A DNA stretch of 41,686 nt, from NCBI GenBank assembly GCA_905372875.1, contig CAJPQU010000001.1, positions 1-41,686 on the forward strand. Reading direction: 5' to 3'. The stretch is from an uncultured Schwartzia sp. (GTDB lineage: Bacteria > Bacillota > Negativicutes > Selenomonadales > Selenomonadaceae). Both the position numbers and the translations under genes were made by a program. Shown here piece by piece: positions 1-41,686 of the stretch (within the stretch, counting starts at the first letter, position 1; each line of letters begins with the position of its first letter). A model generated the notes under the pieces. That model made no database searches, was not told the origin of the DNA, and saw only the letters and a program-made list of their open reading frames with translations.

Positions 1-1
1 C

Positions 2-415
2 CCCAGAAGCGGAAGCGCGGCCACATCCTCCGGATCTACGTCCGCCGCCCAGCCCCCGACAGCCCAAGGGCCCCTGCCCGAAGAAAAACGCATCCGGCGT
101 CGGAAACGGCCGGAGGACTCGTGGTTCACCTTTTCCCTCAAGAGCATGTGGAGCATCGCAGCCGCCATCCTTCTCCTCTGGGGGCTGCATAGTTTTTGGA
201 CCAGCTGGCGCCTGAACGCTTTTTGCTGCGCCGTCCAGGAAGCGGTGAACGCCCCAGACGGTATCGAAAAACTTCCGCAAATCAGCGATTGGCGCGTGCG
301 GGAAATCGAGGAAGGGACGCTCCAGGTTTCGCGGGGAGACGGCGCTTACACCGTCTACGTCTGGCGGCTCTCGGGCGGCGGTTACTTCGTGGATACCATC
401 GCCCGCCGGCCCTGA
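2..415 (+). CDS. Hypothetical single-pass membrane protein, probably 5'-partial at the window edge
   Basis: The frame of ORF 146..415 stays open back to base 2 with no in-frame ATG/GTG/TTG. A basic stretch (RRRKRPED) precedes the hydrophobic segment SIAAAILLLWGLHSFW, which fits the positive-inside rule better than a start at M146. No family recognised. Confidence 0.45.
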   Translation, partial: PRSGSAATSSGSTSAAQPPTAQGPLPEEKRIRRRKRPEDSWFTFSLKSMWSIAAAILLLWGLHSFWTSWRLNAFCCAVQEAVNAPDGIEKLPQISDWRVREIEEGTLQVSRGDGAYTVYVWRLSGGGYFVDTIARRP

Positions 416-428
416 CCGGCGTCCCGCT

Positions 429-1553
429 ATGAAAAAGAAGCGAATCCTTCACCCGCTCCTCCTCACCTTGACGGCGCTCTTGCTCCTCACCGGCTGCCGG
501 GACGGTGCCGCCCTCACCCCGCCTTCCGCCGCGCCTGCCGACCGTGTGGAAGCCCTCTTATCGCGCCTTTCCCCGACGGAAAAAGTGGGGCAAATGATGA
601 TGTGCGGCCTCATGACCGCCGCCTACGACGAAAACTGCGCCTATCTCCAAAACGAATTTGCCGTGGGCAGCTTTATTCTCTTCGACCGAAACGGCAACAC
701 CGCCGAAGAGGTCCGTGCCCTTACCGCCGCCCTAAAGCAGGGAAACGCCACCCCCGTACCCCTCTTCCTCGCCATCGACGAAGAAGGGGGCGCGGTGGCC
801 CGCTTCTCGGATTTCCTGCCGCCGCCCCCCGCCGCCTCTGCCCTCGGCGAAGCAGGGGATCCGGCCACAGCCCAGCGCTGGGCCGCCGATACCGCGGAAA
901 ATCTTCACGCTTTAGGGGTAAACTGGAACTTAGCCCCCGTGGCTGACCTCGGCCTGGCCAACGGTCGCTCCTACAGCGGCGACCCGGCCGTCGTCACTGC
1001 CTTTCTCCGTTCCGCGGCGGCAGGCTACCAAGAGAAACATTTTCCCTTTTGCCTCAAGCACTTCCCCGGCATCGGCAAGGGCGCGGCGGACACTCATGAC
1101 GACGAAGTTACCGTCGCCACTTCCCTGGAAGAACTTCGCCAGGAAGATATGGCCCCCTTCACCGCCCTCATCGCCGACACCCCGGCCACCGACTTTGCCG
1201 TCATGATCGGCCACGTTCGCTATGACGCCATCGACGATGCCCCTGCCAGCCTATCTCCCGCCATTATCACCGGCCTCCTCCGGGGTGAACTGGCATACGA
1301 CGGCGTCGTCATCACCGACAACATCACCATGAAAGCCGTGGCGGCACGCTATTCCCCGGAAGAAGCAGCCCTTCGCGCTGTCGCCGCCGGAGCCGACATC
1401 ATCCTGGTCAGCCACGAGTATGAAGCCGCCATTGCCGCCTACAACGCCATCCTTCGCGCCCTAAACACCGGCGTCATCCCTATGGAACGCATCGACGCCT
1501 CCGTCCGACGCATCCTCCGCCTGAAGTTAGCCCATGAAGACGTAGCCAAATGA
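429..1553 (+). CDS. nagZ: Glycoside hydrolase family 3 beta-N-acetylhexosaminidase (NagZ-like) lipoprotein
   Basis: 374 aa. Lipoprotein signal ends in LLLTGC. GH3 N-terminal domain motifs are present: KHFPGIGKGAADTHDD, DEEGG, VITDN. Confidence 0.85.
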   Translation: MKKKRILHPLLLTLTALLLLTGCRDGAALTPPSAAPADRVEALLSRLSPTEKVGQMMMCGLMTAAYDENCAYLQNEFAVGSFILFDRNGNTAEEVRALTAALKQGNATPVPLFLAIDEEGGAVARFSDFLPPPPAASALGEAGDPATAQRWAADTAENLHALGVNWNLAPVADLGLANGRSYSGDPAVVTAFLRSAAAGYQEKHFPFCLKHFPGIGKGAADTHDDEVTVATSLEELRQEDMAPFTALIADTPATDFAVMIGHVRYDAIDDAPASLSPAIITGLLRGELAYDGVVITDNITMKAVAARYSPEEAALRAVAAGADIILVSHEYEAAIAAYNAILRALNTGVIPMERIDASVRRILRLKLAHEDVAK

Positions 1554-1560
1554 TACAGCA

Positions 1561-1613
1561 AAAAACCGACGCCCCATACCAGACACTATCGTCTGACATA
1601 GGGCGTCGGTTTA
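1561..1613. terminator. Bidirectional hairpin between convergent nagZ and the antitoxin gene
   Basis: Stem CCGACGCCC (1566-1574) pairs with GGGCGTCGG (1601-1609), with an inner CAGAC/GTCTG pairing. An A-run lies 5' and a T-run 3'. The T-tract is better on the minus strand. Confidence 0.6.
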
Positions 1614-1683
1614 TGTTCATTGCCGCGCCACAAATGACCGCGTAATACGATGAAATATCAGCCCCCATAGAGGACCGTGCCGG

Positions 1684-1965
1684 TCATGAAACGAGAGGTG
1701 TTACTTGCAGCTTCAATCCCAACGGGCGCATCAACTTCATCAAGGTGTCCAGCTTTGGCGTTGTCTTAAAGGACTCAATGCGGGCAACGGACGATTGGGG
1801 AATATGGCACTCGGCAGCCAGCGCCCGTTGACTGATTCCCAATTCCATCCGCTTTTGAATAACAGAGGAAACAATAGCGCTCAACATCTCGATCTCTTCC
1901 ATTTCCTGCTTACTGCCTGCATCGATTGACTTCACATGACGTTTATAATCTTCCCATGTTTTCAT
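1684..1965 (-). CDS. XRE-family HTH antitoxin (HigA-like)
   Basis: 93 aa. HTH segment LGISQRALAAECHIPQSSVARIE. Its ATG overlaps the stop of the upstream toxin gene (ATGA). Confidence 0.85.
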   Translation of the reverse strand: MKTWEDYKRHVKSIDAGSKQEMEEIEMLSAIVSSVIQKRMELGISQRALAAECHIPQSSVARIESFKTTPKLDTLMKLMRPLGLKLQVTPLVS

Positions 1966-2333
1966 AGCTTATCCACTTCCTTTCTGGCCAGATAGTCGTC
2001 ACGTTCTCTCTTCGCGCGTTGGATTTCACGGGCCGGGATTTTCATCGTCTTCTTGCGGAAATGATGGAGCAGGACAAAGGTATCCTCGCCGCAGTAAAAG
2101 TAAAGCACGCGATTATTGCCGGGGCGCAGTTCCCAAATGTCTTCCTCGATATGCTTGGTGATGGTGCTTGGCAGAAAGGTCCCATTCTTCGACAACAGAT
2201 CGATGTAAAACAGCATTTGATTGTACTGAATCCGGGCATCTTTGTTCGACGCACCCTTGCTGCGCAATTCTTCAAGGAAATCCCAGACATCCGATGCCCC
2301 GGCTTTCGTTTCATAAAACTTGACGGTAAACAT
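1962..2333 (-). CDS. RelE/ParE-superfamily toxin (phage Gp49/HigB-like)
   Basis: Start chosen at M14 of the ORF (MFTVKFYETKAG...), preceded by GGGAGAT. WELRPGNNRVLYFY and the toxin-first gene order are typical of HigB/Gp49-type modules. Confidence 0.8.
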   Translation of the reverse strand: MFTVKFYETKAGASDVWDFLEELRSKGASNKDARIQYNQMLFYIDLLSKNGTFLPSTITKHIEEDIWELRPGNNRVLYFYCGEDTFVLLHHFRKKTMKIPAREIQRAKRERDDYLARKEVDKL

Positions 2334-2440
2334 AATATCTCCCATCTGCATGGCTTTTCTTGATGATAGCACAAACGCTATCTAAAGACAAGAGATGCGG
2401 TTAACACGAGAAAATCGTAGGCGCAGCGCCAAGACAAAGG

Positions 2441-2480
2441 GACGCCCTACGCCAGAGCTTATCGTCTGGCGTAGGGCGTC
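2441..2480. repeat. Perfect 16-bp-stem hairpin, paralogous to the hairpin at 1566-1609
   Basis: GACGCCCTACGCCAGA / TCTGGCGTAGGGCGTC with an 8-nt loop. The 3' arm matches the 1566-1609 element at 19 of 21 positions. No gene ends here on either strand. Confidence 0.6.
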
Positions 2481-2579
2481 TTCTTATTGTGGTTTATTTT
2501 CCGGCGATGGTGCGGTGCCTAATACACATGTTTTTCCCCGGGCACTTTCACATTTTTTCTCTCGCGGCAGGAAACCTTC

Positions 2580-2608
2580 TTGTTATCAGAGAATTATATC
2601 GTTATAAA
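2580..2608 (+). promoter_or_regulatory. Candidate sigma-70 promoter for the EF-G paralogue
   Basis: TTGTTA, 17 nt, then TATAAA, about 25 nt upstream of the GAGGAGG RBS. Confidence 0.3.
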
Positions 2609-2630
2609 AAGCGATCGAGGAGGGATTTCG

Positions 2631-4703
2631 ATGCAGGAATATGGGAGCGCGAATCTGCGCAACGTCGCCGTCGTCGGCCACGGGCGGGCCGGGAAGACGA
2701 GCCTGTTGGACGCTTGCCTGTTTAACGCCGGAGCGGTCAACAGGCTGGGAAATACCGCCAACGGATCGTCTTTTTTGGACGTCGAGCCGGAAGAAATCCG
2801 GCGCGGTTTTTCCATCGACAGCAAGCTGGTTGCCATAGAATGGCAGGGCTGCAAGCTGAATCTGCTGGATACGCCCGGCTACCCGGACTTCATCAGCGAA
2901 GTCAAGGGAGCGCTCACGGCGGCGGACTGCGCCCTCATTGTCATCTCAGCTCCCTCCGGCATTGAGATTGAAACGGAAAAAGACTGGCGGCTGGCGGAAG
3001 AAATGGCTCTTCCCCGAGCCTTCTTCGTCAATAAAATGGATCGGGAGCACGCGGACTTCCAGCAGGTAGTGGATGAGCTCCGCGTGCGTTTCGGCAAAGG
3101 CGTTGTCCCCGTCCAGCTTCCCCTCGGACAGGAATCCTCTTTTCAGGGCGTCATCGACCTTCTCACCATGAGCAGCAAATTCACCTCCCATGAGGAGGAA
3201 ACCATCGTCACGGGCATTCCAGAATATATGGACGAGGCGGTGGAAACGGCCCGGCAGGCGCTGGTGGAGGCCCTAGCGGACTTTAATGACACCCTCTTAG
3301 AGAAATTCTTAGACGGCGAGGATATTCCCCAGCACGAGATCGGGCAGGCGCTGTCCGACGGGATCGCCGCCGGGAAGGTATTCCCCGTATTCTGCGGGGC
3401 TGCGGCCCAGAATGTGGGGGTCCGAAAGCTCATGAACGGGATCATCTCCTATCTCCCCGCCCCGGGGAGCCGCAGCGCCATCGGTACCGAGCCGGGAAAA
3501 GAGGATACCCTTTTGGAACGCACTTTGACCGACCCCTTTTCCGCCCAGGTCTTTAAGACCGTCGTGGACCCATTCGTGGGGCGGCTGACGTTTCTGCGCC
3601 TGCGCTCCGGGACGCTGACTCATGACGACAGTGTGTATAACGTCAGCCGCGGCGCCATCGAACGCATCGGCGGCCTGTTCACCATGCAGGGCAACCAACA
3701 GATCAAGGTAACCCGCGCCCTTGCCGGGGATATCGTTGTAACGTCGAAACTCACCGCCACCCGCACCGGCGATACCTTGGCGGATAAGAACGCTCCCATT
3801 TGCTACGAGCCCATCGCCTACCCCGGCTCCATGCTGATCATGGCCGCCTACCCGAAGAAGAAAGGCGACGAGGAAAAGGCCTTCGGAGCGCTGGAAAAGG
3901 CGCAGGACGAAGACCCCACCATCGTCGTCTTTAAATTCCCGGAAACGAAGGAGACCCTCGTCCGGGCCCAGGGCGAGGTACAGATTGAGATATTAGGGGA
4001 GCGGCTGACCCGAAAATTCGGTGCGGAACTTGCGTTTCGCGAGCCGAAGGTGCCGTACCGCGAGACGATCCGAAAGTCGGTGAAAGCCGAGGGTAAGCAT
4101 AAAAAGCAGAGCGGCGGCCACGGCCAGTACGGCCATGTCTGGCTGGAGATCAGCCCCCAGCCCGCGGGAGAAGGGAACGCCTTCACCGAGACGATCTTCG
4201 GCGGCAGCGTGCCGCGCCAGTACGTCCCGGCGGTGGAGAAGGGGACGGCGGAGACGCTGGCCGGAGGCATCTTGGCGGGCTATCCCGTGGTAGACGTGAA
4301 AGTGAACCTCTGCGACGGCTCCTATCACACGGTGGACTCCTCCGAAGCCGCCTTTAAGGCCGCCACTGCCCTCGCCCTCCGCAAGGGGATCAAAGAAGCC
4401 GATCCCATACTCTTAGAGCCCATTTACAATATCTCCATTTCCGCCCCGGAATACTTCATGGGAGAGGTCATGGGGCAGCTGAACGCGAAGCGGGCACGCA
4501 TTTTAGGGATGGAGAGTCAGGGCCGCGATATAAGCGAAGTAAAGGCCCAGATCCCGGCTACGGAACTCTATAAATACGCCACCGACTTGCGGGCTCAAAC
4601 GAAGGGACGCGGTGTTTTCACCACAGAATTTTCCCACTACGAGGAAATGCCGCCGAAGATGGCGGAAAAAGTCATCGCCGCCTATCAGGAAGCACGGAAA
4701 TAA
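2631..4703 (+). CDS. Elongation factor G family translational GTPase (paralogue with a divergent P-loop)
   Basis: Start at the internal ATG 2631 after GAGGAGGG. G1 is GHGRAGKTS (canonical EF-G has AHIDAGKTT). G3 DTPG and G4 NKMD are present, with full-length EF-G domain II-V-like sequence. Confidence 0.9.
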   Translation: MQEYGSANLRNVAVVGHGRAGKTSLLDACLFNAGAVNRLGNTANGSSFLDVEPEEIRRGFSIDSKLVAIEWQGCKLNLLDTPGYPDFISEVKGALTAADCALIVISAPSGIEIETEKDWRLAEEMALPRAFFVNKMDREHADFQQVVDELRVRFGKGVVPVQLPLGQESSFQGVIDLLTMSSKFTSHEEETIVTGIPEYMDEAVETARQALVEALADFNDTLLEKFLDGEDIPQHEIGQALSDGIAAGKVFPVFCGAAAQNVGVRKLMNGIISYLPAPGSRSAIGTEPGKEDTLLERTLTDPFSAQVFKTVVDPFVGRLTFLRLRSGTLTHDDSVYNVSRGAIERIGGLFTMQGNQQIKVTRALAGDIVVTSKLTATRTGDTLADKNAPICYEPIAYPGSMLIMAAYPKKKGDEEKAFGALEKAQDEDPTIVVFKFPETKETLVRAQGEVQIEILGERLTRKFGAELAFREPKVPYRETIRKSVKAEGKHKKQSGGHGQYGHVWLEISPQPAGEGNAFTETIFGGSVPRQYVPAVEKGTAETLAGGILAGYPVVDVKVNLCDGSYHTVDSSEAAFKAATALALRKGIKEADPILLEPIYNISISAPEYFMGEVMGQLNAKRARILGMESQGRDISEVKAQIPATELYKYATDLRAQTKGRGVFTTEFSHYEEMPPKMAEKVIAAYQEARK

Positions 4704-4715
4704 AGGGATAGAGAA

Positions 4716-4748
4716 AACCGCCTCTCGGATAAAGAGGCGGCTTGTTTT
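4716..4748 (+). terminator. Rho-independent terminator after the EF-G paralogue
   Basis: CCGCCTCT / AGAGGCGG stem followed by CTTGTTTT. Confidence 0.7.
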
Positions 4749-4792
4749 AATGATATCCCTTACTTCCACAAATCCATCATCCCAAAGTGTCC

Positions 4793-5080
4793 CTACTTCT
4801 TTTGATTTTTCGTCATTTCCAGAGCGTTGTTGAGGAAAAATTCGCCGCCCATGGGGGAGGTGCAGTCCTTTTCCATGAGGACGTTTTTATTTTCATCCCG
4901 AAAGGTCAGGCAAAAGGCCTCGTCTGTGGGGGCCGACGCTCCTGAAATAGGCGTAACAAAAGCCGATACCCCCGGCGCGTAGTCGCGTCGGTAGTAGACT
5001 TCCCGGACCGGGTGGAGTCCTTTATCGTCCTCCCGCCGCTTAAAGCGCAATTTGAAGGCAAAAATATCGTCTAACCGCAT
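4793..5080 (-). CDS. Hypothetical protein
   Basis: Start at M13 of the ORF (MRLDDIF...), preceded by AGGAGG. No family recognised. Confidence 0.6.
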   Translation of the reverse strand: MRLDDIFAFKLRFKRREDDKGLHPVREVYYRRDYAPGVSAFVTPISGASAPTDEAFCLTFRDENKNVLMEKDCTSPMGGEFFLNNALEMTKNQKK

Positions 5081-5182
5081 GATATCCCCTCCTGTCGCAG
5101 TTTCTCTTTCCCCCATAAAAAATCAACGTCAGTAATCCCCTTTTGACGCGAGGATGCGTGTGCCGCAGACGAAACACACCTG

Positions 5183-5683
5183 TTATCCATTGCCATGGCG
5201 CGCCGGCGCCCTGTCCTCCAGCAAACCGATGAACAAGTATATCAACTGCCCGACGAAAAACGCCGCCCCGGCCAAGAGCATAAGTCCCGCCCCCAGGCCG
5301 AGGGAATCTTGGCCTGGCCCGGTATACGCCGCCCAGTGATCTTCCATCTCTTCGTCGAGAACGCGCCACGCCAAGAGGCTGAGCACAGTGGCCAACGGGG
5401 CGAGAACTGCCCAGAGGCCCGATCGGCCAAGCACATGGAGACGGTGCGCGGCGAGGATCGTCTGCGAAGCATATACTATCGCGGTAAAAGCAATCCACAC
5501 GGCGTAAATAGGAAAAATATATTTTCCCCCATCGCTGGACCACATAACCGTAAGATACAGGAAGGAAACGAGCCAAGTCATCGCGATCTCTGCCGCCAAA
5601 AGCGCCGCCCAAGCGTCAACATAAGTCTCGCGAGGGATCCTTCCTCGGAGAGAGAAAAAGAATTTCAGTATGTTGTCCATCAT
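5183..5683 (-). CDS. DUF805-family inner membrane protein
   Basis: N-terminal FSLRGRIPRETYV motif typical of DUF805, followed by several hydrophobic helices. Confidence 0.8.
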   Translation of the reverse strand: MMDNILKFFFSLRGRIPRETYVDAWAALLAAEIAMTWLVSFLYLTVMWSSDGGKYIFPIYAVWIAFTAIVYASQTILAAHRLHVLGRSGLWAVLAPLATVLSLLAWRVLDEEMEDHWAAYTGPGQDSLGLGAGLMLLAGAAFFVGQLIYLFIGLLEDRAPARHGNG

Positions 5684-5829
5684 TTTCTCCTCTCGGAGCT
5701 AGGCACGGTCGCCCATTGGATTTGTCGCGGCGCGCCGGTGCGGGGGCGGTTCCTTATCATCCGACTCTTTCCCGTATCATATGGGTCTATCAAACTTACG
5801 GACACGCCAAAGAACGCCAAAATTTGCCC

Positions 5830-5858
5830 TTGACACTTCTCCTGGCGGCATGTATAAT
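5830..5858 (+). promoter_or_regulatory. Near-consensus sigma-70 promoter of tRNA-Gln
   Basis: TTGACA (5830-5835), 17 nt, TATAAT (5853-5858), with TG at the extended -10 position. Confidence 0.75.
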
Positions 5859-5878
5859 CGAGTACGTTGACGAGGGAT

Positions 5879-5954
5879 TGGGGTATCGCCAAGTTGGTAA
5901 GGCACGGGATTCTGAATCCCGCATGCGTTGGTTCGAGTCCAGCTACCCCAGCCA
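5879..5954 (+). tRNA. tRNA-Gln (anticodon CUG)
   Basis: Acceptor TGGGGTA/TACCCCA, discriminator G and encoded CCA. Anticodon arm CGGGA-TTCTGAA-TCCCG. T-loop GGTTCGAGTCC. Close to the canonical bacterial tRNA-Gln. Confidence 0.93.
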
Positions 5955-5964
5955 GTGACTGTTC

Positions 5965-5990
5965 GCACCGCGATGGCGCGGTGCTTTTTT
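5965..5990 (+). terminator. Rho-independent terminator after tRNA-Gln
   Basis: GCACCGCG / CGCGGTGC stem followed by TTTTTT. Confidence 0.8.
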
Positions 5991-6018
5991 ATCCCTTGGG
6001 GAAAACAGAACGCGCCGC

Positions 6019-6255
6019 CTAAAATTTGATGTCGTGGGCGATGGTCTGATCGCTTTTCCCCAAAACCCAGCCCAGTACCTTAATCTCCGCATAGAGCATG
6101 ACCCGCTGTTCCCGGGGATCCACTTGCGCCCGGGTAAGTTCTTTATATTGGGCGATCTCCTGCTCGTAGCGGGCACGGATCGTGGAGGGGCTGCGCATTT
6201 TCTCCCGATGATCCGCCGCATAGGCTTTGCTGCTGATGATGTCTTTGTACGTCAT
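6019..6255 (-). CDS. Hypothetical small protein
   Basis: Start at M4 (MTYKDII...), about 10 nt after GGAAGAGG. No family recognised. Confidence 0.55.
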   Translation of the reverse strand: MTYKDIISSKAYAADHREKMRSPSTIRARYEQEIAQYKELTRAQVDPREQRVMLYAEIKVLGWVLGKSDQTIAHDIKF

Positions 6256-6355
6256 ATCGCACATCCTCTTCCTTCTTTTTCTTCTCCACCCCTAACGGCA
6301 GGGATTTCTTCCCCCGCCGCGAATATTATTATATCAAAAAGAAGGGGGAAACGCC

Positions 6356-6559
6356 ATGCCTTATGTAAACATCAAGATCACCCGGGAAGGCAACGTGACG
6401 GCCGAGCAAAAACGCCGCCTTATCGAAGGGGCGACGGATCTCCTGCACGACGTCTTGGGGAAAAACAAAGCGACCACCGTAGTGACCATCGATGAAGTGG
6501 ACACCGATAACTGGGGTATCGGCGGCCTTCCGGTGACCGCCCTGCGGAAAAAGCGCTGA
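6356..6559 (+). CDS. 4-oxalocrotonate tautomerase family protein
   Basis: 67 aa. Begins MPYVNIKI (catalytic Pro1 after Met removal) and has typical length and pattern. RBS GAAGGGGG. Confidence 0.85.
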   Translation: MPYVNIKITREGNVTAEQKRRLIEGATDLLHDVLGKNKATTVVTIDEVDTDNWGIGGLPVTALRKKR

Positions 6560-6724
6560 AACACGCGCCCGCTTCTTCCTGCTCGCGATTTACCCGCGAC
6601 GGGGTATTTCTTTTACGCTCTACTTTTCGTGTGCCGTTTCTGTCAACCACTTTTACGGCGCCGATAACAGAGGACCATCCGCTGGGAAATATCCAGCAAC
6701 CTTTGACCTTTAGGAGGTATTTTT

Positions 6725-7657
6725 ATGGGAAAGATTTATCAAAGCATGACAGAATTGATCGGTCATACGCCGCTTCTGGCGGCTCGTCGGTTCAGCCGGG
6801 AAGAATCCCTTCCCGCTACGCTCTTAGTGAAGCTGGAATATTTTAATCCGGCGGGAAGCGTGAAGGATCGCATCGCAGCGGCGATGATCGAGGACGCGGA
6901 AAAGCGCGGCCTCCTGACGAAAGATTCCGTCATCGTCGAACCTACCAGCGGCAACACGGGTATCGGCCTGGCCAGCGCGGCAGCGGCCCGAGGCTATCGG
7001 GCCATCCTCACCATGCCGGAGACGATGAGCATAGAGCGCCGTAAACTGCTGGCGGCCTACGGCGCAGAAATCGTGCTGACCGACGGCGCCCAGGGCATGA
7101 AAGGGGCCATCGCGAAAGCCGAGGAGCTGGCGAAAACCCTTCCTCACGCCTTTATCCCCTCGCAGTTTACCAATCCCGTGAACCCGGCAGCCCATGAGGC
7201 GACCACCGGGCCGGAGATCTGGACGGATACCGACGGCGCAGTGGACATCTTCGTGGCCGGGGTAGGGACCGGCGGCACGGTAACCGGAGTCGGGCGTTTT
7301 CTCAAGAAAAAAAAGCCCGGCGTCAAAATCTACGCCGTAGAGCCCGAAAACTCAACGGTATTGAGCGGCGGCGCCCCCGGTCCGCATAAGATTCAAGGGA
7401 TCGGCGCCGGATTCATCCCCCAGACGCTGGATACGAAAATTTACGACGAGGTGCTGACCATCTCCAACGAGGCCTCCTTCCAATACGCCCGGAAACTCGC
7501 CCGCACGGAGGGAATCCTCGTAGGCATCTCCTCCGGCGCAGCCTTGGCGGCGGCGGTAAAGCTGGCGGCCCGCCCGGAAAATGCGGGCAAGACCATCGTC
7601 GCGTTGCTGCCGGATACCGGCGACCGCTACCTCTCCACGGATCTTGTCGAGGCGTAA
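6725..7657 (+). CDS. cysK: Cysteine synthase A (O-acetylserine sulfhydrylase)
   Basis: 310 aa. PLP-lysine motif [19 protein letters not shown] and GVGTGGT loops. Strong RBS TAGGAGG. Confidence 0.93.
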
Positions 7658-7686
7658 GCGAAGCGTTGACAAAAAGAACTATCCTT

Positions 7687-7719
7687 AAAAAAGGGCTGCT
7701 TTCGGGCAGCCCTTTTTTA
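7687..7719 (+). terminator. Rho-independent terminator after cysK
   Basis: GGGCTGC / GCAGCCC stem flanked by an A-run and TTTTTT. Confidence 0.8.
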
Positions 7720-7794
7720 TGTACCGACCCCGGGGCCCCGGATTCGTCTCCCATTGGCCGCCGCGGCGGCCAATACCGAAAAAGACGGCCATAG

Positions 7795-7822
7795 TGGCAA
7801 AATTCCTAAAAAATAGTATAAT
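7795..7822 (+). promoter_or_regulatory. Candidate promoter of the trk operon
   Basis: TGGCAA, 16 nt, TATAAT (7817-7822). Confidence 0.4.
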
Positions 7823-7860
7823 AAGAGCCATCAAAACGAATGGGGGACGGAGGGGTTTTT

Positions 7861-9213
7861 GTGCGCGTCGTAATCGTGGGAGCGGGAAAATTAGGATACA
7901 GCATCGCCGAACTCTTATCCAACGAAGGGTACGAAGTGGTGATGATCGATCAGGATGAGACCCAGCTGGAAGCGGTGAAAAATACCCTGGACGTCCTGAC
8001 CATTCGGGCTAACGGAGCCAGCCCCGCCACCATGGCCGACGTGGAAGTGCGGGGGGCCGATCTTTTAATCGCGGTGACGGCGGTGGACGAGGTGAACATG
8101 ATCGCCTGTATCCTGGCGAAAAAACACAAGATCCGCCACACCATCGCCCGTATTCGGGACATAGAATTCGTCGCCGCGGAGGGCGGGTACCTGAAAAAAA
8201 CCTTCGACATCGACCTCATGTTGAACCCGGAATACATCACGGCCCAGGAAATCTATCGCATCCTCATGACAACGGCCGCCCTCAATGTAGAGGATTTTGC
8301 CAGCGGCAAGGTGCGCCTCTTCGAGACAAAGGTGCGCCGGGACTCGAAGATGGCCAACGTGCCCCTCAAGGACATGGATATGCCGGCGTCGGTCTTAGCG
8401 GGGATGATCTTCCGGGACCACCAGATGATCATCCCCCACGGCGACGATATTCTAAAGCCCGGGGATAACGCCTACTTCATCGGCGATCCAGCGGAGATCG
8501 AAAAGTTCAGCGCCCGCTTCGTTAAGCGCGAAGCCCGCCGGCTGGAACGGCTCATGATCATCGGCGCGGGACGTACCGGCCGAGCGCTGGCCACGATGTT
8601 TGAGCCGACGGATGTCAAGGTGAAGGTCATCGAAAAAGACAGCGAGCGCTGCCAGCGGATGGCGGATATGCTGCAAAACGGCATGGTAATTTCCGGCGAC
8701 GGCACGGACATTGACCTTCTCATGCAGGAGGGGATCCACGAAACGGACGTGGTGGTCTGCCTGACGGAGGACGATAAGCTGAACCTCATGCTGGCGCTTT
8801 TAGCTAAGCATCTGGGCGCACGGGAGACTGTGGTGCGGGTGGGGCGCAGCGAATATGTGGATCTCATGGAGAAGGTGGGGGTGGACATCGTCCTTTCGGC
8901 CCGGCTCCTATCCGCCAGCGAAGTGCTGGCCTTTGCCCGCCGGGGCGGCGTCGTGTCGGTCTCCCTCTTGGAAAGTGCCAAGGCGGAAGCGGTGGAGGTC
9001 ATCGTGCAGGAGGGAACGCCGGTGGTGGGGCATCCCTTAAAAGAAGTCCATCTCCCCCGGGAATGCCTCGTCTGCGCCTATGTGCGGGGCGAAGAGGCCG
9101 CCATCCCCAACGGCGACTCCGTTCTCCTCCCCGGAGACCGCGCCATTCTCTTCATCGAAACACAGTTTTCCCAGAAGGTCATCCAATACTTTAAGGGCAG
9201 GGATCGGGCATGA
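7861..9213 (+). CDS. trkA: Trk potassium uptake system NAD-binding subunit TrkA (tandem RCK)
   Basis: GTG 7861 follows GGAGGGG and puts the Rossmann motif VIVGAGKLG at the N-terminus. The ATG at 7840 has no RBS. A second GxGxxG (IIGAGRTG) lies mid-protein. Confidence 0.9.
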   Translation: MRVVIVGAGKLGYSIAELLSNEGYEVVMIDQDETQLEAVKNTLDVLTIRANGASPATMADVEVRGADLLIAVTAVDEVNMIACILAKKHKIRHTIARIRDIEFVAAEGGYLKKTFDIDLMLNPEYITAQEIYRILMTTAALNVEDFASGKVRLFETKVRRDSKMANVPLKDMDMPASVLAGMIFRDHQMIIPHGDDILKPGDNAYFIGDPAEIEKFSARFVKREARRLERLMIIGAGRTGRALATMFEPTDVKVKVIEKDSERCQRMADMLQNGMVISGDGTDIDLLMQEGIHETDVVVCLTEDDKLNLMLALLAKHLGARETVVRVGRSEYVDLMEKVGVDIVLSARLLSASEVLAFARRGGVVSVSLLESAKAEAVEVIVQEGTPVVGHPLKEVHLPRECLVCAYVRGEEAAIPNGDSVLLPGDRAILFIETQFSQKVIQYFKGRDRA

Positions 9214-10649
9214 GCCGCTCCCTGCTGCTGTTCCTCCTGGGGCAGGTGACGCTGCTCTCGGGAGCGGCCATGCTGGTACCGTTTTTTTATTCGCTGAGCC
9301 GAATGACGGCGGAGGTACCAGCTTTTTTGGCGTCCCTTCTCCTCGTCATGACAGTGGGCGAAATCATTGTCCGCCTGGGAAAAAACCATCCGCCCCGGAT
9401 GGAGCTGATGGACGCGGCGGCCCTCTTGGTCTGCGTCTGGCCACTGGCCGCAGCGGCCGGGGCCGTTCCCTTCGTCCTCTCCGGAGTCTTAGGCCCGGTG
9501 GACGCCCTCTTTGAAAGCGTGTCTTGTATCACCTCCACCGGCATTTCCTTCCTCGGCCCCACCGCGCCCTACTCCTTGCAGCTCTGGCGCAGCATCATCG
9601 CCTGGATGGGCAGCCTCTCCTTCGTCGTTATGCTGGTGACAGTCATGCCCGCCGTCTGCGGCTCCTTCGGGCTGGTCTTAACCTATGAATACAGCCTGTC
9701 CTTCAGCCCTCTCTTGGTGCGGATGAAGCGTTCCGCTTGGCAGGCGTTGCGGATCTATGCAGGGTTGACTGCCATCTCCCTCCTCCTCTTTTATTTAGCA
9801 GGCTTGGGGCCCCTCGATTCCCTCTCCATGGCCATGATGTCCCTCTCCACCGGCGGGGGCGCTGACCTTCCGGTCTTCATGCTTCAGAACAACCCTTGGC
9901 TGGAAATGGCCGCCATCCTCTCCATGCTGCTGGCCTGCGGGAATTTCCTTCTCTACCGGCAGGCAGTACGGCGGCGGGATTTTCGCCTCATCTGGCAGGA
10001 TACGGAACTGCGGCTCTTTTTCCTGCTGCTCCTCCTCTTCAGCTTGGCCGTCAGCGCCCATCTTTGGTACGCTGGGGTCTACGACCTCGCCGACAGTCTG
10101 CGCTACGGCTTTTTTGAGGTGATCTCTTTTTCCAGCACCAGCGGTTTCATGGCCGCGCCGGTGGCGGCATGGCCGGATTTAGATCGCTTCCTGCTGCTCC
10201 TCCTGGTTTTCATCGGCGGCTGTATCGGCTCTTTGACGGGAGGGCTGAAAATCAAACGCTTGGTCATCCTCTTCCGCATGACGCTCAGCGAAATGAAGCG
10301 TACCCTGCACCCCCACATGGTGGAGCGGATCCGCGTGGGGAAAGAAACCGTATCCATGCGGATCGTGGGCAATATCCTCTGCTACTTCTTCCTGCAATTA
10401 GCCGTTTTCTACGTGTTCACGGCGCTGCTTTCCCTCTCGGACATCACCCTGCCGGAAGCGGTGGGTCTGGGGGTGGGGATGCTGTCCAGCGTCGGCACCG
10501 CGTCCGGCCTCTACGGCTTCGATACTTACGCGAATTTAGCGCCGGGCTTTAAGCTCCTCTGCTGCTTCTTCATGCTGGCAGGACGCATGGAAATCTTCGC
10601 GCTGCTCCTCTGGCTGGGGGGACGGGCGGCGGCAGAACATCGTTGGTGA
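9210..10649 (+). CDS. trkH: TrkH-family potassium transporter membrane subunit (copy 1)
   Basis: 479-aa polytopic membrane protein with repeated selectivity-filter-like SSTGF/STGG segments. Its ATG overlaps the trkA stop (ATGA). Confidence 0.9.
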   Translation: MSRSLLLFLLGQVTLLSGAAMLVPFFYSLSRMTAEVPAFLASLLLVMTVGEIIVRLGKNHPPRMELMDAAALLVCVWPLAAAAGAVPFVLSGVLGPVDALFESVSCITSTGISFLGPTAPYSLQLWRSIIAWMGSLSFVVMLVTVMPAVCGSFGLVLTYEYSLSFSPLLVRMKRSAWQALRIYAGLTAISLLLFYLAGLGPLDSLSMAMMSLSTGGGADLPVFMLQNNPWLEMAAILSMLLACGNFLLYRQAVRRRDFRLIWQDTELRLFFLLLLLFSLAVSAHLWYAGVYDLADSLRYGFFEVISFSSTSGFMAAPVAAWPDLDRFLLLLLVFIGGCIGSLTGGLKIKRLVILFRMTLSEMKRTLHPHMVERIRVGKETVSMRIVGNILCYFFLQLAVFYVFTALLSLSDITLPEAVGLGVGMLSSVGTASGLYGFDTYANLAPGFKLLCCFFMLAGRMEIFALLLWLGGRAAAEHRW

Positions 10650-10662
10650 GGGGGAACGTGTC

Positions 10663-12123
10663 TTGAATCTGTTTATCATCGCGGACATCTTGGGAAACCT
10701 CGCCTACTCCGTCGCCGCCGTCCTCTCTCTCCCCCTCGTCTACGCCGCCCTTCAGGGGGAAGCGGACGCCGCCATGGCTTTCTTCTTCGCCGTCATGGTG
10801 AGCCTCGTCGTGGGGGGCGCTCTCAAGCAGCGCGGCGAAATGGTCACGGAGGATGAAATCGCCGTCCGAGAAGGCGTCGCCATCACTGGCGTGGGCTGGT
10901 TCATGGTCTCCCTGCTCTCCCTCCTGCCCTATCTCTTGGGGGGCTTTCTCTCTCCCTTAGACAGCCTCGCCGAATCCATCTCCGGTCTCTCCGGAACTGG
11001 AGCTACCTTCATCCCCGACTTGGACGTCCTGCCCCGAAGCCTCCTCCTCTGGCGCAGCCTGACGAATTGGATCGGGGGCATCGGGATCATCGTCATTTTC
11101 ATGGCGCTGCTCCCGCAGTTTGGCCGGGGGGCCATGTTCCTCCTGCGGGCCGAGGCCACGGGTCCCATGGTGGAGCGCCAACGCCCCCGCATTCGGGACA
11201 ACGCCATCGCTCTCTTTAGCGTCTACATCGGCTACACGCTCTTAGCCATGGGGGGCTATCTCGTCCTCGGCATGAGCGCCTACGATGCACTGAATCACGC
11301 CTTCACCACCATCGCCACCGGAGGCTTTTCCACCTACAACGACAGCTTCCTCCACTTCAACAGCCCGGCCATCGAAGCCTGGGCCGTCCTCTGGATGCTC
11401 ATCTCCAGCGGCAGCTTCGGCATGTACGTCTTAGCCCTCCACACCAGCTGGCGGGTCGTCCTGAGAAACACGGAATTTCGCGCCTTCCTCCTCCTCTTTG
11501 TCGTCGCCACCCTCCTCATCGCCTTAGACCTCATGACGGAAATGGGCTTCGGCCTCGGCACGGCCTTTCGCCACGCTGTATTTCAAACCGCCTCCTTGGG
11601 CTCCACCACCGGCTTTGTTTCCTACGACTTCGACACCTGGCCTTCCTTCTCGAAGGCCGTCCTCCTCCTTCTCATGTTCGTAGGAGGCTGCGCCGGCTCC
11701 ACCTCCGGCGGCTTCAAAATTCTGCGCTTCGTGGTCATGCTGCGCCTCATCAAGGCCCTCGTCTGGCAAAAACTCCACCCGAAACTGGTGGCCTACGTCA
11801 CCATGAACGGCGTCCACCTGCCGAATCAAATCCTCTTCAACATCGCCCGTCACTTCTTCGTCTACGTCATGATGAATGTCCTCTTCGCCTTCTTCCTCAT
11901 CTTTGACGGCATTCGCATGATCGACGCCGTAAGCGTCAGCATCTCCACCATGGGCAGCGTCGGGCCGGGCTTTGGCATCGCCGGAGCCACCAGCACCTAC
12001 GCCATCCTCCCCCCTTTCTCCAAAGCCGTGGCCTGTGTCTCCATGTTCTTCGGCCGCTTGGAAATCTTCACCGTCCTGGCCATTTTGACCCCGGAATTCT
12101 GGCACAAGGGAAAGAGCTGGTAA
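10663..12123 (+). CDS. trkH: TrkH-family potassium transporter membrane subunit (copy 2)
   Basis: 486 aa. TTG start after GAGGGGGAA. Same architecture as copy 1 (TIATGGFS, GSTTGF, GGCAGSTSGG). Confidence 0.9.
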   Translation: MNLFIIADILGNLAYSVAAVLSLPLVYAALQGEADAAMAFFFAVMVSLVVGGALKQRGEMVTEDEIAVREGVAITGVGWFMVSLLSLLPYLLGGFLSPLDSLAESISGLSGTGATFIPDLDVLPRSLLLWRSLTNWIGGIGIIVIFMALLPQFGRGAMFLLRAEATGPMVERQRPRIRDNAIALFSVYIGYTLLAMGGYLVLGMSAYDALNHAFTTIATGGFSTYNDSFLHFNSPAIEAWAVLWMLISSGSFGMYVLALHTSWRVVLRNTEFRAFLLLFVVATLLIALDLMTEMGFGLGTAFRHAVFQTASLGSTTGFVSYDFDTWPSFSKAVLLLLMFVGGCAGSTSGGFKILRFVVMLRLIKALVWQKLHPKLVAYVTMNGVHLPNQILFNIARHFFVYVMMNVLFAFFLIFDGIRMIDAVSVSISTMGSVGPGFGIAGATSTYAILPPFSKAVACVSMFFGRLEIFTVLAILTPEFWHKGKSW

Positions 12124-12266
12124 CATCTCGGCTCTATATGACTTCGATCATACGGAACATATCATTCCGATGGCCTTGCCATTGAAAACGGCATAACGAA
12201 GGAAGCGCTGAGAAAACGAAGTCCGTCACTTGGCACAGAAAGGACGGAAAAGATGCGCCAAGATGG

Positions 12267-12293
12267 GGCGCTGCATGTATCAGCGCCTTTTTT
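12267..12293 (+). terminator. Rho-independent terminator of the trk operon
   Basis: GGCGCTG / CAGCGCC stem followed by TTTTTT. It overlaps the last codons of the minus-strand ORF that ends at 12280. Confidence 0.7.
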
Positions 12294-12921
12294 CCATACG
12301 CAAAGCGGCCTCGATGGCGTCGAGTTGGCCGCTTTTTTTATTTGCCGCGTCGGAGAGCGGCGCGAAGATGGACGGCTGCCCAAGGCGCTCTTGGAACCAA
12401 GCAGCGATTGCCTCTCCCCGCCCTTCATGGAGAACGACATTGAGGGCGGCGCGGCCCGCTTTCCTTATGCTTTCCACCGTGGTGCCCGGTACGCCGAAAG
12501 TGAGGTGTACTTCGATGCCCCGCCGAAAGAGCTGCCGCTTGATCTCCGCCAGATTCTCCGCCGCATGTTCCTCCAGGGGAGAAAAGCCGATGAGGTTCAC
12601 TGTCTCCGGCGTCGGCGGGCACGGCCCCGGGGGCAGCGCTTCCAGCACCGCCAAAAACGCTTTCCCGTAGCCATCGTCAAATTCCCCGGTGAAGCCTCCC
12701 GCCTCGGCCACCGCCACGGGGACTCCCGGAGCGAAGGCAGTGCAGATGCCACGGACATCGTCGCCGATGAGCGCCGGGGCGCAGTTCACCGCCACCCCCA
12801 ACAGGGCGTCGCCCCTTCCCACCCGAGCCTCGAGGAGAGTCTGCCGCAGCGCTTCCTCACCGCCGAAGAAGAGATCGTTCTCCTCGACGAAGGTGCTGAA
12901 CAGCCACTCGCAGGGGATGCC
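12280..12921 (-). pseudogene. Nitrogenase component-1-type oxidoreductase (NifD/K/E/N-like) fragment
   Basis: FGGEEAL, VNCAPALIGDDV and VNLIGF motifs in the family order. The usual N-terminal region and C-terminal domain are missing. There is no in-frame ATG after the junction, and the upstream part of the ORF overlaps a better-supported frame. Confidence 0.55.
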
Positions 12922-12929
12922 CCACGCTT

Positions 12930-13214
12930 CCAGCCGCACCAGAGCTTGGAAAAGAGCAGGCACAAAACGGCAAAGACGAGGAACCACATCAGATTTCGCA
13001 GTCCGTTGTAAGTAAAAAGCTGATCGTAGGCCGCGAGACCGAAGATCCCCACCCGCTGAAAGAGCATCAAGAAGCAATACCCGCCGCAGCCATTGATATA
13101 AGGACAGCTAAAGCAGGGCAGGGCAAAGCCCAAATGGATCCCCACACGGCCGCCGTACGTCAGGAGGAGGAAACTCGCGGCCTGCGTCAGCTCCCGCCAG
13201 CGAAAAACCGTCAT
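12930..13214 (-). pseudogene. N-terminal fragment of a polytopic CXXC / 4Fe-4S-binding-type membrane protein
   Basis: Hydrophobic helices, CFSCPY..GCGGYC, ending at LWCGW exactly where the family motif CGWxCP would continue. After that the frame decays into Arg/Ser-rich sequence. Confidence 0.5.
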
Positions 13215-14089
13215 GCCCCTCGCCTCCTTTTCCGCCGCCGAATGAGAATGAACGCGCCCGTGACGCCCCCCGCCGCCAAAAGCACGGCGACGCCGTGAAG
13301 GACGTCAAGGTAGAAGCGGCGGTCATGGAAGACGCTGATCTGCGTGAAGAGATGAAGCGGCTCGCCGCCTTCCTCCAAAAGCGCGGCGAAAAACACCTCG
13401 TCCCGGCTCCCGCGCCCCGGCACCTTGAGCCGGGGAAGAGGCGTTACCTCGTAGGTGAACCTGTCCTGTACCGTCAGCGTCTCCAAAAGACAGCGGTCTT
13501 TATCATACACGGCCACCGCCGCCGAACGGCCCTCTCCCTGCTGGAGAATGAACGACATCGGACTTCCGGTGCGAAAATTGTAGCCTTCCTCCGTTTCCGC
13601 TTCCAGGTATGGCGTATCCGCCGGCATCGCCGCATCTTCCGGCCAATCGGCGGGATCGCGCCCCCGGGCGTAGACCGGGCGCAGCGCCTGCACTACATAA
13701 AGCTGCCCGCGATAGCGCAGCTTGGCGATGATGTTGCACGAAGCCCTTCGGGGAAGGACGAGGCGAAAAGCGGCGTTCTCCTCCTCTTCCCGCACCGTCA
13801 AGGGCAGCACATGGGTTTCCTCCTCGGCGCGGCACCGGCAGACGGCGGCTAACACGTCAATCTCCTCCTTTGGGACAGGACGGTCCCCGTCCCAAAGGAA
13901 AAAGTCCGCCGTCGCCGATCCGTCCCATTGATCGACGGGATCCGACAGCGAAAAATGCAAAAACGGGGCTCCCGCCGCCTCCGGCGGCGAAAGCGGCAGC
14001 GCCTCCGCTGCCGCCCGCCCCGCCGTCAACCAAAGGAGGACGCCGAAGAGCAGCCCTGTCGCTTTATACACCGAAAAAAAGCCTGCCAT
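13211..14089 (-). CDS. Secreted protein with a C-terminal membrane anchor, possibly a degenerate DUF4198-like fold
   Basis: Start at M18 (MAGFFSVYK...) after GGAGG. Signal-like N-terminus and a C-terminal helix followed by RRRKRRRGA. Its stop overlaps the next ATG (ATGA). Confidence 0.7.
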   Translation of the reverse strand: MAGFFSVYKATGLLFGVLLWLTAGRAAAEALPLSPPEAAGAPFLHFSLSDPVDQWDGSATADFFLWDGDRPVPKEEIDVLAAVCRCRAEEETHVLPLTVREEEENAAFRLVLPRRASCNIIAKLRYRGQLYVVQALRPVYARGRDPADWPEDAAMPADTPYLEAETEEGYNFRTGSPMSFILQQGEGRSAAVAVYDKDRCLLETLTVQDRFTYEVTPLPRLKVPGRGSRDEVFFAALLEEGGEPLHLFTQISVFHDRRFYLDVLHGVAVLLAAGGVTGAFILIRRRKRRRGA

Positions 14090-14164
14090 GAAACCGCCTC
14101 CGTCAGGGTCCGCCGCGCTTTGGTGGAGATGCCCCCTCAAGCGGGATATGCCGTCTCGCTTTTG

Positions 14165-15001
14165 TCAGGGAATGAGAAACGTCAGCGACGCGTAATAATT
14201 CTCCGTCATGACCCGCCCCGCTAAATCGCCCCGGGGCTCCATGGTCAGGCCGGCCTTGATGACCCACGGCCCCCAGTGGGTGATGCGGATGTGTGCCACG
14301 CCGTTTCTGTCGGTCATGGTGGCGCAAGACGATTCGTCGGTCTGGGAAAATCCTTCGTACTTCGCGGAGAGCTTGACATGCGCCGCCGGCTCGCCTTCAA
14401 AAAGCACCCGCACGGGCAGATCACCACCGGTATTGTTCCCTAATTGGTAGGGATTGACGAGAGGGACGATCTCTAACGTCTGCCCCAACAGCCGGTCAAA
14501 CACCCCCGCCGTCCGATCCCCCACGCAAAAGAGCGTCTTAGCGAACTGCTGGGAATAGGTGCTGGACAAGACATCGGAAAGGCCTGTCATATCCTGCTTG
14601 ACGCTCTGGGTCTGCCCCTCCGCGTCGCGATACTTCGTGTTATAGGAAGCATGGCGCGTCACGCCGATGAGATAGAAGCCTTCCTCCGCGAGCTTTAGCT
14701 CGCTGGCCGCAAATCCCGTCGTCTCTAACTTGACCGTCTTCTCTTCCCCGCCGGGCGTCGTGAGCCAGATACGGTTGAAATCCTCTTCGGAAACGTAGCC
14801 GTCCACCGGGAAATGATGCCCCCAGCCCAGGTACAGCTTCGTCTTGGCCAGCGCCTTCTCTGCATCAAACGCGGGATGATAATCCGTCATGTTGATCCAG
14901 AGGGCGTGGGCGTCCGCCGTCCCCGGATAGAGCAGCGCCCCCAAGGAAAGCACCGCCGCCGCCAAGGACCCAAAAGCGCGGGAAAATAAATGTTTCGTCA
15001 T
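14165..15001 (-). CDS. DUF4198 (CbiK/NikK-like) periplasmic metal-binding protein
   Basis: Start at M36 (MTKHLFS...) after AAGGAG. Signal peptide, then the mature N-terminus AHALWI typical of DUF4198. LEIVPLVNPY and the C-terminal beta-rich region are also present. Confidence 0.85.
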   Translation of the reverse strand: MTKHLFSRAFGSLAAAVLSLGALLYPGTADAHALWINMTDYHPAFDAEKALAKTKLYLGWGHHFPVDGYVSEEDFNRIWLTTPGGEEKTVKLETTGFAASELKLAEEGFYLIGVTRHASYNTKYRDAEGQTQSVKQDMTGLSDVLSSTYSQQFAKTLFCVGDRTAGVFDRLLGQTLEIVPLVNPYQLGNNTGGDLPVRVLFEGEPAAHVKLSAKYEGFSQTDESSCATMTDRNGVAHIRITHWGPWVIKAGLTMEPRGDLAGRVMTENYYASLTFLIP

Positions 15002-15222
15002 GATGTGATACTCCTTTCTTGTCGCAACCTTTAAAATGTATACTCCACGCCGACGAGGAAACTCCTCTCTCCCCCTTGTTTCATTGTGCTGTAATGAAAT
15101 TTTCACGGAAAATTCATTTGTATTAACCCTACCATACGTCCTACAACACCGTCAAGCACGCCTTTAGCCCTGTCTTTTGCGTATATATTTAGAATGATTC
15201 TCGTATCATTTCACTTTAATTC

Positions 15223-15251
15223 TTGACAAATACCCTCATAGGGTATATGAT
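15223..15251 (+). promoter_or_regulatory. cop operon promoter with an embedded CsoR-type operator
   Basis: TTGACA (15223-15228), 17 nt, TATGAT (15246-15251). The spacer holds the perfect inverted repeat ATACCCT-CAT-AGGGTAT (15230-15246), resembling known TACCC...GGGTA CsoR operators. Confidence 0.7.
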
Positions 15252-15302
15252 GAAGAAGTCAAGAACAGGGAGAACGCATCTCCCGGGAGCAGGGGAAAGA
15301 AC

Positions 15303-15617
15303 ATGGATGAGCAAAGAGCCGGCGGCTGTGGGTGCTGCCATAAGACGAAGACGCGTTCGGAAGCGGAGTATAAGCGCCTCATTCACCGACTGAACCGCAT
15401 CGAAGGGCAGATCCGCGGCATTCGCAAGATGGTGGAAAAGAGTGCCTACTGCCCGGATATTTTAGTGCAGTCAGCGGCGGCCACCGCGGCCATTCAAGCC
15501 TTTAACCGTGAGCTTTTAAACAGCCACATCCGAAGCTGCGTGGCGACGGATCTCCGCGCCGGGAAAGACGAAACGGTGGACGAATTGGTGGGACTTCTCC
15601 AAAAGCTGATGAAGTGA
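15303..15617 (+). CDS. csoR: CsoR-family copper-sensing transcriptional repressor
   Basis: 104 aa. LNRIEGQIRGI helix and the conserved CPDIL ... H..C ligand pattern. Confidence 0.9.
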   Translation: MDEQRAGGCGCCHKTKTRSEAEYKRLIHRLNRIEGQIRGIRKMVEKSAYCPDILVQSAAATAAIQAFNRELLNSHIRSCVATDLRAGKDETVDELVGLLQKLMK

Positions 15618-15655
15618 AGGGTGCGGAAAATCATGAATACACGGAGGTATGTAAT

Positions 15656-16021
15656 GTGCCAAATTTAGTTGGCGTTGTGCTTTCGACGGCGATTGCCGCC
15701 CTGGGATTACGAGCAGCGGCACGCCACCTGCGGCGGGAAAACGCCTGCTGCGACGAAGAAGAAATATTCCCCCCGCCCAAGGCGCTGACGGCAGCCATCA
15801 TCGGCTCCAAGGTCGTCCATCTCCGGGGGATGCACTGCGAAAACTGCCAGCGTCGGGTAGAGGCGCTGTTAGAAACCATTGAGGGCGTTTCCGTCCGGGC
15901 CGACCTTGCCGGGCAGCAGGCCATCTTGTCCATGAGCCGTACGATAACGGACGAAGAAATTTTCGCTGCCCTCGCAGGCAGCGGCTACCAAGTAACGAAA
16001 ATTAAGAAGTTGGTGACGTAA
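15656..16021 (+). CDS. Membrane-anchored heavy-metal-associated (HMA) domain protein (CopZ-like)
   Basis: GTG 15656 lies 9 nt after GGAGG; the ORF is open from 15614. N-terminal hydrophobic helix, a CC pair, then an HMA fold with GMHCENC. Confidence 0.8.
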   Translation: MPNLVGVVLSTAIAALGLRAAARHLRRENACCDEEEIFPPPKALTAAIIGSKVVHLRGMHCENCQRRVEALLETIEGVSVRADLAGQQAILSMSRTITDEEIFAALAGSGYQVTKIKKLVT

Positions 16022-16043
16022 TCACCAAGCGAAGGAGTCAATC

Positions 16044-18581
16044 ATGAAACAATATACCGTTACCGGCATGAGCTGCGCGGCCTGCGTGGCCCGGGTGGAA
16101 AAGGCGGTGGCGAAGGTATCGGGGGTGGAGTCGTGCGCCGTTAGCCTCCTGACCAATTCCCTGGGAGTGGAAGGCACGGCATCAGCGGAAGCGGTGGTAG
16201 CTGCCGTAGAAGCGGCGGGCTACGGCGCCGCCCCCAAGGGCGCGGCGGAGCCAGGGAAAGCACCAAGCGCAGCGGAAGACGCCTTGGAAGATAAAGAGAC
16301 GCCGCGCTTAAAGCGCCGCCTTGTGGCGTCGTTAGGGTTTTTAGCAGCCTTGATGTACCTTTCCATGGGACATCCCATGCTGGGCTGGCCCCTGCCGGAC
16401 ATGTTGTCAGAAAATCCCTTGGCCATCGCCTTAGCCGAGCTGCTGCTCGCCGCCGTCGTCCTGCTCATCAATCAGCAGTTTTTCGTGAGCGGCGGAAAAA
16501 GTCTGCTCTCCGGGGCACCGAACATGGACGCCTTGGTAGCCTTAGGGGCGGGTGCAGCCTTTCTTTACAGTGTAGGTGCCTTCTTCACCATGACGGCAGC
16601 CGCCATGGCAGGAGAGATGGCGCGGCTCCAGGGGCTTTTCCACGAACTCTACTTTGAGTCCGCCGCCATGATCGTCGCCCTCATCACCGTGGGGAAAATG
16701 CTGGAAGCCCGCGCCAAGGGAAAGACCACGGACGCCCTGAAAAGCCTCTTGCAGATGGCGCCCCAGACGGCGACGCTCTTCAAAGACGGCGCCGAGACCA
16801 CCGTCCCCGTAGGAGAAGTCAAGGCGGGGGACATCTTCGTGGTTCGCCCGGGGGAGACCATCCCCGTGGACGGCGTGGTGGTGGAAGGCACAAGTGCCGT
16901 GAACGAAGCGGCGCTCACGGGGGAAAGCCTCCCCATCGACAAGGGGCCAGGGGACGAAGTGGCCTCGGCAACGCTGAACCAGTCGGGCTTTCTTCGCTGC
17001 CGGGCGGCACGGGTGGGGGAGGATACCACCCTCGCCCAAATCATCCGTCTCATGGAAGAGGCGGCAGCCACGAAGGCCCCCATCGCCAAGATCGCCGACC
17101 GGGTGTCCGGGGTCTTCGTGCCGGTGGTCATCGCTCTGGCGGCCATCACGGCGGCCGTATGGCTGGCCTTGGGGTCACCCGTCGGCGAAGCGGCAGCCCG
17201 GGGGATTGCCGTCTTAGTCATCAGCTGCCCCTGCGCCTTAGGCCTCGCCACGCCGGTGGCCATCATGGCAGGGAGCGGCCGGGGGGCGCGGAGCGGCATC
17301 CTCTTTAAGACGGCGGCCTCGCTGGAAGCGGCAGGACGCACCCAAATCGTCGCCCTCGATAAGACGGGGACGGTGACCAGCGGCGTCCCCGTGGTCACTG
17401 ACCTCCGCCCGGCGGAAGGCGTCGCGGAAGAAGAACTTTTACGCCTCGCTGCCGCCTTGGAAGAAAAAAGTGAACATCCCCTGGCCAAGGCCATCCGGCA
17501 AAGAGCCCGGGAAGGGGCGCTCACCCTCCCGGAAGGGACAGACTTTCAGGCGCTCCCCGGCCACGGGCTGACCGCCGTCATAGAAGGACAGCGCCTTTGG
17601 GGCGGCAGCCGCGCCTTTGTGAGCGGCAAAGCCGTCCTCCCTACGGCACTGGCAGAAGCCGCCGACACCCTCGCCGAAGAGGGCAAGACGCCCCTCTTTT
17701 TCGCCCGGGAGGGTGTCTCTCTCGGTTTGATCGCCGTGGCGGACACCCTGCGGGAAGACAGCGTCGCCGCCATCGCCCAGCTCAAGGCTATGGGGCTGCG
17801 GGTGGTCATGCTCACGGGGGACAATCGCCGCACCGCCGCCGCCATTGGCCGCGCCGCCGGCGTGGACGAGGTCATCGCCCAAGTCCTTCCCGCCGAAAAG
17901 GAAGCCGCCATCCGCGCCTTACAAACCGCGGGAAAAACGGCCATGGTGGGGGACGGCATCAACGACGCGCCGGCGCTTTCCCGGGCCGACATCGGCATCG
18001 CCATCGGCGCGGGGACGGACATCGCCATCGACGCCGCCGACATCGTGGTGATGAAGAGCCGCCTCTCGGATGTGGCAGCAGCCATCCGTTTAAGCCGGGC
18101 GACCCTGAAAAACATCCGGGAAAATCTCTTCTGGGCGTTCTTCTACAATATCGTCGGCATTCCCTTAGCAGCGGGGGTCTGGATCCCTCTCTTCGGCTGG
18201 ACGCTCAGCCCCATGTTCGCAGCGGCGGCCATGAGCCTTTCCAGCTTCTCCGTGGTGACCAACGCCCTGCGGCTCAATTTTTTCTCTCTCTATGACGCGG
18301 CGAAAGACAGGCGGCGCGAACCGGTTGTTCTCCCCGCTGCCCTATTCTCAACGGAAAGGAACGTGAAAACCATGACAAAGACCATGAAAATCGAAGGCAT
18401 GATGTGCGGCCACTGCGAGGCCACGGTAAAGAAAGCATTAGAAGAATTACCGGCCGTCACGGAGGCCAAGGTGAGCCACGAAGCCGGCACGGCAGTGCTG
18501 ACCCTCTCGGGGGACGTCGCCGACGACGTCTTAAAAAAGGCCGTGGAAGCCAAGGATTATCAAGTCACCGGCATCGAATAA
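16044..18581 (+). CDS. copA: Copper-translocating P1B-type ATPase with N- and C-terminal HMA domains
   Basis: 845 aa. GMSCAACV at the N-terminus, CPC transmembrane motif, DKTGT phosphorylation site, GDGINDAP hinge, and a second HMA (GMMCGHCE) at the C-terminus. Confidence 0.95.
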   Translation: MKQYTVTGMSCAACVARVEKAVAKVSGVESCAVSLLTNSLGVEGTASAEAVVAAVEAAGYGAAPKGAAEPGKAPSAAEDALEDKETPRLKRRLVASLGFLAALMYLSMGHPMLGWPLPDMLSENPLAIALAELLLAAVVLLINQQFFVSGGKSLLSGAPNMDALVALGAGAAFLYSVGAFFTMTAAAMAGEMARLQGLFHELYFESAAMIVALITVGKMLEARAKGKTTDALKSLLQMAPQTATLFKDGAETTVPVGEVKAGDIFVVRPGETIPVDGVVVEGTSAVNEAALTGESLPIDKGPGDEVASATLNQSGFLRCRAARVGEDTTLAQIIRLMEEAAATKAPIAKIADRVSGVFVPVVIALAAITAAVWLALGSPVGEAAARGIAVLVISCPCALGLATPVAIMAGSGRGARSGILFKTAASLEAAGRTQIVALDKTGTVTSGVPVVTDLRPAEGVAEEELLRLAAALEEKSEHPLAKAIRQRAREGALTLPEGTDFQALPGHGLTAVIEGQRLWGGSRAFVSGKAVLPTALAEAADTLAEEGKTPLFFAREGVSLGLIAVADTLREDSVAAIAQLKAMGLRVVMLTGDNRRTAAAIGRAAGVDEVIAQVLPAEKEAAIRALQTAGKTAMVGDGINDAPALSRADIGIAIGAGTDIAIDAADIVVMKSRLSDVAAAIRLSRATLKNIRENLFWAFFYNIVGIPLAAGVWIPLFGWTLSPMFAAAAMSLSSFSVVTNALRLNFFSLYDAAKDRRREPVVLPAALFSTERNVKTMTKTMKIEGMMCGHCEATVKKALEELPAVTEAKVSHEAGTAVLTLSGDVADDVLKKAVEAKDYQVTGIE

Positions 18582-18596
18582 GACCGCTAACACCAT

Positions 18597-18648
18597 GCAT
18601 AGAAAAACGCTTGGCGAAGAGAAATCTTCGCCAAGCGTTTTTCTATGC
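18597..18648. terminator. Bidirectional rho-independent terminator after copA
   Basis: Perfect 23-bp stem GCATAGAAAAACGCTTGGCGAAG / CTTCGCCAAGCGTTTTTCTATGC with a 6-nt loop. The T5 run lies within the stem's 3' arm. Confidence 0.85.
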
Positions 18649-18811
18649 GTTTCCTTCAGAAATGTTACCCTTCCGACGGCTGGGGAGGTCATCCCGCAGC
18701 CAAGCCGCCATTTTTTATCCAGCTTCGACAAAAGGCCGATATAAAGCTCTTTGATGTGCCGGAAAATATTCCGCTTCGTCCCGCCTATGCCTTGCCTGCC
18801 CCCCGGGCAAA

Positions 18812-18859
18812 GAAAATGCCGCCCTAAAGGAGACATGTGTCTGTTCTTTCAGGGGCGGC
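18812..18859 (-). terminator. Candidate terminator of the minus-strand gene 18877..19665
   Basis: GCCGCCC (18818-18824) pairs with GGGCGGC (18853-18859) around an inner AGACA..TGTCT pairing. The sequence is T-rich downstream on the minus strand. Confidence 0.5.
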
Positions 18860-18876
18860 GCATGGTTTTCGCAAAA

Positions 18877-19665
18877 TCAAAAATATAAATTGAGCAGCGT
18901 TCCCAGGCGGTTGTAATTCGCCTGCTGGAGGAGCGCCCGGTTAGAGTAGTTCAGCTGGGTGGGATCGACGGCTTTTTTCCCCACCAGAGACTCTACCCCG
19001 GGGAAGAGCTGGCCCTTCTGGAACGTCGCCTGATTCGCCCGCGCCTCGGCTCGCCCGGCCAAACCGTTTTTCCCTAAGACCGCTTCCACCGTCTTGGGAG
19101 ATTTCTTCAGTGCCTCCGTCAGGCGGTCATTGTCCACCTTGAGTTGTCCCGTGGCCGCATCCGTGGTGACGCCTACCGATTGCAGCGAGCGGGAGAAATA
19201 CCGCTCCTCCTTAAAGGTGTCCGCCATGCGTCCCACCCGGCTGGACACGTCGGCATTGCTGTCAAAGAATTTCACCGCGTCGTTATACTGATTGACGAAA
19301 TCATTGACCTTGCCGAGGACGGCCTTCGTATTGGCGTCGGTCTCCGCCGCCGTTTGCCCGTTGACGTTGAAATCGGCGGATTTCAGTGCCGCGGCGGATT
19401 TTTTGAGGTTTGCCGTCGTCTTGTCGGCTTCGGTATTGAACTGCTTCTGCGCCGCTGAATACTGCTTTAAAAGGCGGCCAATCTGGGGGCCGCTGCCGTA
19501 AAGGGAGGCAAATGCGTTATACCGGTTCTCCCGCGAGGACGTCCTTCGCTCGCCCCAAAAAGAATTTTGCGCGTTCGCGTTCGACAGGCGGCCAAAGGCC
19601 AGCCCGCGGTTGGCGATCTGATACATCAGCGACGTCTGCCGTGCCGTAGAAAAAATCGTTGCCAT
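18877..19665 (-). CDS. Hypothetical protein with weak FliD-like (flagellar cap) resemblance
   Basis: 262 aa, Asn/Gln/Ala-rich with no signal peptide. The segment LKVDNDRLTEALKKSPKTVEAVLGKNGLAGR resembles a FliD C-terminal region. An AT-rich upstream region carries an extended -10 (TGATATAAT on the minus strand at 19765-19773). Confidence 0.65.
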   Translation of the reverse strand: MATIFSTARQTSLMYQIANRGLAFGRLSNANAQNSFWGERRTSSRENRYNAFASLYGSGPQIGRLLKQYSAAQKQFNTEADKTTANLKKSAAALKSADFNVNGQTAAETDANTKAVLGKVNDFVNQYNDAVKFFDSNADVSSRVGRMADTFKEERYFSRSLQSVGVTTDAATGQLKVDNDRLTEALKKSPKTVEAVLGKNGLAGRAEARANQATFQKGQLFPGVESLVGKKAVDPTQLNYSNRALLQQANYNRLGTLLNLYF

Positions 19666-19808
19666 ACGTCCTTATCTCCTTCCCTGTGAGAAAATCATAT
19701 CCGTTGCTTTTATTTAATCCTGTACGATATCACCTTACATCATAATTATACTATAACCACTAAGATTATATCACATTTTTCTGAAGGCGGAAACAGAATT
19801 TTCCTTCT

Positions 19809-20534
19809 TCAGCGCAGCGTCTCCACGGTGAAGGCTGACGCGCCGCAGCGGGCGCAGCGATAGCGGCCGGGATGACGGACGATGGCCCCAGCCCGCAGGT
19901 AACAGAAAGCGCTGCCGCAGGCCCCGCAAGTCACCCGGTAGCGATAGCGCAATGCGATAGGGAGGATGGCCGTTTCCGCCGAATGAACGGTGAGGGAGAG
20001 CCCCAAGGCCTCATTGAGCTTTCGCAGGAAGAAACGAAAGTGGGTGCCGTGTCCCTCGCCATAGGGCAGGCAAGCGTGGAGCATTTCGTGGCCGATGACG
20101 TTGACGAGGTTTTCCTCGTTGCCGGGAAAAAAGAGGTGCCGGCTGAAGGCGAGCACGCAGCGCGTATCATCGGCGCGGCGGATGAGACAGGTGCCAAATT
20201 CCCGAAGCCCCCGGGAAAGGCGAATCCGCTCCACCTGCCGCAGGGGGAGCGGCCGCCCCGCGTAGTGCCGCAATACCGCCTCCATCGGGGGACGATAGGC
20301 AGCGATGATGTCCGCCGCCAACATGCGCCGGGCCGCGTCCGTCTCCGCTCCCGCAAGGGCGGCGCGAAAATCCGCCGCCGTAGGAAGTGTATCCGCCAAA
20401 AACGGAAAATACGCGGCGCCCTGTTTTCGTCCCTCTTCCCCAGCAAAAGGCCACGCCTCTCTCCCGGGCGCCGATAGCGGCGGCGCGGATCGGGCCGCTT
20501 CTCCTGTGCGTTCCGTACCCCAAAGATTTGTCAT
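19809..20534 (-). CDS. SprT-like zinc metalloprotease domain protein with a C-terminal zinc ribbon
   Basis: HEMLH (HExxH) motif and C-terminal CGACG...CARCG. Start chosen at M14, 1 nt after the DUF4446 stop (TAAGATG). Confidence 0.8.
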   Translation of the reverse strand: MTNLWGTERTGEAARSAPPLSAPGREAWPFAGEEGRKQGAAYFPFLADTLPTAADFRAALAGAETDAARRMLAADIIAAYRPPMEAVLRHYAGRPLPLRQVERIRLSRGLREFGTCLIRRADDTRCVLAFSRHLFFPGNEENLVNVIGHEMLHACLPYGEGHGTHFRFFLRKLNEALGLSLTVHSAETAILPIALRYRYRVTCGACGSAFCYLRAGAIVRHPGRYRCARCGASAFTVETLR

Positions 20535-20535
20535 C

Positions 20536-21048
20536 TTAGCGGGCGCTCTGGATCGCCTGCCGGATCGCTTCATCCTCTTCGTCAGTCAGAGTATAGGTGG
20601 ATTTCCCGGCCTCGATGGGCTTCACATAGCTTCGGGAATCTTCGCGCCCGAAAATACTGGACAGCACCACCCCGTTGTTTTCCGAATCTAAGAGCGCCAC
20701 GGCATAGGAAAGATCGCTCCCCATGTCTTCAAAGGCGCGAAAGCGCACCACCCCCACCCGGGTGATCGCCTTCGCCAAGAGGGCGCTGATGCGGCGATTT
20801 TCCGCCTGAAGCTCCTGATTTTCCGCCGCCACAGCGTGGGTCTCCTCGATGTGTCCCAAGAGCATCGCCTCAAAATCCCGGCCCGTTTCCTCCCCCGTCA
20901 TCATCTGCCGGTAGCGCCCTTTGAGACTGCTGACGGCCACCAGAAGATAAATGATGAGGAGGATTAAGAGCGCCATCACAGCGGTCAAAGCGCCCACTAA
21001 ATACGGCAAATTCTCCCCTTGCAAAAAAGATAATATCGCTTTCTCCAT
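20536..21048 (-). CDS. DUF4446-family membrane-anchored protein
   Basis: 170 aa. N-terminal TM helix, coiled segment, then VGVVRFRAFEDMGSDLSYAVALLD. This family typically follows parB in Firmicutes. Confidence 0.85.
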   Translation of the reverse strand: MEKAILSFLQGENLPYLVGALTAVMALLILLIIYLLVAVSSLKGRYRQMMTGEETGRDFEAMLLGHIEETHAVAAENQELQAENRRISALLAKAITRVGVVRFRAFEDMGSDLSYAVALLDSENNGVVLSSIFGREDSRSYVKPIEAGKSTYTLTDEEDEAIRQAIQSAR

Positions 21049-21078
21049 TTACTCTCCCTTATCTCCTCTACTGTTCTA

Positions 21079-22071
21079 TCAGGTGGTAAAGCGGCGGGAA
21101 ACCTCCCGCAAGAGCGTCTTTTTGCGCTCCACACTCTCCGTGCGCACTTCTCCCAGCGCTTCGACGATGCGGTCCAGATCCGCCTGATCCTTGAAATTGA
21201 TGACGATGCGGCTCTGGGTCATGCCCACATGAATATGTACCGGTGCGCCGAAGAACATTTTTAGTTTATCTTCCGCGTCCTCGATGAAAAATTCTTTCTC
21301 CTTCACCGTCACCGCCGGTTCCTTCAGCCACTCCACCGGATCTAAAAATTTCGGATCCTTTTTCAGCTTGGTCACCAGCTGCTCCGCTTCCCGGGCCGAA
21401 AGATTATGCCCAGCGATGTGATCTGCCGCCTTCTGCACCAATTCCGGCGTGGAAAGGGCCAGGAGCGGCCGGGCCTGCCCCATGAGCAGTACCCCCTGCA
21501 GCAAGCTCTCCTGCACCTTCTTCGGCAGCGCCAAGAGCCGCAGGATATTAGCGATGTGAGAACGGCTGGCCCCCACCTTTTCCGATAATTCTGCCTGCGT
21601 CAGCCCAAAGCGATCCATCAGCACCTGATAGGCCCGCGCTTCTTCGATAACGTTAAGATCCTCCCGCTGCACGTTCTCAATGATGGCCACTTCGGCCATT
21701 TCCAGCGGGTTAAAGACGCGCACAATGGCGGGGATCTCTTTCAGCCCGGCCAGTTTTGCCCCCCGGTAGCGGCGCTCCCCGGCGACGATCTCATACCCGT
21801 CCCCTGCCGGCCGTACTAAAATCGGCTGTAAAACCCCGTACTGCCGCACCGACGCCGCCAACTCCTCCATGGCCGCCTCATCAAAGGTCTGCCGCGGCTG
21901 CTCCGGATTCGGGTGGACCCGATCCATGGGGAGCGACTCCACCCTTTGCCCATGCACCCCCGCCGCATCAGGAGCCGTGCCGTCTATCGAAGGCGCAGGC
22001 GCCTCCCGCCATTTCGGTGCGGTGGGAAGAAGCGCCCCTAAGCCGCGCCCTAGGCCTTTCGTCTTAGCCAC
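21079..22071 (-). CDS. parB: Chromosome partitioning protein ParB/Spo0J
   Basis: GTG 22071 follows GGAGG, giving VAKTKGLGRGLGALL. ParB box GERRYRA-like (AGERRYRGA) and an HTH (GLTQAELSEKVGASRSHIAN). Overlaps the parA stop by 8 nt. Confidence 0.93.
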   Translation of the reverse strand: MAKTKGLGRGLGALLPTAPKWREAPAPSIDGTAPDAAGVHGQRVESLPMDRVHPNPEQPRQTFDEAAMEELAASVRQYGVLQPILVRPAGDGYEIVAGERRYRGAKLAGLKEIPAIVRVFNPLEMAEVAIIENVQREDLNVIEEARAYQVLMDRFGLTQAELSEKVGASRSHIANILRLLALPKKVQESLLQGVLLMGQARPLLALSTPELVQKAADHIAGHNLSAREAEQLVTKLKKDPKFLDPVEWLKEPAVTVKEKEFFIEDAEDKLKMFFGAPVHIHVGMTQSRIVINFKDQADLDRIVEALGEVRTESVERKKTLLREVSRRFTT

Positions 22072-22822
22072 GTTTTGCCACCTCCTTCGCCAACGCCATG
22101 TAAACTTCCGCCCCTTTCGCCTTCTCATCGTAAAAGACGGCCGGCATCCCGTAAGAAGGCGCTTCGCTGAGGCGCACCGTCCGGGGAATCACCGTATCAT
22201 ACACCTTATCGGGGAAATACTTTCGCACTTCTTCCACCACCTGCTGCGACAGATTCGTGCGGTAATCGTACATGGTGAGCAGGACGCCCGCCACCGTCAG
22301 GTTCGCATTCAGACTCTCCTGCACCAGTTTCAAGGTACTGAGGAGCGCCGTCAATCCCTCCAACGCGTAAAACTCGCACTGGATCGGCATCAAAAGCCCG
22401 TCCGCCGCCGTCAGGGAATTGAGATTCAAAAGGCCCAGGGAGGGAGGGCAGTCGATGATGATGAAATCATACGCGTCCCGCACCGTATCCAGCGCTTTCT
22501 TCAGGCGGAATTCCCGGCCTTCTGCCTGGGCCAGCTCGATCTCCGCCCCCGCCAAATTGATATTAGCCGGAAGAATATCCAATTTATACGCCGTGGTACG
22601 GATGGCTTCCCGGGGCGCCAGACCGTCCAGGATCACCTCGTACACCGTGGGCGTCAGCGTCCCCTTATCGAGGCCCACGCCGCTGGTGGCGTTGCCCTGG
22701 GGATCAAAATCCACCAGGAGAACTCGCTTCCCCAATATGCCAAGCCCGGCGCTCAGATTCACCGCCGTCGTCGTCTTGCCCACGCCGCCCTTTTGGTTGG
22801 CTACCGCTATAATTTTTGCCAA
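22064..22822 (-). CDS. parA: Chromosome partitioning ATPase ParA/Soj
   Basis: TTG start after GGGGTGAGAGG. Deviant Walker A NQKGGVGKTTT. Full-length, 252 aa. Candidate -10 TATAAT on the minus strand at 22872-22877. Confidence 0.95.
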   Translation of the reverse strand: MAKIIAVANQKGGVGKTTTAVNLSAGLGILGKRVLLVDFDPQGNATSGVGLDKGTLTPTVYEVILDGLAPREAIRTTAYKLDILPANINLAGAEIELAQAEGREFRLKKALDTVRDAYDFIIIDCPPSLGLLNLNSLTAADGLLMPIQCEFYALEGLTALLSTLKLVQESLNANLTVAGVLLTMYDYRTNLSQQVVEEVRKYFPDKVYDTVIPRTVRLSEAPSYGMPAVFYDEKAKGAEVYMALAKEVAKRG

Positions 22823-22939
22823 CGCCTCTCACCCCGCCCTTCTCTCAATTTTCGGCTTACGGTTTGTTTCTATTATAGCGAAACTTTTTCGGAAGATAAA
22901 GAGCCTTCGGCCTCATTTCCCAAATTCTTTCGATAAAAA

Positions 22940-22955
22940 TGTTTCACGTGAAACA
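22940..22955. promoter_or_regulatory. parS site 1 (perfect palindrome)
   Basis: TGTTTCACGTGAAACA, embedded in a perfect 34-bp palindrome at 22931-22964. About 63 bp upstream of the candidate parA -10. Confidence 0.9.
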
Positions 22956-23224
22956 TTTTTATCGAAAAACGCCTCGCCAATCAGCTTCCATATGTCCCGC
23001 GCCGCCGAAGCTTCACCAAAAACACTTCCAGTTTTATCTCCCTTTGATTCGTCACCCCGCAAAGATCCTACCGGGGACAATCCTTCTCATAAAGCCAGCC
23101 ATGTTATTTTGGTTCCCGTAAAGGCGCCGGCGACAAGGGAAGAGGAATTACAAAACGCGCGCTGCGCATGGAGAAAGGTTGGCGTGTTGTGCAGGCTTTC
23201 GGATGCGGTCTCACATTTTTCCGA

Positions 23225-23240
23225 TGTTTCACGTGAAACA
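23225..23240. promoter_or_regulatory. parS site 2 (perfect palindrome)
   Basis: TGTTTCACGTGAAACA within the 24-bp palindrome CCGATG...CATCGG. Confidence 0.9.
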
Positions 23241-23301
23241 TCGGAAAAATACGCAGCTTTATAGAAAAGTCTTCCGGTCGGAGCTGCTTTCTTTTGGAAA
23301 A

Positions 23302-23317
23302 TGTTTCACGTGGAACA
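23302..23317. promoter_or_regulatory. parS site 3
   Basis: TGTTTCACGTGGAACA, the reverse complement of the B. subtilis-type TGTTCCACGTGAAACA. Confidence 0.88.
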
Positions 23318-23413
23318 TTTTCCAGTTAAACGCCGAAGAAAAATTTTACATTACCAGCGGCGCGTCAAATCATATCTCGGGATCCCATCTTCGAAAAAAT
23401 TCTCACGCAAAAA

Positions 23414-23429
23414 TGTTTCACGTGGAACA
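23414..23429. promoter_or_regulatory. parS site 4
   Basis: TGTTTCACGTGGAACA. Confidence 0.88.
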
Positions 23430-23632
23430 ATATACTATCCCTCGCTTTCCGTCATGAAGGCCGCCTCGACAAACTGCGCCAGGGAAGCGCTCCCTTTCGC
23501 CGATCTTTTCCACGGCCCCCGATAAAACCCCATGCAGCACGCTCACACCCCATCCAAAAGCTTCTTTTTCTTTCGTTTTTCCGTCGTGTATTCGCCTAAA
23601 TTGATTTTTCTTTTCCCCTGTTTCTTTTAAAA

Positions 23633-23648
23633 TATTTCACGTGAAACA
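23633..23648. promoter_or_regulatory. parS site 5 (one mismatch)
   Basis: TATTTCACGTGAAACA. Confidence 0.75.
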
Positions 23649-23706
23649 TTTTCTTGGAAGTTGTTTGTCATAGCAGCGGGGGAGTTATTGGGTCGTGGGG
23701 ACGCAG

Positions 23707-23722
23707 TGTTTCACGTGGAACA
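23707..23722. promoter_or_regulatory. parS site 6
   Basis: TGTTTCACGTGGAACA. Lies at the end of the inverted duplicated segment. Confidence 0.88.
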
Positions 23723-23836
23723 TTGGATTTTTATTTCCTCTGTTCGATAGGACAGGAACCGCGGGGGACGTCAACGAACGCCGGACGAGGCAGTCCGTTG
23801 TTAGGGCAAACGTTTTTTAAACGGCTCGGCCTGGAA

Positions 23837-23852
23837 TGTTTCACGTGAAACA
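23837..23852. promoter_or_regulatory. parS site 7 (perfect palindrome)
   Basis: TGTTTCACGTGAAACA, with a 39-bp centre-to-centre distance to site 8. Confidence 0.9.
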
Positions 23853-23875
23853 AAAAATTCAGATCACCTTCTCAA

Positions 23876-23891
23876 TGTTTCACGTGAAACA
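23876..23891. promoter_or_regulatory. parS site 8 (perfect palindrome)
   Basis: TGTTTCACGTGAAACA. Confidence 0.9.
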
Positions 23892-24175
23892 TTATTTCCT
23901 ATTCCCATCAAAAACAACAGAACTTCTTTGTCAAAAGTATTCCCATCAACATTTTCTCGGTATGCCTCATGATATTTTGAGAGAGCCTCCAGCTTTCGAT
24001 AAGCACCTCATTTTGTCCATACGGCCTCGCTAACCGGTGCCTTCCCACCGTCCCACCCAAACTCCTCCAATATTTTCTTTTTTTCGGCCACCTTTTCCGC
24101 TAAAATTAATTCCCTTTGTCTGTAGAACCTATCCTATGTTCTCCGTGAAATGAAAAAATTTTCCCCGTCACAAAA

Positions 24176-24191
24176 TGTTTCACGTGAAACA
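24176..24191. promoter_or_regulatory. parS site 9 (perfect palindrome)
   Basis: TGTTTCACGTGAAACA. A degenerate relic lies 39 bp upstream at 24137-24152. The site is 39 bp upstream of the TTGACG -35 of the next gene. Confidence 0.9.
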
Positions 24192-24229
24192 TTTTTATCG
24201 CCGCCTCGCCATCGCCGACCATCTTCCAT

Positions 24230-24258
24230 TTGACGCTTTGCCATATAGGCATTACAAT
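24230..24258 (+). promoter_or_regulatory. Candidate promoter of the methionine synthase activation-domain gene
   Basis: TTGACG (24230-24235), 17 nt, TACAAT (24253-24258). Confidence 0.5.
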
Positions 24259-24298
24259 AGATGCATCTTTATATAAAGGATATAAAGGCGGTGTTCTT

Positions 24299-25012
24299 AT
24301 GCCAATCTATAACGCACCGCTGCCAAAAGTGGACGCGGCGGAAACACGGCGCTATGCAGGGCTGAAAAGCGCCGTGTTTGATGAAGAAAAGATTCGCCAG
24401 GCAGCGGATGAAGCGGCGCTTTTAGCCGCTCCCCGGGGCATCTGGCAGCAATATCCATACGACAGCGAACGTCATACCGTCGTCGCTGCACCGGAATTTC
24501 CCATTGTCGGCCGCAGCATTGAGAAACATCTCCAAGGCTGTGAAGCGGTGATCATCTTGGCGGCGACGGTAGGGGAAAGCATTGAGGAAGCTGTAACCCA
24601 GCACTTTAACGCGGGGGAGTACGCCTACGCCGTTCTCCTTGACGCCGCCGCCACTGCCGCCGTGGAGCAGGTGGCCGACGCCATGGAAAAAACCATGCGT
24701 CCCGCCGCCGCCCGCTCCGGCTGCACCATGCGTTGGCGCTACAGCCCCGGCTACGGTGACTGGCCTCTCACCGAGCAGCCCCATCTCATCCGACTGTCCC
24801 AGGCAGAGGAAATCGGCATTCACCTGACGGAATCCCTCATGCTCTGGCCGAGGAAATCCATCACCGCCATCATCGGCCTCGCAAAAAAAGATATCGCGGC
24901 CCCCAAAAAGCCATCTCCCTCCGGCTGTGCCGTCTGCGCCAAAACGGACTGCCTCGCCCGGCGTTCGCTGACGGGCTCCGTCGGTTCCTGTCCTCTTGAG
25001 CAGGAGCCATAA
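24299..25012 (+). CDS. Stand-alone vitamin-B12-dependent methionine synthase activation (AdoMet-binding) domain protein
   Basis: Start at M24 of the ORF (MPIYNAPLPK...). RWRYSPGYGDWPL and LTESLMLWPRKSITAIIGL resemble the MetH reactivation domain. Lies next to a MetH that lacks this domain. Confidence 0.85.
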   Translation: MPIYNAPLPKVDAAETRRYAGLKSAVFDEEKIRQAADEAALLAAPRGIWQQYPYDSERHTVVAAPEFPIVGRSIEKHLQGCEAVIILAATVGESIEEAVTQHFNAGEYAYAVLLDAAATAAVEQVADAMEKTMRPAAARSGCTMRWRYSPGYGDWPLTEQPHLIRLSQAEEIGIHLTESLMLWPRKSITAIIGLAKKDIAAPKKPSPSGCAVCAKTDCLARRSLTGSVGSCPLEQEP

Positions 25013-25023
25013 AAATTCCGCAA

Positions 25024-25039
25024 TGTTCCACGTGAAACA
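25024..25039. promoter_or_regulatory. parS site 10
   Basis: TGTTCCACGTGAAACA, identical to the classical B. subtilis consensus. Lies 12 bp after the stop of the activation-domain gene. Confidence 0.9.
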
Positions 25040-25337
25040 TTTTTCCTCGAGACGCGATGATGGATTGATCCACATCCTGTTCCGGACAATCCTTTTTCCC
25101 AGCAGCACCAGCGTGCACGGACCGTGCGCCGCTCCGCCTAAAGCTGCTTCCGACAGCGATATTTTCCCATGTTCCAGGGAAACGTTTCCTGCCCTTGGTA
25201 CACCCTGCCACCGCCCATTTTGCCGATGATTCCGGCGTTTCGGCCATCCGCTCCCGCAATTTTCCACGGTTCGGTTTCCCGTAAAACGACTCGTAAAAAA
25301 TCCTTTTCTTCTCCGTGCCAAATCACACAATAAAAAA

Positions 25338-25353
25338 TGTTTCACGTGAAACA
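25338..25353. promoter_or_regulatory. parS site 11 (perfect palindrome)
   Basis: TGTTTCACGTGAAACA with A/T-run flanks, 88 bp upstream of the metH ATG. Confidence 0.9.
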
Positions 25354-25440
25354 TTTTTCGTCAATCAACCAATAAAAAATAATGTATCGGCCCCTCTCTG
25401 ACCAACCCCTTCCTCATTTTATTTTAAAGGAGTCCCTATC

Positions 25441-27813
25441 ATGATCCATATTTTTGACGGTGCCACCGGAACTATGCTGCAGGCCGCCGGATTGAAAGCG
25501 GGGGAATGCCCCGAACTCGTCAACCTGGAACGTCCGGAGATGATGAAAAAAATCCACGAAGCCTACGTCGCGGCGGGATCCACCATTTTAGAAACGAATA
25601 CCTTCGGCGGCTGCGCCCTGAAATTAGAGCACTACGGCCTCGCGGGAAAGGCCCGGGACATCAACATCGCTGCCGTCCGCATCGCCAAAGAAGCCGCTGC
25701 CGGGCGGGCAGAAGTGGCCGGTTCCATGGGGCCGACGGGGCGTTTTATCACCCCTTTGGGGGACTTAGACTTTGAGGAGGCCTATCAAACCTACGCCGAG
25801 CAGGCCGCCGCCTTGGAAGAAGGGGGCGCCGACTACATCCTCATCGAAACCTCCATCGACATCCAGGAGACCCGGGCGGCGCTCCTGGCCGCCAAAGAAG
25901 CCACCAGGCTGCCTGTCATCTGCCAGCTTTCCTACAGCGAGGACGGGCGCACCGTCACCGGTACCGATCCAGAGACCGCCGCCGTCACGCTGGACGCCTT
26001 AGGGGCGGACATCATCGGGGTGAATTGCTCCTTGGGGCCGGAGCAGCTTCTTCCCATCGTCAAACTCCTCGCCCAAAATACCGCCAAGCCCATCAGCGTC
26101 CAGCCCAACGCCGGACTGCCCCAATTCGTCAACGGAAAGACCGTCTTTCCCATGGGGCCGGAGGACTTCGCCCGCTGGGTTCCAGATCTCATCGCCGCCG
26201 GGGCGACCTATCTGGGCGGCTGCTGCGGCACCACGCCGGAACACATACGAGCCATCGCCGCCGCGGCCGCTCAATGCCCCGAAGCCAAGCGGATTCCGCT
26301 TTCTCCCCGACTCCGCCTCACCAGCCGCAGCCGGACGGTAGTCATCGATCCGCAGCTGCCTCCCGTTCTCATCGGCGAGCGCATCAACCCGACAGGGCGT
26401 AAAAAATTAGCGGCAGAAATTAAAGACGGCTCCCTTCTCTCCGTCAAGAAGGAAGCCATCGCTCAAAGCCGCGCCGGGGCCGGTATCTTGGACGTCAACA
26501 TGGGCGTCGCCGGCATCGACCAAGCGGCAGCCATGAAGCGGGCCGTCATGGAAATTGCCCAGGTGACCACCACGCCCCTCGCCATCGACACCAGCGACGC
26601 CGCCGCGTTGGAAGCGGGGCTGCGGGTCTACCCCGGCCGCGCCCTCATCAATTCCGTCAGCGCCGAGCCGGAGCGCATTGACCGCTTCCTCCCGTTGGCG
26701 AAAAAATACGGCGCCGCCATCCTCTGCCTGCCCCTTACCGCCGACGGCGTTCCCCAGACGGCGCCGGAACGTCTCGCCGCTCTCTCCACCATCCTGGAGG
26801 CCGCCCGAAAAATCGGCCTCACGGACGGCGATTTCCTTCTGGACGGCCTCGTCATGACCGTCGCCGCCGAGCCGAAGGCCGCCGGGGAGACGCTGCAAAC
26901 CCTGCGCCTCTACCGCGAGCACTTCGGCTACCCCGCCACTATGGGGCTCAGCAACATCTCCTACGGCCTGCCAAACCGCCCCCTCATCAACAGCACCTTC
27001 TTCGCCATGTGCCTCGCCGCGGGACTGGACGCGCCCATCATGAACCCTTACGACGAAGAAATGCAGCGGGCCCTCACCGCCAGCGCCGCCCTCTTAGGGT
27101 ACGACCCCAACGGCCGCGCCTACGCGAAGAAAATGGCCGCACCGGAGGGCGAGAAAAAGGCCGCCGAAGCCCCATCGGCCGATCTTAACCCCATCGACGC
27201 CATCAAGGCCGCCGTCAAAGACGGGGCCAAGGAAATGATGGACGAATTGGTAACCCGGGCGGTCAAGGCAGGGATTTCCGCCAACGATATCACGGAAAAA
27301 GCCCTCACCGCCGCCATGAACGAAATCGGCGAAGGCTTCGGCGCAGGCACCATCTTTCTGCCGGAAGTACTCCTTTCTGCCGAAGCGATGAAGACCGCCT
27401 TCGATAAGCTCAGCGAACTTCTTCCCTCCGCGGAAAAGGAAAAACGCGGCACCGTCGTCTTAGCCACGGTAAAGGGCGACGTTCACGACCTGGGCAAGAA
27501 CATCGTCGGTGCGCTTTTAGCGAACAGCGGCTTTACCGTCATCGACTTAGGCAAGGACGTCCCCAGTGACGAGATCGTCCGGGCCGCGACGGAACATGAC
27601 GCCGACATCGTGGGACTCAGCGCCCTCATGACCACCACCATGATCGAAATCGATCAGGTGGTAAACGATCTCAAAGCCATCCACCACCGCGCCCACATCA
27701 TCGTCGGCGGTGCCGCGGTCACCGAGGACTACGCCCGGGAGGCCGGCGCCGACTACTACGCCCCCGACGGCGTAGCCGCCGTCCGCCTGGCCCGAAAGAT
27801 CACCGAGAAATAA
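25441..27813 (+). CDS. metH: B12-dependent methionine synthase lacking the activation domain
   Basis: 790 aa. Hcy-binding domain (GGCCGTTPEHI), pterin-binding domain (GERINPTGRK) and B12-binding domain (DVHDLGKNIV, GLSALMTTT). RBS AAAGGAG. Confidence 0.93.
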   Translation: MIHIFDGATGTMLQAAGLKAGECPELVNLERPEMMKKIHEAYVAAGSTILETNTFGGCALKLEHYGLAGKARDINIAAVRIAKEAAAGRAEVAGSMGPTGRFITPLGDLDFEEAYQTYAEQAAALEEGGADYILIETSIDIQETRAALLAAKEATRLPVICQLSYSEDGRTVTGTDPETAAVTLDALGADIIGVNCSLGPEQLLPIVKLLAQNTAKPISVQPNAGLPQFVNGKTVFPMGPEDFARWVPDLIAAGATYLGGCCGTTPEHIRAIAAAAAQCPEAKRIPLSPRLRLTSRSRTVVIDPQLPPVLIGERINPTGRKKLAAEIKDGSLLSVKKEAIAQSRAGAGILDVNMGVAGIDQAAAMKRAVMEIAQVTTTPLAIDTSDAAALEAGLRVYPGRALINSVSAEPERIDRFLPLAKKYGAAILCLPLTADGVPQTAPERLAALSTILEAARKIGLTDGDFLLDGLVMTVAAEPKAAGETLQTLRLYREHFGYPATMGLSNISYGLPNRPLINSTFFAMCLAAGLDAPIMNPYDEEMQRALTASAALLGYDPNGRAYAKKMAAPEGEKKAAEAPSADLNPIDAIKAAVKDGAKEMMDELVTRAVKAGISANDITEKALTAAMNEIGEGFGAGTIFLPEVLLSAEAMKTAFDKLSELLPSAEKEKRGTVVLATVKGDVHDLGKNIVGALLANSGFTVIDLGKDVPSDEIVRAATEHDADIVGLSALMTTTMIEIDQVVNDLKAIHHRAHIIVGGAAVTEDYAREAGADYYAPDGVAAVRLARKITEK

Positions 27814-27820
27814 CTACAGG

Positions 27821-27857
27821 AAAAGCCCGCGGAAAGAGATTCCGCGGGCTTTTCTTT
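27821..27857. terminator. Bidirectional terminator between convergent metH and yafQ-like genes
   Basis: GCCCGCGGA / TCCGCGGGC stem flanked by an A-run and TTTTCTTT. Confidence 0.8.
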
Positions 27858-27878
27858 ATCTCTGTCATCCTATTGCCT

Positions 27879-28151
27879 TCAAAATAAATCTGCGTGTGTC
27901 CCGGTGCGAAATAAAAACAGCGCCACCGCTGTTTTTTCCACGCGGTAAAAGAGCAGCCAGTCAGGTTCAATATGACACTCCCGAAACCCTTTATATTCTC
28001 CAGCGAGTGAATGATCTCGATATTTCTCCGCCAAGGGAAGCTGCTGCGCCAGCGTATTCACGACCTCTTCTAATTTGTCTAAAGGGCAGCCACGTCGTTT
28101 CGCCACGCGCAAGTCACGCTTAAAGCGATGGGACAAAACGACTTCAAGCAT
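27879..28151 (-). CDS. YafQ/RelE-family mRNA interferase toxin
   Basis: Start at M14 (MLEVVLSHRFKRDLRVAKRRG...). YRDHSLAGEYKGFRECHIEPDWLLFY and a C-terminal GTHADLF are typical of YafQ. Confidence 0.85.
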   Translation of the reverse strand: MLEVVLSHRFKRDLRVAKRRGCPLDKLEEVVNTLAQQLPLAEKYRDHSLAGEYKGFRECHIEPDWLLFYRVEKTAVALFLFRTGTHADLF

Positions 28152-28425
28152 CGGATAAAACCTCATCCGCCGCCTCGGCAAAGGAAGCATAGCGCTTATA
28201 CTTTTCGGGATGGGCTTTCATTTCTCCATATTCCGCCAGCGCCGCCTTCGTTTCCCTATTCGGCGTCAATCGCCTGACGGCGAAGGGGATCCCGTCATGA
28301 CGAACCGCACTTTTCAAAAACATGGTAACGGCCGACGACATTGTCAGTCCAAGATCGTGAAAAAGATGTTCGGCTTCCTCTTTGAGTACCGCCTCGACAC
28401 GAATATTGATATTCGCTGTAGCCAT
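28144..28425 (-). CDS. RelB/DinJ-family antitoxin
   Basis: Start at M12 (MATANINIRV...) after GGGAGG. Ribbon-helix-helix N-terminus. Overlaps the toxin start by 8 nt. Confidence 0.85.
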   Translation of the reverse strand: MATANINIRVEAVLKEEAEHLFHDLGLTMSSAVTMFLKSAVRHDGIPFAVRRLTPNRETKAALAEYGEMKAHPEKYKRYASFAEAADEVLSDA

Positions 28426-28465
28426 AAGAAAGTTCCTCCCTTCACTATTGGTTGCCATGATACCA

Positions 28466-28683
28466 TCACTAAACGCGGGCCTCGCTTCGCTTGCCTTTGT
28501 TAAGTGGCCAGGTATATATTCTCACTAAGTTCTCACTTCCCTACGGTCGTGTTCACTAAGTGTTCATATTTCACCTGGTCACTAAACGCGGGCCTCGCTT
28601 CGCTTGCCTTTGTTAAGTGACCAGGTATATATTCTCACTAAGCTCTCACTTTCCTACGGTCGTGTTCACTAAGTGTTCATATT
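28466..28683. repeat. Tandem direct repeat, 2 x 105 bp separated by 8 bp
   Basis: Copy 1 (28466-28570) and copy 2 (28579-28683) differ at 3 positions. Each copy carries TTGCCT-18 nt-TATATT, TTCTCAC-N4-TTCTCAC and TGTTCA-N5-TGTTCA. Confidence 0.9.
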
Positions 28684-28746
28684 ATATCACAAGAGATAGA
28701 ATATCGCATACAATGCCAAACAAAAGTGACCCTTGCGCTCCGTTTC

Positions 28747-28775
28747 TTGACAATGCCTCCCTGTCATGATAGTCT
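28747..28775 (+). promoter_or_regulatory. Candidate promoter of the purH-like gene
   Basis: TTGACA (28747-28752), 17 nt, then a weak -10 TAGTCT preceded by TG. This would leave a leader of about 185 nt. Confidence 0.35.
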
Positions 28776-28961
28776 GAAAATGACAGAATGTTCATAAATG
28801 ATACCATAACGATTCCATACAGGCACCGAGGCCTAGCTCTTGAGGAAGGGATCCGGTAATCTCTTCCCCGATGCCGGCACTTCCCGACAGGCCTGATCTC
28901 TCAGTGTTCTTCGCCTGTCATACCAATCAAAAATGAATCCTTACGAGAAAAGGAGCTTATC

Positions 28962-30134
28962 ATGGATACACTCGCTTTGAAATACGGCTGCAACCCCAAC
29001 CAGAAACCGGCTCGGGTGTTTATGGAAAAAGGGGCGCTGCCCTTTGCCGTGCTGAACGGAACGCCGGGCTACATCAATCTCCTGGACGCCCTGAACGCCT
29101 GGCAGCTGGTAGGGGAGCTAAAGGAAGCTACCGGGCTCCCGGCCGCCGCTTCCTTTAAACATGTCAGCCCGGCGGGCGCCGCGGTGAGTGTGCCCCTCTC
29201 GGAAACCTTACAGAAAGTCTATTTCGTCGAGGGCATCGACCTCTCTCCTGTGGCCACGGCCTACGTGCGGGCCCGAGGCGCGGACCGTATGTCCTCCTAC
29301 GGAGATTTCGTGGCCCTATCCGATGAATGCGACGCTCAGACGGCGTCCTTTTTGCAGCGGGAAGTCTCCGACGGCATCATCGCCCCCTCGTATTCAGAGG
29401 CGGCCCTGGAGATACTGAAAACGAAGCGAAAGGGGAGCTACCTCGTCCTCCAGATGGATCCGGCCTACGAGCCGAAACCCTTGGAACGAAAACAGGTCTT
29501 TGGCGTCTGGTTTGAGCAGCAGCGAAACGACGTGAAGATCACCCCCGCCTGCCTCGCCGACCGGCCCACCAAGGTCAAAGACATCCCAGAAAGCGCCCAG
29601 CGGGACCTCCTCATCGCCCTCATCACCCTGAAATACACCCAGTCCAACTCCGTCTGCTACACGAAGGACGGGCAGGCCATCGGCATCGGCGCCGGGCAGC
29701 AGTCCCGCGTCCACTGCACCCGCCTCGCCGGGGATAAAGCCGACCGCTGGTTCCTCCGCCAAAGCCCCGAGGTGCTCCGTCTTCCCTTTAAGGATACGGT
29801 GCGCCGTCCCGATCGGGACAACGCCATCGACGTGTACCTGGGCGACGAGTACGAAGATCTCCTGGCCGACGGCGCCTGGCCGCAGGTCTTTACGGAAAAG
29901 CCCCCGGTCTTCACCCGGGAAGCGAAGCAAAAATGGCTGGCCACCGCCCAAGGCGTCTCTCTCGGCTCCGACGCCTTCTTTCCCTTCGGGGACAACATCG
30001 AGCGCGCCCATAAGAGCGGCGTCGCCTACATCGCCCAGACCGGCGGCTCCATTCGGGACGACAATGTCATCGAGACCTGCGATCGCTACGGTATTGCCAT
30101 GGCTTTCACCCACATCCGCCTTTTCCATCACTGA
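28962..30134 (+). CDS. purH: AICAR formyltransferase-only (short, about 390 aa) PurH-type enzyme
   Basis: YGCNPNQ, SFKHVSPAGAA, KYTQSNSV, GAGQQSRV and LGSDAFFPF motifs of the AICARFT domain. No N-terminal MGS/IMP cyclohydrolase domain. RBS AAAGGAG. Confidence 0.88.
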   Translation: MDTLALKYGCNPNQKPARVFMEKGALPFAVLNGTPGYINLLDALNAWQLVGELKEATGLPAAASFKHVSPAGAAVSVPLSETLQKVYFVEGIDLSPVATAYVRARGADRMSSYGDFVALSDECDAQTASFLQREVSDGIIAPSYSEAALEILKTKRKGSYLVLQMDPAYEPKPLERKQVFGVWFEQQRNDVKITPACLADRPTKVKDIPESAQRDLLIALITLKYTQSNSVCYTKDGQAIGIGAGQQSRVHCTRLAGDKADRWFLRQSPEVLRLPFKDTVRRPDRDNAIDVYLGDEYEDLLADGAWPQVFTEKPPVFTREAKQKWLATAQGVSLGSDAFFPFGDNIERAHKSGVAYIAQTGGSIRDDNVIETCDRYGIAMAFTHIRLFHH

Positions 30135-30150
30135 GGACGCGGCTTTCTGA

Positions 30151-30206
30151 GTTATCCACAAAGCTATCCACAAACAGGTGTTTTTTTCCGTTTTTTTGTG
30201 GATAAC
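30151..30206. promoter_or_regulatory. Ectopic DnaA-box cluster (3 boxes)
   Basis: TTATCCACA (30152-30160), CTATCCACA (30164-30172) and the inverted TGTGGATAA (30197-30205). The outer 12-mers GTTATCCACAAA / TTTGTGGATAAC form a perfect inverted repeat. Confidence 0.7.
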
Positions 30207-30303
30207 TTCCCTCCGCTGCGCCCTCATCCTGCCGCTATTTTCGGACGCATCATCCCCCCAGGCCTGTATAGACGCCTGGGGATAATTTTTCTCCTTGCGC
30301 AGT

Positions 30304-30340
30304 AAAAAAGCCGTACCATATAAGATGGCACGGCTTTTTT
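30304..30340. terminator. Bidirectional terminator between convergent purH-like and 30346..31077 genes
   Basis: AGCCGTaCCAT / ATGGcACGGCT stem flanked by A6 and T6. Confidence 0.8.
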
Positions 30341-30345
30341 ATCGG

Positions 30346-31077
30346 TTACAACGAGATGCGCAGAACGTCCTCCAAAAAATCTGTCAGCGAAGTCGACGTG
30401 GCCTTATCTTTGGGATTGCTCATCTTCCTCATGATCCGGTTGTAGAGGGAATCCTCCACGCTCCCCGGCACCAATTCTTCCCAGGCCGCGGCGCTGTATT
30501 TCCCCGTAGCCACATCATTTTGAGGGCGTCCGGTGACTTCCAGCTCCGCCAGGAACTGAATCTGGCGCTGAGTGCGGCGCATGTAGTAATGCTCCAAATA
30601 ATAGTGTCCCATGTAGAGATCGCCAGCCGCTTCTATCGTCTCGGCCCGGGCGGCGTCGGCGATGGGGATGAGGCGGATCCAGACGTCCAGGATCTTCTCG
30701 TCGCTATAGGGCATTTTCCGCCAGCGCAGATTCTCCGAATCCATATAATACACATAGGTATCGTCCTCGTAAACGATCGTGTACTTTTGCAGCTCTTTCT
30801 TTTTGTGTTTCTTTTCCCGCTTCTCCCGCGCCTTTTGTTCCTTTTTCTCGCGCTTTTCCTGCGCTTTCCTTTCCTTTTCTTCCCGCTTCAGCTGTTCTTT
30901 TTCCTCCGGCGTCAGCGCCTTCTTATCCGCCGCGGCACCGTCCTCCTGTCGCGCGGCGGCAACTTTCGCCTCACCGGCGCCGGCCGTCGTCTCTTCTGCC
31001 GCCAACGCCTGGATAGGCAGCACCCACAGCGCCGCCGTGGCCAAAAGTCCGTACGCGATCCTTCTATATCCCTTCAT
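30346..31077 (-). CDS. Secreted hypothetical protein with a Lys/Glu-rich charged linker
   Basis: Start at M3 (MKGYRRIAY...), 9 nt after AGGAGG. Signal peptide ends in ALAAEE. KE-rich stretch (EKERKAQEKREKKEQKAREKREKK), then a globular C-terminal domain. Confidence 0.75.
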   Translation of the reverse strand: MKGYRRIAYGLLATAALWVLPIQALAAEETTAGAGEAKVAAARQEDGAAADKKALTPEEKEQLKREEKERKAQEKREKKEQKAREKREKKHKKKELQKYTIVYEDDTYVYYMDSENLRWRKMPYSDEKILDVWIRLIPIADAARAETIEAAGDLYMGHYYLEHYYMRRTQRQIQFLAELEVTGRPQNDVATGKYSAAAWEELVPGSVEDSLYNRIMRKMSNPKDKATSTSLTDFLEDVLRISL

Positions 31078-31203
31078 GTCCATGCCTCCTGCTTTTTACG
31101 CCCCTGTTCTGTTACGTAAAATATTCGCGTTCGTGAGGAAATCTCCTGTCAGGGGCAAAAATTTTCCCCAAAGACTACATCTCAGCCCCAGCGCCCCTTT
31201 TTA

Positions 31204-31935
31204 TCACGCGTCCCCGAGGGGCTTTTTCTCCGGGGTTCCAGCCTTGCGGGGATAAAGGGCGGGGGTGGGGCGCATCTTCTTCACGTAGAGGACGGCCCTC
31301 GCGTCATCGAGGCCGGGAAGACTCACCGCTTCCGTAACCGGCGGCGCGCCCCCCAAAAGATCAATGGCTTTCGCCGCGGCCGCCGCCTCTTCTTGAACCT
31401 TCGCCCCCTTCTGCGCCGCCAAAAAGCCGCCCACCTTCACGAAGGGCAGCGTGTACTCCGCTAAAACGGGCAACGGGGCCACGGCTCGGGCCACAGCCGC
31501 GTCGAAGCGTTCCCGGCAGGATTTTTGCCGCGCGGCTTCCTCCGCCCGGGCGTGAAGGGCGGTGACGCCGGTAAGACCCAGGGCGTCAATCACTTCCTCT
31601 AAAAAGCGCACCCGTTTTTGCAGCGCGTCCACCAGGGTCATGTCCAATTCCGGGTGGAGGATCTTGAGCGGCAGGCCGGGAAATCCCGCCCCTGTTCCCA
31701 CATCGACGACGCGGCGCACCTCCCCCGTAAACCAGTCCGGGCGCCATACGGAGGCTGCGTCGATGAAGTGCTTCACCGCTACTTCACGAGGCGCGGTGAG
31801 AGCGGTGAGATTCATCTTCTCGTTCCAAGCTAAGAGGAGTGCCCCGTAACGGGAAAATTGCTCCCTCTGTTTGTCCGTCAGGGAAAGACCATACGCTTCC
31901 GCTGCCTGACAAAAACTTCGTGTCAATTCGTCCAT
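31204..31935 (-). CDS. rsmG: 16S rRNA (guanine527-N7)-methyltransferase RsmG (GidB)
   Basis: 243 aa. SAM motif VVDVGTGAGFPGLPLKI. Conserved position downstream of mnmG. Confidence 0.93.
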   Translation of the reverse strand: MDELTRSFCQAAEAYGLSLTDKQREQFSRYGALLLAWNEKMNLTALTAPREVAVKHFIDAASVWRPDWFTGEVRRVVDVGTGAGFPGLPLKILHPELDMTLVDALQKRVRFLEEVIDALGLTGVTALHARAEEAARQKSCRERFDAAVARAVAPLPVLAEYTLPFVKVGGFLAAQKGAKVQEEAAAAAKAIDLLGGAPPVTEAVSLPGLDDARAVLYVKKMRPTPALYPRKAGTPEKKPLGDA

Positions 31936-32048
31936 CGTCGTTTCCTCTCCCGCCGTCTTTCGTTCCCGTCCTTGCCGAAATAAATTCCCGTCCCGGTCTT
32001 TCCCCCGACGGGAGGCAGCATGTGCCGTCCGTTCCCGCGCCCCAAAAC

Positions 32049-33932
32049 TTACCCATGCCCGCGCCGCGCCCGTTCCAGCCAGACCAAGAGAAGGGAAATA
32101 TCGGCCGGAGATACCCCGGAAATGCGTCCCGCCTGGCCCACGGAGCGAGGCCGCAGGGCGGCGAGCTTTTCTCTGGCTTCGTCCCGCAGGCTCGGCACCT
32201 GCCCATAATCCATGTCCTCCGGCAGCAGGCGGTTCTCCAAGCGTTCCTGCCGCCGCACGTCCTCTTGCTGCTTTTCGATGTAGCCGTCGTAGGATGCCGC
32301 GATATCCACTTCCCGGGCCGCTTCTTTGGCAATGGCCGGCAAAGGGAACAAGGCGCAGAGTTTCCCGTAATCGGCGGCGGGGCGGCGCAGCAGGGCAAAG
32401 AGCGACGTCACCACGCGGATCTCGCCGAGGCCCACCGCCTTGAGCTTCTCGTTGATCTCTCGGCTAGGCGTCAGCAGCGTTTCCTTAAGCGCCGCCAGAG
32501 CGGCCCCGATCGCCGTCTTCTTCTTCGTGAACCGCGCCCAGCGTTCCTCCGTCACCAGCCCCACCCGGCGGCCGTGCTCCGTCAAGCGCAGATCTGCATT
32601 ATCCTGGCGCAGGAGCAGGCGATATTCGGCCCGAGACGTCATCATCCGATAGGGCTCCTCCGTTCCCTTCGTCACCAGATCATCGATGAGGACGCCGATG
32701 TAGGCCTCGCTGCGCTTTAGAATCAACGGCTCTTTGCCGGCCAGCTGCAAAGCGGCGTTGATCCCCGCCATGAGGCCCTGCGCCGCCGCCTCTTCGTAGC
32801 CCGAGGTCCCGTTGGCCTGCCCGGCGGAAAAAAAGCCCCGAATCGCTTTAAATTCTAACGACGGCCGAAGCTGCCGGGGATCGATGCAGTCGTACTCGAT
32901 GGCGTACCCAGCCCGCATGATCCGACAATGCGTGAGGCCGGGAATGGTGCGGAGAAAAGCGATCTGCACATCCATGGGCATGCTGGTGGACATGCCCTGC
33001 ACGTAGATTTCCCGCGTATAAAGACCCTCCGGCTCCAAAAAGAGCTGATGCCGCTCCTTATCGGGAAAGCGCAGGATCTTCGTCTCGATGGAGGGACAGT
33101 AGCGCGGGCCCACGCCCTCGATGACGCCGTTGGCCATGGGAGCCCGCTGGATATTCTCCCGTAAAATCCGATGGGTGGTCTCGTTGGTGTAGGCGAGCCA
33201 GCAGGAGACCTGGGGCAGGGTGGGGGACGTTTCGTCGGTCATAAAGGAGAAATGGGGCGCGTCGTCGTCGCCGGGCTGAAGCTCGAACTGGGAAAAATCC
33301 AGAGAACGAGCATCCACCCGGGCCGGGGTACCGGTCTTAAAGCGCATGAGGGCAATGCCCGCCCGGCGAAGAGACTCCGTCAGCTTCATGGCTGGGCGCT
33401 GGCCGTTGGGGCCGCTGTCGTAGACGGTCTCCCCGATGATGATCCGGCCCCGTAGATACGTCCCCGTAGCCAGGATGACCGCTTTTCCCCGGTAGATTTC
33501 TCCCGTTTCCGCCGCCACGCCCTGCACCGCGCCGTCTTCGATGAGAATTTCTTCCACGAGAAGCTGCTTGACGTCCAAATTATCCTGATTTTCGCAGGTC
33601 TCCTTCATGGTAAACTGGTAGAGCTTTTTATCCGCCTGCCCCCGGAGCGCCTGCACCGCCGGACCTTTTCCCGTATTGAGGCGGCGCCGCTGGATGAGGG
33701 CCTTGTCCGCGGCAATTCCCATCTCCCCGCCCAAAGCGTCGATCTCCCGCACCAGATGCCCCTTCGCCGGGCCGCCAAGGGAAGGATTGCAGGGCATGAG
33801 AGCGATGTTGTCCAGGGAAATCGTCGCCAGGAGCGTCTTACAGCCCAGGCGCGCCGCCGCCAGTGCCGCTTCCACCCCGGCGTGCCCCGCGCCGATGACG
33901 ATGACATCGTATGTCCCCGCTTCAAACTGCAC
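32049..33932 (-). CDS. mnmG: tRNA uridine 5-carboxymethylaminomethyl modification enzyme MnmG (GidA)
   Basis: 627 aa. GTG start after AGGAGG. FAD motif VIVIGAGHAGVEAA. GPRYCPSIE and GTSGYEEAAAQG motifs. Confidence 0.96.
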   Translation of the reverse strand: MQFEAGTYDVIVIGAGHAGVEAALAAARLGCKTLLATISLDNIALMPCNPSLGGPAKGHLVREIDALGGEMGIAADKALIQRRRLNTGKGPAVQALRGQADKKLYQFTMKETCENQDNLDVKQLLVEEILIEDGAVQGVAAETGEIYRGKAVILATGTYLRGRIIIGETVYDSGPNGQRPAMKLTESLRRAGIALMRFKTGTPARVDARSLDFSQFELQPGDDDAPHFSFMTDETSPTLPQVSCWLAYTNETTHRILRENIQRAPMANGVIEGVGPRYCPSIETKILRFPDKERHQLFLEPEGLYTREIYVQGMSTSMPMDVQIAFLRTIPGLTHCRIMRAGYAIEYDCIDPRQLRPSLEFKAIRGFFSAGQANGTSGYEEAAAQGLMAGINAALQLAGKEPLILKRSEAYIGVLIDDLVTKGTEEPYRMMTSRAEYRLLLRQDNADLRLTEHGRRVGLVTEERWARFTKKKTAIGAALAALKETLLTPSREINEKLKAVGLGEIRVVTSLFALLRRPAADYGKLCALFPLPAIAKEAAREVDIAASYDGYIEKQQEDVRRQERLENRLLPEDMDYGQVPSLRDEAREKLAALRPRSVGQAGRISGVSPADISLLLVWLERARRGHG

Positions 33933-34004
33933 CCTGCTTCCTCCTCACGTCGTCAAAAAGAACTTTCGCCCGAGACTTTTTCGTGGCCTCAGGCTGACAT
34001 CTTC

Positions 34005-35387
34005 TCACTTACCGATGCAGAAGCGGGAAAAGATTTCATCAATGATATCTTCGCCCACCGTCTCCCCGATGATTTTGCCCAGCGCCGTCCACGCCGCCCG
34101 CAGATCGATGGTGATGAAGTCCTCGCCCAGGCCTTCCTCCATGGTCTCGCAAGCCGCCTGGAGATGGGCCGCCGCTTCCTTGAGATGAGCCGCCTCCCGG
34201 GCCGTGGCCACGAAAGCGCTCTCCTCCTGCGGTCCTCCCGGGCCGTAAACTTTCTCCCGCACCGCTTCCCCCAGCTCTTCCATGCCCGCGCCCGTCTTGA
34301 CGGAAAGGGACAGCACCTGCCGTCCCGGCGCGTGGGCCGAAAGTGCCTGCGGTGTCAAAAGGGGCGGACGGTCCGCCTTTGTCAAAAGCAGCAGGACATC
34401 CTTTTTCCCCTTCAATAAAGCAAAGATCGCCTCATCTTCCGCCGTCAAGGGCACAGCCGAATCAAAGAGCGCCAAAACGAGAGACGCCTGCTCCACGGCC
34501 TGCCTGGCCCGCTGGATTCCGATCTTCTCCACGTCGTCCGCCGCCTCCCGGATCCCGGCGGTATCCACGAGACGCAGGGGAACGCCGCCCACTTCCGCGT
34601 ACTCTTCGATGCTGTCCCGGGTGGTGCCGGGAATATCGGTGACAATGGCCCGTTCCTCCCGCAGGAGCGCGTTCAAGAGGCTGGACTTTCCCACGTTGGG
34701 GCGCCCCACGATGGCGGTGGTGAGACCGTCCCGCAGGATGCGCCCGGCGCTTTCCGTGGCCAGCATTTCCTGGATATCCTCCAAGATCCGCGTCACGTTG
34801 AGATGAACATCCTCCGCCACCACGTCGTCCACATCGTCCTCGGGAAAATCGATGGTCACTTCCAGATGGGCGATGAGTTCCAGAATCATCTGCCGGGCGG
34901 CGCGGATGCGCTCGGAAAAGCGCCCGGAAAGGTGACCCGCCGCCAAGCGCAAGGAAGCCTCCGTCTTGGCCGCGATCACGTCCATCACCGCCTGGGCCTG
35001 TGCCAGATCGAGACGTCCGTTCAAAAAAGCCCGCTTCGTGAATTCCCCCGGCTCCGCCAGCCGGGCGCCGTAAGAAAGGGCCAGCGACAGTGCCCGGCGC
35101 AGGATCACGCTGCCTCCGTGGCACTGGATCTCCGCCACGTCTTCCCGGGTATAGGAATGGGGGGCGCGCATGAGAAGCGCGATGGCCTCATCCACCGGCG
35201 CGTCACCTTCTACGATATTCCCGTAAATCGCCCGATGAGAAGGGGCTTCCGCCAGATTACCGCCGCGCCGGGGCCGAAACATCCGATCCGCCACGGCGAC
35301 CGCCTCCGCCCCGGAAAGGCGCAGAATACCGATGCCGCCTTCCCCTAACGGGGTGGCCACAGCGGCGATGGTCTCTTCTTGTTCCAC
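34005..35387 (-). CDS. mnmE: tRNA modification GTPase MnmE (TrmE)
   Basis: 460 aa. GTG start after GGGAGGTG. G domain GRPNVGKSSL and DTAG. C-terminal FCIGK. Confidence 0.96.
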   Translation of the reverse strand: MEQEETIAAVATPLGEGGIGILRLSGAEAVAVADRMFRPRRGGNLAEAPSHRAIYGNIVEGDAPVDEAIALLMRAPHSYTREDVAEIQCHGGSVILRRALSLALSYGARLAEPGEFTKRAFLNGRLDLAQAQAVMDVIAAKTEASLRLAAGHLSGRFSERIRAARQMILELIAHLEVTIDFPEDDVDDVVAEDVHLNVTRILEDIQEMLATESAGRILRDGLTTAIVGRPNVGKSSLLNALLREERAIVTDIPGTTRDSIEEYAEVGGVPLRLVDTAGIREAADDVEKIGIQRARQAVEQASLVLALFDSAVPLTAEDEAIFALLKGKKDVLLLLTKADRPPLLTPQALSAHAPGRQVLSLSVKTGAGMEELGEAVREKVYGPGGPQEESAFVATAREAAHLKEAAAHLQAACETMEEGLGEDFITIDLRAAWTALGKIIGETVGEDIIDEIFSRFCIGK

Positions 35388-35420
35388 AGCCGGTCACCTC
35401 CCAGCTCTCTCTCTGTGAGT

Positions 35421-35455
35421 AAAAAAGGCCGTCCCAAAAGCTTGAGACGGCCTTT
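35421..35455 (-). terminator. Candidate terminator between jag and mnmE
   Basis: GGCCGTC (35427-35433) pairs with GACGGCC (35446-35452), with a T6 run on the minus strand. Confidence 0.6.
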
Positions 35456-35465
35456 CTCAGTTCTC

Positions 35466-36137
35466 TTACGAAAAACGTTCGCCCGCGCCGCCGCCATTTT
35501 CGCTATGACGGCGGCGCGGCTCGATGACCACCTTGCGAAAAGGTTCATCCCCGGCGCTGTACGTCAGCACGTTATCGTTTTCCTGAAGCGCCAAGTGAAT
35601 GACTTTACGCTCGTGGCGGTTCATGGGTTCCAAGACGACCCGCGTTCCCGTGCGCCGCACCTTTTCCGCCAGCCGCCGGCCTAGACTCTTCAGCGTCTCC
35701 TCCCGCCGGTCGCGGTAATGCTCCACATCCAGGATAAGCCGCAGGCGATCCTCGGCCAACCCCTGGTTGGCCGCTAAATTCACCAAATACTGCAGCGCGT
35801 CTAAGGTCTGTCCATGCTTGCCGATGAGAATCCCTAAATTTTCCCCCTGCAGATTAAAGAGAACAGCGCCCTCGACTTCCCGCCGCTCAATGGTCACCGC
35901 CAGCTGCATGGCCGAAAAGATCCGGCGCAGGAAATCCTCCCCTTTATCCAGGGGCGACATCTCCAAAGCCGTCGCTTTCACCCGGGCCAGACGCCCGCCG
36001 ATGAGGCCTAAAAAACCTTTGGACGGTTCCTCTAAGATTTCAAAGGACGCCCGTTCTTCCGGTACGCCCAGCTCGACCAGCGCAGCCTGACGCGCTTCAT
36101 CGACGGTTCTTCCCGTCTTCTCTACACTCAACGCCAT
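35466..36137 (-). CDS. jag: Jag/KhpB RNA-binding protein (Jag_N, KH, R3H)
   Basis: 223 aa. N-terminal GRTVDEARQAALVELG. KH-like LIGKHGQTLDALQYL. R3H LEPMNRHERKVIHLAL. Confidence 0.9.
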   Translation of the reverse strand: MALSVEKTGRTVDEARQAALVELGVPEERASFEILEEPSKGFLGLIGGRLARVKATALEMSPLDKGEDFLRRIFSAMQLAVTIERREVEGAVLFNLQGENLGILIGKHGQTLDALQYLVNLAANQGLAEDRLRLILDVEHYRDRREETLKSLGRRLAEKVRRTGTRVVLEPMNRHERKVIHLALQENDNVLTYSAGDEPFRKVVIEPRRRHSENGGGAGERFS

Positions 36138-36150
36138 GGGAACGGCCTCC

Positions 36151-36852
36151 TCATTTTTCTTTTTTCTCCTTCTTTTTTCTCTTATCCTCCTTCGGAGGCT
36201 CCGGCCCTTTCTCCTCCCGGAAGATAAACCACTGCTGCGCCACCTGTACCAAATTCATGGTGATCCAGTAAATGACCAGCCCCGACGCGAAATTCATACT
36301 CATCCAGCCGATGACAAGAGGCATGACGTACATCATCATCTTCATCTGCTGATTCGATTCATCCGTCGTCTGCCGGGAAGTGAGATAGGTGGAAAGCGCC
36401 GACAGCACCGGCAGAATATAGTAAGGATCCGCCTCGGAAAGGGAAGGCAGCCAGAGGAAAGCGGGGTTGCCGCCCTCGTAGGTGGCGTCCTTTAAGGCAT
36501 AGAAAATCGCCATCAAAATTGGCATCTGCACCAGCATGGGCAGGCATCCGGCCAAAGGGTTTACGCCCGCTTCCCGGTAAAGTTTCTGCATCTCCTGCTG
36601 TAAGAGCTGGGGATTCGTCTTATACTGCTCCTGAAGGCGCTTCATCTTGGGCTGTAATACCTGCATGGCCTTCATGGACTTGACCTGCTTCACCGTCAGC
36701 GGGTACAAAATCATCTTAATGACCACCGTCATGAGGACGATGGCTGCCCCGTAGCTGGGAACGCCCACCGCGGCCGTCAGCCGGTACATGAATTCCACCA
36801 TGTGCTGTAAAATATGAACTAAGGGTTCAAACAGCGACCACAAAAAATCCAA
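36151..36852 (-). CDS. yidC: Membrane protein insertase YidC/OxaA (short Gram-positive type)
   Basis: 233 aa. MQVLQPKMKRLQEQYK and NPLAGCLPMLVQMPI motifs. Lys-rich C-terminal tail. Confidence 0.93.
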   Translation of the reverse strand: MDFLWSLFEPLVHILQHMVEFMYRLTAAVGVPSYGAAIVLMTVVIKMILYPLTVKQVKSMKAMQVLQPKMKRLQEQYKTNPQLLQQEMQKLYREAGVNPLAGCLPMLVQMPILMAIFYALKDATYEGGNPAFLWLPSLSEADPYYILPVLSALSTYLTSRQTTDESNQQMKMMMYVMPLVIGWMSMNFASGLVIYWITMNLVQVAQQWFIFREEKGPEPPKEDKRKKKEKKEK

Positions 36853-36901
36853 TCCATCACATCCTATTCCCGCTCCCTAAGCCGCAAAAAGTGGCTTCCC
36901 G

Positions 36902-37114
36902 TCAGGGAACCGGGTCATATCCGCCGTCGTGAAAAGGGTGGCAGCGCAAAAGGCGCCGCAGTGTCAGCCAACTTCCTCGTCCGGCTCCATATTTTTCGAT
37001 CGCCAGCCGCGCATACTCCGAACAGGTCGGGTAATAGCGGCAGCAAGGCAGTTTCAGCGGCGACAGAAAGATCTGATAGCTCCTAATGAGAAGCAGAAGC
37101 ATCTTTTTTATCAT
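36902..37114 (-). CDS. yidD: Membrane protein insertion efficiency factor YidD
   Basis: Start at M6 (MIKKML...). CRYYPTCSEYA and CHPFHDGGYDPVP motifs. Overlaps the rnpA 3' end by 32 nt. Confidence 0.88.
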   Translation of the reverse strand: MIKKMLLLLIRSYQIFLSPLKLPCCRYYPTCSEYARLAIEKYGAGRGSWLTLRRLLRCHPFHDGGYDPVP

Positions 37115-37478
37115 ACGCCTTCGCCTCATCTTCCCCGCGAAAGAGGCCGGCCTTCCTACCTAAGGCGAGGAAGGCCGCCTCCATGACAGGCTGCTTGATT
37201 CCGATGGCGGATTTTCGCGCCACCAAAAGGAGATGAACCCCTTCCTTCACGCGCCAGCATTGACGGCGATAACTTTCTCGAAGCAGCCGTTTGAGCCGGT
37301 TGCGCACTACCGCGCCGCCCAATTTCTTCCCGGCGGCAAAACCGGCCTTCGTCTCCGGCCCCATCGCCGGAAAGACGTATAAAACCAAATGGTGATTGGC
37401 CCACGAACGTCCCTTTTGATAGACCCTCTGGAACATCCGGGGGCTTTTCAGAATCCTGCGCTTGGGCAGTTTAGACAT
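37083..37478 (-). CDS. rnpA: Ribonuclease P protein component
   Basis: 131 aa, basic. FQRVYQKG and AVVRNRLKRLLRE motifs. Conserved position after rpmH. Confidence 0.9.
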   Translation of the reverse strand: MSKLPKRRILKSPRMFQRVYQKGRSWANHHLVLYVFPAMGPETKAGFAAGKKLGGAVVRNRLKRLLRESYRRQCWRVKEGVHLLLVARKSAIGIKQPVMEAAFLALGRKAGLFRGEDEAKAYDKKDASASH

Positions 37479-37569
37479 AACGCCCGACCCTCATGCATGC
37501 AACATAAATCATCGCTGCCGAAAAAAGCCCCTTTTTAAAGGCCTCTACAGCTTCAAGCCTCCGCTCGTC

Positions 37570-37704
37570 TTACGCGGACAGCTTCTTTCTCCTTTTTTGA
37601 CGGCGCTTCTTGAGAACCAGACGTCCGCCTTTCGTCTTCATGCGAACCCGAAAACCATGGGTCACCTTGCGCCAATGCGTATTCGGCTGAAATGTGCGCT
37701 TCAT
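37570..37704 (-). CDS. rpmH: 50S ribosomal protein L34
   Basis: The last 44 codons of the ORF read [52 protein letters not shown]. Confidence 0.95.
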
Positions 37705-38236
37705 CGCCCTGCCTCCTTTCTTCTGCTCGTGTAAGAAAGCGCTCCTCCGAAGGGCCCCCTCCGGACTATCGTCCGATAAAAAACGAATTTGTCTTTCTCC
37801 GGCGTTTCCTTCCTTTATCCTGCGCAGCAGGCCGGAAAGCCGCATTCAAGATTATAGCCCACCCCCGGCGGAGTGTCAAGGTTTCCGCTCTCGGCCGGTG
37901 GGCCTTCTCATGTTTTCTTTTTCTCTTTCAATACTATATATAGTTTTTCTTTCTTGATCCATCCCCTCATATAGTGTGAGAGAAAAATTTCCCCCGGTCT
38001 CGGTCTTTTAGACAAAATTCTTTATTGCGTCCTGTGGATAAGTTTGATACACTTACGTTAATTCCCTGCGGCCCTCTTTTCCGGCGAAACGGTAAAATGC
38101 AGAAAGCCCTTGATTTTTCAGGATTTTCGTTCCCTTTTTAAGCTGTTTCGCGCCGAATTTTAATAAGTTATACACAATTGTATATAACTCTGTGGATAAG
38201 AGGGCTGGAAGACGGTGTAAGAAAGGATTTTTTCCC
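37705..38236. other. oriC left part (rpmH-dnaA intergenic): DnaA boxes and an AT-rich tract
   Basis: Perfect TGTGGATAA at 38033-38041 and 38191-38199. TTATACACA at 38168-38176. AT-rich tract around 37911-37956. Gene orientation switches here. Confidence 0.6.
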
Positions 38237-39652
38237 ATGGAAGAAAAAGAACTTGAAGAAATCTGGACAAAAATTCTCGTCAATCTGCGGGAGAACATCG
38301 CCGAAAGCGCTTGCGACCGCTGGCTTTCTCCCGTCCAGCCCAAAGCCTTGGACGAAGCGACCTTTTACCTGGAAGCGCCCAATGAATTCGCTAAAAATTA
38401 TATCCAAGACCGCTACATTCCCTTTATTAAAGACGCGGGAAAGGATGTCATCGGCCGCGAGGTGGAAATCCGCCTGACGTCGGCTCAGGGCGGCGGTCTC
38501 TACGATGAGGTACGCACGGAAAAGAACGGGCAGACGGTATTGATGGCAGCAGAACCGATGCCAAAAAATACCGTGACTGCCTCCACGGGCGAAGGGTCCT
38601 TCCTGACGCCCATCGCGCCGGGCGATCATTCTTCCTTAAACGCACACTATACTTTCGATAAGTTCGTCATCGGGAATTCCAACCGCTTCGCCCACGCGGC
38701 GGCCCTGGCTGTTTCCGAATCCCCCGGCGCCGTCTATAATCCTCTCTTTATGTACGGCGGCGTAGGCCTCGGAAAGACGCATCTCATGCACGCCATCGGC
38801 AACCAGATCCTCAAAAACAACCCGAACATGCGCGTGCTCTACATTTCCAGCGAGAAGTTTACCAACGAATTCATCAATTCCATCGTCAAGGGAAACCCGG
38901 AAGCTTTTCGACAGAAATACCGGACCATCGACGTTCTCTTAGTGGACGATATCCAATTTCTCTACAAAAAAGAACAGACCCAGGAAGAGTTTTTCCACAC
39001 CTTCAATGCCCTTTTCGACGCGCGAAAGGCCATCATCCTGTCCAGCGACCGCCATCCCCGCAACATTCAGACCCTGGAGGACCGCCTGCGGTCGCGCTTT
39101 GAATGGGGCCTTATCACCGACGTCCAGGCTCCGGATCTGGAAACGCGCATCGCCATTTTAAAGAAAAAAGCCATCATGGAAGAGCTGGATGTTCCCAACG
39201 ACGTGCTCACCTTCATCGCCAGTCGCATCGACAACAATATCCGGGAATTGGAAGGGGCGCTGACCCGGGTCGTAGCCTACGCCCAGCTGAACGGCCGGCC
39301 CATCACTACCGATTTGGTCAGCGAGGCGATGAAGAACGTCTATCCCACCCAACGTACCACCATCATCACGTTGGAACTCATTCAAAAACTCATCTGTTCC
39401 TACTTCAATATCACCAGCGAGGACATCATGTCCAAAAAACGCACGAAGGAAATCGCCTTCGCCCGGCAGGTAGCCATGTATCTCTGCCGGGAAATGACGG
39501 ACAGCTCTCTCCCGCAAATCGGCGAATATTTCGGCGGCCGCGATCATACGACGGTGCTCCACGCCTATAAGACCATCGAGGAAGCCCAGAAAAACGACCA
39601 AAAGCTCAACGCATCCATTCAGGAACTGATGCAGCGGCTGAGCCACATGTGA
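38237..39652 (+). CDS. dnaA: Chromosomal replication initiator protein DnaA
   Basis: Start at M16 of the ORF (MEEKELEEIW...); the ORF-track start would overlap a perfect DnaA box. Walker A GGVGLGKTHL. Domain IV EIAFARQVAMYLCRE and GGRDHTTVLHA. Confidence 0.96.
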   Translation: MEEKELEEIWTKILVNLRENIAESACDRWLSPVQPKALDEATFYLEAPNEFAKNYIQDRYIPFIKDAGKDVIGREVEIRLTSAQGGGLYDEVRTEKNGQTVLMAAEPMPKNTVTASTGEGSFLTPIAPGDHSSLNAHYTFDKFVIGNSNRFAHAAALAVSESPGAVYNPLFMYGGVGLGKTHLMHAIGNQILKNNPNMRVLYISSEKFTNEFINSIVKGNPEAFRQKYRTIDVLLVDDIQFLYKKEQTQEEFFHTFNALFDARKAIILSSDRHPRNIQTLEDRLRSRFEWGLITDVQAPDLETRIAILKKKAIMEELDVPNDVLTFIASRIDNNIRELEGALTRVVAYAQLNGRPITTDLVSEAMKNVYPTQRTTIITLELIQKLICSYFNITSEDIMSKKRTKEIAFARQVAMYLCREMTDSSLPQIGEYFGGRDHTTVLHAYKTIEEAQKNDQKLNASIQELMQRLSHM

Positions 39653-39947
39653 CCGTTTTCCTTGTGGATACAAGAGCGCATATCCTGTCGATGACCTGTG
39701 CATAAAAAAAAGAAAGGGTTGTCCCTGTGGATCATGTGGATAACCCTTTTCTCTTTATCAACAGGTTATCCAACCCCTTCCTCCTGATGTTACGGCGGCG
39801 TATTCCTCTTTTCCACATTTTCACAGAGCATACGACTACGACTACGATCTTTTATTCTATACGATGTCTTAATAAAAAGTCGGGGATAACTTCTTTCTCC
39901 CCGCTTTTTCTCCATTCTATTTTCCATTCATGAAAGAGGGGTCCTTT
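39653..39947. other. oriC right part (dnaA-dnaN intergenic): DnaA boxes, candidate DnaA-trios and DUE
   Basis: TGTGGATAC 39663, abutting TGTGGATCA 39726 and TGTGGATAA 39735, TTATCCAAC 39776, TTTTCCACA 39809. Then (TACGAC)x2-TACGAT at 39831-39848 and AT-rich sequence at 39849-39880. Confidence 0.7.
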
Positions 39948-41075
39948 ATGAAAATCAACTGCTTGAAATCCGATCTTGTCCAAGCGCTTCACGTGGTGAG
40001 CCGGGCTGTGGCCAGCAAACCTCAGACGCCCATCCTCTCCGGCATCCATCTTAAAGCGGAGAAGGATAACGTGGAGCTTCAGGCGACGGATTACTCGCTG
40101 AGCGTTCTCTGCCGGGTACAGGCCGAGGTGGAGGAAGCCGGAACCATCATCGTCTCGGGACGCTATCTGCAGGAAGTAACGCGCAACCTCCCGTCGGACG
40201 AAGTGATCATCGAAACGGACGCCGAGGAAAAGCAGGTATTTATCCGCTCCGGTTCCGCGCATTTTCAGCTTTTGGTGATGAACCGGCAAAGCGGCGAAGA
40301 ATTTCCCACCCTTCGTCCTCTGGAGGGAAAAGTCACTTTCACCATCAGCGACGTCCTCTTGAAACAACTCATCCGTAAGACGGCTTTTTCCTGCGCCGGG
40401 GAGGAGGGCCGGCCGGTCTTTACCGGCTGTATGCTGGAACTCGGCGACGACAGCGTGAAGATGGTGGCCACCAATACTCACCGTCTGTCCTTTATGGAAA
40501 CGTCCCTGGAAGGCGTTCACGGGGAAGGACGGCAGTTCATCATCCCGGCCAAGGTCCTGGAGGAGCTGCGTCAAACGCTGACCTCCGAAATTCCGGAAGA
40601 TGTTACCATCGCCTGCACTTACAGCGAGATCAGTTTTGCGTTTGAGAATATTTATCTGAAATCGCGGCTTATCGAAGGGCAGTTCCCGGACTACCGCCGG
40701 GTCATCCCCACGGAATTTTCCACTCGGGTGACGCTTTCCACGGCGGATTTTCTGGCCGCCGTCAACCGCGTGTCCCTCATCGCCCGCGCTTCTGATTACA
40801 ATGTCATCAAGCTGAATTTCAGCGGCGGGCAGGTACACATGATCTCCAATAATCCGGAAATCGGACAGGCGGAGGAGCGAGTGGCCGCCACCATCGACGG
40901 GCCGGACGTGGCCATCGCCTTTAACGCCGCCTACATCACGGACGTCCTCAAGAACATCGACACGAAGGATTTCTACTTCTCTTTAAGCGAACCCCTGAAG
41001 CCTGCCGCCATTCGCGAGACGGAAAATGAAGAATTTATTTACATCATTACGCCGGTGCGGACGCAGCACGGATGA
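39948..41075 (+). CDS. dnaN: DNA polymerase III beta sliding clamp
   Basis: Start at M7 (MKINCLKSDL...) after AGAGGGG. Three-domain length of 375 aa. Typical N-terminal L..AL..V.R.V and the LKPAAIRE region. Confidence 0.95.
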   Translation: MKINCLKSDLVQALHVVSRAVASKPQTPILSGIHLKAEKDNVELQATDYSLSVLCRVQAEVEEAGTIIVSGRYLQEVTRNLPSDEVIIETDAEEKQVFIRSGSAHFQLLVMNRQSGEEFPTLRPLEGKVTFTISDVLLKQLIRKTAFSCAGEEGRPVFTGCMLELGDDSVKMVATNTHRLSFMETSLEGVHGEGRQFIIPAKVLEELRQTLTSEIPEDVTIACTYSEISFAFENIYLKSRLIEGQFPDYRRVIPTEFSTRVTLSTADFLAAVNRVSLIARASDYNVIKLNFSGGQVHMISNNPEIGQAEERVAATIDGPDVAIAFNAAYITDVLKNIDTKDFYFSLSEPLKPAAIRETENEEFIYIITPVRTQHG

Positions 41076-41129
41076 CGGCGGCGTCTTGGCTCCCGTGCCG
41101 GGCCGGGGGAAGAATTGAGGGGAAATCCT

Positions 41130-41357
41130 ATGACCGAGGTAATCATTCGCACCGCTGACATCCAGCTGGATCAGTTCTTAAAATTGGCCGGGGCAGTGGC
41201 TACGGGTGGTGAGGTGAAGCATCTCATCGAAGAGGGCCGCCTGCGGGTCAATGATCGCGTGGAAACGGCCCGTCGCCGTAAACTTCGTATCGGAGATCGA
41301 GTGACTCTTGATGACGGGGCTGAGGGCAAAGTGTATCAGGTGGCCGGGAAGGGATGA
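41130..41357 (+). CDS. yaaA: S4-domain RNA-binding protein YaaA
   Basis: Start at M6 (MTEVIIRT...). IQLDQFLKLAG..ATGGEVKHLI..G.LRVN matches the small S4 protein found between dnaN and recF in Firmicutes. Confidence 0.85.
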   Translation: MTEVIIRTADIQLDQFLKLAGAVATGGEVKHLIEEGRLRVNDRVETARRRKLRIGDRVTLDDGAEGKVYQVAGKG

Positions 41358-41361
41358 AGTA

Positions 41362-41686
41362 TGCGGGTACGTACCGTTACGCTGGCCAATTATCGAAACT
41401 ATGAGCAGCAGAGCATCGAGGCATCTCCCTCGGTAAATATTTTTTTAGGACGCAATGCGCAAGGGAAAACGAATATCCTGGAGGGGATATGGTACGCAGC
41501 CTTGGGACGATCTCACCGCGCCCGCACCGATGCCGAACTGATCCGCTGGAACGAAGCGGCGGGGCGGCTCTCGTTGGAGACAGAGCGCCGAGGTGTGAAA
41601 TACGCTTTGGAATTTCGTTTTTTTCGGAACCGCCGCCGACAGATTTTCCTCGGCGGGCAGCCCATTCCCACCCGGGATCTCATCGG
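41362..41686 (+). CDS. recF: DNA replication and repair protein RecF (5' part, runs off the window)
   Basis: My own translation from ATG 41362: MRVRTVTLANYRNYEQQ...FLGRNAQGKTNILEGI (Walker A GxxxxGKT). Open to the window end. Not in the ORF track because no stop is reached. Confidence 0.9.

Follow-up and report, generated by a model that had tools for sequence, protein, structure and literature searches.

What does a run of 11 parS palindromes, packed into 2.4 kb beside parAB, represent, and how did it come about? We addressed this in the whole 41,686-nt stretch of DNA (the window) and in the corresponding loci of its relatives. Taken jointly, the data favour, with a probability of about 0.85, a chromosomal centromere of a Selenomonadaceae-like Negativicutes that offers 11 ParB nucleation sites for clamp loading and that has expanded recently by duplication.

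The parS array and its chromosomal setting

Scanning the window for the parS 16-mer returned 11 sites within at most one mismatch of TGTTTCACGTGAAACA between 22940 and 25353, and each of them lies equally close (one mismatch at most) to the 16-bp palindrome tGTTNCACGTGAAACa. Six match perfectly, another four have the sequence TGTTTCACGTGGAACA in one orientation or the other, and the remaining one is TATTTCACGTGAAACA (Table 1). Dinucleotide shuffles gave an expected count of 0.00 at up to two mismatches and 0.06 at up to three, and a scan of the whole 41.7-kb window at up to three mismatches found no parS beyond the 11, the parB gene included. The start-to-start spacings are 285, 77, 112, 219, 74, 130, 39, 300, 848 and 314 bp, and arithmetic on these 10 values gave no sign of phasing with the 10.5-bp helical turn. 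All 11 sites are intergenic, spread over three adjacent intergenic regions, at an overall density of 11 in 2.41 kb. The original prediction had listed the same sites, and its coordinates, sequences and spacings matched the scan exactly, as did its placement of nine sites in a 1.25-kb non-coding stretch (1252 bp, 22940–24191). Two details of site structure needed correction. The flanks carry AA/TT in 19 of the 22 half-sites, which makes for a strong extension to 20 bp only, and the proposed extension to about 24 bp fades at positions −3/−4 (12–14 of 22 half-sites). The perfect palindrome around site 1, previously put at 34 bp, measures 40 bp.

Table 1. Features of the parS array and its surroundings, in window coordinates
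Feature	Coordinates	Strand	Description
parB	21079..22071	-	spo0J-type, 330 aa; N-terminal LGRGLGALL, GERRYR CTP-binding motif, HTH
parA	22064..22822	-	soj-type Walker ATPase, 252 aa, TTG start
Candidate parA -10 hexamer TATAAT	22872..22877	-	read from sequence, -35 weak; not called by the consensus promoter scan
parS site 1	22940..22955		perfect; core of a 40-bp perfect palindrome (22928-22967); nearest parA
Lineage-specific gene-free spacer	22960..24171		about 1.2 kb; sites 2-8 and relic
parS site 2	23225..23240		perfect; core of a 32-bp perfect palindrome; no L095 orthologue
parS site 3	23302..23317		TGTTTCACGTGGAACA; no L095 orthologue
parS site 4	23414..23429		TGTTTCACGTGGAACA; orthologue of L095 site 2014
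parS site 5	23633..23648		TATTTCACGTGAAACA; orthologue of L095 site 1806; perfect in 99% relative L088
parS site 6	23707..23722		within inverted duplicate of site 10
parS site 7	23837..23852		perfect; first of 39-bp pair; orthologue of L095 site 1711
parS site 8	23876..23891		perfect; second of 39-bp pair
parS relic (decayed)	24137..24152		TGTTCTCCGTGAAATG; 39 bp from site 9
parS site 9	24176..24191		perfect; 108 bp upstream of activation-domain gene
Promoter-like site TTGACG-17-TACAAT, activation-domain gene	24230..24258	+	promoter scan
Methionine-synthase activation-domain-like protein gene	24299..25012	+	237 aa; inside array, between sites 9 and 10
parS site 10	25024..25039		TGTTCCACGTGAAACA; 12 bp past activation-domain gene stop codon
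parS site 11	25338..25353		perfect; 88 bp upstream of metH start codon
metH-like B12-dependent methionine synthase gene	25441..27813	+	790 aa; outer boundary of the array
oriC region	38033..39817		dnaA 38192-39652; DnaA-box clusters 38033-38199 and 39663-39817

The genes beside the array are those of a chromosomal partition system. The reading frames of parA and parB share 8 nt; ParA has domain matches to AAA_31 (5.6e-67) and CbiA (1e-28), and ParB matches ParB_N (4e-33) and HTH_ParB (3e-33) in Pfam. ParB also aligns with solved structures of chromosomal ParB proteins, including those of B. subtilis, T. thermophilus and Caulobacter, at an E value of about 1e-52 and with the GERRYR motif conserved. 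The best-aligned chains (7bnk, 7o0n and 7bnr), labelled in the database only as 'ParB family protein', are ones that we take to be M. xanthus ParB. The methionine-synthase activation-domain protein had no record in an exact-protein look-up. The array lies 12.7–15.1 kb from the oriC region, and rsmG, mnmG, mnmE, jag and yidC stand between it and dnaA, dnaN and the DnaA boxes, all of them genes of an origin context. The consensus match, the ParA and ParB domains and the presence of dnaA with DnaA boxes bear out the view that these are canonical chromosomal parS sites beside a canonical parAB near oriC. The label 'Firmicutes' given to the consensus holds only in the broad sense; the closest named relatives are Schwartzia-labelled metagenome-assembled genomes (MAGs), which belong to the Negativicutes.

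parS number increases among relatives of increasing ParB identity

Searching for ParB homologues and looking up contigs yielded the close relatives, and 20-kb pieces were compared by counting parS between metH and parA and ordering the loci by ParB identity to the window. This comparison of the parA-upstream region, which the original prediction had proposed, showed that site number ranges from 2 to 11: two sites at 48% ParB identity, three at 57%, three at 80–82%, six at 86%, seven at 90% and 11 at 99–100%. Throughout the family, parS keeps its place beside the divergent parA and met genes. In the 80–82% relatives, the parA-side interval is only about 140 bp where the window has its spacer, and in the 86% relative a GNAT gene occupies the spacer's place between parA and the activation-domain gene. 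Orthologous sites are present in L088, L095 (90% ParB), L086, L090 and L096, and in the last four the parA-proximal site is orthologous to site 1 in its parA-side flank. L088, a different strain recovered in an independent metagenome assembly (ENA ERZ773017), is 97.5% identical to the window over 7.9 kb and carries all 11 sites in unchanged order.

The two strains also permit a comparison of parS cores with spacers. The window and L088 differ at 66 of 1904 intergenic positions but at only one of 176 nt in the parS cores, where about six differences would be expected (Poisson P ~0.016, a modest value from one strain pair). From this single pair, and in comparison with the spacers, the cores appear to be under purifying selection. 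Such selection is not absolute for individual sites, as the relic at 24137 and two degenerate parS sites in L095 indicate.

Duplication footprints in a gene-free spacer

The GC content of the 22940–24191 stretch is 0.46, compared with about 0.58 around it, and open frames of more than 111 codons are absent from it. Seven small ORFs in the spacer gave nothing significant against Pfam at E up to 1, and an Rfam scan had zero matches in the array region, with a single tRNA elsewhere in the window. Tandem Repeats Finder reported no array, just an 11-nt and a 9-nt unit each present twice and unrelated to parS. Two gene-based origins of the spacer were rejected: tblastn of the spacer returned nothing for a remnant of the GNAT gene of the 86% relative, and of the activation-domain gene no more than the final ~22 codons can be recognised, which does not fit a tandem duplication of the whole gene. 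A role for the parS hairpins as terminators was likewise dropped, as the terminator scan gave five hits against 4.2 expected, without enrichment.

Repeats within the array show that it has grown by segmental duplications of 44–110 bp, both direct and inverted, each taking along a parS and some flank. The clearest footprint is 23707..23812 on the minus strand, an inverted duplicate of 24931–25039 (81% identical over 110 nt) that contains the last ~22 activation-domain codons together with parS site 10. On its minus strand, TDCLVRRSLTS..GSCPIEQ can still be read, and the gene fragment was carried along with parS when site 10 was copied to this position. Site 9 with a 28-bp flank forms a direct repeat of site 1 (22936–22979 versus 24172–24211, 89% over 44 nt). 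Finally, a two-site module at 23836–23896 is copied at 24136–24196 (77% over 64 nt), in agreement with the earlier remark that the 39-bp pair geometry is repeated at the relic and site 9. That the relic is real is supported both by this paralogous module and by its copy in L095, which is less decayed (TGTTTCCTGTGAAACA, position 1444) and also lies 39 bp from its partner. With at least one decayed copy, parS sites are evidently both born and lost in this array.

Comparison with known parS arrangements

The density of the array was compared with a background survey of ParA matches in GTDB. Among the matches listed, all of at most 64% identity, 80 diverse parA loci had a maximum of three parS per 2.5 kb, bar one Myxococcus locus, and the density of the window is exceptional against this broad background, as had been claimed. 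The accompanying claim that dense arrays are plasmid-like, chromosomal parS being few and dispersed, is only partly right: dense chromosomal clusters have been published, Myxococcus packing 16–24 parS into some 2.5 kb, and chromosomal arrays of 14–17 parS per 1–1.5 kb are also found in metagenomes. Equally dense chromosomal parS clusters are already known, and the window array is another of that kind.

Plasmid iteron centromeres, such as sopC of F, consist of regular tandem repeats. The window array resembles them in having many ParB-binding sites within 1–2 kb of non-coding DNA beside a par operon, but it has no head-to-tail unit or regular period, its spacings run from 39 to 848 bp, its spacers are unique and the synteny around it marks a chromosomal origin; in the sense used for plasmids, 'iterated' does not describe it. 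Bacillus subtilis has about 10 parS sites, several of them inside genes, spo0J itself included. The window shares with it an identical 16-bp consensus, reportedly described by Lin and Grossman in 1998, and the same ParB (Spo0J) type with the GERRxR CTPase motif. In contrast to B. subtilis, the window's sites are all intergenic, with none in parB, and all fall inside 2.4 kb; the four strongest B. subtilis sites are dispersed, about 5, 13 and 39 kb apart (PMC5815017).

The nearest counterpart by density is found in Myxococcus. In the survey above, Myxococcus sp. Y35 had 16 parS in 2.46 kb, and a 1.25-kb part of that stretch holds 11 of these. Like that array, the window's consists of many packed chromosomal palindromes upstream of parAB, irregularly spaced and near but not at oriC, and its 11 sites in 2.41 kb place it with the Myxococcus type, in which a few kb upstream of a chromosomal parAB hold 10 or more parS. 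The two differ in lineage (Myxococcota versus Negativicutes/Bacillota), in consensus (a GC-richer variant in Myxococcus) and in position, the Myxococcus array beginning 3.7 kb from parA while that of the window abuts the parA promoter; we know of no stepwise parS expansion series described among close relatives of Myxococcus. In M. xanthus, a group of 24 parS precedes parAB at some 30 kb from ori (Harms et al. 2013, PMC3778016). In Caulobacter crescentus, too, the chromosomal centromere is a cluster beside parAB, ~8 kb from ori; its five strongest parS fit into 5 kb and share a single ParB domain of ~10 kb (Tran et al. 2018, PMC5815017). This cluster is several-fold less dense than the window's and is validated by ChIP-seq.

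Metagenomes supplied further dense arrays, in a sample chosen for at least three tightly spaced sites and hence silent on frequency. These include 15 parS spread over ~1 kb directly upstream of dnaA-dnaN (L105), 14 in 0.85 kb near ftsH (L126), 17 in 1.44 kb (L199), 17 across jag-rsmG-parAB (L137 and L144) and eight between rsmG and parA (L161). Most have short, quasi-regular spacings of 33–60 bp, and the window array is looser and irregular, with traceable duplication footprints.

Function and origin of the array

On the centromere reading, ParB dimers would recognise each 16-bp palindrome, bind CTP, close as clamps and slide off, and the 11 entry points in 2.4 kb would feed one contiguous ParB domain. 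Eleven entry points for sliding clamps should give a higher ParB loading rate than one site. The domain formed on the array would be what ParA moves, and it is probably the place of SMC loading too. We infer ParB occupancy of the array and a benefit from site dosage, and high-capacity loading is plausible given that, in vitro, both ParB loading rate and condensation force climb with parS number (PMC8299390). The array itself is a recent, lineage-specific expansion to 11 sites, and its ancestral module had two parS between parA and the divergent methionine-synthase genes.

Three other explanations place the array outside a native centromere or give its sites another main task. That it was made by repeat collapse, expansion or chimera during assembly has one point in its favour: short-read (k=31) contigs with identical parA all end 2 nt before site 1, which marks the region as hard to assemble. 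The recovery of all 11 sites in the independent L088 assembly shows that the array is real, and with unique spacers, no tandem repeat to mis-count and orthologous subsets of sites in relatives, an artefact is scarcely credible. An integrated plasmid or phage centromere, that is, foreign DNA with its own partition sites, might be suspected from the lineage-specific 1.2-kb insert and its low GC content; however, the spacer had no match in distant-mode blastn among 72,556 plasmid and 50,697 phage records, it holds no mobile-element genes, its sites are the chromosomal consensus recognised by the family of the adjacent ParB, and the insert is partly copied from the neighbouring chromosome and partly common to the 90% relative. 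We consider a foreign origin very improbable. The sites could also act mainly as operators through which ParB, bound there or spreading, represses parAB and the embedded methionine-synthase genes, with segregation secondary. Three sites lie close upstream of promoter elements or genes, namely site 1 (63 bp from the candidate −10 of parA), site 9 (39 bp from the activation-domain gene's −35) and site 11 (88 bp from metH), and the family-wide conservation of parS beside these divergent genes fits such a role. Yet none of the sites overlaps a core promoter, seven lie in 1.2 kb without a gene or convincing promoter (the scan gave three sites against 1.9 expected), and chromosomal ParB usually barely affects parS-adjacent genes, with limited exceptions (review, PMC7022226). 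A mainly regulatory array is thus unlikely, and autoregulation of parAB is speculative; the strong form proposed earlier was pure inference, site 1 being upstream of the core promoter rather than over it.

If the array is a native centromere that has expanded, the remaining issue is whether the added sites bring a benefit. They may be genuine parS without one, multiplied by repeat-prone duplication or template switching in a permissive intergenic zone and harmless only beside the centromere. A single parS is enough for segregation in several model species (PMC7022226; PMC8299390), so most of the 11 sites may be redundant, and new parS sites are tolerated only, or mainly, near an existing native cluster (PMC5815017). 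The relic and degenerate copies point the same way, as do the clustering of inter-strain differences at gene ends abutting parS and the long perfect palindromes, whose arms (40, 32 and 36 bp) are site-specific, a pattern that palindrome-correcting template switching would give. Against this stand the close match of all 11 sites (at most one mismatch, with no intermediates of two or three mismatches), the ~6-fold lower divergence of parS cores than of spacers between the two strains, and the monotonic rise of parS number along the lineage, without fluctuation. Other lineages have independently evolved arrays of similar or greater size, and this suggests that such arrays are repeatedly advantageous. 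Neutral proliferation is accordingly a possibility that we put somewhat short of an even chance. We are just as tentative about the adaptive form of the centromere reading, in which a centromere has been caught expanding (2, 3, 6, 7 and 11 sites as ParB identity goes from 48% to 100%) by palindrome-seeded duplications with parallel decay; if true, ParB clamps would load at a higher rate or the partition complex would be larger.

As a system, the array is of a known kind. What makes it interesting above all is that the relatives trace growth from two or three to 11 sites via small local duplications, a clean comparative series with visible footprints. Why parS number varies and what drives the evolutionary clustering of parS are open questions in the field (PMC7333895; PMC5815017), and how a centromere-like region expands has been asked explicitly (PMC5815017). 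A literature search for parS work in Negativicutes returned none, and the clade would be a natural system for questions of parS number and clustering if the adaptive expansion reading is true. Long perfect palindromes break short-read assemblies exactly at the centromere, which probably leads MAG-based surveys to undercount dense parS arrays.

An array of eleven parS sites near the chromosomal origin

On sequence evidence, the array is best described as a genuine chromosomal centromere that expanded recently and whose density is exceptional within its clade. Scanning the whole window for TGTTTCACGTGAAACA with up to two mismatches returned exactly the eleven sites of the original prediction, at the same start-to-start spacings, compared with 0.00 expected from dinucleotide-preserving shuffles. 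No further site appeared in the 41,686-bp window at up to three mismatches, so the parS population is sharply bimodal, near-perfect or absent. All eleven sites are intergenic, and gene calls together with site positions confirm that nine lie in the non-coding 1.25 kb separating divergent parA and a methionine-synthase activation-domain-like gene; site 10 is 12 bp past the stop codon of that gene and site 11 is 88 bp upstream of metH. The predicted decayed copy at 24137 also stands, as it belongs to a segment that copies a two-site module (77% over 64 nt), and a less decayed counterpart occupies the same position in L095, a relative with 90% ParB identity. The perfect palindrome around site 1 proved to be 40 bp rather than 34 bp, and the proposed extension of the sites to about 24 bp is strong to 20 bp (AA/TT in 19 of 22 half-sites) but weaker at -3/-4.

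Perfect palindromes are centred on parS at one other place in the window and in relatives (L097 4531-4566, 36 bp; L086 7414-7445, 32 bp; L095 2217-2252, 36 bp). Their arms outside the AAAA/TTTT flank differ at each site, which suggests that the parS hairpin underwent repeated template-switch 'correction', and not that the sites share an extended recognition sequence. The half-parS heptamer GTTYCAC, searched on both strands of the whole window, falls within the eleven full sites in 21 of 22 cases; one isolated copy versus about eight expected from dinucleotide shuffles is a depletion, which may have arisen because stray ParB binding is avoided in this origin region, or may follow from base composition.

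Canonical ParA and ParB are encoded in an overlapping operon, with DUF4446, SprT-like and FliD_C-like genes downstream. ParB carries an N-terminal LGRGLGALL, the CTP-binding GERRYR and a ParB HTH, and matches solved chromosomal ParB structures at E~1e-52, including B. subtilis Spo0J (6sdk), T. thermophilus Spo0J (1vz0), and 6t1f and 7bnk, which we take to be Caulobacter and M. xanthus ParB, respectively. Its closest named relatives come from MAGs labelled Schwartzia sp. (Selenomonadaceae, Negativicutes). On the other side, metH is followed by a purH-like gene on the plus strand and then by rsmG, mnmG, mnmE, jag and yidC on the minus strand; dnaA and dnaN come next. The dnaA neighbourhood, with DnaA-box clusters on both flanks of the gene, is the chromosomal origin region and lies 12.7-15.1 kb from the array, in line with the 13-15 kb predicted.

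Four further DnaA boxes, two of which match TTATCCACA perfectly, are grouped 8 kb from dnaA in the intergenic region that separates the purH-like gene from an unannotated 274-aa ORF. This cluster is distinct from the two dnaA-flanking clusters and may be DnaA-titrating or regulatory; syntenic counterparts occur in L086 (2681-2949) and L090 (4442-4487), relatives with 86% and 80-82% ParB identity. The ORF, between rsmG and this cluster, is conserved at ~240-270 aa (L086 2024-2734, L090 3508-4257) and shows neither a Pfam family nor a ParB-family signal. In many Firmicutes a noc or second parB-like gene occupies this position.

Coordinates of the array, its duplication footprints and neighbouring features
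Feature	Position	Strand	Details
parB	22071..21079	-	330 aa
parA	22822..22064	-	TTG start, 252 aa
parS sites 1-11 (starts)	22940, 23225, 23302, 23414, 23633, 23707, 23837, 23876, 24176, 25024, 25338		6 perfect, 5 with one mismatch
Perfect palindromes on parS	22928-22967; 23217-23248		40 bp; 32 bp
Spacer	22960-24171		1.2 kb
Direct repeats	22936-22979 and 24172-24211		89% over 44 nt; flank lineage-specific insert on both sides
Inverted copy	23707-23812 from 24931-25039		81% over 110 nt; last ~22 codons of activation-domain gene plus site 10
Two-site module copies	23836-23896 and 24136-24196		39-bp spacing; second holds relic
Tandem duplication	24271-24288		perfect, 9 bp
Activation-domain gene	24299-25012	+	
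metH	25441-27813	+	
DnaA-box cluster	30152-30285		four boxes
Conserved ORF	30295-31119	+	
Isolated half-site	35381-35387		
dnaA	38192-39652		

The array is conserved in an independent assembly

The same eleven sites, in unchanged order, are present in L088, an independent metagenome assembly (ENA ERZ773017) with 99% identical ParB and 97.5% DNA identity over 7.9 kb; site 5 is perfect there. The two differ at 66 of 1904 intergenic nt, and the 176 nt of parS cores contain one difference versus about six expected (Poisson P~0.016, for one strain pair). The activation-domain gene has diverged by 7.1%, with 17 amino-acid changes, compared with 1.5-2.4% for parA, parB and metH. Its differences concentrate at both ends, adjoining parS (24304-24403 and 24882-24985), and the 3' cluster overlaps the segment with an inverted copy, a possible sign of gene conversion or of recombination tracts. 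Just upstream of its ribosome-binding region, the window has a 9-bp tandem duplication (ATATAAAGG x2) that is single-copy in L088.

All five Logan short-read contigs with identical ParA (L001-L005, positions 1-18) stop 2 nt before site 1 (window 22955-22957), which fits the failure of k=31 assembly graphs at the 40-bp palindrome and explains why contigs with close ParB relatives are mostly only 1-4 kb long. Dense parS arrays are thus likely to be under-represented in MAG collections.

Density compared with other loci

For comparison, we scanned at least 80 parA loci of diverse GTDB species representatives, taking in as much as 10 kb of sequence on each side. Among the 80 listed, no locus had more than 3 sites per 2.5 kb under the Firmicutes consensus. 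When the core was allowed Y/R degeneracy, a single listed locus was denser than the window: Myxococcus sp. Y35 has 16 sites in 2.46 kb, in agreement with the 24 parS published upstream of parAB in M. xanthus (PMC3778016). A metagenome scan for loci with three tightly spaced sites gave at least 120 loci, and the matches listed include L199 with 17 sites in 1.44 kb, L105 with 15 in ~1 kb directly upstream of dnaA-dnaN, L126 with 14 in 0.85 kb close to ftsH, and L137 and L144 with 17 across jag-rsmG-parAB. The density is therefore rare, about 1 in 80 of the listed unselected parA loci. The original prediction's view of tight arrays as plasmid-like holds only in part, since such density has precedents and also occurs outside plasmids. 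The array is of the same kind as the clustered chromosomal parS of Myxococcus and Caulobacter, and so is a new example rather than a new system. In L199, a 649-codon open frame without a Pfam match (2285-4234, minus strand) runs through the 17-site array and is probably spurious, held open by stop-free repeats.

Possible consequences for ParB loading and regulation

ParB would nucleate at each parS, bind CTP, close and slide off. From established ParB biology, eleven nucleation points in 2.4 kb would let ParB load faster into a single shared domain, which agrees with single-molecule work on B. subtilis ParB. Autoregulation is possible through sites 1, 9 and 11, as these have a promoter or start codon 40-90 bp downstream; none of the eleven overlaps a core promoter, and seven have no neighbouring gene to regulate.

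Graded site number among relatives

Comparing the parA-upstream region in relatives, as had been proposed, revealed 2-11 sites in the syntenic metH-to-parA interval, graded with ParB identity: two, 4.6 kb apart, at 48% (L097, L098); three at 57% (L091, L092; synteny differs); three at 80-82% (L096, L090), including a pair 35 bp apart directly upstream of parA; six at 86% (L086, a Schwartzia MAG with a GNAT gene in place of the spacer); seven, two of them degenerate, at 90% (L095, non-coding spacer ~1 kb); and eleven at 99-100% (L088 and the window). L093 (56%) has no parS in its 20 kb. By flank comparison, L095 has orthologues of window sites 1, 4, 5, 7 and 9 and of the relic, and none of sites 2, 3, 6 and 8. 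At least four sites have therefore either arisen in the window lineage since the split or disappeared from L095.

Three paralogous segments extending past the parS palindrome (the inverted copy, the module copies and the direct repeats) show how sites were added. The array has no tandem-repeat structure, its spacers being unique sequence. The 1.2-kb spacer has a GC content of 0.46 versus ~0.58 overall and no open frame longer than 111 codons; searches of Pfam, Rfam and plasmid and phage records found no match to it. Stepwise expansion from an ancestral two-site module appears the parsimonious reading. In Caulobacter Tn-seq, new parS were tolerated mainly beside the native cluster (PMC5815017), which explains why duplicates persist locally. 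The value of the array is comparative, as a traceable series of site numbers that bears on open questions stated in reviews (PMC5815017, PMC7333895).

Centromere-adjacent intergenic regions are small-insertion hotspots in this clade: in L086, purH and metH are separated by a BrnT-toxin-like gene pair (4341-4917), and parA and the activation-domain gene by a gene for a GNAT acetyltransferase (8484-8966), neither of which the window has.
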